Positions 1 to 64,000 of a DNA stretch of 64,000 nt are shown in pieces. Location of the stretch: NCBI GenBank assembly GCA_048538235.1, contig JBLYPX010000001.1, positions 136,013-200,012 on the forward strand, given 5' to 3'. The stretch comes from Candidatus Komeilibacteria bacterium (lineage in GTDB: Bacteria; Patescibacteriota; Patescibacteriia; UBA1558). Below the pieces are notes generated by a model. That model searched no databases, had not been told where the DNA came from, and was given only the letters and a program-made list of their open reading frames with translations. The translations under genes and the position numbers were made by a program. Within the stretch, counting starts at the first letter, position 1. Each line of letters begins with the position of its first letter.

Positions 1-765
1 AGTGAAGAAGAAGTAAAACTTGCTAAACGTAAAGAAAAGAATGACATGGAAGCTAGATCACAACTTGTGACTGCTAATTTACGTTTAGTTGTGTCCATTG
101 CTAAGAAGTTTGTTGGTAGAAATCTATCTTTACTAGACCTAATTCAAGAAGGTAATGTTGGATTATTTAGAGCAGTAGATAAATTTGATTACCGTAAAGG
201 GTATAAATTTTCTACTTATGCCACTTGGTGGATCAGGCAGGCTATTACTAGAGCATTAGCTGATCAATCTAGAACTATTCGTATTCCAGTTCACATGGTT
301 GAAACAATTAACAAATTTCAACAGATTGAAAGAAGGCTTATTCAAGATCTTGGTAGAGAACCATTACCAGAAGAAATAGCTGCTGAAATGGGAGAAGATA
401 TAGATAAGGTTAGACAGATTATGAAGATATCTCAAGAAACTGTTTCTTTAGAAACATCTGTTGGTGAAGATGATGAAGATAGCACCTTGGGTGACTTTAT
501 TGAAGATCACAAAACTATCACACCAGACAAAGTAGCTTCATTACAATTATTAAAAGATCATGTTAGAGCTATTATTGGTGAACTAAGTCCTCGTGAGCAA
601 AAGATATTGGAAATGAGGTTTGGTATTGATGATGGTGTAGCTCATACTTTAGAAGAAGTGGGCCAAGAATTTGGTGTTACTCGTGAACGTATTCGTCAGA
701 TTGAAGCAAAGGCTTTAGAAAAAATACAGAACCATGTAGATATGAAAAAACTACACGATTATTAA
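1..765 (+). CDS. rpoD: RNA polymerase sigma-70 factor RpoD, 3' portion; 5' end lies outside the window
   Basis: Frame 1 is open from nt 1. Translation shows sigma-70 regions 2-4: the '[37 protein letters not shown]' core-binding/-10 recognition segment and a C-terminal '[27 protein letters not shown]' region 4.2 HTH. Confidence 0.9.
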
Positions 766-788
766 TAAGAAATAGTATAAGATATAAA

Positions 789-824
789 AGAACTCATCTA
801 CAGATGAGTTCTTTATTTTTCAAA
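789..824. terminator. Bidirectional rho-independent terminator between convergent rpoD and the beta-lactamase-like gene
   Basis: Inverted repeat AAGAACTCATCT-aca-GATGAGTTCTT followed by TATTTTT, and preceded by an A-rich run for the opposite strand. Confidence 0.6.
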
Positions 825-1745
825 AGATATAGCTTCAAATATTATATTAGATATATTGGAAATGGCCTCAGATAATACACCAGATACTTGTCCTTTAGTC
901 ATTACACAGAGTAGATATGGATTATTTGGATAATATACAATTCCACAATCGTGTAATTGACTGTATTTATCTAAAATAGAATCGTTTCCGTATACATCAC
1001 CTTTGCTGCCAAATTTATGAGAAACAGTAATATCATCAGGTAGTTGTTTGGTTATACCTTCATTAAAAGTACTACTAGATAATATATTTAATATATATTC
1101 AGAATTTTCTCTGTTTAAGAATGAAGAATTGTATAACATTCTAAAAATACTACTATAGTATTTAACTTGCATATAGTAAGTATTGTTTATGTCTAATTTT
1201 ACTCCCGGAGCTATTGTTTCATAGATAGATATTTCATTATTCCTTCGTTCTAATTGTACTTCTTCTAAGCCAAGATCATTATATACTTTTCTAATAAATT
1301 TATAGTCTATATTTTTAAACAGCATACATTCTGCATCATTATTCGATTGAGTTAACAGCTTTTCTAATAAATAACGTACTGTATAGTTTTGACCATTTAC
1401 TAATTCATCTTGAGGTTCAAATAATTGAGGTCTATGCGGACACTCATTACTATCTAAGGTAATTTCTTTATCTAAAATTCCAGGTGTTGCTTCAGATAGC
1501 TTTAAGTAAGCGATAGCAAGTGGTATTTTATTTAAACTAGCGCCTGAAAAGTGCAGGTCTTTATTAATAGTGAACCACGGTCCATTATTCAAGTTACGGT
1601 AATAAACAGAGGCTTGTATATCTAATTTATCTATTACATCATTTTCTATTTTTTCTATAATATCCTTCTCGACAGATGTAATTACTGGATCATTATCTTC
1701 CTGACAGTCTAAATAAAGGGCTAATATATTGATAGCCGCTTTCAC
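813..1745 (-). CDS. Class-A beta-lactamase-fold serine hydrolase (PBP/beta-lactamase superfamily); possibly the frameshifted C-terminal part of a longer membrane-anchored gene
   Basis: SxxK-like motif (FSGASLNK), SDN-like motif (SNND) and KTG-like motif (KFGSKG) in class-A order. Apparent GTG start and no signal peptide. Overlaps the upstream ORF 1693..1893 in another frame. Confidence 0.45.
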   Translation of the reverse strand: MKAAINILALYLDCQEDNDPVITSVEKDIIEKIENDVIDKLDIQASVYYRNLNNGPWFTINKDLHFSGASLNKIPLAIAYLKLSEATPGILDKEITLDSNECPHRPQLFEPQDELVNGQNYTVRYLLEKLLTQSNNDAECMLFKNIDYKFIRKVYNDLGLEEVQLERRNNEISIYETIAPGVKLDINNTYYMQVKYYSSIFRMLYNSSFLNRENSEYILNILSSSTFNEGITKQLPDDITVSHKFGSKGDVYGNDSILDKYSQLHDCGIVYYPNNPYLLCVMTKGQVSGVLSEAISNISNIIFEAISFEK

Positions 1746-1893
1746 GTACTTCTTTGTTCTGTAAACTCGGGTTTATGATTAACAAAGTTGTTAAAATACC
1801 TGCTGTGAATAATAAAATACCAATAATTAAATGCAAAAAAACAACCCCAGATTGAGATTCTTTAGTAAATAAGTCTAATGCTCTTTTTTTCAA
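1693..1893 (-). CDS. Small TM-anchor ORF (66 aa); candidate N-terminal part of the downstream beta-lactamase-like gene, separated by a frameshift
   Basis: N-terminal hydrophobic helix (VVFLHLIIGILLFTAGILTTLLII). Its 3' end overlaps the next ORF by about 52 nt in a different frame. Confidence 0.3.
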   Translation of the reverse strand: MKKRALDLFTKESQSGVVFLHLIIGILLFTAGILTTLLIINPSLQNKEVRESGYQYISPLFRLSGR

Positions 1894-2067
1894 TTTGTTA
1901 GTCTAATACTGAATAAGATAATTATATATTAATTTTAGGTAAATGTCTGTAGGTTAAAAATGGTGTAAAAAAGCTAATATATTCCGTGTAATATTATTTG
2001 TTTTGTCATTTACCCCTTGATTTCTTTAAAATATTGTATTATACTGTCTCAGAGTTAATTTAATATA

Positions 2068-2143
2068 TTCCGCGGTAGCTCAGTGGTAGAGCAGTTGGCT
2101 GTTAACCAATTGGTCGTCGGTTCGAGTCCGACCCGCGGAGCCA
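2068..2143 (+). tRNA. tRNA-Asn(GTT), CCA encoded
   Basis: Manual fold. Acceptor TCCGCGG/CCGCGGA, D-arm GCTC-AGTGGTAGA-GC, anticodon arm GTTGG-CTGTTAA-CCAAT (G.U) giving anticodon GTT, T-arm GTCGG-TTCGAGT-CCGAC, discriminator G, CCA. Confidence 0.8.
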
Positions 2144-2206
2144 TCAAGAAATTCTTGTTAATAGCAAGAGTTTTTTGTTTACATTTTATTAAATCTATGT
2201 GATTAT

Positions 2207-3208
2207 GTGTGTATGAATATACAGAGTATAGAAAAGATATTAGCAAATGAACCAAAATATAGACTAAAGCAGGTGAAACAAGCTGTCTATGTTAATTTTG
2301 TATCTAATTGGGATGAGGCTACAGTCTTGTCTAAAGATTTAAGAGTAAAGTTAAATAAAGAAGCGCCTTTAGATATTCAGAGCGAGGTCTATGAGAGTTC
2401 TAGCGGTAATTCAAACAAAGTTTTAATAACCTTAGAAGACGGTCTGGTTGTTGAGACTGTTTTAATGAAACATAGTGATAGTCGTAGAACGGTTTGTGTT
2501 TCTTCTCAGGTTGGTTGTCCTTTAGGTTGTTCTTTTTGCGCAACTGGTCAAATGGGGTTTAAAAGAAATTTAACAGCGGGCGAAATTGTTCAGCAGGTTT
2601 TGTTTTGGAGTAGGAAGCTAAAGAAGAATGATGAAAGAGTTTCTAACGTAGTGTTTATGGGAATGGGTGAGCCATTTCTAAATTATGATAATGTGATAGC
2701 AGCTATTCATATATTAAATGATGGCGAGGGGCTAAATATTGGTGCTCGTAGAATATCTATTTCAACAGCAGGACTGGTTGAACAGATTAGGAAGTTAGCT
2801 AAAGAAGATTTACAAGTTAATTTAGCAATATCTCTACACGCCCCTAATGATAAATTAAGAACAGAGTTGATGGCTGTTAATGCTAAGGTTTCATTAAGAA
2901 GGTTGCTTAAGGCAGTAGATGATTATATATCTGAAACAAATAGAAAAGTAATGTTTGAGTATTTATTGATCGATGGAGTAAATGATAGTAAAGAAGAAGC
3001 TGAACAGCTTGCTCAGCTTATGAATAAGCCTTTACACATGGTTAACCTTATTCCTTTTAATCCTACACAGAAGTACAGGCCATCATCTAAAAAGGCAATT
3101 GCTAAGTTTAAGGAAGTGTTAGAAAGTTTTGGTATAGAAGTTAGCCAACGTTATGGTTATGGTGGAGATATTAAAGCAGCGTGCGGTCAATTAGCGGGTA
3201 AGAGATAG
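2207..3208 (+). CDS. rlmN: 23S rRNA (adenine2503-C2)/tRNA methyltransferase RlmN, a radical SAM enzyme
   Basis: CxxxCxxC radical-SAM motif (GCPLGCSFCATG), an 'MGMGEP' motif and a C-terminal 'AACGQL' motif typical of RlmN/Cfr. Confidence 0.88.
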   Translation: MCMNIQSIEKILANEPKYRLKQVKQAVYVNFVSNWDEATVLSKDLRVKLNKEAPLDIQSEVYESSSGNSNKVLITLEDGLVVETVLMKHSDSRRTVCVSSQVGCPLGCSFCATGQMGFKRNLTAGEIVQQVLFWSRKLKKNDERVSNVVFMGMGEPFLNYDNVIAAIHILNDGEGLNIGARRISISTAGLVEQIRKLAKEDLQVNLAISLHAPNDKLRTELMAVNAKVSLRRLLKAVDDYISETNRKVMFEYLLIDGVNDSKEEAEQLAQLMNKPLHMVNLIPFNPTQKYRPSSKKAIAKFKEVLESFGIEVSQRYGYGGDIKAACGQLAGKR

Positions 3209-3305
3209 TTTGTTAATTAATGTGTTTTTTATTGACACAAAAAGATATTAGTGTTAAGTTGTGTCATTCAACAGTTGTTTGAAAATAACAAAGGAGGATA
3301 ATAAA

Positions 3306-3818
3306 ATGAGAGATGATGGCTTTTTGATAGTGATGATATGGTTTTTACTTGTTGTTGTTCCTCTCTTCATGGTTGAGAATAACAATAATGATACGCATGT
3401 TCAGGAAGAAGTGCCAGTTGAGGTGGTTGAATCAGGGCCAGTGGTTATTGAAACTGTTCTATCTGCAGTAAAGGTGGAATATGAAATTCAATACGGATCA
3501 TTTTACACAGGAGATCAGACATTGATTTTTCACCGTGGTAGTAGTGAAATTAAGGCCAAAGAAGGTTATGGTATTGGTTATGGAGGTTTACCTATCACTA
3601 GTTATGGTTGGCCTGTTCATTCGGAGTTTGTTTTCGAATTAGGAGATAGTGAAGCAACTTTGTTCATTGCTTGTGCTGGTCCAATAGCCAATGAACCATA
3701 CCAACCCAACGGTCTTTTTAGGGCTCCAGGCGCTGCCAATGCTATTCTCATGGATATAGATCTTAAGTCCAATGAGGATGGTAGTATTTTTGTTAAAGCA
3801 AAACCTACACCCATCTGA
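3306..3818 (+). CDS. Hypothetical membrane-anchored/secreted protein
   Basis: AAGGAGGA Shine-Dalgarno 8 nt before ATG 3306. N-terminal TM/signal segment (FLIVMIWFLLVVVPLFMV). No recognisable domain. Confidence 0.5.
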   Translation: MRDDGFLIVMIWFLLVVVPLFMVENNNNDTHVQEEVPVEVVESGPVVIETVLSAVKVEYEIQYGSFYTGDQTLIFHRGSSEIKAKEGYGIGYGGLPITSYGWPVHSEFVFELGDSEATLFIACAGPIANEPYQPNGLFRAPGAANAILMDIDLKSNEDGSIFVKAKPTPI

Positions 3819-3844
3819 TTTTATTTATTTTATTTAGACAAAGG

Positions 3845-3880
3845 AAAAGACCACTCGGTTGAGTGGTCTTTTTTTTGTTC
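3845..3880. terminator. Bidirectional rho-independent terminator
   Basis: AAGACCACTC-ggtt-GAGTGGTCTT followed by TTTTTTTT, between convergent genes. Confidence 0.7.
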
Positions 3881-4259
3881 ATTTTCTTAACAAGCCATTG
3901 ATGATGTTGAGCAAGTCCTTAATATCATATGGTTTGATAAGACTTGCAGAACAACCAAGTTCTTCTAGTTTTTTCTGATTATGCTCGTTGATTACGCAGG
4001 ATATGCACACAATGGGTATATCTTTAAATTGCGTACTATTACGAATGCCACGAATTAGGTTAAAACCAGACTCAAGTGGCAACATAATTGCAGTAGTAAC
4101 CAGATCAACTTGTTCTTTTAGTAGGATTTCTCTGGCCTCATCTGCGTCTCTTGCCAACAATACCTTGTATCCGCCTTGTTCGAGTAAAAGTTTTTCAAGC
4201 TTTTGCTGAACAGTGTCGTTTTCAACAACCATTATGGTTTGTGTTTTTGGTGTATTCAT
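3879..4259 (-). CDS. Stand-alone CheY-like receiver domain protein; atypical, with the phospho-acceptor Asp apparently replaced
   Basis: REC fold signature: N-terminal acidic pair (VVEND), a conserved Lys region (IKPYD) and a Ser/Thr position. Where 'DLVLLDxxMP' is expected the sequence reads 'DLVTTAIMLP', with Ala at the D57-equivalent. Strong SD (GGGAGGGGGGG) upstream. Confidence 0.6.
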   Translation of the reverse strand: MNTPKTQTIMVVENDTVQQKLEKLLLEQGGYKVLLARDADEAREILLKEQVDLVTTAIMLPLESGFNLIRGIRNSTQFKDIPIVCISCVINEHNQKKLEELGCSASLIKPYDIKDLLNIINGLLRK

Positions 4260-4335
4260 TACACCCCCCCTCCCATTTGTTTAATGTGCGTTTAAGAATA
4301 GAATAATATACACTATTATTCTTTATTTGTCAATA

Positions 4336-5685
4336 TTATTGATTTATTAGTTTTTTAACACTATTAATTAGTGTTTGGTCTGGTATGTAAGAATAAAGCT
4401 GGTCTGTCCAATCTTCATCATTAATATCAATGGTTGGGTCAACGCCCCTGCCTTCTATTGGTTGATTATCATCTCTTAGAGTAATACTGTTCACTAAAAA
4501 CATCTTATATGTTTCTTCATCTGTTATTTGGTTGTCTATATCATAGACTGCTTCAATTGTACCCCAGCCTTTAGATTTTGTTCCGACCAGTACACCAACA
4601 TTATATTTCTTTAAAACAGCGGACATAACTTCAGCAGATGATTGGCCTAGCTCATCTTGTAGTATTACTACTTTTTTATACCTAACTAAACTAGGCAACC
4701 AACCAACCTTTGTTTTAACTGGTTCGTATTCACCTTGGTGGTATGTTTCGTAAGCATATTGGTTTGGCCCAATAAATGGCCCCAAAAAATATGGCATTAA
4801 ATCTACTGCTCCACCAATATTTCCTCTTAAGTCTAAAATTAAAGTATCTAATAGATTGTATTTATCATATTCATTAGCTACTTGTTGTAATTCCGTAAAG
4901 CTAGTAGGGGACATCTTTTTAATTTTCATATGGAGAATATTATTAGATAATATTTCTCCATAAACAGTAGCTTCTACACCTGAGTTATTATACATATCTC
5001 TAGAACTGTCTTGGGTAAGTGTTTCTTCAGCCCTGGTGATAGTAGCTAGCTTTGCTTGGGCTGCCTGTCTTTCTTCATCAGTTTTAGTATTGTCTGTAAT
5101 TATATTATTTAACGCAGTTGTTTTTTCTTCAGCCGCTGCTTGAATATCTTCTCTACTAGCATCTTCTGTTACTTCAAGTTCATCGTACAGATTAGTATCT
5201 GGGTCAATATTTTTTACATTATTCCATAGTTCAGTTTCTTTTTGGGTTGTGTATAGTCCACTTCTACCGATTGGTTGCAGATTGTATAAAACAATAGTTG
5301 CTACATTTATGGTAAAATCTTTTTTATCTTCTTCTGTTTCAATATTATCTATAATTTGTTTCATCATAGACCTCATGCCAACCTTATCATTATTAATAGT
5401 TACCTCGGTCTTTTTTTCTAGTTTCTCTGCAGCTTGTTTGTATAGATTAAATAGGTCTTCATCAGTTATTACTTCCCAATAATTTTCTTGTATTTTTTCA
5501 TAAATCTCAGATAAGAAATCTACATATTTATTTTCATTAGAAGTATTTATTACTTCATCGCTTTTAAAATCTACATTTTTGTATACAGCTAATCCAATAG
5601 TAATAATGGCTAACACTAAAACACTCCAACCTATGAGGGAGAGTATTTTTTGAGAAAGGTTTATACTTTGGTGTAGTCTTTTCAT
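4336..5685 (-). CDS. S41 family C-terminal processing peptidase (tail-specific protease-like), N-terminal TM anchor
   Basis: S41 signatures 'LILDLRGNIGG' and 'SSAEVMSAVLKKYNVGVLVGTKSKGWGT', which contain the catalytic Ser/Lys context. N-terminal hydrophobic helix. Confidence 0.7.
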   Translation of the reverse strand: MKRLHQSINLSQKILSLIGWSVLVLAIITIGLAVYKNVDFKSDEVINTSNENKYVDFLSEIYEKIQENYWEVITDEDLFNLYKQAAEKLEKKTEVTINNDKVGMRSMMKQIIDNIETEEDKKDFTINVATIVLYNLQPIGRSGLYTTQKETELWNNVKNIDPDTNLYDELEVTEDASREDIQAAAEEKTTALNNIITDNTKTDEERQAAQAKLATITRAEETLTQDSSRDMYNNSGVEATVYGEILSNNILHMKIKKMSPTSFTELQQVANEYDKYNLLDTLILDLRGNIGGAVDLMPYFLGPFIGPNQYAYETYHQGEYEPVKTKVGWLPSLVRYKKVVILQDELGQSSAEVMSAVLKKYNVGVLVGTKSKGWGTIEAVYDIDNQITDEETYKMFLVNSITLRDDNQPIEGRGVDPTIDINDEDWTDQLYSYIPDQTLINSVKKLINQ

Positions 5686-5725
5686 TAGGTATAGTATAAT
5701 ATAAAAGTAGTATTAAATCTATTGT

Positions 5726-6196
5726 ATGGAGTGTAAATTACTCACATTATGTATGTTAAGAGAGGGGGATAAACTTCTTTTAGGTATGAAAAAAAGAGGT
5801 TTTGGTGAAGGCTGGTATAATGGTTTTGGTGGTAAACTAGAAGAAGGTGAAAGTTTAGAAGAAGCTGCTTTCAGAGAAATGAAGGAAGAATCTGGTGTTA
5901 AGGCAAAGAATTTAAGAAAGACGGGTGTGTTAAAGTTTGACTTTGTTGATAATAGAGAACGTTTAGAAGTACATGTTTTTCATGTTACAGAGTATGAGGG
6001 TGAACCAATAGAATCTGAAGAAATGAAACCAGAATGGTTTCATGTAGATGAAATACCTTTTAATAAAATGTGGCCCGATGACATCCATTGGTTACCATTG
6101 TTTTTAGAAGGTCATTTATTTGAAGGTGTTTTTTCTTTTGATAAAGATCACAAAATGCTTTCACACAATGTTAAAAAAGTAGATAGTTTAAATTAA
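5726..6196 (+). CDS. Nudix hydrolase, MTH1/NUDT1-like 8-oxo-dGTP diphosphatase
   Basis: Nudix box [24 protein letters not shown]. Long collinear similarity to human NUDT1 ([17 protein letters not shown]...IPF..MWPDD..W.PL.L) as I recall that sequence. Confidence 0.75.
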   Translation: [156 protein letters not shown]

Positions 6197-6747
6197 TGGA
6201 TATTGTTAATACAATCAAAGAGGGTGGAGTTGTAGTTCTGCCAACAGACACGCTGTATGGTTTACATGCAAGTGTTTTTAAAAAACAAGCTGTTAATAAT
6301 ATTTATGAACTTAAAAAAAGAACTTTAAGTAAGCCGTTAATAATACTAATTAGTTCTTGGGAAGATTTAGATAAGTTAAATGTTAAGATAAGTGATAATA
6401 TAAAAGAGAAGTTAAATAAATGGTGGCCAGGATCTTTAAGTGTCATACTTTCTTGTAATGACAATTCTTTAGAATATTTACATCGTGGCACTAATAGTTT
6501 AGCTATACGTTGGCCAGATTATCCATTGTTAAATAATATTCTTAAACAAACAGGTCCGCTTGTTTCGACTACTGTTAATCTTGAGGGAGAAAAGCCAGCA
6601 GAATCTATTACAGAAGCTAAGGAATTATTTGGAGATAAAGTGAATGCTTATTTAGATGATGGTGAAAGATCTGGCACCCATTCAACTTTAATTAAAGTAA
6701 ATGGAGACGACATTGAAGTTTTAAGAGAGGGGGTTGTTAAAATATGA
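6196..6747 (+). CDS. tsaC: L-threonylcarbamoyladenylate synthase TsaC (YrdC domain)
   Basis: YrdC-family motifs 'VVVLPTDTLYGL' and 'KPLIILIS'. Length about 183 aa. Confidence 0.75.
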   Translation: MDIVNTIKEGGVVVLPTDTLYGLHASVFKKQAVNNIYELKKRTLSKPLIILISSWEDLDKLNVKISDNIKEKLNKWWPGSLSVILSCNDNSLEYLHRGTNSLAIRWPDYPLLNNILKQTGPLVSTTVNLEGEKPAESITEAKELFGDKVNAYLDDGERSGTHSTLIKVNGDDIEVLREGVVKI

Positions 6748-7670
6748 TTCAACGATTAACAAATATAGATATAATAAAATTTTTATCAATTATCATCATG
6801 GTAATTGATCATATGATTTTAACATCTATAGACCAGACAGCAAATGTAGCTCAAGTAGTTTTCTTTACTTTTGTTCCGCTTTGTCAGATGGGATTTTTAT
6901 TCTCTTCTGGTTATTTGATGGCCTATTCTTTTAATAAACAAAAGTTTAATAAATATATATACAGAATAGCATTGTTTGTTATCCTTTTTATTTTAATGAC
7001 AGTGCTATCTGGTGAAAAGTTTATAGCTTCTGGTTCAATACTTTTAAACTTTGCTATAAGCATAGCTATTAGTTTATTTTTCCTTTACAGAGATAAAGTT
7101 AAGGATTTGTTTAATTTTGTAATTATATTATTTGGCCTTAATATTTTATTTCAACTATTTACTATGAATGGAATAACAGTTCTTAATGATATTATGGCTA
7201 ATTATCCTTATCCAGTTAATTCTTTTTCATTGTATTTCTTTATGGGGGTAATTTTGTTCAGTTATAAAAATGAAGTTAGAACCTGGTTTAAGGGTGTTTT
7301 ACCAACACTCATAACAACTATATTATTAATAGGCTATCCCTTTATATATGCTTATGGCATATATATTAATAAATATAGTTTTTACCAACATCTACCATTG
7401 TTAATTCTAGCTAGCGCTTTTATTGGGTTATATTTTTTCTATAAATGGGAGAATGTTAAAATACCAAATATTATACATAAGCCAATAATAAAAATAGCAG
7501 ATGCACTATTATACATCTACGTTATTCATTACATTGCCTTATTTGGTTTTATAAAAGATTATAATCTACCGTGGTGGTTATTAATTATAACCGTTATTCT
7601 TATTATAATCTTATCTATTTACTTAAAGAAAGTAGTTTACTATATTAAAAAACTTTATCTAAAAGTTTAG
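6744..7670 (+). CDS. Polytopic integral membrane protein (TraX-like/unknown family)
   Basis: About 8-9 predicted TM helices. N-terminal 'FLSIIIMVIDH' resembles TraX-family proteins, but the family assignment is tentative. Confidence 0.35.
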   Translation: MIQRLTNIDIIKFLSIIIMVIDHMILTSIDQTANVAQVVFFTFVPLCQMGFLFSSGYLMAYSFNKQKFNKYIYRIALFVILFILMTVLSGEKFIASGSILLNFAISIAISLFFLYRDKVKDLFNFVIILFGLNILFQLFTMNGITVLNDIMANYPYPVNSFSLYFFMGVILFSYKNEVRTWFKGVLPTLITTILLIGYPFIYAYGIYINKYSFYQHLPLLILASAFIGLYFFYKWENVKIPNIIHKPIIKIADALLYIYVIHYIALFGFIKDYNLPWWLLIITVILIIILSIYLKKVVYYIKKLYLKV

Positions 7671-8814
7671 CAAATATTTTATTATTATCATCACCGTAAT
7701 TATTTTCAGAGAATTGTCTAGCGCTTACTGCTAGATTTTTTTTGTTTATCAAACAGTAATCTATACAATTAAGTAGAGCAGGACTGTCTATGTTCTGTAG
7801 CAATAGGTTTTTATTAAATGCATTAATAATCTCTGGGGTAGCACCAATATTTGTTCCAATAACTGGCAATGAAGCAGCAAGTGATTCAACGGTTGCTAAA
7901 CCAAAACCCTCATAGGCTAGGGTTGGTAGTATGAATATATCTGCTAATTGTAAATATTTAATTAAAGTAGTTTCTGGAAGTCTACCTAATAATATTACTT
8001 TACCACCTAGATTATTTTTTTTAATTAAGATATTTAAATTTTCTTTTAAATAACCATTGCCAATAATTAATAACTTAAAAGTTTTATGTTTTTTAATAAT
8101 GGCTGGAATAGATTTTATTAACCACTCAAGTCCCATTCTTGGAACCAATCTTCTAACAGTAATTGCAATAACATCTTTTGAGTTAACATTAAATTCTTCT
8201 CTTAGCTTATTTTTATCTTCTGCTGGTAAGAATTTATTCAGCTCAAGAATATATGGCACTCTTTGTATTTTACTACCGATCCTTGGGTATAGTTTTTTTA
8301 TAATATTGTCTGAAAAATTAGATAGGCTCCAGATTTGTTTAGCTTTTATTAATAATTTGTTTTCTATTCTTTTTGTATAGTAAACAAAGTATGGTTTAAA
8401 TATTCTACCTAATAGTTTATGCCTACTTTCAATATCCATACCTTGCCATTTTGTTTCTAAAGCAGTAGAAGCATGAAACATATATATGTAAGGAATATTC
8501 TTTTTTAAATTAAGAAAAGCTTTACCAATATATGGGTGGTGAATAATTACTAGGTCGTAATTATTATTGGCTATCTGTTTAGCTATTATTTGTTTGCCTT
8601 GTTTTAAGTCAGATAAACTTTTGCTGTTTGTGTTTATATAGCTAATTATTTGTATATTATTTACAAATTTTGTTTCTTCAACATCTGATCCGGTAACAAT
8701 GCTTACATTATATTTTAAAGATGCTAAAGATTTAGCTTGTTGCCAAGCTACTTTAGCAGATCCACCGATTCTGTCTGGGTATAATTCTTGAGTTAAAATT
8801 AGTATATTTCTCAT
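7645..8814 (-). CDS. Glycosyltransferase family 4 (GT4/GT-B)
   Basis: 'RIGGSAKVAWQ' near the N-terminus and the 'EGFGLATVESLAASLPVIGTNIGATPEII' E-x7-E region. Start set at ATG 8812-8814 (MRNILILT), which has an AGGA SD and avoids overlap with the downstream tRNA promoter region. Confidence 0.8.
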   Translation of the reverse strand: MRNILILTQELYPDRIGGSAKVAWQQAKSLASLKYNVSIVTGSDVEETKFVNNIQIISYINTNSKSLSDLKQGKQIIAKQIANNNYDLVIIHHPYIGKAFLNLKKNIPYIYMFHASTALETKWQGMDIESRHKLLGRIFKPYFVYYTKRIENKLLIKAKQIWSLSNFSDNIIKKLYPRIGSKIQRVPYILELNKFLPAEDKNKLREEFNVNSKDVIAITVRRLVPRMGLEWLIKSIPAIIKKHKTFKLLIIGNGYLKENLNILIKKNNLGGKVILLGRLPETTLIKYLQLADIFILPTLAYEGFGLATVESLAASLPVIGTNIGATPEIINAFNKNLLLQNIDSPALLNCIDYCLINKKNLAVSARQFSENNYGDDNNKIFAKLLDKVF

Positions 8815-8832
8815 AAATTGAATGTATCCTAT

Positions 8833-8860
8833 TTTTCCACATTTGACAAATGATAGATAG
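8833..8860 (+). promoter_or_regulatory. Candidate sigma-70 promoter for the tRNA cluster (TTGACA-16-TAATAT), followed by a perfect 14-bp palindrome AGGACAATTGTCCT (8886-8899)
   Basis: Consensus -35 hexamer, a 16-nt spacer and a near-consensus -10, located 65 nt upstream of the first tRNA. Confidence 0.45.
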
Positions 8861-8925
8861 CTGCTAATATACGTATTACCAATGGAGGACAATTGTCCTT
8901 CTTTTGTATTGTTCTTTTGCAAGCA

Positions 8926-9177
8926 GGGTGCGTAGCTCAGTTGGTAGAGCGCTTCATTGAAGTCTGAAAGGTTTTTTTCCGATCGAATATTCTGCAACGC
9001 TATTTAGACATGTGTGTGTAGCTCAACATCTTGACCAGAGCAGCAGTTTCCAAAAACTGTAGTACGCAGGGTAGAGGCCTGCCACATACGTTGGCTGAAA
9101 AGTTGAATAGTTCGTTTAGGAAGAAGGTATAACCTTAGGATGTGAAGTGGTCGCTGGTTCGAATCCGGTCGCACCCA
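8926..9177 (+). tRNA. Interrupted tRNA-Phe(GAA) with a 179-nt intervening sequence (8964-9142) at the junction of anticodon-loop position 38 and stem position 39
   Basis: The 5' half (8926-8963) folds as canonical positions 1-38: acceptor GGGTGCG, D-arm GCTC-AGTTGGTA-GAGC, anticodon stem CTTCA and loop TTGAAGT. The 3' half (9143-9177) supplies TGAAG, TGGTC, T-arm GCTGG-TTCGAAT-CCGGT, acceptor CGCACCC and discriminator A. The 5' exon ends in U and the insert ends in G. Confidence 0.6.
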
Positions 9178-9192
9178 CAATGTATTAAAAAG

Positions 9193-9269
9193 GCGAGTGT
9201 AGCTCAGCTGGGAGAGCGTCTAGTTAAGCTCAAACTAGGAGGTCGGTGGTTCGAGTCCGCTCACTCGCT
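9193..9269 (+). tRNA. tRNA-like gene with an atypical extended anticodon arm (21 nt instead of 17); identity unresolved
   Basis: Perfect acceptor GCGAGTG/CACTCGC, D-arm GCTC/GAGC and T-arm GGTGG-TTCGAGT-CCGCT. The anticodon region TCTAGTT-AAGCTCA-AACTAGG folds as a 7-bp stem with a 7-nt loop lacking U33, or as a 5-bp stem with an 11-nt loop. Confidence 0.45.
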
Positions 9270-9289
9270 CAATGTTTGTTCTATTAACA

Positions 9290-9361
9290 GTGGGCGTAGC
9301 TCAATGGTAGAGCGTCAGCTTGGTAAGCTGAAGGTTGGCGGTTCAACCCCGTCCGCCCGCT
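9290..9361 (+). tRNA. tRNA-Thr(GGT)
   Basis: Acceptor GTGGGCG/CGCCCGC, D-arm GCTC-AATGGTA-GAGC, anticodon arm TCAGC-TTGGTAA-GCTGA, T-arm GGCGG-TTCAACC-CCGTC. No encoded CCA. Confidence 0.75.
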
Positions 9362-9366
9362 CAAAT

Positions 9367-9440
9367 CGGGAGATGGAGCAGCTTGGTAGCTCGCTGGGCT
9401 CATAACCCAGAGGTCGTTGGTTCAAATCCAACTCTCCCTA
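9367..9440 (+). tRNA. tRNA-Met(CAT), initiator-type
   Basis: Anticodon arm CTGGG-CTCATAA-CCCAG, giving three G-C pairs at positions 29-31:39-41. Unpaired 1:72 (C1/U72), A73. T-arm GTTGG-TTCAAAT-CCAAC. Confidence 0.7.
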
Positions 9441-9488
9441 CAATGAAGAGATGGTGTTAAACACTATCTCTTTTCATTTTAAATCTAA

Positions 9489-10607
9489 ATGGATTATAAT
9501 GTAGATATGAAAAAGTATATATTATTATTTTTACTTTTAATTCTGCCAACCATTGCGAATGCAACACCTGTTGCAGACGAAAGTTTTGATTCTGACATAT
9601 TCAAAGCAGAAGTTGTTAGTGTTATAGAGGAAGATGTTAAAGACGTTGGAGACGGTTTTTCTTTAATACAGCAAGAAATTTTATTAATTGGTTTAGAAGG
9701 TGATTGGCTTGGAAAAGAATTTAAGGTTAATACTATAAATGACATTGAAGTTTTGGCGTCAAAGCGGTATGGGGTGGGGGATAAAGTATTGGTAAATCAT
9801 AGTATTGATTACGAAGGAGAGGATAGTTTTTATATTATAGATAATATTAGGTTTAATGCATTATCATTAATTTTTTTATTGTTTATTGTAGCAATTATAG
9901 TTGTGGGCAGGTGGAAGGGTTTAAGGTCTATTATATCTTTAGTGTTTAGTTTTTTAGTAATTTTTTATTTTATTATTCCGAATATTTTTAACGGTTATAA
10001 TCCTGTTGTTATTGCCCTCGTTGGCGGTTTAATAATGACACCCCTTATTGTATATTTTACAGAGGGGCTGAATAACAGGTCGCATGCAGCAGTTATAAGC
10101 ATATATGCTAGCTTGTTTGTCACGGGTATTTTATCTTGGTTCTTTATTAAGATTAGTCACCTTGTAGGTATTAGTGAAGAGATGATGTTTTTGGTTGGTA
10201 GTAGTCATGTAGTTGATTTTAGGGGCTTGTTATTAGCTGGGATGATAATTGGATCTTTAGGTGTCTTAGATGATTTAGTTGTTAGTCAAATTAGTGCAGT
10301 GGAAGAAATGTCATCGCTGGATAAAAAAATGAATAATAAAGAATTGTATAATAAAGCAAGTAGGGTCGGTGTCTCACATTTAGGATCTATGACAAATACT
10401 TTGTTTCTAGCATATGCTGGTGTAAGTTTGCCCTTACTGCTCTTGTTTTATATTAAACAGCCTCCGTTTATGACTGTGGGGGAAGTTATAAATTCGGAGT
10501 TAATTGCAACGGAAATAATTAGAACTCTAGTTGGTAGTATTGGATTAATATTAGCCATGCCTATATCAACTATATTAGCAATTAAATTTTTTAGGAGAAA
10601 TGATTAA
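9489..10607 (+). CDS. YibE/F-like polytopic membrane protein
   Basis: Signal/TM segment, then an extracytoplasmic region of about 100 aa, then 7-8 TM helices. The architecture matches the YibE/F family. Start could instead be M at 9507. Confidence 0.4.
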   Translation: MDYNVDMKKYILLFLLLILPTIANATPVADESFDSDIFKAEVVSVIEEDVKDVGDGFSLIQQEILLIGLEGDWLGKEFKVNTINDIEVLASKRYGVGDKVLVNHSIDYEGEDSFYIIDNIRFNALSLIFLLFIVAIIVVGRWKGLRSIISLVFSFLVIFYFIIPNIFNGYNPVVIALVGGLIMTPLIVYFTEGLNNRSHAAVISIYASLFVTGILSWFFIKISHLVGISEEMMFLVGSSHVVDFRGLLLAGMIIGSLGVLDDLVVSQISAVEEMSSLDKKMNNKELYNKASRVGVSHLGSMTNTLFLAYAGVSLPLLLLFYIKQPPFMTVGEVINSELIATEIIRTLVGSIGLILAMPISTILAIKFFRRND

Positions 10608-10962
10608 TTTAGCTGGAATAAAAAACATTGCTGTGGTTGGAGCCTCTGCTAATCCAGATAAGTTTGGTAATAAAATAGTAGCTAATTTAAAGGCTAGGGG
10701 ATTTAATGTTTATCCAGTTAATCCTAAGTCTGAAATAATTTTGGGTTTAAGAACGTATAATGGTATAGAGGAATTACCAAGAGAGGTAGAATTATTAGAT
10801 ATTGTGACGCCCCCACTTATTACTTTGAAAATTTTGCAAGCTGCAAAAGAATTAGGTTTTAATAAGGTTTGGATACAACCAGGTGCTGAATCTGAAGAAG
10901 TATTAGAATATTTAAAGAAGAATAACTTTGATTATATAGCTCAAGCCTGCATAATGGTTTAA
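10600..10962 (+). CDS. CoA-binding domain protein (YccU/YneT-like)
   Basis: 'IAVVGASANPDKFGNKIV' Rossmann-like CoA-binding motif. Length about 120 aa. Confidence 0.65.
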   Translation: MINLAGIKNIAVVGASANPDKFGNKIVANLKARGFNVYPVNPKSEIILGLRTYNGIEELPREVELLDIVTPPLITLKILQAAKELGFNKVWIQPGAESEEVLEYLKKNNFDYIAQACIMV

Positions 10963-11039
10963 GTGAATTTTCCACAAAAAAGCAGATGTTTACCTGTTTT
11001 TTTATTTGCTATATAATAATAACCACTTGTGTATAAAAA

Positions 11040-11975
11040 ATGATAAAAATTAAAGATTTAACAAAGAAATATGGTGATCTGGCTGCTGTAGACAATATCT
11101 CCCTAGAAATCAAAGAGGGGGAGATTTTAGGCTTTCTAGGGCCTAATGGTGCTGGTAAGACAACCACTATGAAGATATTAACTGGCTTTATGGCTCCAAC
11201 CACAGGTTCTGTTGAATTTGATAACTTAGATATTATTGAAGATAGTATTGCTATTCGTGAAAAGATTGGTTATTTACCAGAGAATAATCCTTTGTATGAA
11301 GATATGAAGGTGTATGAGTATTTAGCTTTTATGGGAAGAGTTCGTGGTATGAAAAGAGATAGATTGTTAAAGAGAATGAAGGAGATGATTAAATTAGCAG
11401 GACTTGAGGCGGTTTTGAAAAAACCAATTATGGAATTGTCTAAAGGTTATAGACAACGTGTTGGGCTTGCTCAAGCTATGCTTCACGATCCAGAGATATT
11501 AATACTTGATGAACCTACATCTGGTCTTGATCCTAATCAAATTGTTGAAATTAGAAGTTTAATTAAAAAGTTAGGTGAGCAAAAGACTGTTGTTTTATGT
11601 TCACATATTATGCAAGAAGTACAAGCTACTTGTGATAGGGTGATTATTATTAGTAATGGTAAAATTGTTGGACAGGGAACGCCTGACGAATTAACAGCTG
11701 GTGCTACTGGTAATGATTCTATGTATGTAAAGATTAAAGGTAATAAAGATTCTGTTTTAGAAAAAGTTGGTAAGTTGGAAAATGTGTTAAATATTACTTT
11801 GGCAGATAAAGAGTCAGAAGATATTAGAGGTTACAAGCTTTCTATTACAGCTGGAGGAGATATACGTGAAGAGTTATTTAAACTAGCAATAGATAATAAT
11901 TGGTCAATATTGGAGTCAAAGAAAGAGGCTGCATCTTTAGAAGATGTATTTAGAAAATTAACTAAGAATGAATAA
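11040..11975 (+). CDS. ABC transporter ATP-binding protein (ABC-2 type, GldA-like)
   Basis: Walker A GPNGAGKTT, ABC signature LSKGYRQRV and Walker B ILILDEP. Confidence 0.88.
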   Translation: MIKIKDLTKKYGDLAAVDNISLEIKEGEILGFLGPNGAGKTTTMKILTGFMAPTTGSVEFDNLDIIEDSIAIREKIGYLPENNPLYEDMKVYEYLAFMGRVRGMKRDRLLKRMKEMIKLAGLEAVLKKPIMELSKGYRQRVGLAQAMLHDPEILILDEPTSGLDPNQIVEIRSLIKKLGEQKTVVLCSHIMQEVQATCDRVIIISNGKIVGQGTPDELTAGATGNDSMYVKIKGNKDSVLEKVGKLENVLNITLADKESEDIRGYKLSITAGGDIREELFKLAIDNNWSILESKKEAASLEDVFRKLTKNE

Positions 11976-12697
11976 TGAGGTGGCAGACTATAAAATCTAT
12001 ATTTAAGAAAGAGTTTATTAGCTATTTTAATTCGCCAATAGCCTATATATTTATTGGTGTGTTTTTAATTGTTTCAATGTGGCTTTTCTTTCAAGATTTC
12101 TTTTTGATGGGACAAGCTACTATGCGTGGTTATCTTTCATTGTTACCATGGATATTTTTATTCTTAACACCAGCTATTACCATGAGACTTTGGTCTGAAG
12201 AAAAAAGATCAGGTACTATTGAAATATTATTAACCTTACCAGTTAAAGATAGTGAAGTGGTGTTGGGTAAGTTTTTATCTAGCTTAGCATTTTTAGCAGT
12301 TAATTTATTATTATCTTTAACATTGCCTATTACTATAGCTATCTTAGGTTCACTTGATTTAGGACCAGTAATTGGTGGTTATCTAGGAGCTTTATTCCTG
12401 GGCGCTGCTTATTTAGCATTGGGTCTATATATTTCATCTTTAACTAGAAACCAAATAGTTGCTTTCTTACTCGCTGTTGTTGCTAGTTTTATATTCTTCA
12501 TCATTGGTAGCAATATGGTAGTAGATAGTGTTAGCTTGTGGTTGGCTAAACTTTTAAGCTTTATTGGCCTTGGTTCACACTTTGCTAATATTGCTAAAGG
12601 AGTACTTGATTCAAGAGATATTATATATTATGTAACCTTTATTGCTTTTTTCCTATTTTTAAATATTCGAGCATTGTCAGCTAGACATTGGAAATAA
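11975..12697 (+). CDS. ABC-2 family permease
   Basis: Six predicted TM helices. Translationally coupled to the ATPase (stop/start overlap). Confidence 0.7.
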   Translation: MRWQTIKSIFKKEFISYFNSPIAYIFIGVFLIVSMWLFFQDFFLMGQATMRGYLSLLPWIFLFLTPAITMRLWSEEKRSGTIEILLTLPVKDSEVVLGKFLSSLAFLAVNLLLSLTLPITIAILGSLDLGPVIGGYLGALFLGAAYLALGLYISSLTRNQIVAFLLAVVASFIFFIIGSNMVVDSVSLWLAKLLSFIGLGSHFANIAKGVLDSRDIIYYVTFIAFFLFLNIRALSARHWK

Positions 12698-12698
12698 T

Positions 12699-14273
12699 AT
12701 GAAGTTTAATAAAAAACAATTCTATAGAGCTAGTAATACGATGCAGATTATAATTGTATTAGGTATTCTAATTGTAGTTAATGTTTTGTCTGTCTTTTTA
12801 AATGTTCGTTTAGATATGACTGAGGGTAAAGATTTTTCTATCTCTAAAACTACAAAAGATATTGTAAAGAATTTAGATGATATTGTTACAGTCAATGCAT
12901 ATTTTACAAAAGATTTACCGGGTAGACTTATTCCTTTAAGGCAGCAGGTGGAAGATATATTAGATGAGTATACAAATTATTCAAATAATAAAATAAACGT
13001 TAATTTTATTGATCCAGCTGGAGATCAAGATTTAGAGCAAGAAGTTATGAGTTTGGGTATTCCACCTTTACAGTTTTCTACTGTAGAGCAGGATAAGTAT
13101 GAGGTTGCTAGTGGTTATCTAGGTATGGCTATTTTATTTGAAGATAAAAAAGAAATTATTCCAGTTGTTGAAAATACTTTAACGTTAGAATATGAGTTAA
13201 CTAATGCTATAAAAAAGGTTACTAGTGATGAAAAGTTGACAGTAGCTTTTGCTACAGGTCATGGTGAATGGTCTAAAGATACAGATTATACTGCAGTAGC
13301 AGAATATTTAGCAAAACAATATGATGTCGTTGAACAAGATTTAAGTAGTGGAGAGTTTGTTGCAGATAATATTAAAACATTAATTATTGCTGGACCAAAA
13401 ACTTCATTTACAGATCAAGATTTATACATAATAGATCAATTCGTAATGAGAGGTGGTAGTGTCCTAGCACTACTTGATGGTACAGAGTTGGGAGATAATT
13501 TACAGGTTACACCATTAAGAACAGGACTTGAAAATTTGTTACAAAACTATGGTATGAAAGTTAATACAGATTTAGTATTGGATGTTTCTAATGGCATGGC
13601 TAGTTTTTCATCTGGCTATGTTCAATTTATGACACAGTATCCATTTTTTGTTAAATCAGTTAGTAAATATATGAATCCAGATTCTGTCTTGGTAAATCGT
13701 TTAGAGTCAGTTATGTTCCCTTGGGTAAGTTCAGTTGAGGTAATGAGTGATTCAAGCGAAACAACTTCTGTTTTTGATCTTGTTAGAACAACTGAACAAG
13801 CTTGGGATCAGGCAGAGAACTATAATTTAGATCCACAACAAAGATTTTCTGCTCCAGATGCAGAAAGATCTCAATATACTTTAGCTGCTGCAAAGTTTGG
13901 TGCTTTTAGTAGCTATTTTAGTAGTAGGGATGTTCCTGTAATAGAAGATCAGTCTATAGAAAATATTTCTAGTAGTGCAGATTCAAGATTAATAGTAGTT
14001 GGTGATGCAGACTTTGCTAAGGATTCTTTCTTAAGACAGAATTCAGAGAATTTAGTTTTCTTCTCTAACTTAGTAGATGGATTATCTCAAGATATGGATT
14101 TAATAATGATTAGATCTAAATCTGTAACAGATAGGCCATTAAAGGAATTATCTTTTGCTATGAAGCAATTAGTTAAATATATCAATATATTATTACCAAC
14201 TCTAATAGTAGTAATATATGGATTTATTAGATCATATATTCGCAGAAAGGAAGCAAGTAGAGATGTTATCTAA
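12699..14273 (+). CDS. GldG-like ABC-transport auxiliary protein (N- and C-terminal TM anchors, large extracytoplasmic domain)
   Basis: Immediately follows the ABC-2 permease. Bitopic architecture and a size of about 520 aa are typical of the GldG family. Confidence 0.55.
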   Translation: MKFNKKQFYRASNTMQIIIVLGILIVVNVLSVFLNVRLDMTEGKDFSISKTTKDIVKNLDDIVTVNAYFTKDLPGRLIPLRQQVEDILDEYTNYSNNKINVNFIDPAGDQDLEQEVMSLGIPPLQFSTVEQDKYEVASGYLGMAILFEDKKEIIPVVENTLTLEYELTNAIKKVTSDEKLTVAFATGHGEWSKDTDYTAVAEYLAKQYDVVEQDLSSGEFVADNIKTLIIAGPKTSFTDQDLYIIDQFVMRGGSVLALLDGTELGDNLQVTPLRTGLENLLQNYGMKVNTDLVLDVSNGMASFSSGYVQFMTQYPFFVKSVSKYMNPDSVLVNRLESVMFPWVSSVEVMSDSSETTSVFDLVRTTEQAWDQAENYNLDPQQRFSAPDAERSQYTLAAAKFGAFSSYFSSRDVPVIEDQSIENISSSADSRLIVVGDADFAKDSFLRQNSENLVFFSNLVDGLSQDMDLIMIRSKSVTDRPLKELSFAMKQLVKYINILLPTLIVVIYGFIRSYIRRKEASRDVI

Positions 14274-15183
14274 AATAGATAAAAAAAAGAATGTTGTTAA
14301 AACCAATATTATTTTAGGAGCAGTATTGGTTGTTTTAATTATAGTCGTTAGTATTGTTATGCTATTTGTTAATTTATCTGGATCAGATAAATCATTAAGT
14401 GGTTTAGATAAAAAAGTAGATAGTATTGAAATAACCAACAGTGAAGAAACAAATATTCTATTATTACAATCTGGACAATGGGTATTAGGTAATTATAACA
14501 ACCAGCCAGTGAAGCAAGAAAACGTTATAGATATATTTTCAACTTTAAACACATTAGAAATTGGTAATATTGTTTCCAGTAATCCAGATAAGCAATCTGT
14601 TTACCAAGTAGATGATAGTGGTATCAAGGTCGTGATGAAAAATGGAGATAAGGTTGTTGAAGAGTTTGTTGTCGGTAAGAATGGTCCGTCATGGCCAAGT
14701 TCATATATTCGTTTCTCAGGAAATAACGATGTATATCTAGTACGTCAAATGTTACCACAAATCTTTGGTCTCAAAGAATGGAGAGAACTTACCATTGCTC
14801 AAATTAATAGTGGTTTAATTAAGGGGTTAAAATGGAGTAATGGTTTAGAGGTTGTTAAGGAGGATACGGGTTGGAAAGTTGTTAATCCAGAAGAATTTGT
14901 AGTTGATGAAACTAAATTAAAATCAGTTTTAGATAATCTAAGTAATTTAGAAGCAATAGATATTGCAGATATTAGGGCTTGGGATTTAAATGGTCAGGAT
15001 GCAGATTTTATTTTAGAGGTTGTAACAGATGGTGTTAATTATAAGATTGCATATTACAGACACGATAGAGAAGAAGGAGATTATGATTATTACACAGTTA
15101 AAGAAGGGGATGATAATGTTTATGTTCTAACAAAATATATTGCTGAGAATATGAATAAAGAGGTTAAATTCTTAAAAGATTAG
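14263..15183 (+). CDS. DUF4340-like protein, N-terminal TM anchor
   Basis: Start ATG 14263 with AAGGAAG SD. Single TM, then a beta-rich domain. This family commonly follows gldG-like genes. Confidence 0.4.
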   Translation: MLSKIDKKKNVVKTNIILGAVLVVLIIVVSIVMLFVNLSGSDKSLSGLDKKVDSIEITNSEETNILLLQSGQWVLGNYNNQPVKQENVIDIFSTLNTLEIGNIVSSNPDKQSVYQVDDSGIKVVMKNGDKVVEEFVVGKNGPSWPSSYIRFSGNNDVYLVRQMLPQIFGLKEWRELTIAQINSGLIKGLKWSNGLEVVKEDTGWKVVNPEEFVVDETKLKSVLDNLSNLEAIDIADIRAWDLNGQDADFILEVVTDGVNYKIAYYRHDREEGDYDYYTVKEGDDNVYVLTKYIAENMNKEVKFLKD

Positions 15184-15210
15184 TTTGTTTATATATTATA
15201 ATTAATTAAT

Positions 15211-15233
15211 CGGGGTTACCCGGTTTTTTTATT
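15211..15233 (+). terminator. Rho-independent terminator
   Basis: CGGGGTTACCCGG hairpin followed by TTTTTTT. Confidence 0.5.
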
Positions 15234-15266
15234 GACTTTTACCGTATAATATATTAATTTGAAGTT

Positions 15267-17093
15267 ATGTTTAGCTTTAGAAAAAAGAAGAAAAGTAATA
15301 AATTAACAATCATGCTAGGAATAGTTGTTGTTCTATTTGTTTTGCTTTTCTATAGCTTGTGGACATTGCGTTATGTGGTGTGGCAATTAGATGATTTGGG
15401 TGATGTAGTTGTTTCAATGGCTGAAGATTTTAATGAAACAAGCCCAGAGCTTAAGTCTGAGAAATTAATGGTTGCCATGGCCATTATTGAAGACATTCAG
15501 GGTCAGTTAGATAGACTAAGATTTGTTCGCTTAGCTCCTGTTTTAAGGGGAATGTATTATGATATACAAGATAGTTTTGATCAGGTTGGACAGATATTTT
15601 TCTACCTTAATAAATTAAATACAGAATTAGCAGATGTATATGGAGATAAATTATCTGAAAAAACATTAGCTTCATATTTTTTACAAGTAGATGAGGAAGA
15701 GTTAAATAATAAGATAAAAAGCATATCTTCAATACTTACCAATATGGAAGATAATTTAACTGTTCTAAGTAAGGATGTAGATAGTTTAAGTAACACGTGG
15801 TTATTAAAGTCTCAGAAAGAAACAATGTTAAAAATGAGTTCTGGAGTAAATGAATTTGCATCTATATTAAGTAAGGTTAATGAGCTAATTGATATCGCGC
15901 CCGAGCTATTAGGTTATCCAGATGAAATGAATTATCTATTACTATTACAGAACAACCATGAAATGAGAGCAACTGGAGGATTTATTGGTAATTATGGAAT
16001 TCTAACAGTGCACAATGGACGTGTTAAAAATATTTTTATAGACGATATTTATCATTTGGACAGTGAAATAATAGGTGAGTTAGAAATTGAACCACCATCA
16101 CCTATACGAGAATATTTAAATGTTAAGTATTGGTATATGCGAGATAGTAACTGGTCTCCAGATTTTCCAACCGCTGCCAGAAAAGCTATTGAGTTCTATA
16201 ATCTAGAAGGTGGTAGTGAAACTATTGATGGTGTAATGGCAATATCACCAGATGTTATTAGCGATTTACTTGATGTTACGGGAGACATATTAATTTCAGA
16301 TGTTCTATATGAATCAGATAATTTTACAAATATATTACAGTATGAGGTAGAACAAAATTATGAGGCTAGAGGTGTAAGTCATTGGGATCGTAAAGACATT
16401 ATTTCAGACATTGCTAATACTATGATTGAGAATTTATCTAGCTTGCCTTTAGAAAAAATATTTAAAATTGTAGATGTAATATACGATAATTTGGATAGTA
16501 AAGATATACAGATATATTCTTTAGCAAATGATACTCAAAAATATTTAAATGAAAAGAATTGGTCTGGTAGATTAATATCTACAGATAAAGATTATCTAAT
16601 GGTGGTAGATAGTAATATGGCAGCGTATAAAACAAATCAGTATGTAGACAGATCTATAGACTATTATGTGCAGAAAGTAAAAAATCCTGTTGGTGAAGAT
16701 TATGCTATAGCTACAGTTAAAATTAAATATGATCATTCGGGAGATTTTTCTTGGGATACAACCAGATACAGAACATACACCAGAATATATGTGCCGAAAG
16801 GATCTATTTTAATTTCTTGGGATGGAGCTATGGCTGATGATAGAACAACAGAACCTGGGAATATAGATATATCTCAAGAACAAGATAAAACAGTATATGG
16901 AACATTTATTGCTATTGAGCCTGGTGAAACGGGTGAGCTAACTATGCAGTATAGATTACCAGATAGTGTATTAAAAAATTATACTTTCACTTACCAAAGA
17001 CAATCTGGTATGGAAGATAATTTATCTACTTCTTTATTTAATAGGAAGTCATCACATATGCCTGTTGAGTCAGATATTGAGATTAGATTATAA
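15267..17093 (+). CDS. Hypothetical envelope protein, DUF4012-like; N-terminal TM, then a large extracytoplasmic domain
   Basis: N-terminal hydrophobic helix. Conserved 'EMRATGGFIGNYG' block, which I recall from DUF4012 proteins. Confidence 0.4.
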   Translation: MFSFRKKKKSNKLTIMLGIVVVLFVLLFYSLWTLRYVVWQLDDLGDVVVSMAEDFNETSPELKSEKLMVAMAIIEDIQGQLDRLRFVRLAPVLRGMYYDIQDSFDQVGQIFFYLNKLNTELADVYGDKLSEKTLASYFLQVDEEELNNKIKSISSILTNMEDNLTVLSKDVDSLSNTWLLKSQKETMLKMSSGVNEFASILSKVNELIDIAPELLGYPDEMNYLLLLQNNHEMRATGGFIGNYGILTVHNGRVKNIFIDDIYHLDSEIIGELEIEPPSPIREYLNVKYWYMRDSNWSPDFPTAARKAIEFYNLEGGSETIDGVMAISPDVISDLLDVTGDILISDVLYESDNFTNILQYEVEQNYEARGVSHWDRKDIISDIANTMIENLSSLPLEKIFKIVDVIYDNLDSKDIQIYSLANDTQKYLNEKNWSGRLISTDKDYLMVVDSNMAAYKTNQYVDRSIDYYVQKVKNPVGEDYAIATVKIKYDHSGDFSWDTTRYRTYTRIYVPKGSILISWDGAMADDRTTEPGNIDISQEQDKTVYGTFIAIEPGETGELTMQYRLPDSVLKNYTFTYQRQSGMEDNLSTSLFNRKSSHMPVESDIEIRL

Positions 17094-17170
17094 TCTTTGA
17101 TTAACTCTTGACAAAAACGTAATAATAGTGTTAATATAATCCTTCAGATTATAAGTTTTTTAGTATTATT

Positions 17171-17863
17171 ATGATATATATAAAAAGGCTAAGATTACAC
17201 AAAAATTTAATATATAAAATAACCTTATCCATTATTGTGGTTACGGTTGTGATTTCACTATTCATGCCCCAGCAATACCGTGCTCAGGCTAAGCTATTGG
17301 TAATTCAACATCAATCACAATCTTTAGATGCATATCTTGCGGCCAAGTCAGCAGAAAAGGTTGGTAAAGTCTTATCTGAAGTTGTGTATAGTAGTTCTTT
17401 TTTTGATGAAGTTTGGCAAGCAGGATTCAATATTGGAACAGACTGGGGAGAGACCCCCAGAGATAGACGTAAGATATGGAAAAAAAGAGTCAGTTTAAAT
17501 CCTATACCGCAAACATCTTTAATTGAAATTAATACTTATCATACAGATAGAGTTAGTGTTGAACAACTAGCTCAGGCAATGATTTATGTATTAGTTGAAA
17601 GAGGTTCGCAATATCATGGTGGTGGCGATCAGGTTCAAATAAAATTAGTCGACAAACCGATTGTATCAAATTATCCGGTTAGACCGAATTTGTTACTTAA
17701 TGCCCTAGCTGCATTATTAATTGGTTTGGTGATTAGTTTCATATATGTTTATCTGAAACCAGATAAAGATAATATGAAAGTGGATGATAATTCTACATAC
17801 ACACCAGAAGGTGGTATGGTAGAAGAGATTCGTTCAAACAGTTATCTAACACCAAAGCGGTAA
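17171..17863 (+). CDS. Wzz-like polysaccharide chain-length determinant (short form)
   Basis: TM1, then a 'QYRAQAKLLV' Wzz-type motif, a periplasmic domain and a C-terminal TM2 (LLNALAALLIGLVISFIYVYL). Confidence 0.55.
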   Translation: MIYIKRLRLHKNLIYKITLSIIVVTVVISLFMPQQYRAQAKLLVIQHQSQSLDAYLAAKSAEKVGKVLSEVVYSSSFFDEVWQAGFNIGTDWGETPRDRRKIWKKRVSLNPIPQTSLIEINTYHTDRVSVEQLAQAMIYVLVERGSQYHGGGDQVQIKLVDKPIVSNYPVRPNLLLNALAALLIGLVISFIYVYLKPDKDNMKVDDNSTYTPEGGMVEEIRSNSYLTPKR

Positions 17864-17903
17864 TTTAAACACGATCGTTGAAAACAAAATAAGGGGAGTT
17901 AAC

Positions 17904-18974
17904 ATGAAACACTTACTCGTGACCGTGTTGCTAACAGCAACGGTTTTTGCTCAAACTCCAGATATTATTCTGGAAGGTTTTTCCTGGCCAGAACAGGTTA
18001 GAAAGGAAATGACAGTACGTTCAAGTCAACAGGCCCAAACAATCGTTTTGCATGAGCAACAACTGGCATATGGAGGTTACAGTCTGGTGGATCAGAATTT
18101 CCATGAGAATGTAATTCTTCCAGTCGGTTCCAAACTGAATGTTTGGAGATATGATTTAGAAGATGAATCATATTACCTTATGCAGACAAAGAATGGTTGG
18201 TACTGGGTGACCACTGCAGACCTATACCCCTCTCAAGAGAGTAGGGGGCCTAGTTTTGTAATTGAGAACCTTGAGTGGAATCAAAAATTCAGCTATTGGA
18301 GCGCAGATTATGGCGATCGAATAGCTGGTTCACGCTATAGCTTATTCGTAGATAAGAAATTATCTTGGATTGGTAATGGTGGAGATTTTGATCTATCTCC
18401 GGGTGCTGGTTTTAGCATGCGCTATAGACCAGATTCAGAGATTCGATCACAGGCTGAACAAATTCCCATGTATTTAGTGCGTTTAGCATTGAATGCGAAT
18501 AAGAGTTTGTTTCAGTCAGATTGGTTAAGATTCCAATGGTACGCTTCAGGAAGCTATTACATGCCAATAGAGAGTCGTTTTGACGATACTTGGGATGTGT
18601 ACAGCAAATTCTCGTGGCGACTACCAACTCTTTTGAGTAGTAACCTCAGATTGAATTTTACCTACTACGGTTCAGAGCCGGTTTCCAAGGAGTGGGAGTA
18701 TTCTGAAGGTAAGGTGCAGCTATTGTACTCTTACGAAAATCTACCCATATATATTGGGTGGGTGCCATATACTTCTGCAAATTGGAGAAATACCGATGGT
18801 TGGGTAACGCACAGTGAGGCAAAGGACAACAACTTTGTTATCGGTGTAGAATCCAGCAAGGTATGGTTCGAGTTAAACTTCGGAACTTATCACAAGAAAT
18901 CTGGCATGGAGCCGGAGATCAGCCATGAAGGTGACGAAAGACATTTGTCGTTTTCAGTTGGCACCAAACGCTAA
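17904..18974 (+). CDS. Secreted aromatic-rich protein, possible beta-barrel; first gene of the GC-rich island
   Basis: Signal peptide MKHLLVTVLLTATVFA|QTP. AAGGGGAG SD. Alternating aromatic/hydrophilic beta-strand-like patterns in the C-terminal half. About 45% GC against about 28% in the flanks. Confidence 0.55.
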   Translation: MKHLLVTVLLTATVFAQTPDIILEGFSWPEQVRKEMTVRSSQQAQTIVLHEQQLAYGGYSLVDQNFHENVILPVGSKLNVWRYDLEDESYYLMQTKNGWYWVTTADLYPSQESRGPSFVIENLEWNQKFSYWSADYGDRIAGSRYSLFVDKKLSWIGNGGDFDLSPGAGFSMRYRPDSEIRSQAEQIPMYLVRLALNANKSLFQSDWLRFQWYASGSYYMPIESRFDDTWDVYSKFSWRLPTLLSSNLRLNFTYYGSEPVSKEWEYSEGKVQLLYSYENLPIYIGWVPYTSANWRNTDGWVTHSEAKDNNFVIGVESSKVWFELNFGTYHKKSGMEPEISHEGDERHLSFSVGTKR

Positions 18975-18983
18975 GGAGGAAAT

Positions 18984-20027
18984 ATGAAAGTAAAAATGAG
19001 CTTAGTGCTCATGTCGTTGTTGGTGCTGATTGGCTGTTCCAAGTTTTGGGAAGACAGTCTAACTGCACCGACAAGCACGTATAATCTGGGTAATTCTCAG
19101 ATTACAGCGATAGTTTTGGGTAAGACTGCTGCTGATACCGCAAATTTTAAATCAAATATGTGGTTGAAGAGCGACAGTTCTGGCACGGAATATCGTGAGG
19201 TGCAGTTTTCCGACATATTGCGGATTACTACAATGGTGAGTGAACAGCTCTACAAGAGTAGGGTCAGCTATAACGGAATTGTACCTTTTGCGGGATTTAC
19301 CATTGCTGGTGTTGAACCAACATATTGGACTATTGATAAGGAGCAGGGTCCCTGGTTTTGGGGAGGAATTGATCCAGAAGGAAATTTCGTTCAGGATCAA
19401 AACAACCTTGCTGATACTGTCATTATTCCAATTGAGGTTTATGCAGCCAGTGGTAATAGTTACAGTTTCAACGGTACTGGTACAGATCATGACAATAGGA
19501 ATGTTCCATGGAATTCTGGTCTGAATCGTTATCGTGAGGAAATGGTAACATTACCTGGTGAGCATCGTTATGATTTTTACGGCTCCGGTATTGACTCAGT
19601 CAGAATTGGAAACACAATGATCTACGATATCAGTGGTGGATACATCAGTTTCGAAATCGTAGATTCTAATCAAGTATCTGTACTGGATGATCTGTCTGGT
19701 ATGCATGAGGTCTCTTGGCAGGATACTGCATCAGCAGATTCTGTCGCGTTGATGATCTCAGATAGATTAGGGGATAGAAATTATAACCTAATCAACCAGT
19801 CTGGCAATTGGCTTCATTCAGTTGTCATGCCGTCAGATACTTTAATATTGTTGAGAGTTGAAGCTGATAACGAATTGCAAGTGACAGGTGTTAAAGTTGC
19901 TAATACAGAACTTCATCATCTGGTCATGGTAGATTCGAGTCAGTATTGGTTCGCCTTTCGTCTTGTAGATGGAGTGGTGAGTCAGGATTCAGCTAACAAC
20001 TTTCCAAACCTTCAACTTTATCCCTAG
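18984..20027 (+). CDS. Lipoprotein of unknown function (island gene 2)
   Basis: Lipobox LVLIGC|SK. AAGGAGGA SD. GC-rich codon usage. Confidence 0.55.
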   Translation: MKVKMSLVLMSLLVLIGCSKFWEDSLTAPTSTYNLGNSQITAIVLGKTAADTANFKSNMWLKSDSSGTEYREVQFSDILRITTMVSEQLYKSRVSYNGIVPFAGFTIAGVEPTYWTIDKEQGPWFWGGIDPEGNFVQDQNNLADTVIIPIEVYAASGNSYSFNGTGTDHDNRNVPWNSGLNRYREEMVTLPGEHRYDFYGSGIDSVRIGNTMIYDISGGYISFEIVDSNQVSVLDDLSGMHEVSWQDTASADSVALMISDRLGDRNYNLINQSGNWLHSVVMPSDTLILLRVEADNELQVTGVKVANTELHHLVMVDSSQYWFAFRLVDGVVSQDSANNFPNLQLYP

Positions 20028-20036
20028 GAGGGAAAT

Positions 20037-20861
20037 ATGAAAGCATGGCAAGTTGGAACATTGGTTGCTGTAGTCGCCATTTTGTTCCTAATCACAGGAT
20101 TTAGTCTTCGAGGGTGTTCTTCATCTGATGAAGCCAAGTCCGAACCTCAGACTGTTACGCAGGATGAGGTGGGTAAGATGATTGCTCAGGCTATCGAGGA
20201 TTTTTCGAAGGAACAGTCCAAACAGATCCAATCATTGGGTTTGTCAATCGATACCCTGGGTATACGGATAGCTGAAAACAAACCAGCTCCTGTTGCAAAA
20301 CCCGCACAACATGCAAAGAAAACACCCACGAAAAAGCATGTGACGTACAAGAAGTCGACCAAGAAGAAGGCACCTGTACATCGAACGCAATCAGTGAGTG
20401 TTGATCAGTCAATGACTGAGATCTTTGCAAACAGTGAGTTTATTCCATCTCAACGCAAAACTGTTGCTGTGGCTCCTGTACAGCAACAGGTGATACGGAC
20501 CAGTGCTCCTGCTGTTCAGCAAAATGCTCTGGTGAAAACACCACCACCGCCCATTGGACAACTCAAAGTTCTTGTATCTTCGGATGCAAAGCACATCTGG
20601 GGAACTGCAACGAACTGGACATCTGGCCAGGTAAGGGTGAAGAAGGGAATTGCTTATATCCCAGCTCGCACGGGTAATAGACTGTACATCAATGGTGATC
20701 TGAAAGATAAGACCTACCTTGATGCTCAGGAAATTACCTTGGTTGCACCAAACGGAAGTCAGGTTACTCTTAATTGGAGTAATTCAGGCGTAGACGGTCC
20801 GGCAGCGAACCAGAAGAATTTGGTGTATTCGTACATGGGCGGGAATCTCAGCATTCCTTAA
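20037..20861 (+). CDS. Membrane-anchored protein with a Lys/Pro-rich linker (island gene 3)
   Basis: N-terminal TM (LVAVVAILFLITGF), a basic low-complexity linker (PAPVAKPAQHAKKTPTKKH...) and a C-terminal globular region. GGAGGGA SD. Confidence 0.5.
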   Translation: MKAWQVGTLVAVVAILFLITGFSLRGCSSSDEAKSEPQTVTQDEVGKMIAQAIEDFSKEQSKQIQSLGLSIDTLGIRIAENKPAPVAKPAQHAKKTPTKKHVTYKKSTKKKAPVHRTQSVSVDQSMTEIFANSEFIPSQRKTVAVAPVQQQVIRTSAPAVQQNALVKTPPPPIGQLKVLVSSDAKHIWGTATNWTSGQVRVKKGIAYIPARTGNRLYINGDLKDKTYLDAQEITLVAPNGSQVTLNWSNSGVDGPAANQKNLVYSYMGGNLSIP

Positions 20862-20876
20862 TATCTCCCAAAACAA

Positions 20877-20920
20877 AACAACGACCAGTCTTAGACTAAC
20901 TTTGACTGGTCGTTTTTTTA
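20877..20920 (+). terminator. Rho-independent terminator closing the island operon
   Basis: ACGACCAGTC-ttagactaacttt-GACTGGTCGT followed by TTTTTTT. Confidence 0.7.
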
Positions 20921-20985
20921 TTTTAAATAATATTGACAGACATCATTTTTTATGTTTAGATATAGCTTAATCAAAGGTATTAAAA

Positions 20986-22269
20986 ATGGAGAAAAATAGC
21001 TTAATTTTTACTAATTTACGACTAATCACAGTACTATTGTGCTTAGTTGTTTTATTATATCCATTTAACCAATTTTACTGGACTTATGGGTGGGATATAA
21101 ATATACCTTATGCAGATCTGATTATTATATTATTAGGTGTTATCACGGGTATATTTTTCATAACAGATTTGTTCAAAAAAAGACTTAAACCCTTTCCAAA
21201 ACAATTGTTTATTAATTTAATACCACTGGTTTTATTAATAATTACTGGAGCTTTATCTTTAACTAATGTTTGGTCAGAACAATTAGGCGCTAGTATTAAG
21301 TATTGGTGGAGGTTTGTTGGTTTCTACTATATTTTTTATTTTTTATTCATTCAGTATTTAGCAAGTAATGAAAAGAGGTTTTGGAGAATAAGTTATTGTA
21401 TATATGGTCTAGGTATATTTTTATCTTTTATGGGACTTGTTTCATTTATATCTCCTGAAATACCTCAAGCCTTTCGTATGGCTGCACCACTTTCTTGGTT
21501 CGGACTTTTTCCATACGCCTCAAGTCATAATTTATTAGCAGAGAGTTTAGTTAGTATCATTTTGTTTAGTTGGCTACTTGCTTACCGTTATCAATCTAGA
21601 GAAATTAGTAAGTGGTTATATTTAGGAATAGCTTTTATGATTGGCATCACAGTTTTAACTTTTTCTAGAACAGGTTGGTTAGTATTATGGATTGAGTTAT
21701 TTATTTTAGCAGCCATTTATTACAAAGATTATTTTATTTTGTTTATTAAAAAGTTTTGGTGGACTGGATTAGTTTTATTAGCATTACTTTCTATATATTT
21801 TATTACCTTTGGTCAGACAAATTTTGTGACCAGTTCTAATGCAGCTAGAGTAGCTATGATAGATAAAAGCTGGTCATTGTTTTTAGATCACCCAATACTT
21901 GGTAATGGCATAGGTACTTGGCAAGAGATAGTTAGTAAAGATATATATTATGTTGCAGAATTTGGACAACCATTAGAACAACATGGGATTTTATGGAAAT
22001 TAATTGCTGAGCAGGGCATAGTTGGTGTAATTGTGTGGTTTGGCATGATGATATATTTTCTGTATCTTTTGTTTAAAAATTATACAAGTTTTACTAAAGA
22101 TAATCCTTGGCGTTGGGGAGCTTTAATTGCTTTACTAGTTGTTTTAGGACAATTCATATTTCAATTACTAGATACAGGCTATTATTCAGCTAAAATGTGG
22201 ATGCCAATGGGTCTTGCTTTTGCTCTTATGTATATTTCACAGAAATATTTAGTTAACGAAAAGTCATGA
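20986..22269 (+). CDS. O-antigen ligase/polymerase-like membrane protein (Wzy_C/WaaL family)
   Basis: About 11 TM helices. 'FSRTGWL' loop motif, as in O-antigen ligase family proteins. Confidence 0.55.
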   Translation: MEKNSLIFTNLRLITVLLCLVVLLYPFNQFYWTYGWDINIPYADLIIILLGVITGIFFITDLFKKRLKPFPKQLFINLIPLVLLIITGALSLTNVWSEQLGASIKYWWRFVGFYYIFYFLFIQYLASNEKRFWRISYCIYGLGIFLSFMGLVSFISPEIPQAFRMAAPLSWFGLFPYASSHNLLAESLVSIILFSWLLAYRYQSREISKWLYLGIAFMIGITVLTFSRTGWLVLWIELFILAAIYYKDYFILFIKKFWWTGLVLLALLSIYFITFGQTNFVTSSNAARVAMIDKSWSLFLDHPILGNGIGTWQEIVSKDIYYVAEFGQPLEQHGILWKLIAEQGIVGVIVWFGMMIYFLYLLFKNYTSFTKDNPWRWGALIALLVVLGQFIFQLLDTGYYSAKMWMPMGLAFALMYISQKYLVNEKS

Positions 22270-23456
22270 AGATATTATTAATAAACAAGTTTCACTATAT
22301 TCAAGGCGGGGCAGATCGTCACTATTTAGAATTGGCAGATATCTTAAAAGCTAATGGACACGAGGTTGTATTTTTCTCAATGAAGAATGCTAATAATATT
22401 GAGTGTCAACAGTCAAAGTATTTTGTAGATTATTTAGATTTTTCTAAAGTTAAATTAGATAAGAATTTATTTAAAAAGATAGGAAGAATGTTTTGGTCAG
22501 GGAAGGCACAAAAGAATTTGCAGCAGTTAATTGATGATGAGAAGCCAGATATTGCTCATTTGCATAACATTTATCATCAGATATCTCCATCTATAATTAA
22601 GACATTAAAGAAGAATAATATACCAGTTGTTATGACTGTACATGATTATTATTTAGTAAGTCCTTTATACTCATTATTTGCTAAAGGTAAGGTGTTTAAT
22701 CCAGATAAATGGAAATATTGGCAAGTCATTATTAATAGAGCAGTTAAGAATTCTTTAGCAGCCTCTGTTTTATCTAGCACTGTAAATTGGTGGCACAAGC
22801 TTAGAAGACATTATACTAAGATAGATTTGTTTATATGTCCTAGTCAATTTTTAGCTAATCATTTAAAAAAAATTTATCCTCAGGCTAATATTCATGTACT
22901 ACCTAATTTTGTCAAAGAATTAGATAATGAAAATAACACTATTGGTAATTACTATATATATGCGGGTAGAATAATTGAAGAGAAGGGAGTAGATTTAATT
23001 TTGCAAGCAGCTAAAAAGTTACCAGATGTTAATTTTAGAATTGCAGGTGCAGGACCAGCTAAGGAAGAATTAGAAAAAGAGTATAAGCTTTCAAATGTTA
23101 AATGGATGGGTCAATTAAATAGTCAACAGCTATTTAAAGAACTGAGTTGTGCAAAAGCGATGATTGTTCCATCACGTTGGTATGAGAATTGTCCGCTTAG
23201 TGTTTTAGAATCACTTTCTTTAGGCATCCCTGTTATTGCTAGTAATATGGGTGGAATACCAGAAATTGTAAAGGATAAAGAGAATGGTTTGATTTTTGAA
23301 AATGATAATCCTACTGATCTTCTAGAAAAAATTAAGTTAATAGATAAAGATGATAATTTAAGAAAAAAGTTAGCAAATAATGCTAAGTTTACCTCTGCTA
23401 ATTATTCGGTTAAAAATTATTACAATAAATTATATAGTTTGTATGAAAGCCTTTAA
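22266..23456 (+). CDS. Glycosyltransferase family 4
   Basis: Acceptor domain at the N-terminus and the GT4 C-terminal domain 'ENCPLSVLESLSLGIPVIASNMGGIPEIV...ENGLIFE'. Confidence 0.8.
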   Translation: MKILLINKFHYIQGGADRHYLELADILKANGHEVVFFSMKNANNIECQQSKYFVDYLDFSKVKLDKNLFKKIGRMFWSGKAQKNLQQLIDDEKPDIAHLHNIYHQISPSIIKTLKKNNIPVVMTVHDYYLVSPLYSLFAKGKVFNPDKWKYWQVIINRAVKNSLAASVLSSTVNWWHKLRRHYTKIDLFICPSQFLANHLKKIYPQANIHVLPNFVKELDNENNTIGNYYIYAGRIIEEKGVDLILQAAKKLPDVNFRIAGAGPAKEELEKEYKLSNVKWMGQLNSQQLFKELSCAKAMIVPSRWYENCPLSVLESLSLGIPVIASNMGGIPEIVKDKENGLIFENDNPTDLLEKIKLIDKDDNLRKKLANNAKFTSANYSVKNYYNKLYSLYESL

Positions 23457-25398
23457 GTTTTACATTGTAATATTTATTATTTTAAGCATCTGTCTTCCTC
23501 AGATAAGTTTTGGTATTAAAGAAGATTACCCTAAATTGGCTAACTATTATTTGAAATGGCGTATTAACGACATGGACGTTAATGAACTAGCTAAGTGGGA
23601 TGTACTAGTTTTAGATATGCAGAATCAATATACCAGTAATGAAGCTTTGAAGAAGATAAAGGAAATTAATCCAGATATTACATTACTGGCATATATGACT
23701 GTAGAAGAGGTGCGAGATCAGCACAGTGGAACAGATGCGGGAAATCCCTGGAGAACTCTTTATGATAAAGTTAATGGATCTAATTTATGGCTATATAGTA
23801 ATTCTTCTCAAAAGTTATCTGTCTGGCAAGGTACTAGTATGATAGATATTACTAATAATGCCTGGCAAAGTTGGTTGCCTAACTTTTTAAAGAACGATAT
23901 TTTAGTTAATGAATATTGGGACGGTATATTTTTGGATAATTGTTTTGATAGTATTTCTTGGATAGGTGGTAGTAGAGTTTCAGATAATAGTTGGAAAATA
24001 GCAATGAATAGTTTATTACAGAAGATAAATAATACTATTTCTTCTGAACATCTATTAGTCGTGAATAGCAGTAGTAGTTATGCTTCATATACTAATGGTA
24101 GATTGTACGAAGGTTGGCCAGAAGTATATACAGGAACATGGCAAACAAATATGAACGACTATTTGAACTTAGTAGATAAAGTTAAAGAGCCAACCACGAT
24201 TATTATTAATAGTAATACTGGTAATAGTAATAACCGAACAGATTACAGAACAATGAGATTTGGTTTAACATCAGCTCTGCTAAGTGATGCGTATTTTAGC
24301 TTTGACTATGGTGATCAAGATCATGCTCAAACTTGGTGGTATGATGAGTATGACCAATACTTAGGTAAACCATTAAATGAAGCATACAATTTATTACAAG
24401 ATAATAGTTATGGTTTATGGCGTAGAGATTTTGAACAAGGAAGTATATTAATTAATCCTTCATTAACTGATCATAGAATTAAATTAGGAGCAGAGTTTGA
24501 AAAGATTACTGGTGTGCAAGATCCAAGCACTAATAATGGTCAGATAGTAACCGCTGTAGATATTAAGTCTCAGGATGGTTTAATTATATTAAGAAGGTCT
24601 AAAAATATTACAGGGGCTGTATTTAGGAATGGTAGTTTTGCTAAAATCTACGATCAATATGGTAGTAAGGTAAAAAATGGATATTTTGTTTACGATAACA
24701 AAGCAGCTGGAGATAACAAAGTGGCAAGTGTGGATTTAGATTCAGACGGCAAATTAGACAAAGTGATTGCTGGTAATAATTGGATAGATATATATAATGA
24801 AGATGAGTTTGTTAAAAGGTTCTATCCATATACAGAGGGGTATAATCAGGGAATAAATTTTGCAGTTGGGGATTTAAATGGAGATGGTTGGGTAGAGATT
24901 ATTACTGGCACAGAACGTGGTGGTGGTCCCCAGATTAGAATATTTAGTAGCGACGGTAGATTAATTAATCCAGGCTTTTTTGCTTATTCAGATAAGTTTA
25001 GAGGTGGAGTATCTGTTGCTGTTGCAGATATGAATAATAATGGTCAAATGGAGATTGTAGCTGGCGCTGGTTATGGCGGTGGTCCACATGTTAGGATCTT
25101 TGATGCTAGCGGTCAATTATTGAGTCCTGGTTTCATGGCTTTTGATCCTTCTTTCCGAGGGGGTGTAACCGTAGCTACTGCAGATTTAAATAATGATGGT
25201 AGAGCTGAAATAGTAACAACACCTGGTCGTGGCGGAAAGGCAGAGGTTAGAACATTTAGTATGGAAGGAGAGCTATTAAACGAATGGGCTGTTAATGAAG
25301 GAAGTAATACTTTAGGCCTAGACCTATCAATATTAGATATATCTGGTGATGGCGTGTTAGATATAGTCGCTATGACTAGAAATATATTTTCATGGTAA
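23443..25398 (+). CDS. Secreted fusion protein: N-terminal GH114-like (GHL TIM-barrel) glycoside hydrolase domain plus C-terminal FG-GAP repeat beta-propeller
   Basis: Signal peptide MKAFKFYIVIFIILSICLPQISFG. 'WDGIFLDNCFD' resembles the GH114/GHL catalytic region. At least five FG-GAP-like repeats, for example 'GDLNGDGWVEIITG...GGGPQIRIF', 'ADMNNNGQMEIVAG' and 'ADLNNDGRAEIVTT'. Confidence 0.5.
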   Translation: MKAFKFYIVIFIILSICLPQISFGIKEDYPKLANYYLKWRINDMDVNELAKWDVLVLDMQNQYTSNEALKKIKEINPDITLLAYMTVEEVRDQHSGTDAGNPWRTLYDKVNGSNLWLYSNSSQKLSVWQGTSMIDITNNAWQSWLPNFLKNDILVNEYWDGIFLDNCFDSISWIGGSRVSDNSWKIAMNSLLQKINNTISSEHLLVVNSSSSYASYTNGRLYEGWPEVYTGTWQTNMNDYLNLVDKVKEPTTIIINSNTGNSNNRTDYRTMRFGLTSALLSDAYFSFDYGDQDHAQTWWYDEYDQYLGKPLNEAYNLLQDNSYGLWRRDFEQGSILINPSLTDHRIKLGAEFEKITGVQDPSTNNGQIVTAVDIKSQDGLIILRRSKNITGAVFRNGSFAKIYDQYGSKVKNGYFVYDNKAAGDNKVASVDLDSDGKLDKVIAGNNWIDIYNEDEFVKRFYPYTEGYNQGINFAVGDLNGDGWVEIITGTERGGGPQIRIFSSDGRLINPGFFAYSDKFRGGVSVAVADMNNNGQMEIVAGAGYGGGPHVRIFDASGQLLSPGFMAFDPSFRGGVTVATADLNNDGRAEIVTTPGRGGKAEVRTFSMEGELLNEWAVNEGSNTLGLDLSILDISGDGVLDIVAMTRNIFSW

Positions 25399-25404
25399 AT
25401 ATTT

Positions 25405-27144
25405 ATGAAGTATAAATTATTACAAAATAATATTTTAAATAAAAGATTCTCAATAACTCATAATGTTGTGATTAGACCTATGCAGATGAGATATATTCGT
25501 TTGTATCACCAAAGATCTATGGCGCTTGTTTCTGACCTATTAATTATAGTTGGAGTGATGGTAATGTTTATTGCTTTAATATTTTTTTGGAATCATCCTA
25601 TTACAAGTAATAGGTATATAGATTTACAGATGAATTTAAATAGCGATCAGGTTTCTGGTCAGGCAGTCAGCTATAAAATATATTGGGAGAACGATAATAG
25701 AAATAGTGTAGATGATGTATATATGAGTTTAATGCCACCAAAAGGATTTGTAATAGATGAAGTGTTAGCTAATGGTTTTACTTATCAAGAGAAAGACAAT
25801 TTAATTGTAATGGGAGAGCTATTACCAGGAGCTAATGGTGAATTCGAGATTAAGGGTAAAATGTGGGTAGATATAAGTCTGGGAGCAGATTGGGATATTA
25901 GAATGTATTACAAGAATTTAGGTTTAAGACATAATAAGACATTACAAAAAAATATCACATATAGCGAATCATTATTAGATAGCAACATCTCAACTTTAGA
26001 AAAGGTATATTTGAATAATTACTTTCCAATTAATATTAAAGTTGTAAATAATTCTGAAGAATATTTACCAATAGTGTATGTGAATTTAGAATTGCCAGAG
26101 GATTTTGAATATGCTCCAGTATATGCTATTAAGGATAATACTTGGTATATTAATGGATTAAAACCAGGTGAAGAAAGAGATTTAACAATAACTGGTAGAT
26201 TAACGTATTTAAATGCTGCTAAGGCTAATTTTGGAGTAAAAACAGGCATAACAGCATATGATTCAAACCTAGAACAAAGGTCTAAATATGTTGCTGCTGA
26301 CTATATATTACCAAGGGTAGATTTAGATTTATCTTTGGAAGAACAAAATACATATATGTTGGGTCAACAATATTCATCTCAGATATATTACAATAATCGT
26401 GAGAGTTATGATTTAGAAGATGTTCAAGTGAGATTATATAGTGGGAGCGCTGGTCTTAAAGCAGAATTTAATCCAGGCTTCTATTCATATAAAGAGATAG
26501 GTGTTGAAAAGGAAGATTTTTTAAAGTCTACATTTGTGATTAATAGAGCAAATGGGGAAGTAAATAAATATGTAAATGTTTGGGCTGAGTTATCTTGGAA
26601 GAATACATATTCAGATGATCCAGAAAGAATATATGTGTTTAGTGAAAAGAAAACTATACAAGCTTCTCCAGATTTGAATTTAGAAGCAAAACTATATTAC
26701 TTTACACCAGGTGGTGATCAAATTGGTTATGGTCCGCTTCCACCAGTTGTTGGCGAGGCTACTAGTTATTGGGTTAGTATTCGTTTGTGGCCTAGCTTTG
26801 GTGAAGTAGATGATTTAAAGTTAACAGCAGATCTTGGTGATAATGTCAGACTGGTTGAGTATAATACTTCTTTAGGTAATGTTGTAAATGGTAATAATTT
26901 AACTTGGTCATTAGATAGTTATAGTACTAGTTGGTATTACCAACCACAACCAAGATTAAATTTACATTTAGAAATAACTCCAAGTGAGTGGCAGGTTGGT
27001 AATAATGTTGTATTACTAAAAAACATTACAGCTTCAGCTTTGAGTTTGGTGGATAAAAAGACCTTAAATAAAGAAATAGATATATTAAATAATAGCATGT
27101 TAGTGGATAATTTCTGGCCAAATGACGGCAAAATAATACCTTAA
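25405..27144 (+). CDS. Hypothetical membrane-anchored beta-rich protein
   Basis: TM helix (LLIIVGVMVMFIALIFF), then about 500 aa extracytoplasmic with no recognisable motif. Confidence 0.4.
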   Translation: MKYKLLQNNILNKRFSITHNVVIRPMQMRYIRLYHQRSMALVSDLLIIVGVMVMFIALIFFWNHPITSNRYIDLQMNLNSDQVSGQAVSYKIYWENDNRNSVDDVYMSLMPPKGFVIDEVLANGFTYQEKDNLIVMGELLPGANGEFEIKGKMWVDISLGADWDIRMYYKNLGLRHNKTLQKNITYSESLLDSNISTLEKVYLNNYFPINIKVVNNSEEYLPIVYVNLELPEDFEYAPVYAIKDNTWYINGLKPGEERDLTITGRLTYLNAAKANFGVKTGITAYDSNLEQRSKYVAADYILPRVDLDLSLEEQNTYMLGQQYSSQIYYNNRESYDLEDVQVRLYSGSAGLKAEFNPGFYSYKEIGVEKEDFLKSTFVINRANGEVNKYVNVWAELSWKNTYSDDPERIYVFSEKKTIQASPDLNLEAKLYYFTPGGDQIGYGPLPPVVGEATSYWVSIRLWPSFGEVDDLKLTADLGDNVRLVEYNTSLGNVVNGNNLTWSLDSYSTSWYYQPQPRLNLHLEITPSEWQVGNNVVLLKNITASALSLVDKKTLNKEIDILNNSMLVDNFWPNDGKIIP

Positions 27145-27200
27145 GAAATGTATTGACAAGCAGTATATTATTTGTTACTGTGATATACCAAAACAATATT

Positions 27201-28340
27201 ATGAAAATTGCATTTATAGGACAAAAAGGCATACCAACAAAATTCGGTGGAGTTGAAAGGTATGTTGAAGGAGTAAGTCAAAATCTGGCCAAATTAGGTC
27301 ACGATGTTTTTGTCTATACAAGACCATATTATACAAATAGCAAGAAAAAGACTTGGCGCGGTGTTCATTTAATTAGCATTCCTTCAATATATACTAAGCA
27401 TTTAGATGCCATTTCTCATGTGTTTGTTTCTACTATTCATGCCTTGTGGCAGGATTATGATGTAATACATTACCAAGGTGTTGGTCCATCATTATTATCT
27501 TTTATACCTAGAATATTTAAACCAAAGACAGAGGTTGTAGTTACATTTCATTCTTTAGATAGAAATCATGCAAAATGGAATTGGTTTGCAAGAATCATTT
27601 TAACAATAGGTGAGTGGACAGCTTGTAAATTCCCACATAGAACAGTTACTGTATCAAAAGGTTTACAAAAGTATTGTTTAGCAAGATATAATTCTCCAAC
27701 AACATATATTCCTAATGGTGTCTACAGTAAGACTGCGAAAGGTACTCAGGGTTTTTTGAATAAATTAGGTTTAAGTAAATATAAATATTTTGTTGTGGTA
27801 GCCCGTTTTATTAAACATAAAAAAATTGAAGATGTTATGAAAGCATTTTCATTATTAAATAAAGATGATGTTAAGCTTGTTATAGTAGGAGATGTAAGTT
27901 TTACTGGAGAGTATGCAAAGAAGGTTAAAAAATCTGCTGGTGAAAATGTATTATTCTTAAGCTCTTTATCTGCCGAGCCTTTATTTAATTTAATCAGTGA
28001 TTCCCTGGCATTTGTATCTGCATCAGAAGATGAAGGTATGCCTATATCTGTATTAGAAGCTTTAAGTTTAGCTACGCCAGTTATTTTATCAAATATTGAA
28101 GGTCACCGTGATGCAGTTGAAGGTTGTTATTGGTATGATTTTCCTGTTGCAGATATAAATGCATTACAAAATAGGATGAAATATATTATTCGTTATCAAT
28201 CAAAGGTGAGAGCTGAAGCTAAGCAGAATCAAAAATTAATAAAGGAGAATTATGATTGGGAAGGAATAGCTTCTTCTTTAGCAGATTTATACGCTCAGGA
28301 GATTAATGCTCCTAAGAGTTGGCAAACAAGTTTATTCTAA
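27201..28340 (+). CDS. Glycosyltransferase family 4 with a DUF1972-type N-terminus
   Basis: 'MKIAFIGQKGIPTKFGGVERYVE' is a DUF1972-like N-terminus. C-terminal 'EGMPISVLEALSLATPVILSNIEG' is a GT4 motif. Confidence 0.75.
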   Translation: MKIAFIGQKGIPTKFGGVERYVEGVSQNLAKLGHDVFVYTRPYYTNSKKKTWRGVHLISIPSIYTKHLDAISHVFVSTIHALWQDYDVIHYQGVGPSLLSFIPRIFKPKTEVVVTFHSLDRNHAKWNWFARIILTIGEWTACKFPHRTVTVSKGLQKYCLARYNSPTTYIPNGVYSKTAKGTQGFLNKLGLSKYKYFVVVARFIKHKKIEDVMKAFSLLNKDDVKLVIVGDVSFTGEYAKKVKKSAGENVLFLSSLSAEPLFNLISDSLAFVSASEDEGMPISVLEALSLATPVILSNIEGHRDAVEGCYWYDFPVADINALQNRMKYIIRYQSKVRAEAKQNQKLIKENYDWEGIASSLADLYAQEINAPKSWQTSLF

Positions 28341-28342
28341 AG

Positions 28343-28373
28343 TGCACAAAACACCTTGTCAGGTGTTTTTTTA
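28343..28373 (+). terminator. Rho-independent terminator
   Basis: AAACACCTTGTCAGGTGTTT hairpin followed by TTTTT. Confidence 0.55.
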
Positions 28374-28412
28374 ATTGTTAAACTTTATATATAACAATTA
28401 ATCACATATTAT

Positions 28413-28601
28413 ATGAAACCAGTAGTAGACAAAGATAAATGTACCGGTTGTGGTACATGTATGGCATTATGTCCAAAAGTATTTGAATTTGGTGAAGATG
28501 GTAAGTCTATGGTAATAGATGAACTGGGCTGCCAAAAGGGCTGTGATTGTCAACAAGCAGTTGACAGTTGTCCAACCCAAGCAATAAGTTTACAGGAATA
28601 A
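28413..28601 (+). CDS. Small ferredoxin (single Fe-S cluster)
   Basis: CTGCGTCMALCP motif plus a distal Cys-Pro (DSCP) pair. Length 62 aa. Confidence 0.7.
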   Translation: MKPVVDKDKCTGCGTCMALCPKVFEFGEDGKSMVIDELGCQKGCDCQQAVDSCPTQAISLQE

Positions 28602-28603
28602 AA

Positions 28604-28636
28604 AAATACCTACTCATCTGAGTAGGTATTTTATAT
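28604..28636. terminator. Bidirectional rho-independent terminator
   Basis: ATACCTACTCA-tct-GAGTAGGTAT flanked by A-runs and T-runs. Confidence 0.65.
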
Positions 28637-29086
28637 TATTAGTATATATATAATTACTACTAATGCTATTTGCATAGCAATACCCATTTTAAAGGGTATA
28701 TTTTTTTTAGCTGGATTGTGAAAAAAGTTGTGAAATTTTACAAAAGGTTTTAATATTTTTATCTTTCTAACATCATAAATTCCCCATAATATGTCTGGTA
28801 GTATAGATCCTAAAATAGCAGCAAATATTATAACTGGATTAATATTTGTTTTTGTCATTATCATGAAAGCATAAATACCAGTAATGATTAAGTCAAAAAT
28901 AACAATAGATATTATCTTTTTATAACGTTTAGCCGCAGATATATCCTTTTCAAATATTTCTTCATCACCATGTGGTATCATATCTAAAATATAATGAGCA
29001 ATAAAGGCTAATATAAAAGCAAAAAAAGGATTTATTGTTTTAGTAGCAATAGCTATACCAACTGCACTGTGAGTAGTTAAATACAT
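28631..29086 (-). CDS. Membrane-bound metal-dependent hydrolase (DUF457/YdjM-like)
   Basis: 'THSAVGIAIA' N-terminus, 'ILDMIPHGDE' and 'LPDIL' motifs, and four TM segments. Confidence 0.5.
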   Translation of the reverse strand: MYLTTHSAVGIAIATKTINPFFAFILAFIAHYILDMIPHGDEEIFEKDISAAKRYKKIISIVIFDLIITGIYAFMIMTKTNINPVIIFAAILGSILPDILWGIYDVRKIKILKPFVKFHNFFHNPAKKNIPFKMGIAMQIALVVIIYILII

Positions 29087-29141
29087 GAATATATTATAGT
29101 TTATTTAACAAAAAAAGCCCAGAATAAATCTGAGCTGTTTT

Positions 29142-29217
29142 TGGTAGCGGGGGTTGGACTCGAACCAACGACCTTCGGGTTATGGGCCCGACGAGCTGCC
29201 AACTGCTCTACCCCGCG
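29142..29217 (-). tRNA. tRNA-Met(CAT), initiator-type, CCA encoded
   Basis: After reverse complement: acceptor CGCGGGG/CCCCGCU with unpaired C1/U72; anticodon arm TCGGG-CCCATAA-CCCGA with three G-C pairs; T-arm GTTGG-TTCGAGT-CCAAC. Confidence 0.7.
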
Positions 29218-29272
29218 TCATAGTTTATATATACTATCCCGGAGGACAATAATTGTCAAGTTAAATTGATTT

Positions 29273-29349
29273 TGGTAGCGGGGGTGGGGTTTGAACCCAC
29301 GACCTCAGCGTTATGAGTGCTGCGCTCTGACCAACTGAGCTACCCCGCC
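29273..29349 (-). tRNA. tRNA with CAT anticodon, elongator-type (tRNA-Met or lysidine-dependent tRNA-Ile2)
   Basis: After reverse complement: acceptor GGCGGGG/CCCCGCU with a G1.U72 wobble pair; anticodon arm CAGCA-CTCATAA-CGCTG (A31/C39 mismatch); 9-nt D-loop; CCA encoded. Confidence 0.65.
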
Positions 29350-29350
29350 A

Positions 29351-29435
29351 TGGTGGGCGAAGAGGGACTCGAACCCTCACGAGCTTGCGCTCATAGGTTT
29401 TTGAGACCTACGTGTCTACCAGTTCCACCACTCGC
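29351..29435 (-). tRNA. tRNA-Leu(CAA), class II with a long variable arm
   Basis: After reverse complement: GGGCGAG acceptor, D-arm GTGGAACTGGTAGACAC, anticodon arm TAGGT-CTCAAAA-ACCTA, 15-nt variable arm, T-arm GAGGG-TTCGAGT-CCCTC, CCA. Confidence 0.8.
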
Positions 29436-29512
29436 CCTGGTAGATATCTGTAAAAGCGTTATCATTTTAAGGTATTTATGTTAATAAGTCAACCCAAATG
29501 CAGATTAGATCA

Positions 29513-29541
29513 TTGAAATAAACGTATTTTTTAGGTATAAT
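29513..29541 (+). promoter_or_regulatory. Candidate sigma-70 promoter for parAB (TTGAAA-17-TATAAT) giving a near-leaderless transcript
   Basis: Near-consensus hexamers with 17-nt spacing. The -10 ends 10 nt before the parA ATG, and no SD is evident. Confidence 0.45.
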
Positions 29542-29551
29542 TAAGTCAATT

Positions 29552-30322
29552 ATGGCAAGAACAATATCAGTCGTTAATCAAAAAGGAGGAGTCGGTAAAA
29601 CTACCACAGCTATCAACCTGTCGGCTTTTTTAGCTAAACTTGGTTATAAAGTTTTACTAGTAGATATAGATCCGCAGGGTAATGCGTCATCTGGTTTTGG
29701 TTTACGCACTCAGGATTTAGAAGAAAGTATTTATGATGTATTAGTGCAAGAGCCTAAAAGTTTAGATAGTATTGTTCAAAAAACAAAGATTAGTAAATTA
29801 CACGTAGCACCAGCCAATACAAATTTAGCAGGGGCTAATGTAGAGTTAATATCTATGCCTAGGCGTGAGTTTAAGTTGTGGGATAATATTAATTCAATAT
29901 CCCATAAATATGATTTTGTTATTATAGACAATCCACCATCATTAGGAATACTAGCCATTAATGGTCTTGTTGCAGCTGATGAAGTGCTAATACCAGTACA
30001 AACAGAATATTATGCTCTAGAGGGTTTAAGTCAGCTTTTACACACAATTGAATTGGTTAGACAGAATTTAAAACCAGATCTAAAGATATTAGGAGCTGTT
30101 ATGACAATGTATGATGGTAGATCTAAATTATCTGAGGCTGTTTTTTATGAATTGTACAAATATTTTCCAAATAAAATATTTAGATCAATAATTCCGCGTA
30201 ATGTTCGTTTAGCAGAAGCACCATCTCATGGTAAGTCTATTTATGAGTACGATAAAAAATCTAAAGGTGCTAAAGCTTATGAAAAATTAGCTAGAGAAGT
30301 AGCTGAAGCAAAACGTTTTTAA
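29552..30322 (+). CDS. parA: Chromosome partitioning ATPase ParA/Soj
   Basis: Deviant Walker A 'NQKGGVGKTTTAINL'. Length 256 aa. Followed by parB. Confidence 0.9.
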   Translation: MARTISVVNQKGGVGKTTTAINLSAFLAKLGYKVLLVDIDPQGNASSGFGLRTQDLEESIYDVLVQEPKSLDSIVQKTKISKLHVAPANTNLAGANVELISMPRREFKLWDNINSISHKYDFVIIDNPPSLGILAINGLVAADEVLIPVQTEYYALEGLSQLLHTIELVRQNLKPDLKILGAVMTMYDGRSKLSEAVFYELYKYFPNKIFRSIIPRNVRLAEAPSHGKSIYEYDKKSKGAKAYEKLAREVAEAKRF

Positions 30323-30340
30323 TTCTGGTATAATATATAT

Positions 30341-31225
30341 ATGATAAATGGAAATTTAGGTAGGGGATTAGGTTCTTTAATACCACAAACGCCAGCACCT
30401 CAAACCCCACAAGAAGAAACAACAGACATAATACAAGAAAATGATACACCAATATCTGAAGAGGGTACTCTTCAGTATGTTGATGCGAGCAAAATAACTC
30501 CTAATCCTTATCAACCAAGATTAGATTTTAAGCATGAAGAGTTAGAACAGTTAGCCGAGTCTATTAAGAAGTTTGGTATTTTAGCACCATTACTTGTTTC
30601 TAAAAAAGGTGATGGCTATCAATTGATTGCGGGTGAACGTAGATGGCAAGCTTCTACTTTAATTGGTTTAAAAAAGGTTCCGGTTATAGTTAGACAAACA
30701 ACAAATCTAGAAAAACTAGAAATATCTTTACTTGAAAATTTGCAGAGAGAAAATCTAAATCCTATTGAAGAAGCTTTAGCATATAAGAGGTTTATTGATG
30801 AGTTTAATATGACTCAAGAACAGGTAGCAGATAGGGTAGATAAGAATAGGTCATCAATTGCTAATGCTATTAGACTATTAAATTTACCAAAAGAAATACA
30901 AGAAGCTATTAGAGTGGGCTCTATTAGTAGAGGACAAGCCAAGATAATACTTAGTGTAGAAGATGAAAAGTACCAGAAGAAGTTATTTAAAAAGATTATT
31001 CGTGAAGGAATGACAGTTAGGGAGACTCGTAGAGCAACTGCTCAGTATAAAAAAACAACACCAGTTAGTGCTGCTAATATTGAATTGTCTGCTGATGAGG
31101 AAAGATTAAGAAATTATTTAGATACTAGGGTTAAAATTGAAAATGATCCAGATGGCGGTAGGTTAGTTATAGATTATTATTCAATTGAAGAACTAAAAAG
31201 AATTATAGATAAAATTATTGATTAG
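30341..31225 (+). CDS. parB: Chromosome partitioning protein ParB/Spo0J
   Basis: ParB box 'GERRWQAS' and an HTH region. Length 294 aa. Confidence 0.88.
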   Translation: MINGNLGRGLGSLIPQTPAPQTPQEETTDIIQENDTPISEEGTLQYVDASKITPNPYQPRLDFKHEELEQLAESIKKFGILAPLLVSKKGDGYQLIAGERRWQASTLIGLKKVPVIVRQTTNLEKLEISLLENLQRENLNPIEEALAYKRFIDEFNMTQEQVADRVDKNRSSIANAIRLLNLPKEIQEAIRVGSISRGQAKIILSVEDEKYQKKLFKKIIREGMTVRETRRATAQYKKTTPVSAANIELSADEERLRNYLDTRVKIENDPDGGRLVIDYYSIEELKRIIDKIID

Positions 31226-32737
31226 CTATTCTCTAGAAAATGGATTTTTAAGATTGAGGTTTTTAAAACCTCTTTTCTTTTTTAATGCGCTTTTAATTTT
31301 ATCTCTAGCCTGATCTGTTTTTACAAAATCTAACCAGTCTGGATTTGGCCACTTTCTGGAATTGTTTGTTATTATTTCTACAACATCACCATTTTTTAGT
31401 TTACTATCTAAATTACCAATAGCTCTATTAATTCTAGCCTCCACACATCTATTTCCTAAATCAGTGTGAATGGTGTAAGCAAAATCTATGGGAGTAGCAT
31501 TTTCCGGTAAATCTATAACATCACCCTCAGGTGTGAATACAAATATTCTATTTTTGAAAAAATCTAATTTAACTTTTTGTAAGTTGTCTAAGTATTTTTC
31601 ACTATCTCCAATATCTTCTTGCCAGTTTATTAAATTATCTATCCAGTCTTTATAATTTTCTGGTATAGTACCTGCTTTACTAGCAGAGTAGTGCCAGTGA
31701 GCTGCAATACCAAATTCTGCCAAGTCATGCATTTCTTGTGTTCTAATTTGGATCTCAATAACTTCACCCTTACCAGTAAATAGAGTTGTGTGTAGCGATT
31801 GGTAATTATTTGGTTTAGGTTGAGCAATATAATCTTTAATACGACCCTTTAATGGTGTCCATAGGGTATGAATTATGCCTAATACTGCATAGCAATCTCT
31901 TTCTGTTTTTACAATAACTCTCATGGCAACTAAATCATAAATACGATCAAGATTTTTATCGTGAGACATTAACTTTTCATAGATGCTGTATATACTTTTT
32001 ACACGACTAGTGATATTTAAATATTCAATATTATTTTTTTTAAGTTCTTTTGCTAAAGTACGTTTAGATTTTTCAATAATCTTTTCTTTATGCTTTAAAC
32101 TATCTTTGGTTATAGATTTTGTCCAGGCAGATTCTTTAGGATAAATATATGGAAAGGATAAATCTTCAAGCATAGATTTTAATTCACCCATTCCTAATCT
32201 ATCTGCAATAGGTGCATATATTTCCATAGATTCTTTAGCAATACGTAAGGCCTTTTGTGGTGGTTGGTATTTTAACGTTTGTAAATTATGTATTCTATCT
32301 GCAAATTTAATTACAACAGTACGAATATCTTTAGCCATTGCGACAAACATTTTACGTAAGTTTTCTGCATACCTTTCAATACCACGGTACTTAACTTTAC
32401 TTAACTTTGTAATACCTTCTACAATTTGAGCAATTTCTTTACCAAACTTTTTTCTTATCTCAGATAATGACACATCTGTATCTTCTGGTACATCATGTAA
32501 TAGGCTAGCAGCAATAGTGATAGGATCGAGGTGCATATCTGCTAAGAGTTTTGCAGTAGAAATGCAATGCACTATATAGTCATCTCCAGACAATCTCTTC
32601 TGACCATGGTGGGCAAGCGAAGCAAAAGAATAGGCATTTCGAATTAATTTCTCATGCTCTAGTGTCATATCTGGGTTCTGTTTCTTGGTAGCCTGTATAA
32701 TTTCCTCTATTTTTGCCTTGTGTTTATCCATTTTCAC
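31226..32737 (-). CDS. rel: Short bifunctional (p)ppGpp synthetase/hydrolase (RelA/SpoT homolog), 503 aa
   Basis: HD hydrolase motifs (HxxxH..HD, 'LLHDVPEDT'), synthetase domain ('YQSLHTT') and TGS ('IFVFTPEGDVIDLP'). No C-terminal ACT/RRM region. Confidence 0.8.
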   Translation of the reverse strand: MKMDKHKAKIEEIIQATKKQNPDMTLEHEKLIRNAYSFASLAHHGQKRLSGDDYIVHCISTAKLLADMHLDPITIAASLLHDVPEDTDVSLSEIRKKFGKEIAQIVEGITKLSKVKYRGIERYAENLRKMFVAMAKDIRTVVIKFADRIHNLQTLKYQPPQKALRIAKESMEIYAPIADRLGMGELKSMLEDLSFPYIYPKESAWTKSITKDSLKHKEKIIEKSKRTLAKELKKNNIEYLNITSRVKSIYSIYEKLMSHDKNLDRIYDLVAMRVIVKTERDCYAVLGIIHTLWTPLKGRIKDYIAQPKPNNYQSLHTTLFTGKGEVIEIQIRTQEMHDLAEFGIAAHWHYSASKAGTIPENYKDWIDNLINWQEDIGDSEKYLDNLQKVKLDFFKNRIFVFTPEGDVIDLPENATPIDFAYTIHTDLGNRCVEARINRAIGNLDSKLKNGDVVEIITNNSRKWPNPDWLDFVKTDQARDKIKSALKKKRGFKNLNLKNPFSRE

Positions 32738-32790
32738 TTTTATTAAATTTGTATTATAATGTTACTGTATATTAATATTAATTTCAAGTT

Positions 32791-33252
32791 ATGTTTAAAA
32801 GAGAACAAAAGGGTTTTACCCTTATAGAACTACTAGTTGTAATAGCCATTATTGGACTATTATCTACTTTAGCGGTTGTATCTTTAAATAGTGCTAGAGA
32901 AAAGGCTAGGGATGCAAGGCGTGAAGCAGACATTAAGATTTTAAATAATGCTATACAGCTTTATTTACAGGAAAATGATGCTGCTCCAGTTGGTGACGAT
33001 GCCAATGATGGGGTTTGTTTGAGTACAGAGGCATGTTGGGCTGCTGGTGGAGATTTAGCTGCTGCTTTAAGTACATATACAGCTCCGTTAGTTACAGATC
33101 CAAATAATACAGGCGTATATTATTATGTATATGCAAGTCCTGCAGCTACAACTGGTAATGACGAAAGTTATCAATTGTATGTTAAGACCCTAGAAAGAGA
33201 TGATAGTACTTGGGGTTTTAACATGAGTGATGATGTAGATTGGGTTGAATAA
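32791..33252 (+). CDS. Type IV pilin-like protein (prepilin with an N-terminal methylation motif)
   Basis: Class III signal 'KG|FTLIELLVVIAIIGLL', then an N-terminal helix and a small variable globular domain with a Cys pair. Confidence 0.8.
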   Translation: MFKREQKGFTLIELLVVIAIIGLLSTLAVVSLNSAREKARDARREADIKILNNAIQLYLQENDAAPVGDDANDGVCLSTEACWAAGGDLAAALSTYTAPLVTDPNNTGVYYYVYASPAATTGNDESYQLYVKTLERDDSTWGFNMSDDVDWVE

Positions 33253-33265
33253 ATAAAATTCGAGT

Positions 33266-33301
33266 AATAAAAAATACTGGATATATATCCAGTATTTTTT
33301 T
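33266..33301. terminator. Bidirectional rho-independent terminator between the pilin gene and topA
   Basis: ACTGGATATATATCCAGT hairpin flanked by A-runs and T-runs. Confidence 0.65.
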
Positions 33302-33305
33302 ATCT

Positions 33306-35507
33306 CTATTTTGTATAATTGCATTCTTTATTAGAGCAGAATATTTTATCTTCTTTTCCAAACACTAGTAATGATTTACACTCAGGGCACGTTTCACCGT
33401 TTGGTTTTTGCCATAAGGCGAATTTACAACTAGGGTATTGATCGCAAGCATAGAATGTTCTGCCAGTCTTTGTTCCTTTGGCAACTATTTTACCTTTACC
33501 ACAGTCAGGACAAGATGCACCCGTTTCTTCAACAATCTGTTTAGTGTTTTTACAATCTGGGTAGTTGGTACAAGCCATAAACTTACCAAAACGTCCACGC
33601 TTAATAGTCATGTCTGCGCCACACTTTTCGCACTGCTCATCTATTTTTTCCTCTTCTTCTGGTTTATTATCTTTACCTATTTGTTTAGTGTTCTTACATT
33701 CTGGATAATTAGAGCAAGCCATGAACTTACCAAAGCGTCCCATTTTTATAATCATATCTGATCCACATTTCTCACATTGTTCATCTGTTTTTTCTACTAG
33801 ATCATCTTTTTTAACTTCCTCATATTTATTGTCTAAATTTTCCATAAAAGGCATATAAAAATTATTAATTACTGGTTGCCATTCTTTTTTACCCAATGAT
33901 ATCTCATCTAAGTCTTCTTCCATATTGGCGGTAAAAGTATAGTCCATAATTTTAGAGAAGTGTTTTAGTAGTAAATCTGTTACTACTGTACCTATTTCTG
34001 TTGGTTTTAATCTCTTTTCTTCTCTAGTTACATAATTTCTAGCAATGATGGTAGATATAATAGGAGCATAAGTTGAAGGCCTACCAATACCTTTTTTTTC
34101 TAATTCTTTAACAAGCCCAGCATCTGAGTAACGAGCTGGTGGTTTAGTAAAGTGTTGTTCGTTAACTATTTTATCTAAATCTACTTTATCTTTTTCATTA
34201 CAAGCTGGTAATAGATCGCTACCTTTAAAATTACTATATACTTCTAAGTAGCCAGTAAATTTAATAACAGAACCGCTAGCTGTAAATACATATTTATTAT
34301 CTTTATCTGCAATACTAATACTTGTTACATTTATCTCAGCTGGTTGCATTTGACTAGCTACTGATCTATTCCAGATAAGTCTATATAGTTTATATTGTTT
34401 ATCGTTTAAATATGATTTAATGTTGTCTGGTTCATGATTTACATTTGTAGGCCTAATTGCTTCATGAGCTTCTTGAGCATTTTTACTTTTTGTCTTATAT
34501 ATTTTAGCACTCTTTGGTAAATAGTCTTTACCAAATTTAGATTCAATTAAATTTCTAGCTTCATTTATAAACTTATCGCTTAGATTTTGTGAGTCAGTAC
34601 GCATATATGTTATTAAACCTTCGCTTTCTTTACCACCAAGTTCAATACCTTCATATAATTGTTGAGCAAGCATCATTGTCTGTTTTGATGAGAATCCCAA
34701 TTTACGGTTAGCTTCCTGTTGTAATAGAGAAGTAGTGAGTGGAGTTGGAGGATTCTTTTTTTCTTGTCTACTATTAACCTCTGTTATAGTATAATCTAAC
34801 TTTTCAGCATCTTCTTTTATCTTTGTAGCAGCTTCTTCATTATTAATATCTAATTTAGCAATTCTTTTATTATCTATTTGGCTTAGCTGAGCGTTTATTA
34901 CATCTTTACCTTTTTTAAATTCACCAAGTATAGTCCAATACTCATCTGCTTTAAAAGCTTCAATTTCTTTTTCTCTTTCAACAATTAATCTAACAGCTAC
35001 AGATTGAACACGGCCAGCAGACAAACCTTTGGCTACTTTTTTCCATAACCATGGAGATAATTTATATCCCACAATTCTGTCTAAAATACGTCTAGCTTGC
35101 TGAGCATCAACCATAGCATTGTCTAGTTCACGTGGATTAGCAATAGCTTCTTCTACAGCCGTTTTAGTAATTTCATGAAAAGCAATACGTTTAGTATTTT
35201 CTGGTTTTAATTTAAGGGCATGAATTAAATGCCAAGCAATAGCTTCTCCTTCACGATCTTCATCAGTTGCTAAATATACTTCAGTATCTTTAGACACTCT
35301 TTTCTTTAAATTGGCTACAGCTTTTTTAGCTTTTGTCGGAATTACATATTCTGGTTCAAAGTTATTATCTGGATCAACACCTAATTTACTTTTAGGCAGA
35401 TCTCTAATATGACCAAAAGAAGATTGGACATCCCAATCTTTTCCCAGAAAGCGGCTAATTGTTTTTGCTTTTGTTGGAGATTCAACTATAGCTAGCTTTT
35501 TACTCAT
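33306..35507 (-). CDS. topA: DNA topoisomerase I with C-terminal zinc ribbons
   Basis: TOPRIM N-terminus (LAIVESPTKAKTI), catalytic Tyr region and three C4 zinc-ribbon repeats (CxxC...CxxC) at the C-terminus. Confidence 0.9.
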   Translation of the reverse strand: MSKKLAIVESPTKAKTISRFLGKDWDVQSSFGHIRDLPKSKLGVDPDNNFEPEYVIPTKAKKAVANLKKRVSKDTEVYLATDEDREGEAIAWHLIHALKLKPENTKRIAFHEITKTAVEEAIANPRELDNAMVDAQQARRILDRIVGYKLSPWLWKKVAKGLSAGRVQSVAVRLIVEREKEIEAFKADEYWTILGEFKKGKDVINAQLSQIDNKRIAKLDINNEEAATKIKEDAEKLDYTITEVNSRQEKKNPPTPLTTSLLQQEANRKLGFSSKQTMMLAQQLYEGIELGGKESEGLITYMRTDSQNLSDKFINEARNLIESKFGKDYLPKSAKIYKTKSKNAQEAHEAIRPTNVNHEPDNIKSYLNDKQYKLYRLIWNRSVASQMQPAEINVTSISIADKDNKYVFTASGSVIKFTGYLEVYSNFKGSDLLPACNEKDKVDLDKIVNEQHFTKPPARYSDAGLVKELEKKGIGRPSTYAPIISTIIARNYVTREEKRLKPTEIGTVVTDLLLKHFSKIMDYTFTANMEEDLDEISLGKKEWQPVINNFYMPFMENLDNKYEEVKKDDLVEKTDEQCEKCGSDMIIKMGRFGKFMACSNYPECKNTKQIGKDNKPEEEEKIDEQCEKCGADMTIKRGRFGKFMACTNYPDCKNTKQIVEETGASCPDCGKGKIVAKGTKTGRTFYACDQYPSCKFALWQKPNGETCPECKSLLVFGKEDKIFCSNKECNYTK

Positions 35508-35561
35508 TTATTGTTTAATTAATTCTTTCACAAGATAATATATATTTGTTTATGCGTCAAG

Positions 35562-36818
35562 TTAGAAGCTTGAGCGATAACGTAATATATTTTCTTCTGG
35601 TATCCAGTGAGCACGTAATTCACCGGTTAAATACATAGAGCCGGTTACCAGAATAAAGTCTCTTTTTTTTGCTTTGCTAAGTGCGGCATCGAGTGCGTCT
35701 TGTGCATCCCAGAATAACTCTACATGTTTTTTAGGAAAGTGTTTTTGTATAAACTTCTTCATTCTTAATGGTGATACAGTTGAACGACGTGAGTTTAAGT
35801 ATTTTGTTACATATACATATTTTGCATGAGGAACAATCTCTTGAAGACATGTTCGCCAATCTTTATTGGCAGACATACCAATAATTAAATACTTAAGCGG
35901 CTTGTTCATCTTTTTTACTGTTGAGGTAATAGCTTTTATCTTTGGCGGGTTATGTGCGCCATCAAGCATTACTAATGGCTTAGCTTGCATTATTTCTTGG
36001 CGACAAGGTAATTTAGCAGATTTGTCTATTATGGATTTAGTAATTTTTTGTTTAACACCAAGCTGGTCAACTGCTGCTTGAGCTAAACGAATATTTACAT
36101 TATTGTATGAATCACCATTTGGTTTTATTAAAGTAAATGGAACTTTAATTTGTTCACATCTTTCTTTTAGTACTTTTAGAGCTCTTGGTTTGTCTTCAGC
36201 TGTAATAAATTTAGTACCTTTTTTAATTATACCGGCTTTTTGAGTGGCAATTTTCTTTAATGTTTTACCAAGAACATCTGTATGATCATAGCCAACATTT
36301 GTTATAACAGTGACTTCTGCTTTTGGTACTACGTTGGTGTGGTCATATTTACCACCCAGCAAAGCCTCAAGAACAACATAGTCGCACTTTTCTTCAGCAA
36401 AGTATTTAAAAGCAATAGCTAATGACATTCCAAAGAAATTTGGTGGAATATCTATAGCGTGCATAGCGGGTTTAATTTTATCTAAAATATTATATAGTGC
36501 TTCTGCTGCTATATATCTTTCATTTAGTTTAATTCTTTCTGTAAGAGTGGTTGTGTGAGGTGACATATATAATCCAACTTTATATCCGGCCTTAACTAAC
36601 GTTGAGTGAATCAAGGAAGCTACAGTTCCTTTGCCAGCAGTTCCAGCTACATGAATAACTTTACATTTTGTTTGTGGATCACCAATTTCGTGCAGATATT
36701 CCTCAAAGATTCTCAGTTTATGTTTAATATTAACTTTATTCTCACCATACATACCTGCTAGGCCTTCTAGAAAATCTACTGCGCGATGATATTTTTCAAT
36801 GTCATGTTTGATTCCCAT
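35562..36818 (-). CDS. folC: Mur-ligase family protein, FolC-like (folylpolyglutamate/dihydrofolate synthase)
   Basis: P-loop 'HVAGTAGKGT'. Mur-ligase central and C-terminal domains. Length about 418 aa. Confidence 0.65.
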   Translation of the reverse strand: MGIKHDIEKYHRAVDFLEGLAGMYGENKVNIKHKLRIFEEYLHEIGDPQTKCKVIHVAGTAGKGTVASLIHSTLVKAGYKVGLYMSPHTTTLTERIKLNERYIAAEALYNILDKIKPAMHAIDIPPNFFGMSLAIAFKYFAEEKCDYVVLEALLGGKYDHTNVVPKAEVTVITNVGYDHTDVLGKTLKKIATQKAGIIKKGTKFITAEDKPRALKVLKERCEQIKVPFTLIKPNGDSYNNVNIRLAQAAVDQLGVKQKITKSIIDKSAKLPCRQEIMQAKPLVMLDGAHNPPKIKAITSTVKKMNKPLKYLIIGMSANKDWRTCLQEIVPHAKYVYVTKYLNSRRSTVSPLRMKKFIQKHFPKKHVELFWDAQDALDAALSKAKKRDFILVTGSMYLTGELRAHWIPEENILRYRSSF

Positions 36819-36927
36819 AATTTTTTATTATAGATAATAAGTGCCACCCTGCTTTGTATATATATTGTGTTGGGTGGCTTTAATTTAACATTATTAATTT
36901 TACTACTTTGCCGCAAATAAGCAACTA

Positions 36928-37806
36928 TTACCAGTGTTTATATACATTAAATATATCCCGGCTGTGGATTATTGGTAAAGCACCACGTTGGAGTAGTTTA
37001 TTAGTTCCAAGCGAATTTGTCAAGAGTATATGGCCGGGTACAGTTAGCACTTCACGGTTTTGATCAAGGGCTTGCCAGGCAGTAATTAATGAACCTGATC
37101 TATCTGCCGCTTCTATAACTAAACAGGCCTGACACAGCCCAGATATTATACGGTTACGTCTAGGAAAATTTTGTGCTTTAGGAGACTTGCCAGGTGGATA
37201 TTCAGATATGATTAGACCATTATTATTTATTATGTCTTTAGCTAATTGTGTATTTTGTTTAGGATAGAATGATTTATAGTCCAGGCCACCACCAAGTACT
37301 GCAATTGTTGCTTTATTATTATCTACAGCTATTTGATGAGCAGCGCTATCTGCACCAATTGCTAAACCAGATACTATTACAATATTATTTGTTAAGGGTT
37401 TTAATAGATAGGGTATTATTTCTTTACCATAATTAGATAATTTTCTTGATCCAACAACTGCTAATTTATATTTATACTTTAGGATATTAATATTTCCTTT
37501 GTAATATATAACAACAGGAGGGTCATATATTTGTTTTAGAAGAAGAGGGTATTCTTTGTCTATAATAGTTATGTATTTAATATCTGTTTTATTTATTTCT
37601 TCTTCAAGCTTTTCTGGATCAATATTATATATAGCTGGTATTAATTTATTAGCTATATTATTTCCAAGTTTTAAATATATATTTTCATTTGAATCATGCC
37701 AAAGCTGCTCTAGTTGAGGATAGAGTTTAATAATTCTATTAATAGATACTGGTCCAAGTTTAGGGATTAAAGAAAGGGCCCTAATTAGGACCCTTTGTTT
37801 ATTCAT
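36928..37806 (-). CDS. dprA: DNA processing protein DprA (Smf)
   Basis: Rossmann-like DprA core 'LAVVGSRKLSNYG...VIVSGLAIGADSAAHQ...LGGGLD'. Confidence 0.8.
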   Translation of the reverse strand: MNKQRVLIRALSLIPKLGPVSINRIIKLYPQLEQLWHDSNENIYLKLGNNIANKLIPAIYNIDPEKLEEEINKTDIKYITIIDKEYPLLLKQIYDPPVVIYYKGNINILKYKYKLAVVGSRKLSNYGKEIIPYLLKPLTNNIVIVSGLAIGADSAAHQIAVDNNKATIAVLGGGLDYKSFYPKQNTQLAKDIINNNGLIISEYPPGKSPKAQNFPRRNRIISGLCQACLVIEAADRSGSLITAWQALDQNREVLTVPGHILLTNSLGTNKLLQRGALPIIHSRDIFNVYKHW

Positions 37807-37846
37807 ATATTTACTCTATATATATTTGGAATAAATTGCAAGTAGT

Positions 37847-40800
37847 TTATTTAATAAATAGTTTTACAGCTTGTTTTAAGCTCTCTAGTCTGTCCTTTTC
37901 TAATTTATCTTTATCTATCTTTAGAACATTGTCTTTAAATTCCCAATTTGGATTAATGTCTAGTAATTTTTTAACAGCAGAATAATTTAATTCATCAGTA
38001 AAGTGAATATATACATATGTTTTAACATCAGTATTATTTCTAATACTTTTTGCAGTTATTAAATTAATACCAGCTTGTTCACTTAATATTCTTAATTCAG
38101 AAACACTTTTAAGGTTTTTAACTTTTTGTGGCCACGGTTTTGGTAATCTTTTAAAGTGATTATTTAATTTATCTAAATTATTACAATTAGCAAGTAGCTG
38201 ATAATATCTTAAACGGCTTGTTTCAGTCTTTAGATAATCTTTTGGCAATCCAATATTAATAGGTAGATCTATAGTTGTATCTATAAGGGAGGTTGGTATA
38301 AGGCCAGTTTTAATCTCGCTAACAGTTTGTTTTATTAACTCATTGTAAAGAGTTAATCCTATTAAAGATACTTTACCGTGTTGTTTTTTACCCAATATGT
38401 TTCCAATACCACGTATTTCCATATCTCTAGTTGCTATTTGAAAGCCAGAGCCTAAAGCTTCAGCTTCTTGTAAAGCTTGTAATCTTTCAGCAGACCTGCC
38501 TTTTAATTTTTGAGAACTGTAAAGGAAGTAAGCGTACGCTTGTTTATCTGATCTACCAATTCTACCTCTTATTTGGTAAAGTTGTGCTAGTCCAAAGTTT
38601 TGCGCACCCGTTACAATTAAAGTATTTACATTAGCCAGATCTAAACCATTAGCAATAATAGTTGAACAAATAAGTATATCTATCTTACCAGTATCAAAGT
38701 CATGCATTGTTTTAGCAATTTCTTTTGAGGTTAATTGTCCATGAACAATACCATAAGTATATTTAGGTAATAAATTCTTTAGAAATTTTAATTGTTCTTC
38801 TATTGTCTCAACTTTATTGTACAGATAATATACTTGACCATTACGAGCAAGTTCATAATTTATAGCGTCTTTAATTATATCCTCAGAAAATTGTGTAATC
38901 TTTGTTTTAATTGGTAATCTGCCAGCTGGTGCTGTAGCAATAACGCTAATATCTCTTACGCCGCTAAGGCTTAAATTTAATGTTCTAGGTATTGGTGTAG
39001 CAGATAAAGCGATGATATGTGCTTCTGTTTTTAAATCTTTTAACTTTTCTTTATCTTTAACTCCAAACTGTTGTTCTTCGTCTATTATTATTAAACCAAC
39101 TTTATTAAATTTAATATCTTTAGATAATAGTCTGTGAGTGCCAATAATAATATTGGTTTTACCGGATTTAATATCTGTAATATTTTTTAATTGTTTTTTA
39201 CTATCTACAAACCTAGATAGTAGGGATATATTAATATCATAATCTTTAAATCTTTCTGTAAAAGTGTCATAGTGTTGTTGAGCTAAAATAGTAGTAGGGC
39301 AGAGTAGAATAACTTGCTGTTTATTAAGAACTGCTCTGTAAGCTGCTCTAACAGCTATTTCTGTTTTACCAAAGCCAACATCTCCACATATTAGTCTGTC
39401 TGTTGGTTTATCCTTTGTAAGATCATTTAAGGTTTCTTCTAAGGCTTGTTTTTGATCTTCTGTTTCTTCATAAGGAAAAGAGGCTGCTAATTCATTTTCT
39501 TCTTTTATGTGTGGCAAGAGGGGATTGGCCTGACTTAATTCACGTCTAGCATAAAGATTTAATAGTTGCTGAGCCATCTTTATTATATCTTCTTTAACCT
39601 TGCGTATTATCTGTGGCCAAGTTGATGCAGCACCTAGTCTGTGTAGCTTTGGATTTTTAACACCTAAATATTTACTAATTCTATCTACCTGATCAATTGG
39701 TAAATATAGCCTATCTTCTCCTTTGTATTGCAAAACAAAATACTCTCTTTCAATATTGTCTATAGTTTGAAATACAGTTTGTGTAAACTTAGCAATACCA
39801 TGATCTCTGTGAACAACATAATCTCCAAGCTTAATATCCACTTGATAAATATCATCTGACTTTGTTTTAGCAATATTTTCTATTTTAAATATATTTGCAT
39901 CTGTTAAATATATTTTATTATTTTTTACATCTTCCAACCCAGGGAAAGTGAAATCTTTAAATTCTAGAATAGGGGAGTTTATATTTAATTCTTTAAATAA
40001 ATTTTTAACTCTAGTTTTATTTTGGGTAATTATTTCTGGCTTATTATTTGCAATGTATTTTTTTAATGACGGTAAATTATTATGGAAATAGTTTGTGTTT
40101 TTTAATATTAATTTAGCCTCGTCTTCGTGTAACGGCTGAATAATATATATATTGTCTATATTATTATTTTCAATCTCCGGATAATCTATTAAAGTATTTT
40201 GATCAATTAAGATGTTTTGGTTGCTTGCTATATTTAAAACAGATTCTTTTAATTTACTATTTAATATATTAGGAATTATTTTTATGCTATCCAAAGCTTT
40301 CACTTTCTTTTTATTAACATTATCTATTTCATGTAATGATTTAACAATGTCATTGTCTAATTCAATTCTTATTGGGTTTGAATATTGTGGCGAATATATA
40401 TCTATAACAAAACCGCGGTATGAGAAAAGTCCAACTTGATCTGCTTGAGTATTTACTTCATAGCCATTATTTACAAGCAACTCTTTTAAAGTACTCAAGT
40501 TTATTTTATCTTCAGACTTAATATTTATACTTTGTTTTTTAAATTCTTCAATGCTAATAACTTTAGACAATATATTATCTGGTGTTGTTATTATTAATAC
40601 ATTATCTTTATTTATTAAATTAAAATATTGTAAAGAACTAAGCTCTGTATTGTCTGCCCAAGTAATAATATGTGGTGTCTTTATATTGTTTTGTTTATAC
40701 CACCAGGTTATCAATTTATATATTCTAACCAATTCATAATCGTTGTTTATACAAAGCCAAAACACCCCACTTTTATATAATAGGGGGGTTAGATAGGTTT

Positions 40801-40975
40801 TATTAAATATGTTGCTACTACCCGAAATTATGTATTTTCCAGGCGGTTTTTTAATTATTTCCACAATTACATCTTGACAACTATTTAATTCTATGCTAAT
40901 ATACCGTATTATCCTTTGAAATGCAAATATTTGTGGATAGTATCCTACTTGCCAGTAGCGTCGGAGTTGTGACAC
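37847..40975 (-). CDS. mfd: Transcription-repair coupling factor Mfd
   Basis: Superfamily-2 helicase motifs (GDVGFGKTE, DEEQ-like, 'QLRGRIGRS'), a TRCF domain and a CarD-like region. Length 1042 aa. Confidence 0.88.
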   Translation of the reverse strand: MSQLRRYWQVGYYPQIFAFQRIIRYISIELNSCQDVIVEIIKKPPGKYIISGSSNIFNKTYLTPLLYKSGVFWLCINNDYELVRIYKLITWWYKQNNIKTPHIITWADNTELSSLQYFNLINKDNVLIITTPDNILSKVISIEEFKKQSINIKSEDKINLSTLKELLVNNGYEVNTQADQVGLFSYRGFVIDIYSPQYSNPIRIELDNDIVKSLHEIDNVNKKKVKALDSIKIIPNILNSKLKESVLNIASNQNILIDQNTLIDYPEIENNNIDNIYIIQPLHEDEAKLILKNTNYFHNNLPSLKKYIANNKPEIITQNKTRVKNLFKELNINSPILEFKDFTFPGLEDVKNNKIYLTDANIFKIENIAKTKSDDIYQVDIKLGDYVVHRDHGIAKFTQTVFQTIDNIEREYFVLQYKGEDRLYLPIDQVDRISKYLGVKNPKLHRLGAASTWPQIIRKVKEDIIKMAQQLLNLYARRELSQANPLLPHIKEENELAASFPYEETEDQKQALEETLNDLTKDKPTDRLICGDVGFGKTEIAVRAAYRAVLNKQQVILLCPTTILAQQHYDTFTERFKDYDINISLLSRFVDSKKQLKNITDIKSGKTNIIIGTHRLLSKDIKFNKVGLIIIDEEQQFGVKDKEKLKDLKTEAHIIALSATPIPRTLNLSLSGVRDISVIATAPAGRLPIKTKITQFSEDIIKDAINYELARNGQVYYLYNKVETIEEQLKFLKNLLPKYTYGIVHGQLTSKEIAKTMHDFDTGKIDILICSTIIANGLDLANVNTLIVTGAQNFGLAQLYQIRGRIGRSDKQAYAYFLYSSQKLKGRSAERLQALQEAEALGSGFQIATRDMEIRGIGNILGKKQHGKVSLIGLTLYNELIKQTVSEIKTGLIPTSLIDTTIDLPINIGLPKDYLKTETSRLRYYQLLANCNNLDKLNNHFKRLPKPWPQKVKNLKSVSELRILSEQAGINLITAKSIRNNTDVKTYVYIHFTDELNYSAVKKLLDINPNWEFKDNVLKIDKDKLEKDRLESLKQAVKLFIK

Positions 40976-41073
40976 CCCTCCTTGTCTATAACTTCATAGC
41001 AATTGAGTTAAGGTTTTAAGTCCTAGTGGTTTAAGATCTTACACTGGTACGTAGGATAGTATTCGCTAAATGT

Positions 41074-41103
41074 TTTTTAAAAACCTCTCGTATGAGAGGT
41101 TTT
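41074..41103 (-). terminator. Rho-independent terminator downstream of the pth-der-LCP operon
   Basis: AAAAACCTCTC-gtat-GAGAGGTTTTT perfect hairpin immediately 3' of the pth stop on the minus strand. Confidence 0.65.
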
Positions 41104-41107
41104 TAAT

Positions 41108-41692
41108 TTAGTTATATTTATTCATTACGTTTTCTAATCCATCTTTTAGTAAATCATTCGTTGCTTGTTTAGCTCTGTTTATTATTTCTTCAAGTTGTTT
41201 TTTATCTTTTCTTGTAAATTTAGACAGTACAAATTTATCTGCGGGCATTTCATCTAATAATTCATTTTTAATACCCAATCTTATTCTAATGAAATTATTA
41301 TATCCCAATTCTTGGATAATAGATTTAATTCCGTTATGTCCGCCAGCTGACTCAAACTTACCGATTCTCATTGTGCCAAATTCTAAATCTAAATCATCAT
41401 ATATTACAATAATGTCTTCTGGTTTTAAACTATGCTTCTTAGCAGCATAGGCAACTGCTTGACCAGAGTTATTCATAAAGGTCTGTGGTTTAAATAGTTC
41501 TACATCAGTATACTCTAATTCTGTTTTTAGAAATTCTGCTTTAGTACCACTACTACTGTGCCATTTATTTTTGCCAGCTAATTCATCTAGGATAATAAAT
41601 CCGAAATTGTGTTTTGTTTTTTTATATTTTCTGCCTGGATTACCTAGGCCAACAATTAATTTCATATGTTTATCCCTCATCTTCATCACCAA
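41108..41692 (-). CDS. pth: Peptidyl-tRNA hydrolase
   Basis: 'LIVGLGNPGRKYKKTKHNFG' Pth signature. Confidence 0.9.
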   Translation of the reverse strand: MVMKMRDKHMKLIVGLGNPGRKYKKTKHNFGFIILDELAGKNKWHSSSGTKAEFLKTELEYTDVELFKPQTFMNNSGQAVAYAAKKHSLKPEDIIVIYDDLDLEFGTMRIGKFESAGGHNGIKSIIQELGYNNFIRIRLGIKNELLDEMPADKFVLSKFTRKDKKQLEEIINRAKQATNDLLKDGLENVMNKYN

Positions 41693-43058
41693 TAGTTGGT
41701 TTGATAGATTTATGACTTAAGTCTATTTTATTTAATTCAATTTTTATAGGTGTACCTAAGAAGCCAAATTTTTCTCTAAGTGCCTTTATTAGGTATTTAA
41801 CCCAAGCCGAAGATAGTGTACTTTTGGAATCTACTTTTAATTCAAAGGTTGGTGGATCAACTGCAACTTGTGCAAAATTAATAAGGTAGGGTTGTTTAGT
41901 ACCTTTACTTTTGGTTGGCTTATTCTTTTTAATTGCCCATTTAAGGAATTTATTAGCAGCATTTGGTTCTAGTCTTCTAAATCTTTCTTCATATGATTCT
42001 AGAGCAAGGTCTAATATTTTTCTAACTCTTTGTTGTTCAACGGCTGAAGTAAAGACAACAGGTGAGAAATTAATAAATGGTAAATTAGCGTAAATATATT
42101 TAATATATTTATTTATTGTCTTATCGTCTTTATCTGGTATTAGATCCCATTTATTAGCAACAATAACAGTGTTTATTTTATTTTTATTAATTAGGTCAGC
42201 AATTTTTTGATCTTGTACAGAAATACGACTAGTTATATCTAATACAATTAAAGCAACATCTACCTGTGGTAATAGACTTTGTACTTGATCAATACTAAAC
42301 TTTTCTACTAGGTCAGATTTACGACTTCTTCTCCTTAAACCAGCTGTGTCTAATAGTCTGAAGTCTCTTTTTTTATATTTAAAATCTATTACTTGTACGC
42401 CTCTAGTAGTGTGGGGAATAGGCGAGACAATAACTCTATTCTCATTCATTATTGAATTAACTAAAGAAGATTTACCAACATTAGGTTGACCAACAAACAT
42501 AATATTTATTGGTTTAACTTTCTTTTCTTTAATTTTTTCTTCTTTAGCTGGTTTATAGTTTGGTTTTAATACTTTAACAATTTCATCTAATAGATCACCA
42601 ACACCAGAACCACTGGCAGAGGATACAGGAATTGGTTCACCAAGGCCTAGTTTATAGAATTCATTTATATACTGTCTTCTTTGTAAATTATCTGCCTTGT
42701 TAGCAACTAGTACTACTTTCTTCTTTGACTTTTTTAAAAAGAGAGCAAATTCTTTATCTTGAGGCATAGTACCAGTCTTAGTGTCTACTAGGAAAAGAAC
42801 AAGATCAGCACCAGTAATGGCTTGAGCTGTTTGTTCATAGATTTGCTTCTCAATTATATCTTTCATGTTAACATCAAATCCGCCAGTATCTATAATAGTA
42901 AAATCTAAACCATTCCAAGAACAGTCAGCTGTTAGGCGATCTCTAGTTGTGCCAGCAATAGGACTAACCAAAGCACTAGGCTTAGATATTAGTTTATTAA
43001 AAAGAGTAGACTTTCCTACATTAGCACGTCCAACAATAGCAACCGTTTGTTTTTTCAT
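41670..43058 (-). CDS. der: Ribosome-associated GTPase Der (EngA) with two GTP-binding domains
   Basis: Two G1 motifs (GRANVGKST, GQPNVGKSS) with matching G3/G4 motifs, and a C-terminal KH-like domain. Confidence 0.88.
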   Translation of the reverse strand: MKKQTVAIVGRANVGKSTLFNKLISKPSALVSPIAGTTRDRLTADCSWNGLDFTIIDTGGFDVNMKDIIEKQIYEQTAQAITGADLVLFLVDTKTGTMPQDKEFALFLKKSKKKVVLVANKADNLQRRQYINEFYKLGLGEPIPVSSASGSGVGDLLDEIVKVLKPNYKPAKEEKIKEKKVKPINIMFVGQPNVGKSSLVNSIMNENRVIVSPIPHTTRGVQVIDFKYKKRDFRLLDTAGLRRRSRKSDLVEKFSIDQVQSLLPQVDVALIVLDITSRISVQDQKIADLINKNKINTVIVANKWDLIPDKDDKTINKYIKYIYANLPFINFSPVVFTSAVEQQRVRKILDLALESYEERFRRLEPNAANKFLKWAIKKNKPTKSKGTKQPYLINFAQVAVDPPTFELKVDSKSTLSSAWVKYLIKALREKFGFLGTPIKIELNKIDLSHKSIKPTIGDEDEG

Positions 43059-44575
43059 TAGTTTAGCTGGTTTAATTGATTATTGTATGCCTTATCTTGT
43101 CCTATTATGATAATAAAGTCAACATTATTTATTTCACTATCTTCACTAATATATGTAGGTATACTTGAGGTCATAATAGCATAAGGAATAACCCTTTGTA
43201 ATAACTCTGTGGTTAATGGTTTATCTCCGTCTGTTAGGTTGTATATTATTGTCCTTTGATAATCTTGAGTAGCTGCATTTTCATATGAAGCTATTTCTAA
43301 ATTATACCCTCTTAATTCTTGAGATAAAGAATAAGCAAGCCCTGGTACAGTTGTTCCATTTTGTATAGATATGGTAGCTGTTTCAGAAGCAGTATCTGAA
43401 TATTCAAACTGTTCATCAATAAATTGTCTTAAAGAATCATAACCATTGATTGGTGTTAATATATATGCGCCTTCTTCAGAAATACTAGCTTGTAATAATC
43501 CACCTGGTGAATCATCTATAGTGTATTGTAATGTATCGTCCAAGTTTATTTCTTTTAACTTTTCAAATAAATCTAAAGCTGTTTTTAAAGAAATATTTGT
43601 TGTTAAGTGGCTAGTAATAGAAGAGTATAGTCTACTTAATTTATATGGATTAAGTAGTGTTTGGTATGAAAGAATTTTATCTTTAATTGCAAATAATAAT
43701 TTTTGTTGCCTTCTTGATCTAGCAAAATCTGAACCCTCACCATTGTTTCCATGTCTTGAGCGTGAGTATTTTAGAGCAGTGTCTCCATCCATTAATTGTG
43801 GTCCAGCTTCAAAGCTAACTGTTTGGTATTCATAATCTAGAGTAGGGTATTGCGTGTCTGTGAAAGATCTTTCTACATCAATTGTAACACCACCTAATAT
43901 ATCTATTATTTCGCTAAAACCATTAAAATCCACAACTACATAATAATCTATTTCTTGACCTAAGTTATCTCCTATAATATCTGCTGCAAATTTACCAGGT
44001 TCGTCATCATTTCTTCTGCCAATGGTATATACTTCATTAATTTTAGGGTAATAGGAGTCAGTATACTTAACTACCAAGTCTCTAGGAATAGAAGTTAAAG
44101 ATAATTGAGAAGTAGAGTCTCTCATGCTAGAAAAAATAATAGTATCTGTTAAGAATGGTCCATCATGACCAGCTCCACCCATTCCTAAAATTAAGAAATT
44201 AGTTCTATCATCATCTGGGGTTGGTAATACCCCGGTAATGATAGAGGAGAGTTGTTCCCACAAGTTTAGTTTGTTTAGAGCGTGAGTTAAACTATTATCG
44301 TTCTGTCTGGTTTGTAAATAATTTGAGAATAATAATGTTCCAAATAAAAAAATTAGTAGGAGTACAATTAAGAAGATAGATTTAAAAATTCTCTGACCAT
44401 TACTTGGCAGAGTTATGTCTGTTCTATTATTGTATTCTTGTAAGAAATCTACCTGAGACGGAGCCGTCTTTTTTTGTTTTATATGTTTTGCTTGAGTTTG
44501 TTTTGGCTCTTCTTTTATAGCTTCATTACTTTCATTTCTTACATTTATTTTTATTCCATCAAGATTTTGACTCAT
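43058..44575 (-). CDS. LytR-CpsA-Psr (LCP) family cell-wall glycopolymer transferase
   Basis: N-terminal TM. LCP core 'NFLILGMGGAGHDGPFLTDTIIFSS...SIPRD'. C-terminal LytR_C-like region. Confidence 0.75.
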   Translation of the reverse strand: MSQNLDGIKINVRNESNEAIKEEPKQTQAKHIKQKKTAPSQVDFLQEYNNRTDITLPSNGQRIFKSIFLIVLLLIFLFGTLLFSNYLQTRQNDNSLTHALNKLNLWEQLSSIITGVLPTPDDDRTNFLILGMGGAGHDGPFLTDTIIFSSMRDSTSQLSLTSIPRDLVVKYTDSYYPKINEVYTIGRRNDDEPGKFAADIIGDNLGQEIDYYVVVDFNGFSEIIDILGGVTIDVERSFTDTQYPTLDYEYQTVSFEAGPQLMDGDTALKYSRSRHGNNGEGSDFARSRRQQKLLFAIKDKILSYQTLLNPYKLSRLYSSITSHLTTNISLKTALDLFEKLKEINLDDTLQYTIDDSPGGLLQASISEEGAYILTPINGYDSLRQFIDEQFEYSDTASETATISIQNGTTVPGLAYSLSQELRGYNLEIASYENAATQDYQRTIIYNLTDGDKPLTTELLQRVIPYAIMTSSIPTYISEDSEINNVDFIIIIGQDKAYNNQLNQLN

Positions 44576-44718
44576 GCAGATATTATTCTATTTAAGTGAC
44601 TTAATTTTAGGATATTTTAACACTTAAGTCAATTTGATTTTTATTAAAATGTCTGGTATAATCATCATACTTTGGCTATTTTTTAGCCTTTTATTGCATA
44701 ACTCATATAAATGGGTTA

Positions 44719-44795
44719 GGGTTTATAGCTCAGCTGGTTAGAGCGCTACATTCACATTGTAGAGGTCGCAGGTTCGACTCCTGCTAAACCCACCA
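44719..44795 (+). tRNA. tRNA-Val(CAC), CCA encoded
   Basis: Acceptor GGGTTTA/TAAACCC, D-arm GCTC-AGCTGGTTA-GAGC, anticodon arm CTACA-TTCACAT-TGTAG, T-arm GCAGG-TTCGACT-CCTGC. Confidence 0.8.
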
Positions 44796-44825
44796 GTTTA
44801 GTATTAATAACATAACTATATATTC

Positions 44826-45428
44826 ATGTCTGAAGAATTAGATAATTTAGATTTGGAAGAAGATAAAACAGAGTCGTTTAAAGATTTTGTGTTTGAAATG
44901 ATCAAGGTTTTGGTTGTTTCTTTAATTATAATAGTTCCTATTAGAGCATATGTTGTGCAACCATTCTATGTTGATGGCGCTTCTATGGAACCAAATTTTC
45001 ACGATGGTGAATATTTAATAGTAGATGAGATAAGTTACAGGTTCAAAGATCCGCAAAGAGGAGATATAGTTATATTCCATCCACCAGACAATCCAAAGGT
45101 TTACTATATTAAAAGAATCATTGGCATGCCTAATGAGGTGGTAGATATTAAAAATGGAGAGATTAAAATTTATGAAAACGATTCGCCAGATCCATTAATT
45201 GTAGACGAATCTAAGTATTTAACAAAAGATTACTATTTAAGGCCAAGTGAAAAGTATCATGTTAAGTTAGGAGAAGGTGAGTACTATTTAATGGGAGATA
45301 ATCGTCCAAATAGTTTAGATTCAAGAAGATTAGGACCTATTAGTGAGTTACATATAAAGGGAAAGGTAGCTTTAAGAGCTTTTCCTTTCGATAAGTTTAC
45401 AGTTATTAAACCGCCAATTTACGAATAA
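44826..45428 (+). CDS. lepB: Signal peptidase I
   Basis: 'VDGASMEPNF' Ser box, 'GDIVIFHPP', 'KRIIGMPNE' Lys box and a 'GDNRPNSLDSR' box. Confidence 0.88.
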   Translation: MSEELDNLDLEEDKTESFKDFVFEMIKVLVVSLIIIVPIRAYVVQPFYVDGASMEPNFHDGEYLIVDEISYRFKDPQRGDIVIFHPPDNPKVYYIKRIIGMPNEVVDIKNGEIKIYENDSPDPLIVDESKYLTKDYYLRPSEKYHVKLGEGEYYLMGDNRPNSLDSRRLGPISELHIKGKVALRAFPFDKFTVIKPPIYE

Positions 45429-45438
45429 AATATATAAT

Positions 45439-46743
45439 ATGGTTAAAAAAGAGAAAAAAGCCTTTAAATTAATTAAGGGTATGAAGGATATAATGCCTTC
45501 AGATCAGAAGTATTGGGAATATCTACGTAAGACATTAAATAGATTAGCTTTTGACTATAACTATGATCGTATAGATACTCCAATGACAGAGTTTACAAAC
45601 CTTTTTAAAAGATCTGTTGGCGATCATACAGATATTGTGGAAAAGGAAATGTATTCATTTGAAGATTTGGGAGGAGAAAAGTTAAGTCTAAGGCCAGAAA
45701 TGACAGCTGGAGTGGTAAGAGCATATATTGAACACGGTATGGTTAATATGCCTCAGCCAGTTAAGATGTTTTATGTTGGTCCTTGTTTTAGATACGATAA
45801 ACCACAAGCTGGTAGACAAAGGCAGTTTTGGCAGATGGGTTTTGAAGCTATTGGTGATGCTGCTCCAGTGATTGATGCACAGGTTATTAATATGGGGTAT
45901 AAGCTATTAAGCAAGTTACATTTACCAGCAGTTGTTCAGATAAATAGTTTAGGCTGTAAAGAGTGTAGGCCAAATTACCATGAGGTGTTATTAGACTTTC
46001 TTAAGGGTAAAAAAAATCAATTGTGTGAGGATTGTAAGAGAAGAGTTAATAAAAACCCTTTAAGAGTATTAGATTGTAAGGAAGAATCATGTCAGGCAAT
46101 AATAGCTGATGCACCCCAACAGGTAGATTATCTGTGTGATGATTGTCGCACTCACTTTGTATCAGTTCTAGAATATTTAGATGAACTAGAAATTGTATAT
46201 AATTTAAACCCTAAGATTGTTAGAGGTTTAGATTATTATACTCGTACTTGTTTTGAATTTACTTTGCAGGATGCAGATGAAACAAGACAAGGTGTGCTAG
46301 GTGGTGGAGGTCGTTACGATGGACTCGTTGAAGAATTAGGTGGCAGACCAACACCAGCGGTTGGACTTGCTATGGGAGTGGAAAGAATAATTAAAGAATT
46401 AAAGAGATTAGATATTAAAGTTCCAGAAATAAAGCAGTATGAAGTTTTTGTAGCACAACTTGGTAAAGAAGCTCGTAAGAAATGTATTTCTCTATATGAA
46501 GAATTATTAGCTGAAGATTTAAAAGTTGTAGAGAATTTTTCTAAAGATGGAATTAAGAATCAACTAGAGCAGGCCAATAAATTAGGAGTAGTCTATTCTT
46601 TAATAATTGGTCAGAAGGAAATGGTAGATAATACTGTGCTTATTAGAGATATGGAAAACGGCATTCAAGAGACAGTGGACTTTGCCAAAGTGGTCTCAGC
46701 TCTTAAGAAAAGACTGAAGTCAAAAGAGGTAGAATCAGTATAA
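45439..46743 (+). CDS. hisS: Histidyl-tRNA synthetase
   Basis: Class II aaRS motifs, including 'FRYDKPQAGRQRQFWQ' and 'GGGGRYDGL', and an anticodon-binding C-terminal domain. Confidence 0.9.
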   Translation: MVKKEKKAFKLIKGMKDIMPSDQKYWEYLRKTLNRLAFDYNYDRIDTPMTEFTNLFKRSVGDHTDIVEKEMYSFEDLGGEKLSLRPEMTAGVVRAYIEHGMVNMPQPVKMFYVGPCFRYDKPQAGRQRQFWQMGFEAIGDAAPVIDAQVINMGYKLLSKLHLPAVVQINSLGCKECRPNYHEVLLDFLKGKKNQLCEDCKRRVNKNPLRVLDCKEESCQAIIADAPQQVDYLCDDCRTHFVSVLEYLDELEIVYNLNPKIVRGLDYYTRTCFEFTLQDADETRQGVLGGGGRYDGLVEELGGRPTPAVGLAMGVERIIKELKRLDIKVPEIKQYEVFVAQLGKEARKKCISLYEELLAEDLKVVENFSKDGIKNQLEQANKLGVVYSLIIGQKEMVDNTVLIRDMENGIQETVDFAKVVSALKKRLKSKEVESV

Positions 46744-46754
46744 TATATAGTCAA

Positions 46755-46800
46755 AAATAGTTTTGACAAAACTATTTATTTGTGTTAAATTATATTTGAA
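46755..46800 (+). promoter_or_regulatory. Perfect 11-1-11 palindrome AAATAGTTTTG-A-CAAAACTATTT embedding a TTGACA -35-like hexamer, followed 17 nt later by TAAATT; candidate rpsU promoter/operator or weak hisS terminator
   Basis: Exact reverse-complement arms at 46755-46765 and 46767-46777. The element lies between the hisS stop and the rpsU start. Confidence 0.35.
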
Positions 46801-46840
46801 TTTAATTATTAAACATTAATCAGATTGGGGGTGAAAACCT

Positions 46841-47089
46841 GTGTTAGAAGTTAAACGGAAACAAAGCGAAACATTTGAGAGTCTTTTACGTCGTTTTACT
46901 AAGAAAACAATACAGAGTGGAAAACTATTACAAGCAAAGAAAATTAGATTTCACCAGAAGGATAAATCTCCATTAGCTCGTAAAGAAGGGGCTTTAATGA
47001 GAGAAGAATTTCGTAAAAAACGAGATTATATGAGACGTATTGGTAAATTAGACGACTATTTAGACAAAAAGAAAAAAGGTAGAAGATAA
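46841..47089 (+). CDS. rpsU: 30S ribosomal protein S21 (probable GTG start)
   Basis: 'FESLLRRFTKKTIQSGKLLQAKKIRFHQKDKSPLARKEGA' matches the S21 family. GGGGGTGA SD upstream. Confidence 0.8.
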   Translation: MLEVKRKQSETFESLLRRFTKKTIQSGKLLQAKKIRFHQKDKSPLARKEGALMREEFRKKRDYMRRIGKLDDYLDKKKKGRR

Positions 47090-47535
47090 TGTCATTATTA
47101 CAACAAATAGATAAAGATAGATTAGAAGCAATGAAGGCTCAAGAAGAGCTTAAGTTGTCTACTCTTAGAATGCTATCTTCTTCTATTAAAAATGCTCAAA
47201 TTGCTAAGAAAGCAGAACTGACAGACGAGGAAGTATTAAAGGTTTTGCGAACTGAGAAAAAGAAGAGAATAGAAGCTGCTGAAGGCTTTACAAAAGGTGG
47301 CAAACCAGAATTAGCTGAGCAAGAAATGAAAGAATTAGGCTTTATTGAAGCTTATTTACCTAAAGCAATGTCAGAAGAAGAATTAAATGGCATTGTGTCT
47401 AAGGTTTTGTCAGAAGGTAATTTTACTGAAATGTCGCAGTTTGGACAGGCTATGGGCGCTGTTATGAAAGAAGTGGCAGGTCGGGCTGATGGACAGGCTG
47501 TACAAGCAAAAGTAAAAGAACTTTTGAATAAATAA
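47089..47535 (+). CDS. yqeY: GatB/YqeY domain protein
   Basis: YqeY-like helical protein, commonly encoded next to rpsU. Length 148 aa. Confidence 0.65.
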   Translation: MSLLQQIDKDRLEAMKAQEELKLSTLRMLSSSIKNAQIAKKAELTDEEVLKVLRTEKKKRIEAAEGFTKGGKPELAEQEMKELGFIEAYLPKAMSEEELNGIVSKVLSEGNFTEMSQFGQAMGAVMKEVAGRADGQAVQAKVKELLNK

Positions 47536-47564
47536 AATAAAAGATAAAATTATATACTAGTCCT

Positions 47565-50486
47565 ATGCTTTTTTTAAAGCGTAAATACTTTATTAAAATG
47601 AGAACTGTTTTAGTGTTAGCTATGCTTTTTGTAACAGTTCTTTTTTTATTCCCTTCAGGTGTTTTAGCGTCAACAGACTTTGGTTTAGCTGATGCTAATC
47701 CAGGTTTAGGCGATACTGACTTAAAGCAAATTATAGTAAATATTATACAAATAGCATTAGGCTTTATTGGGCTTATTGCTGTTATTTTTATACTATATGC
47801 GGGTTTTGTTTGGATGACAGCTGGTGGGGCTGCAGATAAAGTAGATAAAGCTAAAAAAATATTAATAAGAGCAGCAATTGGATTAGTAATTGTATTATCC
47901 TCTTATGCTATAGCAACCTTTATATTTAATGCTATTGGTTGGTCAACTGGAATAGATATGGATGGAACTAGCAGGGATAGATCATATTATTATTCGGGTG
48001 GTTTAGCTGGCGGTGTTATTCAGTCTCATTATCCAGCTAGAGGAGCAACAGGTATTCCAAGAAATGTTTCTATTGTTGTTACTTTTAAAGAATCTATGGA
48101 TGCAGACTCTATCATCTCTGGCGGTCAGTTAACAGATAATATTACTATTGTAGATCAATTTGGAGATGAAGTAGCGGTTGCATCTGCTGAGACAGTGGAT
48201 AATTATTCCTTTTTAATAAACCCAACAGAGCCAGATTATTTAGGAACAGATGCAGATAATATTACCTATGTAGTAAGTTTGGGTTCAGGTATATTAAAGT
48301 CCAATGGAGATCCAGCTTTTGGCAATTTAGGTTCATATGAATGGCAATTTACAACCTCAACAGACTTAGATGTTTCTCCACCTAGAATAGTTTCTGTTTT
48401 ACCAGGGGATGCTAGTACTAATCCAAGAAATGCAGTTGTACAAATTAATTTTAATGAAGCAATTAATCCACTGAGTGTGGCTGGTGATACAGCCGATGGT
48501 TTTGATAATATTATTGCTAGTAATACAGATGGTACAGTTGTAATAAACGGTAAATATACTATTGCTAATGAGTATAAAACAGTTGAATTTTTAACAGATG
48601 ATTTATGTGGTACTAATTCTTGTGGCGGCGATGTATATTGTTTACCTGGTGCTGAGGAATTAGCCTTTAATGTTAAAGCTTCAACTTTAGAAGCAATTAT
48701 CTTTGATGGAGCTGTAGATATGGTTGGTAATTCTTTAGATGGTAATGCTGATGGTCAGGCTGAAGGTCCTGGCGTGGATGATTATGAATGGTCTTTTAAT
48801 ACAACAAATAATGTAGATTTAAGCCCACCTAGTGTTGTTTCTGTAACACCTGGAGTTTCTTCAAATAGTGTAAGCACAAGGGCTAATGTAAAAGTTTCTT
48901 TCGATAAATTAATGATGCTTTCTTCTTTAAACGCAGATTCTTTAATGATTGACCAAGGAGTTAATTATTGGATTAGTAGTACTAATAAAGAAAATCACAC
49001 AGAAAGCTATATTAAACATGATGAATTTGGTGAGTATGTAACATATAATCCACTAGTTACAAATGAGTGTAGAGATTTATACCAGAATTGTTTTAATCCA
49101 ACTTCTGGTCCTGGAGATTTTAGAATTGGTGGAGATGATACAGATAATACTTGGGCGGCCGGATCAAAACTTGGAGATATTAATGATACTCAAGTGCCCG
49201 GACAATTAAGATTAAATTTTAAAGGTGCAGATACTCCATATTTATGGGTAGCTAGGTCTAATTTAGATCAGGTTGTAAGGGTTAGTACAGCTGATGGTAG
49301 TATCACTGGTCCATATATAGTAGGAGATAATCCATCTAGAACATCTGTGGATTCTTATGGCAGAGTATGGGTAGCAAATAGGAATTCTAATGATATTACA
49401 GTTATTTTAACTGATGCGGAGGGAAATGAATTATTGAATGAAACCTTTTCAACTTCACCAGCTAATGGTCCAAGAGGTGTGGCTGTAGATATTAATAATG
49501 ATGTTTGGGTGGCAGGCGGGTGTTATGTAGTAAAGTTGAGTGGTCAAACAAATACTTTAGGAGACAGATTAACCTATTTAAATAAACAGGGTGGTTGTCG
49601 TGCTTATGGAGCGGTTATAGATCGTGATGGACGCTTATGGATACCAGATAGAAATACTGGTAGAGGTTCTGTAATAGATACAGAAACAGCTACAGTAATT
49701 GCTACACCTATGATTGGAAGAGTTGGTCAGTTGTATGGGATAACAGCTGATCCAGATGGAAATATTTGGGAGGCAAATTCGTGGGGTGCGTCAACAGTGT
49801 CAAAGGTTGATGGTTCAGATTATAGCTATGTTGAGTATAGTACTGGTGGTGGTGCACCAAGAGGTGTGGCTGTAGATAAGAATGGCAATATTTGGGTTAC
49901 GAATTGGAGCTTGAATAAAGTTGCGCATTTACGACCAGACGGTACTCTAATAGATCTCTATCCAACAGGTAGTGGGCCACTTGGTGTTTCAGCAGATGCG
50001 GATGGATATGTTTGGGTGGTGAATTATAGTGGTGGTGGACCAGCACCAAGAAACTATACTAATTGTTCTGGTGGAACAACTACAAAATATGATATGGAAG
50101 ATGGTACTCCTATTGGCACATATTGTGTTGGTGGCAATCCTTATACATATAGCGACATGACTGGTTTTGGCTACCAGAGTGTAGTAAAGGGATTAGTAAG
50201 TGGCGAGTGGACATCAAGTGCTATTGATTTGGAAGGTTTATCTAGTGTGGGTGGATTATTTATTCATGGTGATATCCCAGTTGGAGCGAGTGTTAAAATG
50301 CAGGCTAGAGGAGCTGGTTCACAAGCGGGTCTTGCTGAAACCACTTGGCAGGATGTTGCTAGTGATGGAACAGTTAGTATTACAAATGTTTCTTGGTTGC
50401 AGATAAAGCTAGAGCTGCAGTCTGTTCGTATCAATGTGACGCCATCAATAAATTATATAAGTATCAATAAAATAAGCTTAGAATAA
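47565..50486 (+). CDS. Giant surface protein 1 (973 aa): N-terminal T4SS-pilin-like (VirB2/TrbC-like) two-helix module, Ig-like domains, and a C-terminal six-bladed beta-propeller (Vgb-lyase/NHL-like repeats)
   Basis: Signal peptide ...VLA|STDFG. Hairpin helices 'IALGFIGLIAVIFILYAGFVWMTAGG' and 'AIGLVIVLSSYAIATFIF' separated by 'AADKVDKAKKILIR'. 'SPPRIVSV/ SPPSVVSV' Big-like domains. Repeats such as 'PRGVAVDxNGNIWVTN' and 'GITADPDGNIWEAN'. Start may be M at 47598. Confidence 0.65.
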   Translation: MLFLKRKYFIKMRTVLVLAMLFVTVLFLFPSGVLASTDFGLADANPGLGDTDLKQIIVNIIQIALGFIGLIAVIFILYAGFVWMTAGGAADKVDKAKKILIRAAIGLVIVLSSYAIATFIFNAIGWSTGIDMDGTSRDRSYYYSGGLAGGVIQSHYPARGATGIPRNVSIVVTFKESMDADSIISGGQLTDNITIVDQFGDEVAVASAETVDNYSFLINPTEPDYLGTDADNITYVVSLGSGILKSNGDPAFGNLGSYEWQFTTSTDLDVSPPRIVSVLPGDASTNPRNAVVQINFNEAINPLSVAGDTADGFDNIIASNTDGTVVINGKYTIANEYKTVEFLTDDLCGTNSCGGDVYCLPGAEELAFNVKASTLEAIIFDGAVDMVGNSLDGNADGQAEGPGVDDYEWSFNTTNNVDLSPPSVVSVTPGVSSNSVSTRANVKVSFDKLMMLSSLNADSLMIDQGVNYWISSTNKENHTESYIKHDEFGEYVTYNPLVTNECRDLYQNCFNPTSGPGDFRIGGDDTDNTWAAGSKLGDINDTQVPGQLRLNFKGADTPYLWVARSNLDQVVRVSTADGSITGPYIVGDNPSRTSVDSYGRVWVANRNSNDITVILTDAEGNELLNETFSTSPANGPRGVAVDINNDVWVAGGCYVVKLSGQTNTLGDRLTYLNKQGGCRAYGAVIDRDGRLWIPDRNTGRGSVIDTETATVIATPMIGRVGQLYGITADPDGNIWEANSWGASTVSKVDGSDYSYVEYSTGGGAPRGVAVDKNGNIWVTNWSLNKVAHLRPDGTLIDLYPTGSGPLGVSADADGYVWVVNYSGGGPAPRNYTNCSGGTTTKYDMEDGTPIGTYCVGGNPYTYSDMTGFGYQSVVKGLVSGEWTSSAIDLEGLSSVGGLFIHGDIPVGASVKMQARGAGSQAGLAETTWQDVASDGTVSITNVSWLQIKLELQSVRINVTPSINYISINKISLE

Positions 50487-53400
50487 TGAATAAACGTTAT
50501 TCAAAATATATAGTCCCAGTTATCACAATCATTTTATTAATGGTTCCTTTTGCTATATTCGCTTCTACAGATTTTGGTATATCTGATGTAGATGTTGGAC
50601 TAGGGGATAATGATGTAAAAAGTATTGCAACGAATATAATAAGTATAGTTTTAAGTTTTTTGGGTATTATTGCAGTTGGTTTTGTTATTTATGCTGGATT
50701 TCTATGGATGACAGCTGGTGGTAATGCAGACAGAGTAGATAAAGCTAAAAAGATTTTAATAAGAGCGGCTATTGGTATAGTTATTATTTTATCCTCTTAT
50801 GCAATTGCTAGTTTTGTAATAAGTAGTATTAGTGGTGCTACGGGCGATGGTACTGATGGAACGGGTGGTACAAATCCTCCAGGTGGTGGCTTTGGTGGAG
50901 GAGAAGCTAATTTAATTATTAGAAATTGGCAACCATATGATGGTGCTACTGGCACAGCTAGAAATATATTAGTAAGAGTATATTTTAATAAAACAATAGA
51001 CGCGTCTTCTGTAGCAAGTAGTGATTTTACTTTTACTAATACTTCAAATAATACAGCAGTTAATTTTAATGTTACTGTTGTTGGAAGTCGTATAGATATT
51101 CAACCTTTAATTGCTTGTGAGGTTGAAGGAGTGGATTATTGTTTAGGCAATACTCAGGGTTATACAGTAAGTGTAGCTAATGGTTCAATTACATCGCTTG
51201 ATAACAAAGATTTAGTATGTACTACTGGTTGTTCAACAGATTTTGTTACTAGTGATTATATTGATGTTATGCCACCAGTTGTTTCACTGGTTAACCCACA
51301 AGATAATGATACATTTTCTGTAGCTGCTAATGTACCAATTGAAGCCCAAGCAACGGATGATAGAGGTATGGTAGCAGCCCTAACATTTTTAGCAGACAAT
51401 GAAGAAGTTTTGCCAGAGGGCACAGATGGTGCTGAGCCTTGGTTAGGATTGTTTAGTACCGCTGCATATGATGAGGGGGATAGTATAGATATTAGTGCAG
51501 TAGCAGAAGATTTAAGTGGTAATATTGGCAGATCAGGGGCAGTAGATATTCGCATACTCCCTGAGCACTGTTTTAACCAAACTAAAGATGCTGATGAAAC
51601 AAATATAGATTGTGGTGGTTCTTGTGGAGCTTGTTTAGGGGAGAGTTGTAATAGTAGTTCGGGTGTAGATAGTTGTGAACCAAATGATGCCTTGTGTGGT
51701 CAGGGAGTGTGCAATTTAGATTGCATCTGTGCTTCAGCTCCAATAATAACAAATATATCTCCAGACAATGGTGCAGTTGGTAATTATATAACTATAATTG
51801 GCGAAGAATTTGGTAGTTCAACCGGTCAGGTTGTTTTCTTAGGCAGTGCTGATTTTGGCGATGAGATTGTCTCTTCATTAGCAGGTTGTGATACAGCATG
51901 GTCACCATGGCAAGTAATTGTTGAAGTTCCAGAAGGTGTAGTATCTGGGGGAATAAAGATAATTACGAATTCAGGAAGTTTTGACACCACTTTAGATGAT
52001 AGAGGTTGGCAAGGAGATTTTACACTAAACGAAACTGTTAGACCGGGTATTTGTGGAATTACACCAGAAGCTGGCACAGCTTTAAGTACTGTTGATATAG
52101 CTGGTACGCAGTTTGACGAAAGTAAAGACAGGGTTGTTATTGGTGGTGTTAGCGTTTCTAATTCAGATATATCTTTATGGTCAAATAATAATATCACTTC
52201 CTTGGTTCCAAATTTACAACAAGGGAAAGTATCTGTTGCAGTTGGTGTGGGAGATGAATTAAGTAATCCAGTTCAATATGAAGTTGTTCCAGATATATTA
52301 GTTCCATCTATATCATATATAGAGCCAGATAATGGACCAGTTGGTACATATATTACTATTCACGGAAATAATTTTGGGTATAATGAGTCAAATGTATTAG
52401 TTAATTTTGTTAATAATAGTACTACTATCCCAGCAGATATAGATTTCCCAGAAATGTGTGGAGATTACTCTGTGGAGAATACAGAGATTGTGGTTAAGGT
52501 TCCAGAGGGTGTTACTTTAGGATTATGGAATGTAGTTGTAAATAGAGATTTGAAAGATAGCCAACCAGCAAGTTTTGATGTTAATGAAGACGTGCTGTCT
52601 CCAGGTCTTTGTTTATTAGAGCCAAATAATGGTCCAGTTGGAACTATTATTGATGCTTATGGAGAAGGTTTTGGTTCAACTGGTCAGATTTCCTTTTTCG
52701 ATAATATAATAGCCGCTATTAGTAATTGGACAGGCATACATATTGGTTCTCAAGTTCCAGCAGCAGCTAGTACTGGTCCTGTACAAGTTACATCTGGATC
52801 TGGTGGAGTATCTAATTCAATTAATTTTGCAGTTGGTAGTTGTGATGCTAATAGTTGCTCAGTGGGTGATGAGTGTTGTTCAGATGGTATTTGTCGTGAA
52901 ATTGGCTTATGTGAACAATCTCTTGGTGCTGGTGAATATATTTGGTCATTTACAACTGGTCAACAATTACCACCATTTATAGTAGAAGAAGTTTGGCCAT
53001 TATGTGATGAAGCTTGTATTAATACAATGATCGGTGTGAAGTTTAGTAATCCAGTAGATTTAGAAAGTCTGACAGATATTAGCGTAGACGTTAAACAATG
53101 TACAGATGAGAATTGTTCAGCTTTTGTTACAGAAGTTGGTTATACAGAAAATGATGTACCAGTTGGCTATTATGATGACACAAACTATATCCTAAGCATT
53201 AACCCATCTGCAAATTTAGTGCCACAAACATATTATAGGGTGGTGCTTAAATCTGGATCATTAGGAATCGTTAACACAGAAGGTGGTTATTTAGAAAATA
53301 TGAATTATTCAAGTTCAGGTGGTGAGGTAGATAGTTATTCTTGGATTTTTAGAACAGGTGTTGATGAGTGTACTTTAGATAATGTAGAAGTTTTACCAGA

Positions 53401-56400
53401 TGAACGTACTATTACTTCTCAGGAAGAAAGATTAAATATGTCTGCTTATGCATATTCTGAGCCAGATGATTGCTCTCCTCGTGGTCAAATGCTTGATCCT
53501 GCAGAATTTGCTTGGACATGGCAATCTACAAATGTAGGTACAGCAACAGTAGCCGGAACTTTGAATGAGGGAATAGTAACTCCTATTTGGGGTCATCCAG
53601 CAGATGTAAGTATTATTTCTACAGCCGACGGTGTTAGTGGTAATGCTCAAATTACTGTAGATATGGATATTCCAAGAATAGATAATATATCTCCAGATAA
53701 TGGAATGATTCAGGCTGACTTAAAAACTTATGTAACTGTACATGGAGATAATTTTGGAGACGAGCAAGGTTCTACAGTTGTTCTAGTGGGTGGCATTGAG
53801 GCAAAGATTGCAGATTGTTCAAGTGCTTGGTCAAATACACAAATAGTAATTGAAATGCCATTATCTACTAGCACTGGAGATAGAATTAAAATAATAAAAA
53901 CAGGTGGGGATGATGAATCAGATCCTTTTACTGTTAATAGTATTATTCGTCCAGCGCTTTGTAGTATAGATCCAAATTATGGAATAGAGGGAACAAGCGT
54001 TACTCTAGAAGGATATAATTTTGGGGATACACAAAATGATGGCATGGTTTTCTTTGATCAATTAGGAGTAGATAGTATAAGTAGTTGGTCAAACACTAAG
54101 ATAAAAGCATCTGTACCAGCTAATGCTGCTACAGGTCCGGTTACAGTTAATGTGTTAGGCAATGATTCAAATTCATTAGTCTTTTCTTTAGAACCATATA
54201 TTAGTGGTCTAAATCCAGACAATGGAGCAGTAGATAGTTATGTCACAGTTTACGGTGGTAATTTTGGTGACGAGCAGGGTAGCGGTTATGTATTAATTGG
54301 TGGTCGAAGAGCATATCTTGCCCCATGTTTAGGCAGCTGGTCTAATACAAGTATTATTGTTCAAGTGCCAAGTAGTTTAAGTCTTGGTAATAGGAAGGTT
54401 CAAGTTATTACACATTATGGCATTGGTAGTAATGAGGTAAATTATGAGGTAAAAGATGTTCCAGCTAATCCACTATTATGTGAAGTTAATCCTAATTGGG
54501 CTGCTAATAATGAGCAGGTTGGTTTATTAGGAGATAATTTAGGTAGAGCTCCTCGTTTATCTGATCAAATAGAAGTAGATACAGATTTGGGAGCAAGTTA
54601 CACAAATTCTTCTGGTAATTCATGCATGAGTAATAATGGTTCATATGTAAGTGGTTGTTCAAATTATTGGGTTGAGTACCAGTTCAATTTTACAGATAGT
54701 AATTATTATAATGCTTGGGCAGAAACCAGTAATTATAGTACAGATTTAACGGATCAAAGTATTTACCACAACGTTAATATATATATTGATGGCACATACG
54801 CTGGTTATTTTAGTAATATAGCTTCCCTTGATCATCAGTTTGGTGGCGTAGATTTAGGTTGGGTAAATGCTGGTGTTCATACAATTAGATATTATTGGAC
54901 AAATGATTGGTGTGGTGGTTGTAGTAATGGAACGGGGGATTCAAATATTAGGATTTACAATGTTGGTATTAATACAGGAATACCAACTAGCTACCCAGTG
55001 TTTACAAGAAACTACACAGCTTCTACTGAGGGTTGGTCAAACAGTAGTGTGTTAACACGTATAGATAGTGAAATACAGTCTGGTCCAGTTTCTGTTATTA
55101 AAGAAGTGGTTACTGGCCAGCAGTGCGCTGGCTTCCATATTGGTAGTTGGTGTCCAGGAGGCGTTTATGAAGATATTACAGAGAATATTGAAAGTAATAG
55201 TGTAGATTTTAATAAAGGATGTGTAATTGGAACAACTTCATCTCGAGAAGAAAATTATATTCCAACTGTTGCTGCTAATAGCGAAGCTGTTGGTACATTA
55301 GCAACCGATGGTACATATATCTATGGTAAGAGTTGGAGTAGTTATGATGAGTATGATGTAGTTATATCTAAGATAGGTACTGGTTATAATAATACAGTAC
55401 TGGGAGAAGACTATGGAGATTTAGCAATAGTTTCTAGCAGTATTACCATGACTTATCATCCAGATGGTTATATATACAATGGTTATTCATCAGATGGTCA
55501 TAGTTTACAGCGTATAAATGTTGCTACTGGGGTTGTAGATAACAGTGTTGTGATTACAGATGGTTTATTAAACAGAAATACTGGTAATACTTATTCAGAG
55601 GCTAGGGGTGACAACTTAGTAACCTCAGACGGAACATATATATATAATTTAGCGTTTGGAACCCATGCTTGTCCAAATAATTATTCTAGTCGCTGTTATG
55701 ATGGATTTAAAGTAAGGGTATTTGATCCAATGAATAATTGGAAGTTAGTTAGAGAGTGGGAAACAACTACAAATGGATCTTTTTATACCGATGGTATTGT
55801 AGCTGATGGTAAATATATTTACGCCATTGAGTGGGGTGGTTTACATAGAATACGTATGATGGATATTCAGACTGGTGAATATATTGCTCAGTGGATATCT
55901 GAACAAGGCAGGCCAACTGGTCAGGGTAATGATATTATTTCTGGTCAGTATGATTGGGTTAATGACAGAATATGGCTAGGTGATTTGGTTGATCATAGTA
56001 GATATCCTGGCCCAGCTTATATATATAAATATACTAGCTGTCACGACTATGACGTGAATGACATTATAATAGAGGATGAAGGTTATTGTGGAGATGGACT
56101 CATTGCTTCAGGCGAAACTTGTGATGACGGCAATACTGTAAGCGGGGATGGCTGTTCTAATGTTTGTGAGATAGAATTAAGTGATCTTCAGGCAGATATT
56201 AATTATGAGGTTGGTTGGAAATATTGGAGTAGTAATAATTGGGTCCATGTAGATTTTAGAGATACATATTCAAATCCAGTTTTGATACTAAGTCCAGTTA
56301 AACACGAAGGTGGTGACACTGCTACCTTTAGAATAAAGAATTTATCTAGTTCTGGTTTTGATTTTAGATTACAAGAATCTAATAGTCATGATGATCCTCA

Positions 56401-59400
56401 TTGTTGTGATAAAGAAGTCTATTATTTTGTAGCTGAAGCAGGTGTTTATCAATTAGAAGGCGGTATAACAATTGAAGCTATGAATACTGTTCTTGATTCA
56501 GTTACACCAAATTATACTCAGCTTCCTTATGATATTGAATTTACAGAAGTTCCTACAACATTATCTCAGGTAATTACAAGTGGTGATGGCAATGATCCTA
56601 ATTTTGATCCAAAAGGAACTATTAATTATATAAAGACAAGACAGAATAATGTTTCGGCTAATAGTTTTTATATTGCTTTAGAAACAGACACTACTTATTC
56701 AACTCATGTACCAGAAACAGTAAGTTGGTTAGCCATAACTCAAACAGATGGCAATTTAAATAATAGTTTATTTGAATCAAAAACTATTAATAATCTTATT
56801 AATAATGACACTTCAAATATTACTTTTGATAATTCTTTTGCTAGACCAACATTTTTTGCAAATAGTTTAACTATAAATGATCCAGCTCCTGGTGTTTTAC
56901 GATGGATAGCTCTAGAACCTACATCGGTTGGTGTGCGTTTTGAGAATGATGACAGTTCTATTCACGCAACTCCAGAAGATATTAATTATTTAGTTATTAA
57001 TCTACCCGAGAATATTGATCCACCAGCACCAGATACATGTGGTAATGGCGAAATTGAAGCTGGTGAAACTTGTGATAGTTGTCCAGACGATGTTGGCGAA
57101 TGTAGTGATAGTGATTTGTGTGGAAACTTTAGTTTAGACACTGGTGAAGCTTGTGATATTAGTGAAGTTGGTGATCCAATATTAGGTGGACAGACTTGTG
57201 ATTCTTTAGAAGGTTTTTCTGGTGGTAACTTAGATTGTTCTGTGAATTGTGAATTAATAACAGATGCATGTGTTATTGGTAATCCAGCAAGTAATATTTG
57301 TTTAAACACAGAGATATCTGCTGAATTTGATTCATTAATGGATCAAAGTAGCTTTGCCGGTAATGTTCATTTTGAAAAGGTCACTAATACTTGTGAGACA
57401 GGTTCAAATATTGGCAATGCGTGTGATACAGACGAAGATTGTGGTGATGGTGTTTGTGATCTAGATGTAGTAGTTAGTTATGATTTAGAGAATTTGCCAC
57501 CAAATGATTCTCAATACTCAAAGTTATATATATATCCAGAAAATGGTCTATTAGATATTAATTCTGAATACAGAGCAACAGTAAGGGGTGGAACTAGTGG
57601 TGTTCAAGATATTGAAGGTTATACTTTAGCTGCGGATTATGTTTGGCCATTCTATACTGGAGATACAGAGTGTTTAATAAGTAGAGTGGAAATTGAACCA
57701 AGTAGTTATCAATTTAATAGTGCAGATGAAATAGTTAACTTCACAGTTCATGGATATGATGAAAATGGTATTTCTGTTATAGGAGATTATTCATGGAGTA
57801 TTCAAGGTAATGCAGATTTATTAAATATAGTTGGAGGAAATACCCAGACTGTACAAGTTTCCCCAACAGATACTGGTAATGGTGAGTTAAGTTTAGAAGC
57901 TAGTGTATATGCTAGCGAAGATTCACAAGGTGTGGCTCAAGCTCCAATAGATATATTTATGTGTAATATACCGTGGAATTATGAGAATAAAACATATAAC
58001 TTTAAGACAAGATATTGTAGGGGTGAAGGTGTAAACCATGTATATAATAGTGGTTTTGAAATGGATGATAACAGCGACTTAAGACCAGATGTTTGGTTTG
58101 ATGATATCTATGATGAAGATTGGCAGGATATTTCTTTAGTAAGTTCAGATTTAGAAGGTGGTGGAAATTATGCTGTGCAAATAAATAATTTACAGGACGA
58201 TCGTTCTGTAGGAGATAGAACAGGTATTGCTTCAGGAATAATAGATGTTAAAGATGCTATCTATACTTTATCTGCTCAGATTAAGGGTGAAACTAATGGT
58301 CAATTAGCATATTTTGGTCTTAAATTTATGAATGAAAATGGTCAGGCACTTGGCGGAAACGGTGGCTACCATTATCCAGTACTTAACCACGCTTCAATAT
58401 CTGATGAATGGACATTGTATAGTGCTAGTTTTAGGCCATCTGAATTATTTACTGGTACTGAGAAGGTTCAGGTTGTATTTATTCTTGCAGGTAGTGATGA
58501 ATTAGATAAACATGTAGCCTGGATAGATAATGTTCAATTAGAGTTAGGTTCAGAAGTTAGTGTTTATGAAGAATCTAATTTATTACCATCATTAAATATA
58601 TCTCCAGATGCTGCTTCTGGTGATGAGCTGCTAAATAGATTGTTCTTACAATCTGACTACAATATTCCAGATGCCATTGGTTTAAGAGTGTTTACTAACT
58701 TTGAACACCAAGCACCAATTGTTTGGTATCAAGATAATGTTACGAATATTGGTAATCCAGCTACTATAGATGTTGGCGGTTATTCAGCATTACAAGAGGG
58801 TAGAACAACTTATGTGAATGCTGCTAATAATAGTAGTAATAATATTTATACAAACATATTTGTTTTGTCATATACAGATGGTGCTAATGCAACTACGCAA
58901 GATATATTTACTCAGATGTACGAGAATTGGACGTTCAATAGTAATATAGATTCATATTATGAGAAACAACAACTCGCTAGAGACACAAAACGTTTTGAGA
59001 ATATTGTTCAAATGTCTGAGCAATTAGACGATTATTATCAATTAAATGGTGGTTATCCTCAATTACAGGCAGGGACATATTTAGCTGGTACAACAGTTTC
59101 TGTTTGGGATTCTTGGAACGCTACTTTTGGTGCAGAGCTTGGTGGTGTGCCAGTAGATCCAATCAATGAACATGGATTATGTAATGGTGCATACGATCCA
59201 ATAACCTGTTGGAATCCAGACGATTTGCGTTATGTTTGCCCATTAAACTCCTATGTTTACAGATATGACTATGTAAATTCGGATTATTATCTATATAGTA
59301 ATTTTGAATATGAAGGGGTTGTTTGGAAGGGAGATTTTGATTTGACCATAGCTAGTAATCCGCAGTGCGATAATGTAATTTTAAACAATGGTGTTATGTC

Positions 59401-59431
59401 TTCCATTTCTCCAGCACAAAATATTGAATAA
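50486..59431 (+). CDS. Giant surface protein 2 (2981 aa): paralogous T4SS-pilin-like N-terminal module, at least 8 IPT/TIG domains, Myxococcus-type Cys-rich repeats, beta-rich regions and a CBM4/9-like domain
   Basis: N-terminus about 65% identical to the upstream protein. IPT/TIG consensus 'P.I..I.PDNG.VG.YITI.G.NFG' recurs at least 8 times. 'CGDGLIASGETCDDGNTVSGDGCSNVCE' and 'CGNGEIEAGETCDSC...' Cys repeats. 'FEMDDNSD...GNYAVQI...VAWIDNVQLE' carbohydrate-binding-module-like jelly roll. Confidence 0.65.
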   Translation: MNKRYSKYIVPVITIILLMVPFAIFASTDFGISDVDVGLGDNDVKSIATNIISIVLSFLGIIAVGFVIYAGFLWMTAGGNADRVDKAKKILIRAAIGIVIILSSYAIASFVISSISGATGDGTDGTGGTNPPGGGFGGGEANLIIRNWQPYDGATGTARNILVRVYFNKTIDASSVASSDFTFTNTSNNTAVNFNVTVVGSRIDIQPLIACEVEGVDYCLGNTQGYTVSVANGSITSLDNKDLVCTTGCSTDFVTSDYIDVMPPVVSLVNPQDNDTFSVAANVPIEAQATDDRGMVAALTFLADNEEVLPEGTDGAEPWLGLFSTAAYDEGDSIDISAVAEDLSGNIGRSGAVDIRILPEHCFNQTKDADETNIDCGGSCGACLGESCNSSSGVDSCEPNDALCGQGVCNLDCICASAPIITNISPDNGAVGNYITIIGEEFGSSTGQVVFLGSADFGDEIVSSLAGCDTAWSPWQVIVEVPEGVVSGGIKIITNSGSFDTTLDDRGWQGDFTLNETVRPGICGITPEAGTALSTVDIAGTQFDESKDRVVIGGVSVSNSDISLWSNNNITSLVPNLQQGKVSVAVGVGDELSNPVQYEVVPDILVPSISYIEPDNGPVGTYITIHGNNFGYNESNVLVNFVNNSTTIPADIDFPEMCGDYSVENTEIVVKVPEGVTLGLWNVVVNRDLKDSQPASFDVNEDVLSPGLCLLEPNNGPVGTIIDAYGEGFGSTGQISFFDNIIAAISNWTGIHIGSQVPAAASTGPVQVTSGSGGVSNSINFAVGSCDANSCSVGDECCSDGICREIGLCEQSLGAGEYIWSFTTGQQLPPFIVEEVWPLCDEACINTMIGVKFSNPVDLESLTDISVDVKQCTDENCSAFVTEVGYTENDVPVGYYDDTNYILSINPSANLVPQTYYRVVLKSGSLGIVNTEGGYLENMNYSSSGGEVDSYSWIFRTGVDECTLDNVEVLPDERTITSQEERLNMSAYAYSEPDDCSPRGQMLDPAEFAWTWQSTNVGTATVAGTLNEGIVTPIWGHPADVSIISTADGVSGNAQITVDMDIPRIDNISPDNGMIQADLKTYVTVHGDNFGDEQGSTVVLVGGIEAKIADCSSAWSNTQIVIEMPLSTSTGDRIKIIKTGGDDESDPFTVNSIIRPALCSIDPNYGIEGTSVTLEGYNFGDTQNDGMVFFDQLGVDSISSWSNTKIKASVPANAATGPVTVNVLGNDSNSLVFSLEPYISGLNPDNGAVDSYVTVYGGNFGDEQGSGYVLIGGRRAYLAPCLGSWSNTSIIVQVPSSLSLGNRKVQVITHYGIGSNEVNYEVKDVPANPLLCEVNPNWAANNEQVGLLGDNLGRAPRLSDQIEVDTDLGASYTNSSGNSCMSNNGSYVSGCSNYWVEYQFNFTDSNYYNAWAETSNYSTDLTDQSIYHNVNIYIDGTYAGYFSNIASLDHQFGGVDLGWVNAGVHTIRYYWTNDWCGGCSNGTGDSNIRIYNVGINTGIPTSYPVFTRNYTASTEGWSNSSVLTRIDSEIQSGPVSVIKEVVTGQQCAGFHIGSWCPGGVYEDITENIESNSVDFNKGCVIGTTSSREENYIPTVAANSEAVGTLATDGTYIYGKSWSSYDEYDVVISKIGTGYNNTVLGEDYGDLAIVSSSITMTYHPDGYIYNGYSSDGHSLQRINVATGVVDNSVVITDGLLNRNTGNTYSEARGDNLVTSDGTYIYNLAFGTHACPNNYSSRCYDGFKVRVFDPMNNWKLVREWETTTNGSFYTDGIVADGKYIYAIEWGGLHRIRMMDIQTGEYIAQWISEQGRPTGQGNDIISGQYDWVNDRIWLGDLVDHSRYPGPAYIYKYTSCHDYDVNDIIIEDEGYCGDGLIASGETCDDGNTVSGDGCSNVCEIELSDLQADINYEVGWKYWSSNNWVHVDFRDTYSNPVLILSPVKHEGGDTATFRIKNLSSSGFDFRLQESNSHDDPHCCDKEVYYFVAEAGVYQLEGGITIEAMNTVLDSVTPNYTQLPYDIEFTEVPTTLSQVITSGDGNDPNFDPKGTINYIKTRQNNVSANSFYIALETDTTYSTHVPETVSWLAITQTDGNLNNSLFESKTINNLINNDTSNITFDNSFARPTFFANSLTINDPAPGVLRWIALEPTSVGVRFENDDSSIHATPEDINYLVINLPENIDPPAPDTCGNGEIEAGETCDSCPDDVGECSDSDLCGNFSLDTGEACDISEVGDPILGGQTCDSLEGFSGGNLDCSVNCELITDACVIGNPASNICLNTEISAEFDSLMDQSSFAGNVHFEKVTNTCETGSNIGNACDTDEDCGDGVCDLDVVVSYDLENLPPNDSQYSKLYIYPENGLLDINSEYRATVRGGTSGVQDIEGYTLAADYVWPFYTGDTECLISRVEIEPSSYQFNSADEIVNFTVHGYDENGISVIGDYSWSIQGNADLLNIVGGNTQTVQVSPTDTGNGELSLEASVYASEDSQGVAQAPIDIFMCNIPWNYENKTYNFKTRYCRGEGVNHVYNSGFEMDDNSDLRPDVWFDDIYDEDWQDISLVSSDLEGGGNYAVQINNLQDDRSVGDRTGIASGIIDVKDAIYTLSAQIKGETNGQLAYFGLKFMNENGQALGGNGGYHYPVLNHASISDEWTLYSASFRPSELFTGTEKVQVVFILAGSDELDKHVAWIDNVQLELGSEVSVYEESNLLPSLNISPDAASGDELLNRLFLQSDYNIPDAIGLRVFTNFEHQAPIVWYQDNVTNIGNPATIDVGGYSALQEGRTTYVNAANNSSNNIYTNIFVLSYTDGANATTQDIFTQMYENWTFNSNIDSYYEKQQLARDTKRFENIVQMSEQLDDYYQLNGGYPQLQAGTYLAGTTVSVWDSWNATFGAELGGVPVDPINEHGLCNGAYDPITCWNPDDLRYVCPLNSYVYRYDYVNSDYYLYSNFEYEGVVWKGDFDLTIASNPQCDNVILNNGVMSSISPAQNIE

Positions 59432-59488
59432 AATTATATTATTATATAAATATACGGTATAATTAATAGCAAGTTAATATATAAATAT

Positions 59489-62400
59489 ATGAAAAGAAAA
59501 ATTATTACAATTATGACTGTTATGGCATTTATTTTTACTTTAATGCCACAATCATATGTTAGTGCTCAAACAATCGATCAGTGTGAGCAAGTTTTAGCAT
59601 CAGGACAACCAGAATTGTCTACTTGGGAAGATGATGCAGGAGCAACGCCTGCTAATAATTTTTATTTCATGGATAAACTGGGTGACTGGATAAAGCTCAG
59701 ACTTTTTTCTTTTACCAAGGATGCAAGAATTAATACTTTGTTAGATCAGGCACAAGAAAGAGTAGGCGAGCTTGAACGTTTACAGAGGCAGAACAATCTT
59801 AAACCTAGTTATGTTAATAGAATTGTAGATAGCTACAATAATATTATGGCAGAAGTTAGTACGAGATTATCTAATATGCAGGGCGATGGTGTAGATATGA
59901 CAGATATAATCTCTAGAGTAACAATACTAAGTGCTAAAAATAAAACTATTATAGCTGGTATTTTATCTAAGGTTTCTGCACAGAACTATAATACAATACA
60001 GTCTGCATATAATCAGTCTGGTACAGCGTTTTGTGAAGTTGTAGATAGTTGGGTTTCAAGAGAGAATCAATGTAATGATACTATTCTATTAACACAAGAG
60101 AGTTCTAATTCATTTAATAATATTGCAGGCGAGATAGCCAATGTTGGAGAAACAAGTTCTTCAATAGAAAGTTCATTTGAACAAGTTAGTTCGTATTTAG
60201 ATAGAGTGGAAAATATTAGTGTAGATATAAATAATAGTAAAGAAGATTTTAGTGGAGCTGTTAGTAGTTCTAGTTTGAGCTTAAGTGATAAAGAACAAGT
60301 ATTAAATGATAAGCTAGATGATTTTAGAGGGGATTATTTTTACCTTTTAAATAATCAACCTCAAGTAGATACTGCTATTAGATCTATCATAAGCTATAGA
60401 TTAAACGACAACCCTAGAAGTTTAGTTGCAAGAGCTAGGGCTAGCGCTGCTTTAATGGATGTTGCTTTAAACAATGCAGAAGTGGGAGCAGACATTGCAT
60501 ATATTGAAAATATAATGTCTGTTAATCTGTCTGAAGATAAAGATTTAAATGATTTATTAGATAATTTAAAGTCTGCAAAAGAAAGTAGTTTGCAAACTGA
60601 AATAAATACGCTATCTTCATTAGTTTCTTCACAACAGGATGAAATTGAAGCATTAGAAGAAAGTAAAAATGTCTGTAGGAGTTTAAAGAACGATTTTTCA
60701 GAAATATTAGACAGGTTAGATACTGGAAGATTTTCTCAGGCTAGAAATGGTGTCTTAGCTTTACAAGCTGAAGCTAGTAATTTAAATAGCACATATTTAC
60801 CAGCTTGTGGAATGATGCCAGTTATAGACACTCTTTATGATATTCTAATTAATGGTAATGCTTTGGACCCAAATAATAGTTGTAGTAGTCAATCATATAT
60901 AGATAATTATGTAGCTGAGATAGTTGCTTGGGGAGAGGATCGTTTAGCATTATGGGATACAATGTTAGATCAACACGATGGTATTGTAGATGAATTGAAC
61001 AGTCAACTAGATTCATATGAAATGATAAGTGTAAATAAGGGATCAGTTGCAACAAGTTTAGATTCACACTTTTCTTCCTATGCAAATGTTAATGCTGCAC
61101 AAGTTTCTTCAGCTGAATTAGATAGCATTCAAACTGAAATAGGAGATTTAGAAAGAAGATTAAATTCGGCTGAATCAGATGTGGTGGATTATGAAGGATA
61201 TAAGAATAATGCTAATGCGTCTTTACAGGTTGCTAATAGTTCATATGTTGAAGCGCAAACAGCTGTAAGTAAGGCAGAGTCAGAATTGCAAACAGCAGAT
61301 ACTAATGTGAAGCAGGCACAAGCCGCAGCAGATCAAGCAAGAGCAGATTACCTAAAAATAGAACAATCTTTAAATGAACTTAATACAATTAAAAACAGTA
61401 CATTATCTGAATTAAACGCTGCTAAAGATTCGCTTGATGCATTAAATACAGAAAAAGTTGATTTAGAGAAACAGATTGATACTTTAAAAGTTTCTTTAAA
61501 TAATAATTTTAGTATAGCTTCTATTAATCAAGATAACTTTCAATTGGAAGAAGAAATCTTATTGGACCTATCTGAAGATATTAATTTTGATAGAAGTGCA
61601 GTTGAACTAGAGGCTTTAGATGCAGAATTAAAAAATTTAAATGAAGACATAGTGTTAAAATCTGCAGAAGTAGATCAATTACAGTCAAATTACGACAAGG
61701 TGTTAGCAGACTATAATTCTACTTTAACAGAATACAATAATAAAGAAGACGATGTGGTTCAGGCAGATTTTGGAGTATATGCAACTACGCAGGTTTATAC
61801 ACAAAAAGAAAGTGCATATAATTCTGCAGTATCTGGTTTGAATACAATCTCTAACAATTTAAATAGTCTTCAAGCTAGTTATGATGCAGCTGTATCAGAT
61901 TATACAGAAGCTGTTGTTTTAAGAGATATTATTAGTAGTGATTTAGATAATAAGAATAATGAGTATAATAATGCGGTTGCTAAAGCTGTGAAACTTGAAG
62001 TTATTAGACAGGAACTAGATTCGTTCATTACAGATAAATTTGATAGCACAGTCAGTAATTATAGAACTAGCGTTGATTCTTTAGGAGTTTTAAACAATGA
62101 TTGGAAAACTGTTGCCTTTGAATATAATGAAATAGCAGATAATATTGCAGACTTAAGAACTACTATGAATGGAACAAATCTTGCTAATATTAGAACTGAG
62201 CTTAATAGCATGAAGACATTAGCGGGCAACTTGGAAACTATGGTTGAATATAATATGCCAGCTCAACAAATTAGTAATCAATTAGATACAATAGATAGAT
62301 TAGTAAGTATGAGAATGCTTGGACAAGCTAGGATAGATAATATCAAAGCATCGGTTCAAACGAGTGTGGTAAATTTACAGAATATTACTTGTTCCGAAGC

Positions 62401-62917
62401 TCAACCATTATATAATCAAGGTATAACAGATATTTGTAATAACTTCTCTATTGGAGATTATCTTAATACTTGTGATGTTATAAACAATTTAGAAATTCAA
62501 ATCGTAGATACTTGTCAGTTACAACCTGTAAATAATTGTGGTAATACAATCGTGGATGATGGAGAACAATGTGATGACGGTAATAAATTATCTGGCGATG
62601 GTTGTAGTGCATTATGTCAAAGTGAAATAACATCATATTGTGGTGATGGCCGCATTCAAAGACCAAATAGTTTTGGTGTGAATGAAGAATGTGAGAATGT
62701 ACCAGCAAATAATGAAGACGGTGATGGTTGTTCATCACAATGTACGAATGAAGTTCAAGCAGTTTGTGGTGATGGTATTTTACAACAACCAAATAGTAAT
62801 GGTTTTAGTGAACAGTGTGATGATGGTAATAGGTTTGCTGGTGATGGCTGTAATAACCTATGTCAGCTAGAAAGAGGTTCACAAAAAACTATAAACATTA
62901 GAAGAACAATTCCATAA
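59489..62917 (+). CDS. Secreted giant coiled-coil protein (1142 aa) with three C-terminal Myxococcus-type Cys-rich repeats
   Basis: Signal peptide MKRKIITIMTVMAFIFTLMPQSYVSA|Q. Heptad-like helical low-complexity sequence for about 950 aa. C-terminal 3x 'CG.G....GE.CDDGN...GDGC...C..E'. Confidence 0.6.
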   Translation: MKRKIITIMTVMAFIFTLMPQSYVSAQTIDQCEQVLASGQPELSTWEDDAGATPANNFYFMDKLGDWIKLRLFSFTKDARINTLLDQAQERVGELERLQRQNNLKPSYVNRIVDSYNNIMAEVSTRLSNMQGDGVDMTDIISRVTILSAKNKTIIAGILSKVSAQNYNTIQSAYNQSGTAFCEVVDSWVSRENQCNDTILLTQESSNSFNNIAGEIANVGETSSSIESSFEQVSSYLDRVENISVDINNSKEDFSGAVSSSSLSLSDKEQVLNDKLDDFRGDYFYLLNNQPQVDTAIRSIISYRLNDNPRSLVARARASAALMDVALNNAEVGADIAYIENIMSVNLSEDKDLNDLLDNLKSAKESSLQTEINTLSSLVSSQQDEIEALEESKNVCRSLKNDFSEILDRLDTGRFSQARNGVLALQAEASNLNSTYLPACGMMPVIDTLYDILINGNALDPNNSCSSQSYIDNYVAEIVAWGEDRLALWDTMLDQHDGIVDELNSQLDSYEMISVNKGSVATSLDSHFSSYANVNAAQVSSAELDSIQTEIGDLERRLNSAESDVVDYEGYKNNANASLQVANSSYVEAQTAVSKAESELQTADTNVKQAQAAADQARADYLKIEQSLNELNTIKNSTLSELNAAKDSLDALNTEKVDLEKQIDTLKVSLNNNFSIASINQDNFQLEEEILLDLSEDINFDRSAVELEALDAELKNLNEDIVLKSAEVDQLQSNYDKVLADYNSTLTEYNNKEDDVVQADFGVYATTQVYTQKESAYNSAVSGLNTISNNLNSLQASYDAAVSDYTEAVVLRDIISSDLDNKNNEYNNAVAKAVKLEVIRQELDSFITDKFDSTVSNYRTSVDSLGVLNNDWKTVAFEYNEIADNIADLRTTMNGTNLANIRTELNSMKTLAGNLETMVEYNMPAQQISNQLDTIDRLVSMRMLGQARIDNIKASVQTSVVNLQNITCSEAQPLYNQGITDICNNFSIGDYLNTCDVINNLEIQIVDTCQLQPVNNCGNTIVDDGEQCDDGNKLSGDGCSALCQSEITSYCGDGRIQRPNSFGVNEECENVPANNEDGDGCSSQCTNEVQAVCGDGILQQPNSNGFSEQCDDGNRFAGDGCNNLCQLERGSQKTINIRRTIP

Positions 62918-62936
62918 AATATTAAATAAAAATATT

Positions 62937-63680
62937 ATGTTTGAAGATTTACAATCAGATCAACAGGCTGGTGTACCAAAACCAGAACCAGTAAATACAC
63001 CTAAACAGCCACCAATGGCGCCAAAGCCAGAACAGGCAGGGGAGATAGAAGACATCTTAGCAGATGTTGATTCTTCAGCTCCTTCAGTAACTCCAAAACA
63101 ACCTCCAATGCCAGCACAGCCTCCTGTGCAAGATATTGGTCCAGCTCAACCTTTAACAGATTTACCAGGCGCTGAAGTAATGGATAAGAGTAAACGTTCA
63201 GGCGGATCAAAGAAATTATTCTATTTAGTTGGAATTGTTGTGGTAGCCGCTATCGTTATTATTGGTGTTATCAAATTCACTTCTTCTGCAAGTTATGATG
63301 AGTATGAAAACTTTGTAACAGAGCCAGTTGTTAATAATCAAGTAACAGATAATACAGAAGATACAACCGAGCCAGAAGTAATAGATGAGCCAGAAGTTGT
63401 TGATGAGGTTGTAGAAAAAGATATAGTAGATGATGATGGCGATGGTATAACTAATGAACAAGAATTAGCAATTGGAACCGATCCATTTAATCCAGATAGT
63501 GATAATGATGGTTTATTTGATAAAGAAGAGGTGGTAACTTATGGAACAGATCCACTAAATGAAGACTCAGATGGCGATGGATATTTAGATGGTGCTGAAG
63601 TAAAAGCAGGATATAATCCAAGCGGCCCAGGCGAATTATTGAAATTACCACCATTAGATAATGGAACAAATAATAATTAA
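62937..63680 (+). CDS. Bitopic membrane protein: Pro-rich N-terminal region, one TM helix, acidic linker, thrombospondin type-3-like Ca-binding repeats
   Basis: PKQPPM repeats. TM 'LFYLVGIVVVAAIVIIGVI'. 'DDDGDGITNEQE...DPFNPDSDNDGLFDKEE...DPLNEDSDGDGYLDGAE' are Dx[DN]xDGxxD motifs. Confidence 0.55.
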   Translation: MFEDLQSDQQAGVPKPEPVNTPKQPPMAPKPEQAGEIEDILADVDSSAPSVTPKQPPMPAQPPVQDIGPAQPLTDLPGAEVMDKSKRSGGSKKLFYLVGIVVVAAIVIIGVIKFTSSASYDEYENFVTEPVVNNQVTDNTEDTTEPEVIDEPEVVDEVVEKDIVDDDGDGITNEQELAIGTDPFNPDSDNDGLFDKEEVVTYGTDPLNEDSDGDGYLDGAEVKAGYNPSGPGELLKLPPLDNGTNNN

Positions 63681-63685
63681 AATAA

Positions 63686-64000
63686 ATGTTTACAGATAAC
63701 AAAAACCAAACAACAACTGGTAGTCAGTTAATAGATAATGCTGGTCCTCAGGCTAGTCAACCAGCTGGTAATAGTATGACTGGCGAGATATATACTATGC
63801 CAAGAGCGGATGGTCCAGTAAAACCAGCTAAGGCTAAAAGTTCTCCAAAGCTTATGTTTATCATAATAGCTATTGTTATTATTGCTATTGTTGGAGTTGG
63901 TTTTTGGTTCTATTCAACAATGACTGTAGTGCCAGAAGATAATCTATTAATAGATCAAAATTTTAATACAGATAATTTAATTCCTCCTATTGTTGATGAA
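63686..64000 (+). CDS. Partial ORF (runs off window end): low-complexity N-terminal region, then a TM helix; probable paralog-type bitopic envelope protein
   Basis: ATG at 63686 in an open frame to the window end. TM 'LMFIIIAIVIIAIVGVGFWFY'. Confidence 0.35.
   Translation, partial: MFTDNKNQTTTGSQLIDNAGPQASQPAGNSMTGEIYTMPRADGPVKPAKAKSSPKLMFIIIAIVIIAIVGVGFWFYSTMTVVPEDNLLIDQNFNTDNLIPPIVDE

Follow-up and report, generated by a model that had tools for sequence, protein, structure and literature searches.

A conserved RNA module bearing a tRNA-like cloverleaf interrupts the anticodon loop of tRNA-Phe, on its 3' side, in Komeilibacteria-like bacteria

The bacterial tRNA introns characterised so far are, to our knowledge, all self-splicing and belong to group I or, rarely, to group II. 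Group I tRNA introns are common in uncultured phyla, and a preprint that covers group I only reported them as frequent in tRNA anticodon loops in genomes of unnamed phyla (10.1101/2020.01.27.920355). The insert described in this work, which splits a tRNA-Phe gene of a Candidatus Komeilibacteria bacterium, resembles these introns in being a structured and selected RNA of about 200 nt within a bacterial tRNA anticodon loop that, in the copy analysed here, follows a U and ends in G. It differs from them in having no detectable catalytic core, in its nested fold, in end bases that are not conserved, in the cloverleaf that it contains, and in its location at 36-39 instead of at positions with a G.U P1 pair. 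Archaeal tRNA introns may carry functional RNAs, as is the case of the box C/D guide RNA in the tRNA-Trp intron, and in split and tri-split tRNAs a long helix holds the halves together. The insert lies near the 37/38 position of archaeal introns, would share with them a function of its own, and extends the anticodon stem by a long helix as in split tRNAs; in contrast, the bulge-helix-bulge that marks archaeal introns for EndA/RtcB is absent from it, and its host is a bacterium. Archaeal intron and split-tRNA features are summarised in PMC10714607, where many insertions in rRNA genes of CPR bacteria are also mentioned. With bacterial and CPR rRNA intervening sequences the insert shares an extended helix within a stable RNA gene, variability among lineages and the absence of an ORF, whereas one of its forms (type B, below) is branched and not a simple helix. 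Inserts in rRNA are removed by RNase III without ligation; in a tRNA, an unligated cut at 38/39, where colicin D cuts, leaves a nicked anticodon loop and inactivates the molecule.

Two further groups of RNAs are comparable in architecture. As in tmRNA and YrlA, a domain of tRNA shape is joined to a long helix and to additional structure, the tRNA part being conserved and its anticodon function dispensable; unlike in these RNAs, the ends lie in the outer acceptor stem, a second cloverleaf is placed at the tip, and there is no match at threshold. Processing signals with the shape of a tRNA also occur within longer transcripts, such as mascRNA at the 3' end of MALAT1 and the tRNA punctuation of mitochondria. 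By analogy, the embedded cloverleaf might attract RNase P and RNase Z to cut the longer RNA, although those signals are not situated within another tRNA and the cuts made at them are not religated.

The window, that is, the whole stretch of 64,000 nt that was analysed (assembly GCA_048538235.1, contig JBLYPX010000001.1, positions 136,013 to 200,012), has a G+C content of 33%, and Pfam scans of 44 of its ORFs yielded ordinary CPR chromosomal genes; DprA is encoded in the window. Proteins encoded beside the split gene were 100% identical to those of a Candidatus Komeilibacteria MAG (Patescibacteria/CPR) with a contig of 860 kb. On direct reading, the two halves of a tRNA-Phe(GAA) are found at 8926-8963 and 9143-9177, with 179 nt (8964-9142) between them. 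The features of the locus are given below in window coordinates; L008 is a syntenic locus from a related assembly.

8843-8870, + strand: sigma-70-type promoter of the tRNA operon (TTGACA, 16 nt, TG-TAATAT)
8884-8911, + strand: leader hairpin GGAGGACAATTGTCCTTC (8884-8901) plus a U-rich tract, terminator-like, a few bases past the predicted transcription start
8926-8963, + strand: 5' half of the outer tRNA-Phe, GGGTGCG TA GCTC AGTTGGTA GAGC G CTTCA TTGAAGT (acceptor strand 8926-8932; D arm 8935-8950; 5' strand of the anticodon stem 8952-8956; complete loop UUGAAGU 8957-8963, with the anticodon GAA at 8959-8961)
8964-9011, + strand: insert, 5' strand of a long imperfect stalk helix that extends the anticodon stem (from single-sequence folds)
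9012-9090, + strand: insert, embedded tRNA-like cloverleaf (from the Rfam tRNA model and the consensus fold), with stems 9012-9018/9083-9089, 9021-9024/9038-9041, 9043-9049/9054-9060 and 9066-9070/9078-9082
9091-9142, + strand: insert, stalk 3' strand, which at 90% identity to L008 is better conserved than any other part of the insert
9143-9177, + strand: 3' half of the outer tRNA-Phe, TGAAG TGGTC GCTGG TTCGAAT CCGGT CGCACCC A (3' strand of the anticodon stem 9143-9147; variable loop 9148-9152; T arm 9153-9169; acceptor 3' strand 9170-9176; discriminator A 9177; CCA not encoded)
9194-9270, + strand: odd tRNA-like gene with an 11-nt anticodon loop
9290-9362, + strand: tRNA-Thr(GGU)
9367-9441, + strand: initiator-type tRNA-Met
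9445-9473, + strand: intrinsic terminator at the end of the tRNA transcription unit

Pairing across the insert was complete in the acceptor stem (7/7) and in the anticodon stem (5/5). That a tRNA-Phe(GAA) gene is split here by 179 nt had been proposed in a first-pass annotation of the sequence and was borne out by the direct reading, by the syntenic orthologues described below, and by ARAGORN run with intron search, which reported a tRNA-Phe(GAA) at 8926-9178 with an intron of 179 nt placed at 37/38. At default settings ARAGORN did not report the split gene, nor did Rfam at gathering threshold. When 8964-9142 was removed in silico, ARAGORN called a tRNA-Phe; all the standard invariant bases were present in the spliced window sequence, and the window copy has the anticodon GAA, a purine at 37 and discriminator A73, all three. 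The insert begins with CUGAA, and the same annotation was correct for the window in giving a U at the end of the 5' exon (8963, T) and a G at the end of the insert (9142). The exon boundary is ambiguous by one base, since both 37/38 and 38/39 give an insert of 179 nt and a 7-base loop (UUGAAGG and UUGAAGU, respectively). The uninterrupted tRNA-Phe of a metagenome contig (L007) has a loop identical to the latter, UUGAAGU, and an anticodon arm near-identical to that of the window, which makes 38/39 the natural boundary for the window copy. The 38/39 position of the first-pass annotation is thus backed by the L007 loop, whereas ARAGORN prefers 37/38 within the same one-base ambiguity.

With the neighbouring glycosyltransferase and YibE/F genes as anchors, syntenic loci were retrieved from independent assemblies. 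The split gene was found at this syntenic position in seven related Patescibacteria assemblies. It was complete in L002 (GCA_016784445.1; = L011-13), L008 (GCA_041294325.1; = L009, L010) and L014 (= L015-17); only the 5' part was present in L018 and in L019/L020, only the 3' part in L005, and L004 carried a more irregular form whose outer gene was not called by ARAGORN. L005 and L019 were treated as one composite gene, which they probably are, since both come from sample ERZ27315921. In L003 a plain tRNA-Gly occupied the place of the split gene, and L021 and L001 were not syntenic. The search of genome contigs with the YibE/F neighbour returned one locus, the non-syntenic L001, and the search of metagenome contigs returned L006 and L007 only. 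Between the glycosyltransferase and ABC-transporter genes, the lineages differed in their tRNA set and in whether YibE/F, a CoA-binding gene or a small ORF was present; the small ORFs beside the gene in L002 and L004 belonged to no Pfam family and displayed no similarity to each other.

The split gene is the first gene of the operon. The same promoter sequence was found upstream of it in L002, L008, L014, L018 and L019, and it precedes the plain tRNA-Gly in L003. Equivalents of the leader hairpin, with compensatory changes, were present in the same five loci with the split gene, and the hairpin was missing in L003, which is without the split gene.

The outer cloverleaf was 96.6% paired in an alignment of sequences spliced in silico that included two control tRNA-Phe genes (uninterrupted or group-I), and 12 of its 21 pairs had changed on both sides. 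None of 500 shuffles matched this pairing, and in slid registers the paired fraction dropped to 24-50%. Among the split genes alone, double-sided changes were found in the acceptor stem (5:68, G-C to A-U, in L019/L005), in the anticodon stem (28:42, U-A to C-G, in L008) and in the T stem (50:64, C-G to U-A), and the tertiary 15:48 pair covaried, being G-C in most copies and A-U in L014. Bases 1-25 were identical in the window and in L002, and were better conserved than the neighbouring initiator tRNA. This covariation, together with the identity over bases 1-25, indicated that the outer tRNA is selected as one RNA and that the split gene is therefore not a decaying pseudogene. The tRNA halves are kept by purifying selection with compensatory changes.

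The insert of the window can be aligned with that of L008, and we refer to this common form as type A. The two inserts were 84% identical overall, as compared to 42-62% for the four-fold degenerate sites of the flanking genes. The consensus fold of both sequences contained 76 predicted pairs, none of them broken and four with compensatory changes. In this fold the stalk consists of seven short helices (8962-9007 with 9095-9141), with one double-sided change (G-C to A-U) and no broken pair, which together make an imperfect helix of roughly 35 bp running from the outer anticodon stem to the inner 'acceptor' stem; the predicted fold of the transcript thus shows two tRNA-shaped domains, tail to head. 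The many G.U pairs on the + strand indicated that the structure is formed by the RNA in sense orientation.

The cloverleaf inside the insert had been overlooked in the first-pass annotation. Over 9012-9090 it scored 35.5 bits against the Rfam tRNA model RF00005 (gathering score 29; E=6e-6). Its D-like loop has 13 nt and is without GG, its 'anticodon' loop has 8 nt (UUCCAAAA), and its T-like loop, GUAGAGG, is non-canonical. In L008 all four stems were kept, the acceptor-like one with a compensatory change from G-C to A-U, and the 'anticodon' loop had slid from UUCCAAAA in the window to UUUUCCAA; given this sliding, the inner cloverleaf is tRNA-like in shape and not a decoder. The insert is a structured RNA under purifying selection.

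At least three insert types were distinguished, with just 2-4 sequences per insert type; they cannot be aligned with one another, and each consists of a helix or a multi-helix stalk with a tRNA-like cloverleaf. Type B, common to L002, L014, L018 and L019/L005 and unalignable with type A, has a branched and not rod-like fold with 63 pairs, seven of them compensatory. Its cloverleaf begins ...UG UA GCUU..., and the stems were 100% paired in three sequences, with five compensatory pairs; the acceptor-like stem appeared as CUUUG/CAAAG, CUCUG/CAGAG and CUUAG/CUAAG. In this type base 32 covaried with the last base of the insert (C-G to U-A). Type C, the insert of L004, is a helix of about 40 bp (z = -4.8) capped by a near-canonical tRNA, which scored 50.1 bits against RF00005 and has canonical D and T loops; its anticodon loop has 11 nt owing to a 4-nt tandem duplication (CU-AAUA-AAUA-G). 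The Rfam tRNA model did not detect the inner elements of L008 (type A) or of type B. The whole elements were more stable than shuffles (z = -3.4, -3.2 and -4.8).

A shared origin of the three types was considered and rejected, the pairwise similarity not being significant. At default filters, a covariance model built on the type B cloverleaf retrieved type B only; with the filters off, its best weak full-length matches, at 5-7 bits, were a real tRNA and the inner elements of types A and C, which suggests a common cloverleaf shape only. The distribution of insert types was discordant with the flanking-gene phylogeny. Although L002 and L008 are the most closely related, with 96-99% identity between their ABC proteins, they carry types B and A, respectively, and the window, whose ABC proteins were 89-91% identical to those of L002 and L008, shares type A with L008. 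As judged from these sequence comparisons, the discordance is best read as an exchange of cassettes by recombination in a hot spot, which would not necessarily imply intron homing.

The anticodon and the junctions behaved differently from the rest of the element. U33-G34-A35-A36 was invariant in five lineages, which cover all three insert types, whereas GAA was lost in two of the seven lineages, L008 (UUAUAUG) and L018 (GUG-CUUA), where the tRNA body and the module were still kept. Base 37, read from the 5' half, was G, U or A among the orthologues, and a purine at 37 cannot be obtained in all types with one and the same splice position, as type A needs 37/38 or 38/39 and type B 36/37. The discriminator was A, A, A, G and U among orthologues, an unusual pattern for a tRNA-Phe. 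When the window was compared with L008, the junctions were among the least conserved parts (67% identity); the 5' half, the stalk strands and the cloverleaf were 81-97% identical and the outer 3' half 76%. An anticodon taken from the 3' exon, with splicing after U33 as in L006, was rejected on inspection, as it would read GGA, CCA, UCA and CUA across orthologues. A further tRNA-Phe gene is probably present at least in the genomes of L008, L018 and L003, because either GAA or the whole gene is missing there, and the split copy may be redundant in every lineage.

Mobile DNA elements (MITE or insertion sequence) and catalogued RNA families were also considered. No further copies of the insert were found in the window, in viral contigs, or in phage or plasmid collections; it is a single copy in the window, has no ORF and is without target duplication. 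The flanking 6-nt repeat TGAAGT arises from the loop repeating the stem strand and is not a target duplication, since removal of one copy would leave no anticodon loop. ARAGORN found no tmRNA; matches to YrlA reached 14.7-23.5 bits against a gathering score of 69, and were made up of the T arm of one tRNA and the D arm of the next. No Rfam family other than tRNA fitted any version of the insert at a threshold of E<=10, and we found neither non-group-I tRNA introns nor tRNA-like RNAs in CPR bacteria described in the literature that was searched. What the tRNA-Phe gene carries at the 3' edge of its anticodon loop is a selected RNA module, unlike the catalogued introns and RNA families.

The first-pass annotation had offered three identities for the insert, namely a degenerate or minimal self-splicing group I intron, an archaeal-type tRNA intron, or an insertion that inactivated the gene. 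Its reading of an interruption at the 3' edge of the anticodon loop stands, and all three identities are unsupported in the form in which they were proposed. A tRNA-Phe pseudogene that an insertion or a rearrangement of the tRNA cluster had broken, and that was drifting neutrally, would fit a locus known here as a hot spot of rearrangement, its tRNA set being different in each lineage, and it would fit the loss of the anticodon in two of them; this explanation is largely refuted and very improbable, given that exons and insert are conserved far above the four-fold sites, that 4 + 7 + 12 compensatory pairs contrast with 0 broken ones, and that a dedicated conserved promoter precedes a gene found in seven independent assemblies. 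Regarding self-splicing, RF00028 (group I) gave no match, either at gathering threshold or at E<=10, in window positions 8850-9250, L002, L004/L005, L008 or L010/L017/L018/L019. The group I intron in the tRNA-Phe of L006 (spliced CU/...G/GAAGA), used as positive control, scored 80.8 bits, so a group I core would not have escaped the model. The model for group II, RF00029, found no match either, and the CUGAA start and the 179 nt of the insert compare with domains V/VI, a 5' GUGYG, a 3' AY and a size above about 400 nt in that class. A likeness of 'GGUGUAGAG' in L002 to the group I core of L006 was no better than that of shuffled controls. The U before the insert and the G ending it are shared by the window, L002, L004 and L005, but they are not conserved, the last base of the insert being A in L014 and C in L008 and, under the same alignment, the base before the insert being G in L008, and on inspection no conserved G.U P1 or internal guide pairing could be drawn. 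These results argue against a degenerate or minimal group I intron. A self-splicing intron from a ribozyme class that is new or extremely reduced, with the conserved module as its catalytic fold and the cloverleaf as part of its architecture, would be in line with the strong purifying selection on sequence and structure, loops included, with the U and G ends of those four copies, and with the frequency of group I introns in tRNA anticodon loops of unnamed phyla (10.1101/2020.01.27.920355). We nevertheless regard it as unlikely, as only about 100 nt are left outside the cloverleaf, the three types have no detectable sequence or core in common, and the consensus fold is fully nested, without the topology of a P3/P7 pseudoknot.

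Processing of the archaeal or eukaryal kind, with an endonuclease acting at a bulge-helix-bulge and sealing by RtcB, could be invoked from the position of the insert near the canonical 37/38 site and from the covariation of base 32 with the last insert base in type B, which recalls the anticodon-intron pair of eukaryotic pre-tRNAs. A scripted scan for a 3-4-3 bulge-helix-bulge in five sequences, noisy in AT/GU-rich sequence, gave scattered chance matches, none of them at the junctions giving a 7-nt loop (0/5 sequences), and the folds contained one-strand bulges only, which differed by type. No splicing endonuclease or RtcB-type ligase was found by Pfam among 44 ORFs of the window (64 of about 860 kb), and we know of no bulge-helix-bulge splicing endonuclease in bacteria. 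An archaeal-type intron, the second of the proposed identities, is scarcely plausible on these grounds. The main rival to our preferred reading is an unspliced non-coding RNA scaffolded on a tRNA, in which the anticodon loop would act as a hinge for the module; the tRNA body would supply folding, end processing, stability or, through the exposed GAA, aminoacylation by PheRS, and the module would do the work. We consider this a possibility to be taken seriously. It agrees with a conserved body and module joined by labile junctions (67%), with the loss of GAA in L008 and L018 without decay elsewhere, with the variable discriminator, and with the conserved U37 of type B when the loop is read from the 5' half; besides, it needs no unknown enzymes and is in keeping with known splicing signals not having been found. 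On the other hand, it leaves unexplained the invariance of UGAA in five lineages with three unrelated insert types at saturating divergence, which structure alone fails to explain because the pairing partners of UGAA differ between types. The window exons, moreover, form a flawless tRNA-Phe with the same loop as a real uninterrupted gene, and the tRNA-like Rfam families, tmRNA and YrlA, gave no match at threshold.

Our preferred reading, to which we assign a probability of roughly 0.4 from the sequence comparisons, is that of a module lodged in the body of a tRNA-Phe and presumably excised by a route other than self-splicing. Protein enzymes would cut the module out, the outer tRNA body and the inner cloverleaf serving as handles for nucleases of the RNase P/RNase Z type, and an RNA ligase would rejoin the halves, so that the window copy would give a normal tRNA-Phe with the loop UUGAAGU. 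The released module may have a function of its own, which would explain why module and body persist in the two lineages without GAA. The preferred reading accounts jointly for the conserved GAA, for the conserved module and for the survival of body and module after the loss of GAA. It would require extra trimming, since cuts by RNase P and RNase Z at the inner cloverleaf miss the exon borders. Against it stand the fact that no pair of bacterial enzymes is known to remove an insert other than a group I intron from a tRNA and to reseal the tRNA, none being found in the 64 kb, the absence of a common splice position for purine 37, the variable discriminator, the loss of GAA in two of seven lineages, the missing gene in L003, and the inner elements of L008 and type B that escape the Rfam tRNA model. 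We put forward only tentatively, as a doubtful proposal, that these genes represent an undescribed class of tRNA inserts in Komeilibacteria-like CPR bacteria, non-coding, of about 160-180 nt, composed of a stalk and a cloverleaf and existing in several exchangeable types, which would be excised and the tRNA resealed by a new route, either nucleases guided by the nested fold plus a ligase, or a small ribozyme.

Genomes of this clade may be wrongly scored as being without tRNA-Phe, given that ARAGORN at default and Rfam miss the split gene. CPR bacteria make up a huge and poorly understood share of bacterial diversity, and a conserved insert in a bacterial tRNA that is neither group I nor group II would mean a protein-dependent splicing route, a new small ribozyme or a new family of tRNA-scaffolded RNAs in the CPR. 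The architecture of a 'tRNA inside a tRNA' bears on the origin of split and intron-containing tRNA genes.

The second gene of the tRNA operon displayed a well-formed tRNA body with acceptor GCGAGNG and an anticodon loop of 11 nt. The features considered here, in the window and at other loci (L), are the following:

Window 7645-8817: glycosyltransferase, left border of the region discussed below
Window 8843-8870: promoter of the tRNA operon
Window 8884-8911: terminator-like hairpin with U tract
Window 9194-9270: tRNA-like operon gene 2 (same-locus counterparts at L002 5779-5856, L004 476-546 and L005 104-176)
Window 11040 onwards: ABC transporter, right border of the region (counterparts of the region in L002, L003, L008 and L014)
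L002 5318-5512: 64-aa ORF (same ORF in L012/L013, 2679-2873, minus strand)
L004 301-377: inner tRNA of the type C insert
L005 178-318: spacer of ~140 nt between tRNA-Thr and tRNA-Pro
L006 4372-4667, minus strand, metagenome contig Ga0210057_1000034: tRNA-Phe(GAA) with group I intron (RF00028)

The loop of operon gene 2 reads UUAAGCUCAAA in the window vs. UUGAUUUUGGA in the related locus L002; no anticodon triplet is common to both, and the two anticodon stems are separated by compensatory changes. ARAGORN labeled the gene either Ser(gct) or "SeC(tca) with a 4-nt intron." In L004, the locus with the type C insert, the corresponding gene presented a 7-nt loop (UUGCUAG), and that in L005, where only the 3' part of the split gene is present, is an ordinary tRNA-Thr(GGU). 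With operon gene 2, the locus of the split tRNA-Phe holds a second tRNA-like gene, one whose anticodon loop is hypervariable. In the inner tRNA of the type C insert, the D and T loops are canonical, and the anticodon loop CU-AAUA-AAUA-G is the original CUAAUAG with a 4-nt tandem duplication. Neither an ORF nor an Rfam hit was found in the L005 spacer, which may encode a further small RNA.

The tRNA-Phe(GAA) of L006, which served as a positive control, carries a bona fide group I intron of 223 nt (RF00028, 80.8 bits) at positions 33/34. Since this intron starts with GAAAU, the gene before splicing seems to contain an intact Phe anticodon loop. Another metagenome contig, L007 (Ga0307992_1030648, 2.4 kb), packs 11 tRNA genes closely together, one of them assigned the 4-base anticodon acga; at ~2060-2110, immediately 5' of tRNA-Asn, there is also an apparent orphan 5' half of a tRNA.

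The terminator-like leader hairpin with its U tract is located only a few bases downstream of the point where transcription of the tRNA operon is predicted to start. All split-gene loci keep this hairpin, with compensatory changes, and it is missing in L003, the related locus without the split gene. It could act as an attenuator or 5' stabilizer. In the L002 lineage the 64-aa ORF, which matched no Pfam family, separates the hairpin from the split tRNA gene. Immediately 5' of the split gene, L004 likewise carries a small ORF; the two proteins share no similarity.

Between the glycosyltransferase and the ABC transporter, the set of tRNA genes differs from lineage to lineage, as do the accessory genes (YibE/F, a CoA-binding protein, the 64-aa ORF), and the insert type of the split gene is at odds with the phylogeny of the proteins on either side. 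This region is a recombination hot spot.

Follow-up and report, generated by a model that had tools for sequence, protein, structure and literature searches.

The question raised by this locus is whether the GC-rich, three-gene block at 17880-20925 of the 64-kb stretch of DNA analysed here (the window) was inserted recently into a surface-glycan locus by horizontal transfer, as the original prediction had claimed, or whether it is an established part of that locus. With a GC content of 0.428, compared to 0.326 for the remainder of the window, the block ranks highest in GC among all 3046-bp windows (non-overlapping background windows: mean 0.327, sd 0.022, max 0.385), and the GC profile steps up at about 17880 and down at about 20870, with the flanking genes at 29-35%. 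The predicted shift is thus real, although the figures given for it, about 45% within a background of about 28%, were somewhat exaggerated (42.8% versus 32.6%). Codon choice had likewise been said to differ sharply, and it does: third-position GC (GC3) is 0.412, 0.382 and 0.425 in genes A, B and C, which is 4.7-5.9 sd above the background of 42 window ORFs (mean 0.207, sd 0.037, max 0.339), while the log-likelihood of their synonymous codons under background usage is -1.26 to -1.38 as against -0.89+/-0.09 for background ORFs, and the codons CTG, CAG, AAG, CCC/CCG and CGN are over-represented. In both composition and codon usage, the module is thus as atypical as a recently acquired genomic island would be.

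The organization of the block is equally distinctive. Genes A, B and C carry the NCBI locus tags ACKKL6_00825-00835 on an 860-kb contig of a Candidatus Komeilibacteria MAG and hence belong to a CPR host, a possibility that the original prediction had raised. They are separated by spacers of only 9 nt, and each is preceded by a strong Shine-Dalgarno (SD) site (Table 1), compared to a background mean of -2.05 kcal/mol for the anti-SD duplex; even with alternative starts allowed, no more than 5 of the 42 background ORFs of the window attain -8 kcal/mol. Neither neighbor, the Wzz-like gene (-0.2 kcal/mol) nor the Wzy_C gene, has an SD site. The same holds among related loci: a GGAG-type SD lies upstream of A in all nine lineages with upstream sequence, an SD-type motif upstream of B in all nine lineages that hold B (weakest in L010, -6.2 kcal/mol), and, apart from L010, whose called start lacks one, the relatives have a GGAGG-type SD upstream of C. 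Across the ten lineages examined, the module genes have SD energies of -6 to -12 kcal/mol, with two exceptions among the called starts of L010 (those of C and of X), and the wzz, wzy, GT, GHL15 and DUF4012 genes only about 0 to -6 kcal/mol. In these ten lineages, canonical SD sites are restricted to the module genes of an otherwise SD-poor genome. The block ends, as predicted along with its tight spacing and strong SD sites, in a strong terminator, which lies in the 125-nt gap between C and wzy and consists of a hairpin (-21.3 kcal/mol, z = -7.3) that leads into a U-run. The Wzz-like gene, downstream of a promoter-like element, and the module are probably co-transcribed, while the Wzy_C gene has a promoter-like site of its own.

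Table 1. Coordinates of the module, its signals and its immediate flanks in the window.
Feature	Position	Strand	Description
Promoter-like element	17108-17137		TTGACA-18-TAATAT, upstream of the Wzz-like gene
Wzz-like gene	17171-17863	+	Polysaccharide co-polymerase-like; conserved left flank
SD of gene A	17891-17898	+	AAGGGGAG; anti-SD duplex -8.1 kcal/mol
Gene A	17904-18974	+	356 aa; secreted; Trp/Tyr-rich; predicted all-beta
SD of gene B	18973-18980	+	AAGGAGGA; overlaps the A stop codon; duplex -11.1 kcal/mol
Gene B	18984-20027	+	347 aa; lipoprotein, lipobox LIGC; predicted all-beta
SD of gene C	20027-20033	+	GGAGGGA; overlaps the B stop codon; duplex -10.7 kcal/mol
Gene C	20037-20861	+	274 aa; membrane-anchored; N-terminal hydrophobic segment
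Intrinsic terminator	20870-20926	+	Inverted repeat I1, hairpin 20870-20924, then U-run
Promoter-like site	20902-20931		Upstream of the Wzy_C gene
Wzy_C gene	20986-22269	+	O-antigen ligase/polymerase-like membrane protein; conserved right flank

All three products had been proposed to be exported envelope proteins, namely an aromatic-rich protein with a signal peptide, a lipoprotein and a membrane-anchored, Lys-rich protein, and each of these assignments held. Gene A begins with the signal peptide MKHLLVTVLLTATVFA|QTP, with similar N-termini in the full-length homologues, and is rich in aromatic residues (W+Y+F 16% versus 9.3+/-3.5%; W 4.5% versus 1.2+/-0.9%). An N-terminal WP/SH3-like segment is followed by a C-terminal domain of about 230 aa with long period-2 amphipathic stretches, which cover 60% of the residues of A and 32% of those of B. 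With no match in Pfam, PHROG, NCBIfam, PADLOC or the PDB, A is, as judged by sequence comparison, a new family. Gene B, the best-conserved member of the module, has the lipobox LLVLIGC|S, whose Cys is kept in 9/9 homologues, and one family member matches Pfam LPAM_1; neither Lgt nor LspA is among the scanned window ORFs. The AlphaFold model of B has a pLDDT of 45, with an all-beta C-terminal half at 50-66. A profile search of the PDB aligned B to the glycogen-binding domain of SIP2 (E=0.43, not significant), and Foldseek, starting from this low-confidence model, returned the same SIP2 chains (E about 0.5, not significant), while none of the nine members of the B family has a Pfam CBM match. 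Residues ~146-200 of B may thus form a CBM48-like sugar-binding sandwich, which we treat as a lead.

Gene C is the most variable member of the module. Its N-terminal hydrophobic segment carries an atypical lipobox-like LRGC, and the remainder comprises a coiled-coil-like segment, a Lys/Pro-rich linker (30-33% K at residues 81-120) and a conserved C-terminal beta domain of about 100 aa; family searches with C gave no match, and its homologues in L006, L009 and L018 are lipoproteins. None of the window proteins A, B and C thus matches a Pfam family or a PDB entry significantly. A fourth gene, X, which is missing from the window, is part of the module in L006/L008, L009, L010, L018, L019 and L021. 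It encodes a lipoprotein, and four of five members match the GH114 family (PF03537; best E 2.3e-7, with a score above the cut-off).

The locus around the module is a polysaccharide locus, with the order GldG-type ABC transporter, DUF4340, DUF4012, Wzz-like, the module (A, B, C, with or without X), Wzy_C, GT4 and GHL15/FG-GAP; in every locus, the Wzz-like and DUF4012 genes precede the module, and Wzy_C, GT4 and GHL15 come after it. As for the flanks named originally, the O-antigen-ligase-like gene stood firmly (Pfam Wzy_C, E=3.4e-13, above the cut-off), whereas the matches of the Wzz-like gene stay below the gathering score, both for GNVR (E=4.4e-5, 23.8 bits, cut-off 27.7) and for Wzz (E=2.2e-4, 21.9 bits, cut-off 25.5). 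The window also encodes LCP and DUF4012 genes, and these suggest an envelope context of the Gram-positive type. CPR have been reported to be without outer-membrane components, and DUF4012, a family enriched in CPR, is associated with CPS/EPS clusters (PMC6744442).

This context bears on the suggestion that A is a true transmembrane beta-barrel, which together with the lipoproteins B and C would constitute a Gram-negative-style machine for glycan export or display (cf. GfcBCD, LptDE, Slam), and which would imply either that the cell has an outer layer in which a barrel can sit or that the protein inserts into the membrane of a host cell. The signal peptide, the 16% of aromatic residues, the position of A next to lipoproteins and the Wzz-like gene, and the extent of the period-2 stretches, with connectors that are alternately short and long, are all in keeping with a barrel, as are the C-termini of four of the 12 family members, which have F as the last residue (...KLF, ...TF or ...TEF). 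However, the other eight lack a terminal aromatic residue, including the window protein (...SFSVGTKR), and period-2 amphipathicity equally fits soluble beta-sandwiches. In addition, no family member matches a Pfam outer-membrane family, hhalign gave probabilities of 5.5, 2.7 and 0.9% against E. coli GfcB, GfcC and GfcD (single-sequence templates, limited sensitivity), and the AlphaFold model of A contains no barrel, although at a pLDDT of 29 it is uninformative. Given also the Gram-positive-type LCP enzyme of the window and the reported lack of outer-membrane systems in CPR, we consider a barrel unlikely.

The distribution of the module bears on its origin. If the block had been acquired recently by horizontal transfer from a donor of higher GC, probably a Gram-negative one, this would account for the strongly atypical composition and codon usage, for the SD-led genes within an SD-poor genome and for the sharp GC boundaries. 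However, the module lies between the Wzz-like and Wzy_C genes in 14/14 related Komeilibacteria/Patescibacteria loci recovered, which include A proteins just 22% identical, and none of the 14 shows an empty site in which wzz abuts wzy. Downstream of the Wzz-like gene, L001-L003, L006-L010 and L016-L022 carry either A or A-B-C(-X), and all eight family representatives for which the context was looked up occupy the same slot. The relatives are all metagenome assemblies, some of which (e.g. L001) may hold assembly errors. The family amounts to 12 representatives among 1.84 billion representative proteins, and the module was found at one locus among 185,579 species genomes. A donor lineage was sought by homology, but no homologue outside the clade was found among the 1.84 billion representative proteins, nor one of the module in the viral and phage collections. 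The borders of the module are without integrase, transposase, tRNA or direct repeats, and no flanking repeat there is convincing; the nearest tRNAs are at the 9.2-9.4 kb and 29.1-29.4 kb positions.

The positional orthologues also share the compositional shift, and orthologues of like GC in one and the same position were what the original prediction had named as its refutation. Across lineages the module has a GC content of 0.36-0.46 where measurable, compared to 0.28-0.42 for the flanks, and it exceeds its flanks in each related locus in which both were measured; the excess peaks in genomes of 30% GC and almost vanishes in L009, at 40% GC. In the window lineage, polarised third-position changes comprised 10 GC>AT versus 11 AT>GC, and in L002 the corresponding counts were 7 and 12, so that the module shows no sign of net GC decay, within the limits of small numbers and a parsimony bias. 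Moreover, in comparison with the closest relative, L002, whose DNA is collinear at 85.6% identity, the divergence of the module has kept pace with that of its flanks (dS 0.51-0.72 versus 0.71-0.81). Taken together, these observations largely refute a recent acquisition, which we now regard as very improbable, and with it the inserted island of the original prediction.

What did move are alleles. Flanking proteins vary considerably between relatives, with identities of 43-83% for the Wzz-like protein and 44-90% for Wzy_C, and the module can vary far more. Between L003 and L006, flanking proteins are 82-94% identical with a dS of 0.25-0.46, dS rises to 0.49-0.94 in wzz, GT and wzy, and A, B and C are only 35, 49 and 28% identical, with saturated dS. 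By blastn, the two loci are 91% identical up to about 100 nt before the wzz stop, show no similarity over the module and then match again. The window behaves alike: its DNA similarity to L003, L006, L018, L019, L021 and L010 ends at 17763-17772 and returns at 20853-20943 for L003, L006, L018 and L021; for L019 and L010 it returns deeper within wzy, at 21252. The hypervariable, GC-rich stretch is therefore bordered on the left by the last ~95 nt of wzz (about 17770-17863), which encode a variable C-terminal tail, and on the right by the terminator region. Distances are incongruent even within the module, B being 59% identical in the window-L006 pair and 49% in the L003-L006 pair. L001 combines an A of the window type with a C of the L006 type and is thus a mosaic, unless this reflects an assembly error. 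Breakpoints thus lie in the wzz 3' tail, at the wzy 5' end and also within the cassette, and the sharp outer breakpoints together with the saturated dS of the cassette indicate that alleles were replaced by homologous recombination, as at serotype loci. In the window lineage itself, no exchange is demonstrable since the split from L002.

Vertical inheritance with no exchange at all, combined with fast evolution in situ through diversifying selection or local hypermutation, was considered as an alternative. Rapid evolution is common in exported surface proteins, conservation of the module falls only a little short of that of its flanks in the comparison with L002, and C has the highest dN/dS of the module. 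Nevertheless, dN/dS is well under 1 throughout, ranging in this comparison from 0.11 for A and 0.135 for B to 0.195 for C (0.11-0.20 for the module), which shows that the cassette genes are under purifying selection; between lineages they have yet diverged far beyond their flanks. The leap of synonymous divergence between L003 and L006 from 0.25-0.46 to saturation at sharp borders, the mutual incongruence of the A and B distance patterns and the L001 mosaic all speak against this explanation, and an AT-biased mutation process with fast neutral turnover would lower GC3 rather than keep it above that of the flanks. Unbroken vertical descent therefore seems improbable to us.

We accordingly favor, with a probability of about 0.7, the interpretation that the three genes form a clade-specific cassette of long standing for exported envelope proteins, which is fixed in the conserved, capsule/EPS-like surface-glycan locus of these Komeilibacteria, where it holds one common slot in all relatives found, and which is swapped as alleles among relatives. 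Horizontal transfer at this locus consists in members of the clade trading divergent alleles of a module that is itself old. In such a cassette, the proteins would be exported through Sec, with processing by signal peptidase I for A and probably by signal peptidase II for B. B and C would be tethered to the outer face of a single cell membrane, with the Lys/Pro-rich linker of C crossing the wall, and together with secreted A they might form a surface-exposed assembly beside the Wzz/Wzy machinery. Judging from its location, its export signals and the neighboring enzyme, this assembly would bind or process nascent glycan, to which both the CBM-like stretch in B (E=0.43) and the GH114 protein of the four-gene form point. 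The four-gene form with X might be ancestral, in which case the window lineage would have lost X. Selection for the turnover of alleles, as at serotype-determining loci, would come from exposure to phages, hosts or predators.

The persistent GC-richness would then be a maintained property of the cassette and not the footprint of a recent import. Its likely cause would be GC-biased gene conversion from frequent recombination, a process described in bacteria (PMC4450053), and/or selection on strong, SD-led translation. It is also possible, though we think it rather less than probable, that the GC-richness and the SD sites are unrelated to recombination and stem from translational selection on very highly expressed genes, such as those for a major surface-layer component. 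The strong SD sites conserved in ten lineages and absent only at the two called starts in L010, the slightly lower dS of the module than of the flanks versus L002, and the GC3 kept up in all lineages would fit this explanation. On the other hand, the codon shift is a general one towards G/C-ending codons, including the rare CGN, CTG and CCG, and not towards a narrow preferred set, and the window contains no ribosomal-protein or other highly expressed genes that could serve as a reference for the GC/SD signature. The sharp recombination borders, though compatible with translational selection, would be left unexplained by it.

A bolder version of the cassette interpretation, to which we give little credence at present, is that A-B-C makes up a surface complex unique to the present CPR clade, in which A inserts as a beta-barrel into the cell's own outer layer or a host membrane, translation is privileged through SD-dependent, GC-rich genes, and alleles switch in a serotype-like manner. 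If true, the complex would determine host contact or phage reception in an episymbiont, and no barrel/lipoprotein module would have been described before it in a CPR cell of the monoderm type.

The module can be compared with several known systems. Like GfcA-D (YmcD-A) of the E. coli group-4 capsule, A-B-C is a small exported accessory set beside a polysaccharide co-polymerase gene, and in each set a lipoprotein accompanies a beta-rich protein and a membrane protein of low complexity; in contrast, hhalign detects no homology between them, the protein sizes differ (GfcD has 698 aa) and the Gfc proteins act in a diderm envelope. The locus as a whole resembles DUF4012-containing CPS/EPS clusters of the Gram-positive type, such as that of Bifidobacterium longum 105-A as cited in PMC6744442 (from PMC5412050), in that DUF4012, a chain-length-regulator-like protein, a Wzy-type protein and GT4 are found in one locus, whereas our searches found A, B and C in the Komeilibacteria clade only. 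With CBM48/AMPK-beta domains, B shares the pattern V-x-V...G-x-x-Y-V-x-G...LPxGxHxY over residues ~148-199 aligned to SIP2, although this match does not reach significance and 0/9 members match a Pfam CBM. Two representatives of GH114, Ega3 and the hydrolase domain of PelA, have galactosamine-containing exopolysaccharides as substrates, and the X proteins of relatives, though not the window itself, carry a predicted domain of this family.

A further parallel is to the serotype-determining cassettes of Wzx/Wzy-dependent surface-polysaccharide loci, such as enterobacterial O-antigen clusters and streptococcal cps loci. Those cassettes encode glycosyltransferases, flippases and sugar-synthesis genes, whereas the present one contains no glycan-determining genes (glycosyltransferases, Wzx/Wzy, sugar synthesis), its products A-C have no enzyme family match, and it encodes exported non-enzymatic proteins, joined by GH114 in some lineages. 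It further differs in being GC-richer than its genome, where serotype cassettes are classically GC-poorer, in alone bearing SD sites and in its CPR host. In both cases, however, a central block of atypical GC lies in a glycan locus with conserved genes on either side, the genes adjacent to it show raised divergence, and extremely divergent alleles in close relatives are replaced through homologous recombination in the flanks.

The GC-rich block carrying the ORFs A, B and C is most plausibly an old cassette that is spread across the clade and recombines, rather than something imported recently, a reading to which we give a probability of about 0.7. The original prediction that the block is compositionally atypical holds: its GC content is 42.8% compared with 32.6% in the rest of the window, and it is the highest-GC 3-kb stretch (non-overlapping windows: mean 0.327, sd 0.022, max 0.385), with a step up at about 17880 and a step down at about 20870 that coincide with the ribosome-binding site at the start of A and with the end of C. 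GC3 of A, B and C is 0.41, 0.38 and 0.43, against 0.207±0.037 (max 0.339) in the 42 other window ORFs, and their synonymous-codon likelihood, scored by background usage, lies 4-5.6 sd under the mean, with CTG, TTG, CAG, AAG, CCC/CCG and CGN enriched. Amino-acid composition makes a small contribution to the anomaly (FYMINK 0.26-0.27 vs 0.33), and the other GC bumps of the window are tRNA clusters or a codon-position 1 and 2 effect in a repeat protein. A second small atypical spot lies at 3261-4259, where a response-regulator gene (GC3 0.339) fits background codon usage less well than any other background ORF (-1.23) and is led by a very strong SD (GGGAGGGGGG, -15.7 kcal/mol), and the adjoining ORF has a GC3 of 0.29 and is without a Pfam match.

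Features of the window and of related loci with their positions
Feature	Sequence	Position	Strand	Remark
A	window	17904-18974	+	
B	window	18984-20027	+	
C	window	20037-20861	+	
GC-rich block	window	17880-20925		
Wzz-like gene	window	17171-17863	+	left flank
Wzy_C gene	window	20986-22269	+	right flank
ABC ATPase, ABC-2 permease, GldG-like auxiliary protein (ABC_transp_aux/DUF7088), DUF4340, DUF4012	window	11040-17093		
ORF	window	3261-3818	+	adjoins response-regulator gene
Response-regulator gene	window	3879-4259	-	
G-run	window	6719-6743		
Acyltransferase gene	window	6744-7670		
tRNA cluster	window	9193-9441		Ser-Thr-Met
tRNA cluster	window	29142-29437		Leu-Met-Met
TATAAT examples	window	15242-15266; 29527-29551; 30316-30340		
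Mur ligase	window	35562-36818	-	
LCP (LytR-CpsA-Psr) glycopolymer transferase	window	43058-44575	-	
Large protein	window	47565-50486		973 aa
Large protein	window	50486-59431		2981 aa
Large ORF	window	59489-62917		1142 aa
GC peak	window	49-50.5 kb		repeat protein, GC3 0.18
X	L006	11763-12692		
X	L009	13038-13952		
X	L010	9209-10132		
X	L018	4331-5251		
X	L019	4066-5004		
X	L021	3841-4767		
Mosaic or artefactual cassette	L001 (Logan contig)	301-1774		B deletion vs window 19216-19885

The three ORFs are separated by 9-nt spacers holding AAGGAGGA and GGAGGGA, with AAGGGGAG ahead of A, and the block ends in a strong terminator, whose hairpin (-21.3 kcal/mol, z = -7.3) is trailed by a U-run. Their products are of the exported type: A starts with a signal peptide and is 16% aromatic, B carries the lipobox LIGC, and C combines an N-terminal hydrophobic anchor with a linker rich in Lys and Pro and a beta domain at the C-terminus. 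Both terminator and export signals had been anticipated correctly, and the proposed identity of the flanking genes stood in part, the right flank scoring over the Pfam threshold of Wzy_C and the left flank being Wzz/GNVR-like only under threshold. The NCBI source label of the three proteins is a MAG of Candidatus Komeilibacteria. Elsewhere in the window, genes for a Mur ligase and for a glycopolymer transferase of the LCP family hint at a Gram-positive-type wall carrying attached glycopolymers. The window also encodes two very large proteins that, in a Pfam scan, open at the N-terminus with a T4SS-pilin/TrbC-like segment and continue with Big_5, TIG, Big_7 and NHL/propeller repeats; next after the longer of them comes a third large ORF.

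Searches with each protein returned very few relatives of A, B and C, and among 1.84 billion representative proteins, all scanned with HMMER, no more than 12 relatives of A turned up; species genomes were searched with the B alignment, as the 12-member A alignment was too divergent for search patterns. Every relative with readable context (L001-L003, L006-L010 and L016-L019) carries the module in the same slot, in the order ABC ATPase, ABC-2 permease, GldG-like, DUF4340, DUF4012, Wzz-like, A, B, C (often X), Wzy_C, GT4 and GHL15/FG-GAP, and the slot is kept in L020, L021 and L022, which were found through the Wzz-like protein. In total there are 14 distinct loci, with A identity to the window as low as 22%, and wzz stands directly beside wzy in none of them. 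The genes from the ABC ATPase to DUF4012 are conserved together with the Wzz-like gene wherever upstream sequence of a related locus exists. X, a GC-rich, SD-led gene for a GH114-family lipoprotein, follows C in most lineages (L006/L008, L009, L010, L018, L019 and L021) and is absent from the window, from its closest relative L002 and from L003; in the window the gap from C to wzy is only 125 nt and holds the terminator. The three-gene form is thus probably derived, and the GH114 enzyme part of the ancestral form.

This distribution refutes the recent horizontal acquisition that had been deduced from the composition, since orthologues of the same GC occupy the same position across the lineage and mobility genes are absent. 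Integrases, transposases and tRNAs are lacking at the block, its borders show no convincing repeats, and A, B and C have no defence-system match (PADLOC); no Rfam match with E<0.1 was obtained in or around it. A phage or plasmid-like origin was rejected, there being neither viral-contig relatives nor a phage DNA match to the block, and an assembly chimera was ruled out by the recurrence of the arrangement in independent NCBI, ENA, JGI and Logan assemblies. Module genes have a GC of 0.36-0.46 and a GC3 of 0.27-0.49 across all lineages, whereas flank GC is about 0.28-0.35 in the window, L002, L003, L006 and L018, about 0.34-0.37 in L010, L016, L017 and L019, and about 0.40 in L009. Module GC exceeds flank GC in every lineage with both measured, and the contrast is large in AT-rich genomes and nearly nil in L009. 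Polarised third-position changes in the module, counted with L001 as outgroup and to be read with caution given small numbers and parsimony bias, show no net GC loss (GC>AT vs AT>GC 10 vs 11 in the window lineage and 7 vs 12 in the L002 lineage); the flanks gave a big apparent AT>GC excess, which we attribute to parsimony bias in AT-rich sequence, and only the module counts were used.

Between the window and L002 the module and flanks are collinear at 85.6% DNA identity, with flank dS of 0.71-0.81 and module dS of 0.51-0.72, and no exchange is evident since these lineages split; dN/dS of 0.11-0.20 and the collinear module show these to be real genes under purifying selection. A different picture emerges between L003 and L006, whose flank proteins are 82-94% identical (dS 0.25-0.46), with dS rising to 0.49 in wzz, 0.62 in the GT and 0.94 in wzy, while identity falls to 35% for A, 49% for B and 28% for C and their dS is saturated. 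In blastn, 91% identity between these loci extends to about 100 nt before the wzz stop, is lost across the module and resumes at the wzy start. Likewise, similarity of the window to six relatives stops at 17763-17772 and in four of the six resumes at 20853-20943, borders that agree with the extent of the GC-rich stretch and the variable tail of Wzz taken together. Faster protein evolution might be held responsible for such divergence, yet it would not give a jump in synonymous divergence at sharp borders, which points instead to allele replacement by homologous recombination. B identity (59% window/L006, 49% L003/L006) is incongruent with the flanks, and A differs again. In L001 a window-type A stands with an L006-type C; the A homologue is interrupted and B has lost about 670 nt internally, and the locus is either a mosaic cassette in decay or an artefact of assembly.

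The recombining cassette is also set apart by its translation signals. Anti-SD duplex energies are -8.1, -11.1 and -10.7 kcal/mol for A, B and C, against a mean of -2.05 kcal/mol for the 42 background window ORFs, only 5 of which reach -8 kcal/mol even with starts allowed anywhere in the first 40 codons. GGAGG-type sites precede A, B, C and X in the ten lineages examined, save at the starts called for C and X in L010, and none occur at wzz, wzy, GT, GHL15 or DUF4012. The genome is SD-poor, GGAGG-type sites in the window being limited to the module genes and a handful of others. A TATAAT box precedes the start codon of many background ORFs by 8-15 nt, a spacing that suggests leaderless or very short-leader mRNAs, and a strong SD-like G-run (GAGAGGGGGTTG, -16.7 kcal/mol) upstream of an acyltransferase gene falls within the last part of the Sua5/YciO gene before it. 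The cassette thus conserves both its GC-richer codons and its SD-led initiation. As these traits persist in spite of saturated synonymous divergence between alleles, they must be upheld by some directional force. Candidates are GC-biased gene conversion tied to frequent recombination, a process described in bacteria (Lassalle et al. 2015, PMC4450053), selection linked to strong, SD-dependent translation, and repeated import from higher-GC clade members; the window has no ribosomal-protein genes by which to tell the three apart.

No consistent family match came from Pfam, PHROGs, NCBIfam or PADLOC for A, B and C, nor from Pfam when all members of each family were scanned, and PDB sequence and profile searches with A, B, C and X returned nothing significant; an HphA_C match for B (E=0.011) occurred in 1 of 9 members and was treated as noise. 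From shallow alignments, AlphaFold2 modelled A with a pLDDT of 29 and B with one of 45, the C-terminal half of B being all-beta and scoring 50-66. With the B model, Foldseek gave generic beta-sandwich matches only (E>0.1), and a weak lead comes from residues ~148-199 of B, which align with the SIP2 glycogen-binding (CBM48-type) domain at a non-significant E=0.43, the same chains appearing in the fold search. In A, period-2 amphipathic segments cover 60% of residues (32% in B), with alternating short and long connectors between long strands, a pattern compatible with a transmembrane barrel and equally with soluble beta folds. The barrel-like character originally ascribed to A is one possible reading of this pattern, whereas a classical outer-membrane protein is argued against by the ...VGTKR end of the window A, by a terminal Phe in only 4 of 12 family members, by the Gram-positive type of the LCP transferase, and by reports of CPR without outer-membrane systems, in which DUF4012 is tied to Gram-positive CPS/EPS clusters (PMC6744442). 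Gfc homology was rejected too, A and B profiles being negative against E. coli GfcD, GfcC and GfcB by hhalign, which for A is a further point against an outer-membrane protein.

In the most likely mechanism, A, B and C are exported, B and C would be tethered at the outer face of the cell membrane, with the Lys/Pro linker of C suited to span the wall, and secreted A would join them in a surface-exposed assembly beside the Wzz/Wzy polymerisation machinery. Such an assembly could bind or trim nascent glycan, the GH114 enzyme belonging to its ancestral form; because it is exposed, it would be under pressure to vary, which would be met by the swap of whole or partial cassette alleles between lineages. 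A glycan-handling surface complex is a tentative assignment, somewhat less probable than its alternatives taken together.

A strong composition anomaly in a small AT-rich CPR genome can thus be a stable, lineage-wide property of a cassette and not a mark of import, which calls for caution in island-calling in metagenome-assembled genomes. Three uncharacterised exported protein families and a GH114 lipoprotein form the fastest-changing part of a conserved surface-glycan locus, and A, B, C and X are natural candidates, in episymbiotic bacteria, for what determines host attachment or serves as a phage receptor. The combination of maintained high GC3, saturated synonymous divergence and cassette-only SD sites in an SD-poor genome offers a compact natural test bed in which to weigh GC-biased gene conversion against translational selection in bacteria, and the weight of the finding would rise if A proves to be a membrane barrel or if biased gene conversion is shown to hold the cassette GC-rich. 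In its behaviour the block is a serotype-like recombining cassette, unusual in its content, its conserved composition and its translation signals.

What the first reader, a model, noticed from the sequence alone, without database searches (positions are those of the whole stretch)
47565..59431. Two tandem giant proteins whose N-termini are VirB2/TrbC-pilin-like hairpins fused to enormous adhesin-like ectodomains
Both ORFs (973 and 2981 aa) start with a cleavable signal peptide followed about 30 aa later by two hydrophobic helices separated by a short basic loop (...YAGFVWMTAGG-AADKVDKAKKILIRAAIG...). That topology and size match conjugative/T4SS pilins, not ordinary type IV pilins or sortase substrates. 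Instead of ending there, each continues into a huge extracellular array: one with Ig-like domains and a beta-propeller, the other with IPT/TIG domains, Cys-rich repeats and a CBM-like domain. A pilin-like membrane/filament module covalently carrying giant binding domains would be an unusual surface-display or attachment organelle. It might mediate host or partner-cell contact in an episymbiont. I do not recognise this as a characterised system. The T4SS-pilin similarity is my inference from topology and a W-M-x-x-G-G motif, not a database hit.
Basis: partly seen in the sequence, partly recalled or inferred. Interest (0 to 1): 0.8.

Follow-up and report, generated by a model that had tools for sequence, protein, structure and literature searches.

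The report
Giant surface proteins on conjugative-pilin anchors
Two neighbouring genes of an ultrasmall (Patescibacteria) bacterium encode huge cell-surface proteins that begin with the small membrane hairpin from which conjugation-type pili are built; the pair is conserved side by side in at least 80, probably hundreds, of related species, which points to an undescribed attachment device.

Summary
Observation confirmed. ORFs 47565-50486 (973 aa, A) and 50486-59431 (2981 aa, B) each begin with a signal peptide and a two-helix hairpin. Ig-like/beta-propeller (A) or Ig-like/TIG/Cys-rich (B) arrays follow.

Both hairpins score above Pfam's threshold for T4SS_pilin (PF18895) and near the threshold for TrbC/VirB2.

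New findings:
- The pair is conserved. It sits in the same place (lepB-hisS-rpsU-yqeY-A-B) in sampled relatives, and 69 of 72 species-level genomes with enough DNA have both genes adjacent.
- The hairpin is the best-conserved part of both proteins (49-50% identity, against 17-26% for the signal peptide).
- The hairpin evolves in concert within each genome (A-B 61% within, 48% between genomes). The adjacent Ig domain does not. Free pilins of a sister genome share the same hairpin flavour.
- No T4SS machinery lies nearby, but three pair-carrying genomes are published as VirB4-positive.

Small VirB2-like pilins of Patescibacteria are published; I found no description of giant fusions.

Best reading (0.45): modular T4SS pilins that co-assemble with free pilins to display adhesive fibres. 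Main rival (0.33): the hairpin is only a membrane anchor. New variant of a known kind; interest 0.65.

The parts
44826..45428 (+). Signal peptidase I (Peptidase_S26) gene. It is the first protein gene of the conserved same-strand block lepB-hisS-rpsU-yqeY-A-B. tRNA-Val lies just upstream at 44719-44795.
   Evidence: Sequence. Orthologous genes carry PF10502 in L001-L006. Found upstream of the pair in 48 of 65 loci with enough upstream DNA. tRNA.
45439..47535 (+). hisS (45439-46743), rpsU/S21 (46841-47089) and yqeY (47089-47535): housekeeping genes that always precede the pair.
   Evidence: Pfam. Synteny. Counts: S21 in 60, YqeY in 53 and HisRS in 53 of 65 loci.
47565..50486 (+). Gene A, 973 aa: signal peptide, VirB2-type hairpin, Gly-rich linker, three Big_5 Ig-like domains, a six-bladed-type beta-propeller and a C-terminal beta-rich domain.
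   Evidence: Identical protein P0121 is annotated 'Ig-like domain-containing protein [Candidatus Komeilibacteria bacterium]'.
47565..47669 (+). A: signal peptide (residues 1-35, predicted cleavage VLA|S).
   Evidence: Sequence. AF2 helix 5-33. Poorly conserved: 17% mean pairwise identity.
47721..47948 (+). A: VirB2/T4SS_pilin hairpin (residues 53-128; helix 53-85, turn GGAA, helix 90-128 starting DKVDKAKK).
   Evidence: PF18895 37.3 bits (cutoff 26.6) and PF04956 27.0 bits. AF2 pLDDT above 90. Most conserved region of the family, 49% identity.
48018..49124 (+). A: three Big_5 Ig-like domains (residues 152-520) with family-invariant motifs HYPxR, CGxNSCG..CLP and YQNC. This is the core shared by all A-type proteins.
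   Evidence: Pfam Big_5, 3 stretches. Alignment A1.
49347..50483 (+). A: beta-propeller (Vgb_lyase/SGL/NHL, about residues 595-846) plus a C-terminal domain. Among the homologues listed, the propeller is found only in the closest relatives (the named ones are Komeilibacteria).
   Evidence: Pfam. Present only in P0121-P0127 among one search hits. Alignment A1.
50486..59431 (+). Gene B, 2981 aa: signal peptide, VirB2-type hairpin, Gly/Thr linker, then a long Ig-like/TIG stalk, a lineage-specific region and a conserved unnamed domain.
50615..50833 (+). B: VirB2/T4SS_pilin hairpin (residues 44-116).
   Evidence: PF18895 33.8 bits and PF04956 29.4 bits (cutoff 27.9). 68% identical to A's hairpin.
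50918..54475 (+). B: conserved stalk (residues 145-1330): Big_5, Big_7, a Cys-rich segment, TIG x3, Big_5, TIG x3.
   Evidence: Pfam. Matched in 50-74 of the 74 giant orthologues that matched B, most densely over residues 400-1350.
54533..57235 (+). B: lineage-specific region (residues 1350-2250) with one DUF4215/myxo_disulf Cys-rich repeat. It has almost no counterpart outside close relatives and is a candidate specificity region.
   Evidence: Coverage 0-5 of 74 orthologues. Pfam/NCBIfam.
58583..59335 (+). B: conserved unnamed domain (residues 2700-2950). In other lineages it lies internally, at about residues 2000-2400. It also occurs in stand-alone secreted proteins of about 420 aa.
   Evidence: No Pfam, NCBIfam or PDB match.
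59489..62917 (+). Gene C, 1142 aa: signal peptide, DUF5667, long coiled coil, three Cys-rich DUF4215/myxo_disulf repeats. It follows B here and in the sister genome only.
62937..63680 (+). Gene D, 247 aa: single-pass membrane protein with TSP3_bac calcium-binding-type repeats. A recurrent downstream neighbour of the pair.
   Evidence: Pfam. A TSP3 gene follows B in 11 of 17 loci where B is complete.

Best explanation
A and B are modular VirB2-type (type IV secretion system) pilins.

Shown:
- Each starts with a signal peptide and a two-helix hairpin of the T4SS_pilin/TrbC family.
- The hairpin is the most constrained part of the protein.
- The two hairpins evolve in concert within each genome.
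- The pair is a conserved, syntenic, chromosomal unit.

Inferred, step 1: the preprotein is exported by Sec and cut by signal peptidase I. That leaves the hairpin in the cytoplasmic membrane with its N-terminus out, its K/R-rich turn in the cytoplasm and its C-terminus out. This is the published topology of F-pilin. Helix 2 then acts as an internal start-transfer signal, and the whole ectodomain ends up outside the cell.

Inferred, step 2: the hairpin is an assembly module, not a passive anchor. It packs with the genome's other VirB2-like hairpins (A with B, and both with the free small pilins). The VirB4-type machinery encoded elsewhere in the genome handles it. Because pilin C-termini lie on the outside of conjugative pili, the ectodomains can be carried at the tip of, or sparsely along, a pilin polymer.

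Inferred, step 3: B forms a fibre that could reach roughly 100 nm, with a conserved Ig/TIG stalk and a lineage-specific distal region. A, a short Ig-like protein, is its conserved partner. Together they would mediate contact with a host or partner cell.
For: Family membership: PF18895 above threshold and PF04956 at threshold for both proteins; NF045849 sub-threshold; confident hairpin model.

Hairpin constraint:
- Mean pairwise identity is 0.49 (A family, 76 sequences) and 0.50 (B family, 71 sequences).
- The signal peptides, which are also hydrophobic, score 0.17 and 0.26; the ectodomain domains score 0.26-0.47.
- The same conserved positions (LYxGFxWMTxxG...KAKK...IGLxI) occur in A, B and free pilins.

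Concerted evolution, specific to the hairpin:
- Within-genome A-B identity is 0.614. Between genomes it is 0.483 (A-B), 0.490 (A-A) and 0.502 (B-B).
- Controls show no such effect: signal peptide 0.255 vs 0.233; first Big_5 0.192 vs 0.189, with a clear orthology signal (A-A 0.41).
- Synonymous sites are near saturation (pS 0.64), so this is not recent gene conversion.

Free pilins:
- In the sister Komeilibacteria genome, 8 of 9 array pilins rank 1-10 of 75 for similarity to their own genome's A/B hairpins.
- Three other genomes give ranks 5, 15 and 16 of 76.

Machinery:
- VirB4 is present in 2,417 of 3,035 Patescibacteria genomes (PMC12102498).
- It is listed as present in three genomes that carry the pair (my loci L017, L054, L014).

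Topology precedent: TraA is cut by LepB, its basic loop is cytoplasmic, and both termini are on the pilus exterior (PMC7555446). [quoted passage not shown]

Conservation: the pair is adjacent in 69 of 72 species-level loci. B has a conserved stalk and a variable distal region.
Against: - No T4SS machinery gene lies in the 64-kb window or within 10 kb of the pair in six Pfam-annotated loci. The neighbours are housekeeping genes.
- No pilus made of VirB2-like pilins has yet been seen in any Patescibacterium (PMC12857230).
- A subunit carrying 100-320 kDa would be hard to fit into a tightly packed five-start pilus, except at the tip or at low density.
- Fold searches do not separate the hairpin from generic helical hairpins, and a profile search of PDB sequences finds nothing.
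- The co-evolution with free pilins rests on one genome with nine pilins and three weaker cases.
- Universal conservation next to core genes fits a structural envelope role as well as it fits host adhesion.
Confidence: 0.45

Rival explanations
1. Exapted anchor. The pilin hairpin has been recruited as a two-helix membrane anchor only. A and B, probably as a heteromer held together by their hairpins, form a T4SS-independent cell-surface fibril rooted in the cytoplasmic membrane. The free pilins and the T4SS are irrelevant to it.
For: The pair is never next to T4SS genes; it sits in a housekeeping block in every locus examined. B alone is long enough to reach beyond the wall without a pilus (domain count). 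A's stop and B's start overlap here and in the sister genome, which suggests coupled expression. Within-genome matching of the A and B hairpins is what hairpin-hairpin pairing in a membrane would give. The genes are universal and vertically inherited, like envelope components.
Against: A passive anchor should drift as the signal peptide does (0.17-0.26 identity), yet the hairpin is the best-conserved region (0.49-0.50) and keeps the same polar/Gly motif as free pilins. Free pilins of the same genome share the genome-specific hairpin flavour. Most A-type proteins have only three Ig domains beyond the hairpin (540-700 aa), which is short for a protein that must cross a wall and any S-layer from the membrane.
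Confidence: 0.33
2. Processed precursor. The hairpin is a pro-pilin or export carrier. After export the protein is cut between helix 2 and the first Ig domain, as the C-terminus of TrbC is trimmed during maturation. That would yield a mature pilin and a released, secreted giant protein.
For: C-terminal trimming is part of P-type pilin maturation, and the maturation peptidase TraF belongs to the signal peptidase I family (established knowledge of RP4, not tested here). A Peptidase_S26 gene heads the conserved block. A flexible Gly-rich linker follows helix 2 in all family members.
Against: The linker is low-complexity and variable, with no conserved cleavage motif (alignment A1). The S26 gene may simply be the housekeeping lepB. 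Making a 70-residue pilin from a 2981-residue precursor would be extremely wasteful for a genome that already has small pilin genes.
Confidence: 0.1
3. Envelope architecture. A and B are structural parts of the cell envelope, for example S-layer anchoring or spacing elements. They would have no role in partner-cell contact and no connection to a pilus.
For: Big_5 domains are common in S-layer and envelope proteins (family knowledge, not tested). The pair is core, single-copy and next to lytR-cpsA-psr and other housekeeping genes. The N-terminal 1350 residues of B are conserved across the clade.
Against: B carries a 900-residue lineage-specific region and varies in length from 2,400 to 3,500 residues, which is typical of adhesins under diversifying pressure. 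This reading does not explain the pilin-specific conservation and concerted evolution of the hairpin.
Confidence: 0.08

Closest known systems
VirB2-like pilin arrays of Patescibacteria (Pfam PF18895; essential pilin cluster in the T4SS locus of Southlakia epibionticum; Wang et al. 2023, PMC10633639; Quinonero-Coronel et al. 2025, PMC12102498)
   Same: Same hairpin family by profile score, same signal peptide plus two-helix layout, same conserved motif, same phylum. Free pilins of a sister genome resemble the fused hairpins.
   Different: The published pilins are stand-alone proteins in arrays of 2-11 genes (the nine array genes I examined encode 110-222 aa), and the pilin gene lies near virB4 in 1,135 of 1,948 assemblies. 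A and B are 973 and 2981 aa, carry large ectodomains, form a fixed two-gene unit and sit among housekeeping genes. None of the papers I read mentions long fusions.
Canonical conjugative pilins VirB2 / TrbC / TraA (Pfam PF04956)
   Same: Leader cut by signal peptidase I, two hydrophobic helices, basic cytoplasmic loop, and termini that end on the outside of the pilus (PMC7555446). Profile score at threshold.
   Different: Only borderline sequence similarity. No evidence of cyclisation or acetylation. The host is a monoderm. No canonical pilin that I know of carries an ectodomain (my knowledge, not a search result).
Modular type IV pilins, e.g. PilB of Streptococcus sanguinis (PMC8179133)
   Same: Same design idea: a pilin module that enters the filament, with a functional adhesive module grafted onto its C-terminus.
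   Different: An unrelated pilin class: a class III signal peptide, a single N-terminal helix and a prepilin peptidase. A and B have no N_methyl motif. The window's own type IV pilin is a separate gene at 32791-33252.
Fibrillar adhesins of Gram-positive bacteria, including the T4SS-associated adhesin PrgB
   Same: Long arrays of Ig-like 'stalk' domains with a variable distal part.
   Different: Those are wall-anchored by a C-terminal LPXTG sorting signal. A and B end without one (sequence) and are held at the N-terminus by a pilin hairpin. No PrgB-like adhesin was detected in Patescibacteria by Quinonero-Coronel et al..
Extended VirB6 proteins (T4SS membrane subunits with large hydrophilic domains; PMC12857230)
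   Same: A T4SS membrane component fused to a large extracytoplasmic domain of unknown role.
   Different: VirB6 is a polytopic channel subunit with five or more helices. It is not a pilin hairpin.
Mbov_0395-family pilin-like conjugal transfer protein of Mycoplasma ICEs (NCBIfam NF045849)
   Same: An 80-residue hairpin profile that aligns end to end with both hairpins. It comes from the monoderm MPF-FATA world to which the Patescibacteria T4SS is related.
   Different: Scores of 26-27 bits are below the family cutoff of 40. The Mycoplasma proteins are small.

Membership tests
Pfam PF18895 T4SS_pilin (Patescibacteria-type VirB2-like pilins) | Profile score at or above the curated gathering threshold (26.6 bits) | tested here: met
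   A scores 34.1 bits (whole protein) and 37.3 (N-terminus alone). B scores 28.5 and 33.8.
Pfam PF18895 T4SS_pilin (Patescibacteria-type VirB2-like pilins) | Cleavable signal peptide followed by two hydrophobic helices joined by a short turn, with a basic start to helix 2 | tested here: met
   Sequence. AF2 helices 5-33, 53-85 and 90-128 with pLDDT above 90 in the hairpin.
Pfam PF18895 T4SS_pilin (Patescibacteria-type VirB2-like pilins) | Small stand-alone protein (published arrays of 2-11 genes; the examples examined here are 110-222 aa) | tested here: not met
   A is 973 aa and B is 2981 aa. Even so, 50 of the 150 best hairpin matches in an exhaustive search are single-hairpin proteins longer than 450 aa.
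Pfam PF18895 T4SS_pilin (Patescibacteria-type VirB2-like pilins) | Gene located near virB4 or within a pilin array | tested here: not met
   No T4SS gene and no other hairpin ORF in the window. None within 10 kb in L001-L006. This feature holds for only 1,135 of 1,948 assemblies in the literature.
Pfam PF04956 TrbC/VirB2 (canonical conjugative pilins) | Profile score at or above the gathering threshold (27.9 bits) | tested here: inconclusive
   N-termini alone: A 27.0 bits (just below), B 29.4 bits (above). Whole proteins: 21.2 and 22.0 bits.
Pfam PF04956 TrbC/VirB2 (canonical conjugative pilins) | Fold matches solved VirB2/TraA pilins | tested here: inconclusive
Pfam PF04956 TrbC/VirB2 (canonical conjugative pilins) | Polymerises into an extracellular pilus through a VirB4-containing T4SS | not testable with these tools
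   Indirect only. VirB4 is listed as present in three pair-carrying genomes. The hairpin shows concerted evolution with free pilins.
Type IV (T4P/T2SS) pilins | Class III signal peptide / N-terminal methylation motif (PF07963) | tested here: not met
   No N_methyl hit in A or B. The motif is found in a separate gene at 32791-33252.
Sortase-anchored fibrillar adhesins | C-terminal LPXTG sorting signal with a hydrophobic, basic tail | tested here: not met
   A ends ...INKISLE and B ends ...SPAQNIE, with no sorting signal.
Sortase-anchored fibrillar adhesins | Repeated Ig-like stalk domains plus a distinct distal region | tested here: met
   Big_5, Big_7 and TIG x6. Conserved stalk and lineage-specific distal region.

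The most novel reading that the evidence does not exclude
The pair is the adhesive head of a new attachment organelle: a VirB2-type pilus built by a type IV secretion system in a monoderm bacterium, primed, capped or decorated by two covalently fused giant 'modular conjugative-type pilins'. It would be a core, vertically inherited device of a whole class-level clade of uncultivated episymbionts (ABY1: Komeilibacteria, Uhrbacteria, Falkowbacteria and relatives). It would also suggest what the pilins and the T4SS, shown to be essential in one cultivated Patescibacterium, are for.
Probability: 0.3. Interest if true: 0.85.

Novelty: new variant of a known kind. Interest (0 to 1): 0.65.

Why it matters
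The T4SS and its VirB2-like pilins are essential in the one Patescibacterium where this has been tested, yet what they do is unknown and no pilus made of them has been seen (PMC10633639, PMC12857230, PMC11665869).

This gene pair gives that question a concrete handle. It is conserved in at least 80 species-level genomes. In it, the pilin hairpin is joined covalently to very large, obviously extracellular binding arrays. If the hairpins co-assemble with free pilins, these would be, to my knowledge, the first modular pilins of the conjugative (VirB2) class, and a candidate host-contact device for a large uncultivated clade.

If the hairpins do not co-assemble, the pair shows that a pilin can be re-used as a sequence-constrained membrane anchor, which is itself undescribed. 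Either way the proteins are good targets:
- large, conserved epitopes for labelling in cryo-ET;
- a conserved stalk for metaproteomics;
- a variable region for host-range comparisons.

Tried and rejected
- **Word-index search with B's hairpin.** All 120 best hits were small pilins, which suggested that fusions are rare. This was an artefact of only 447 candidates: the search missed even A's orthologues. The exhaustive search overturned it.
- **Look-up of the window's own protein on its contig.** Not on record.
- **Profile search of the hairpin against PDB sequences.** No hits.
- **A type IV pilin-like head in B's conserved domain.** hhalign against the window's own type IV pilin aligned exactly the expected helix, but at 6.7% probability. 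Pfam and PDB gave nothing relevant. AlphaFold2 with 8 sequences gave pLDDT 43, which is unusable. The idea stays a lead only.
- **Promoter and terminator scan of 44.4-64 kb.** No excess over shuffles and no terminator between yqeY, A, B and C. The operon structure remains an inference from the gaps.
- **Gene conversion as the cause of A-B hairpin similarity.** Synonymous differences are near saturation (pS 0.64), so recent conversion is rejected. The slightly lower pS within genomes may simply reflect shared codon usage.
- **Amino-acid composition bias as the cause.** Rejected by the signal-peptide and Big_5 controls.
- **Supplement of the mBio 2024 metatranscriptome paper.** I looked for expression of adjacent pilin-domain genes, but the relevant table is not held.
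- **Mobile-element origin.** Rejected, because the pair lies in a conserved housekeeping block in every genome.


Full report
**1. What is there**

The window is low-GC (about 0.33) chromosomal DNA. Protein A is identical to an NCBI protein on an 860,445-bp contig of 'Candidatus Komeilibacteria bacterium', where it is annotated only as 'Ig-like domain-containing protein'. NCBI places that organism in the Patescibacteria/Parcubacteria group.

The two ORFs are exactly as reported: A = 47565..50486 (973 aa) and B = 50486..59431 (2981 aa). A's stop and B's start share one base (TAATG). Only 30 nt separate yqeY from A, 58 nt separate B from the next gene, and no terminator-like site lies between them.

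Each protein starts with a hydrophobic signal peptide and an AxA-type site (VLA|S, IFA|S). About 17 mature residues follow, then two hydrophobic helices joined by a four-residue turn, with a lysine-rich start to helix 2. AlphaFold2 with a 60-sequence alignment models helices 5-33, 53-85 and 90-128, with pLDDT above 90 across the hairpin.

**2. What the N-terminal module is**

- Both hairpins match Pfam PF18895 (T4SS_pilin) above the curated threshold. On the isolated N-termini the scores are 37.3 and 33.8 bits against 26.6.
- Both match PF04956 (TrbC/VirB2) at the threshold: 27.0 and 29.4 bits against 27.9.
- NCBIfam adds a sub-threshold, end-to-end match to NF045849, a pilin-like conjugal transfer protein of Mycoplasma ICEs.

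**3. The ectodomains**

A:
- three Big_5 Ig-like domains (residues 152-520);
- a Vgb_lyase/SGL/NHL-type beta-propeller (about 595-846);
- a C-terminal domain without a family match.

B:
- Big_5 and Big_7, then a Cys-rich segment;
- three TIG domains, a Big_5 and three more TIG domains, up to residue 1330;
- about 900 residues with only one Cys-rich DUF4215/myxo_disulf repeat;
- another Big_5 and a sub-threshold CBM_4_9-like stretch (E 0.078);
- a conserved unnamed domain at residues 2700-2950.

Neither protein ends in a sortase signal.

**4. Surroundings**

Pfam scans of 44 ORFs of 82 aa or more across the window found no VirB4, VirB6, VirB3, VirB8, VirD4 or relaxase. A six-frame HMM search found no other hairpin ORF.

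Upstream lie pth, der and lytR-cpsA-psr on the minus strand. On the plus strand come tRNA-Val, signal peptidase I, hisS, rpsU and yqeY, then A and B. Next are gene C, a 1142-aa DUF5667/coiled-coil/Cys-rich protein, and gene D, a TSP3-repeat membrane protein.

**5. The pair is conserved and syntenic**

A full-length search with A gave six full-length orthologues at 46-79% identity. It also gave more than 100 listed proteins of mostly 540-700 aa, nearly all labelled PF18895 + Big_5, from Patescibacteria/Parcubacteria at 35-43% identity over A's first half. The four that lack the PF18895 label still carry the hairpin.

Five of these, from different genomes, were placed on their contigs. All show the same order: pth-der-lytR on one strand, then lepB-hisS-rpsU-yqeY-[hairpin+Big_5 protein]-[giant protein of about 2,900-3,500 aa]. 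Four of the five giants carry a recorded PF18895 N-terminal hit, and my own profile finds the hairpin in all five.

One genome can contribute more than one match. The 80 best are 80 distinct genomes, titled Komeilibacteria, Uhrbacteria, Falkowbacteria, Parcubacteria, Paceibacter or 'Patescibacteria group'.

- Of the 72 loci with at least 1.5 kb downstream, 69 have a second hairpin-bearing ORF directly after the first, usually 1,500-3,500 aa.
- Of the 65 loci with at least 4.5 kb upstream, S21 is present in 60, YqeY in 53, HisRS in 53 and signal peptidase I in 48.
- A TSP3-repeat gene follows B in 11 of the 17 loci where B is complete.

The beta-propeller of A and gene C are additions found only in the window and its closest relatives; those that are named are Komeilibacteria.

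B's first 1350 residues are conserved throughout. Residues 1350-2250 are lineage-specific. The domain at 2700-2950 is conserved, but in other lineages it lies internally.

**6. How common hairpin fusions are**

A first, word-indexed search with B's hairpin listed only small pilins. It had scored only 447 candidates and missed A's own orthologues.

An exhaustive phmmer search of 1.84 billion cluster representatives found 30,346 proteins at E <= 0.001 and 6,834 at E <= 1e-10. The best 150 break down as follows:
- 40 single-hairpin proteins longer than 1,100 aa (up to 3,996 aa), all with the hairpin at the N-terminus;
- 10 of 451-1,100 aa;
- 13 of 221-450 aa;
- 27 of 220 aa or less;
- 60 proteins with two to eight or more tandem hairpins in one chain.

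**7. Is the hairpin more than an anchor?**

Three tests bear on this.

(a) Region-wise conservation. Across 76 A-type and 71 B-type proteins the hairpin is the best-conserved region, with mean pairwise identity 0.49 and 0.50. The signal peptide, an equally hydrophobic membrane segment of the same proteins, scores 0.17 and 0.26. The Ig-like domains score 0.26-0.47.

(b) Concerted evolution. Within a genome the A and B hairpins are 0.614 identical. Between genomes, A-A (0.490), B-B (0.502) and A-B (0.483) are indistinguishable, so there is no orthology signal. The controls behave normally. The signal peptide scores 0.255 within and 0.233 between genomes. The first Big_5 scores 0.192 within and 0.189 between, with clear orthology (A-A 0.41). 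Composition bias is therefore not the cause. Synonymous differences are near saturation (pS 0.64 within genomes), so recent gene conversion is not the cause either.

(c) Free pilins. The sister Komeilibacteria genome has an array of nine small pilin genes on the same 443-kb contig as the pair. Eight of the nine are more similar to their own genome's A/B hairpins than to almost all of 74 other genomes' hairpins (ranks 1-10 of 75). Three other genomes have a small pilin gene between A and B and give ranks 5, 15 and 16 of 76.

Together these results say the hairpin is under specific constraint and is matched within each genome to the other hairpins.

**8. Machinery**

The literature reports VirB4 in 2,417 of 3,035 Patescibacteria genomes and in 18 of 20 classes (PMC12102498).

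Table S1 of that paper lists VirB4 as present in Komeilibacteria RIFOXYD1_FULL_37_29, Uhrbacteria GW2011_GWC2_41_11 and Parcubacteria bacterium Greene0416_36. All three are class ABY1, and they are the genomes of my loci L017, L054 and L014, which carry the pair. The six Komeilibacteria rows shown in the passages retrieved from that table are also all VirB4-positive.

I could not check the window's own genome beyond its 64 kb.

**9. Mechanism**

Shown: family membership of the hairpin, its topology-compatible sequence, its special conservation and concerted evolution, and the conserved pairing and synteny.

Inferred from established knowledge of F-pilin: leader cut by LepB, basic loop in the cytoplasm, both termini outside the membrane and on the exterior of the pilus (PMC7555446; TrhA abstract). 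On that model the signal peptide is removed and the hairpin sits N-out/C-out. Helix 2 starts translocation of everything downstream, so the ectodomain is extracellular and would be on the outside of any pilin polymer.

My best reading (0.45) is that A and B are modular VirB2-type pilins. They would co-assemble with each other and with the free pilins under the T4SS, at the tip of a pilin polymer or sparsely along it, and present a long adhesive fibre (B) with a short conserved partner (A).

Rivals:
- The main rival (0.33) keeps the same topology but makes the hairpin an exapted anchor of a T4SS-independent A-B fibril. It is favoured by the housekeeping context, the 1-nt overlap of the genes and the sheer length of B. 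It is disfavoured by the pilin-like constraint and by the match to free pilins.
- A precursor that is cleaved after helix 2 (0.10).
- A purely structural envelope role (0.08).

**10. Comparison with what is known, and novelty**

Small VirB2-like pilins and pilin arrays of Patescibacteria are published, and so is their essentiality in Southlakia epibionticum. PF18895-domain genes have been noted among the highly expressed genes of Paceibacterales that parasitise methanogens (PMC10936435).

None of the papers found by four full-text searches and read here mentions hairpins fused to giant ectodomains, the conserved A-B pair or its synteny (and the readings that followed). Public annotation goes no further than 'Ig-like domain-containing protein' or, for one JGI entry, 'Bacterial Ig-like domain/Type IV secretion system pilin'.

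Conceptually the nearest thing is the modular type IV pilin (PilB of S. sanguinis, PMC8179133), but that belongs to an unrelated pilin class. I therefore rate this a new variant of a known kind. It passes the profile test for the T4SS_pilin family. It fails that family's features of small size and T4SS or array context. Its defining behaviour, polymerisation, cannot be tested here.

**11. Verdict**

The finding is larger than reported: a core, conserved two-gene module of a big uncultivated clade, with quantitative evidence that its pilin hairpins are functionally coupled. Interest is 0.65. It would rise to about 0.85 if pilus display is shown.

Noticed in passing
Not in the window: proteins P0249 (820 aa), P0250 (606 aa), P0285 (1775 aa) and about 57 others among the best 150 hits: 'Polypilins': single polypeptides made of 2 to 8 or more tandem VirB2-like hairpins with a period of about 85-100 residues. 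Each hairpin keeps the YxGFxxMTxGG...K motif. Many proteins of about 230-260 aa have exactly two hairpins. Covalently chained pilin hairpins are not mentioned in any of the papers I read.
   Followed up: partly
window 58583-59335 (B residues 2700-2950); stand-alone homologues P0241-P0246: A conserved domain with no Pfam, NCBIfam or PDB match. It is present in about 60 giant B-type proteins, and also in secreted proteins of about 415-430 aa with Cys-rich inserts. It contains a long helix KLxRDxxRLxDLxxIxxxLxxY followed by YPxL..GTYL..WPSW..LPxDPxN, which recalls the head of Gram-positive/CPR type IV pilins. hhalign aligned that helix with the window's own type IV pilin, but at only 6.7% probability, and AF2 failed (pLDDT 43).
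   Followed up: partly
window 62937-63680: A 247-aa single-pass membrane protein with a Pro-rich N-terminus and TSP3_bac (thrombospondin type 3-like, calcium-binding) repeats. A TSP3-repeat gene follows the giant gene in 11 of 17 loci where this could be judged, so it may be a third conserved member of the unit.
   Followed up: partly
window 59489-62917: A 1142-aa secreted protein: DUF5667, about 700 residues of coiled coil with weak SMC-like matches, and three Cys-rich DUF4215/myxo_disulf repeats of the kind also found in B. It is inserted between B and the TSP3 gene only here and in the sister Komeilibacteria genome.
   Followed up: partly
L007/L008 8414-12451 (sister Komeilibacteria genome, same 443-kb contig as the orthologous pair): An array of nine consecutive small T4SS_pilin genes directly after a solute-binding-protein gene (SBP_bac_1), with no VirB4 within 10 kb. 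A 526-aa protein with no Pfam hit lies next to it on the other strand.
   Followed up: no
window 44719-44795 and 44604-44662: tRNA-Val lies directly upstream of the signal peptidase I gene. The best sigma-70-like site of the region (TTGATT-17-TGnTATAAT) is at 44634-44662, in the divergent gap to lytR. The whole block from tRNA-Val to gene D is on one strand with short gaps, so it may be a single long operon.
   Followed up: no
window 15267-28340: A cell-surface polysaccharide cluster: DUF4012, a Wzz-like protein, Wzy_C, several GT4 glycosyltransferases, a GHL15 + FG-GAP protein and a DUF11 protein. It includes three ORFs with no Pfam match (17904-20858) in a patch of raised GC (0.42 against about 0.33).
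   Followed up: no
window 29552-31225 and 32791-33252: parA-parB are next to a tRNA cluster (Met, Met, Leu at 29142-29437). A separate type IV pilin gene with an N_methyl motif lies at 32791-33252, so the organism also has the type IV pilus class of pilins.
   Followed up: no
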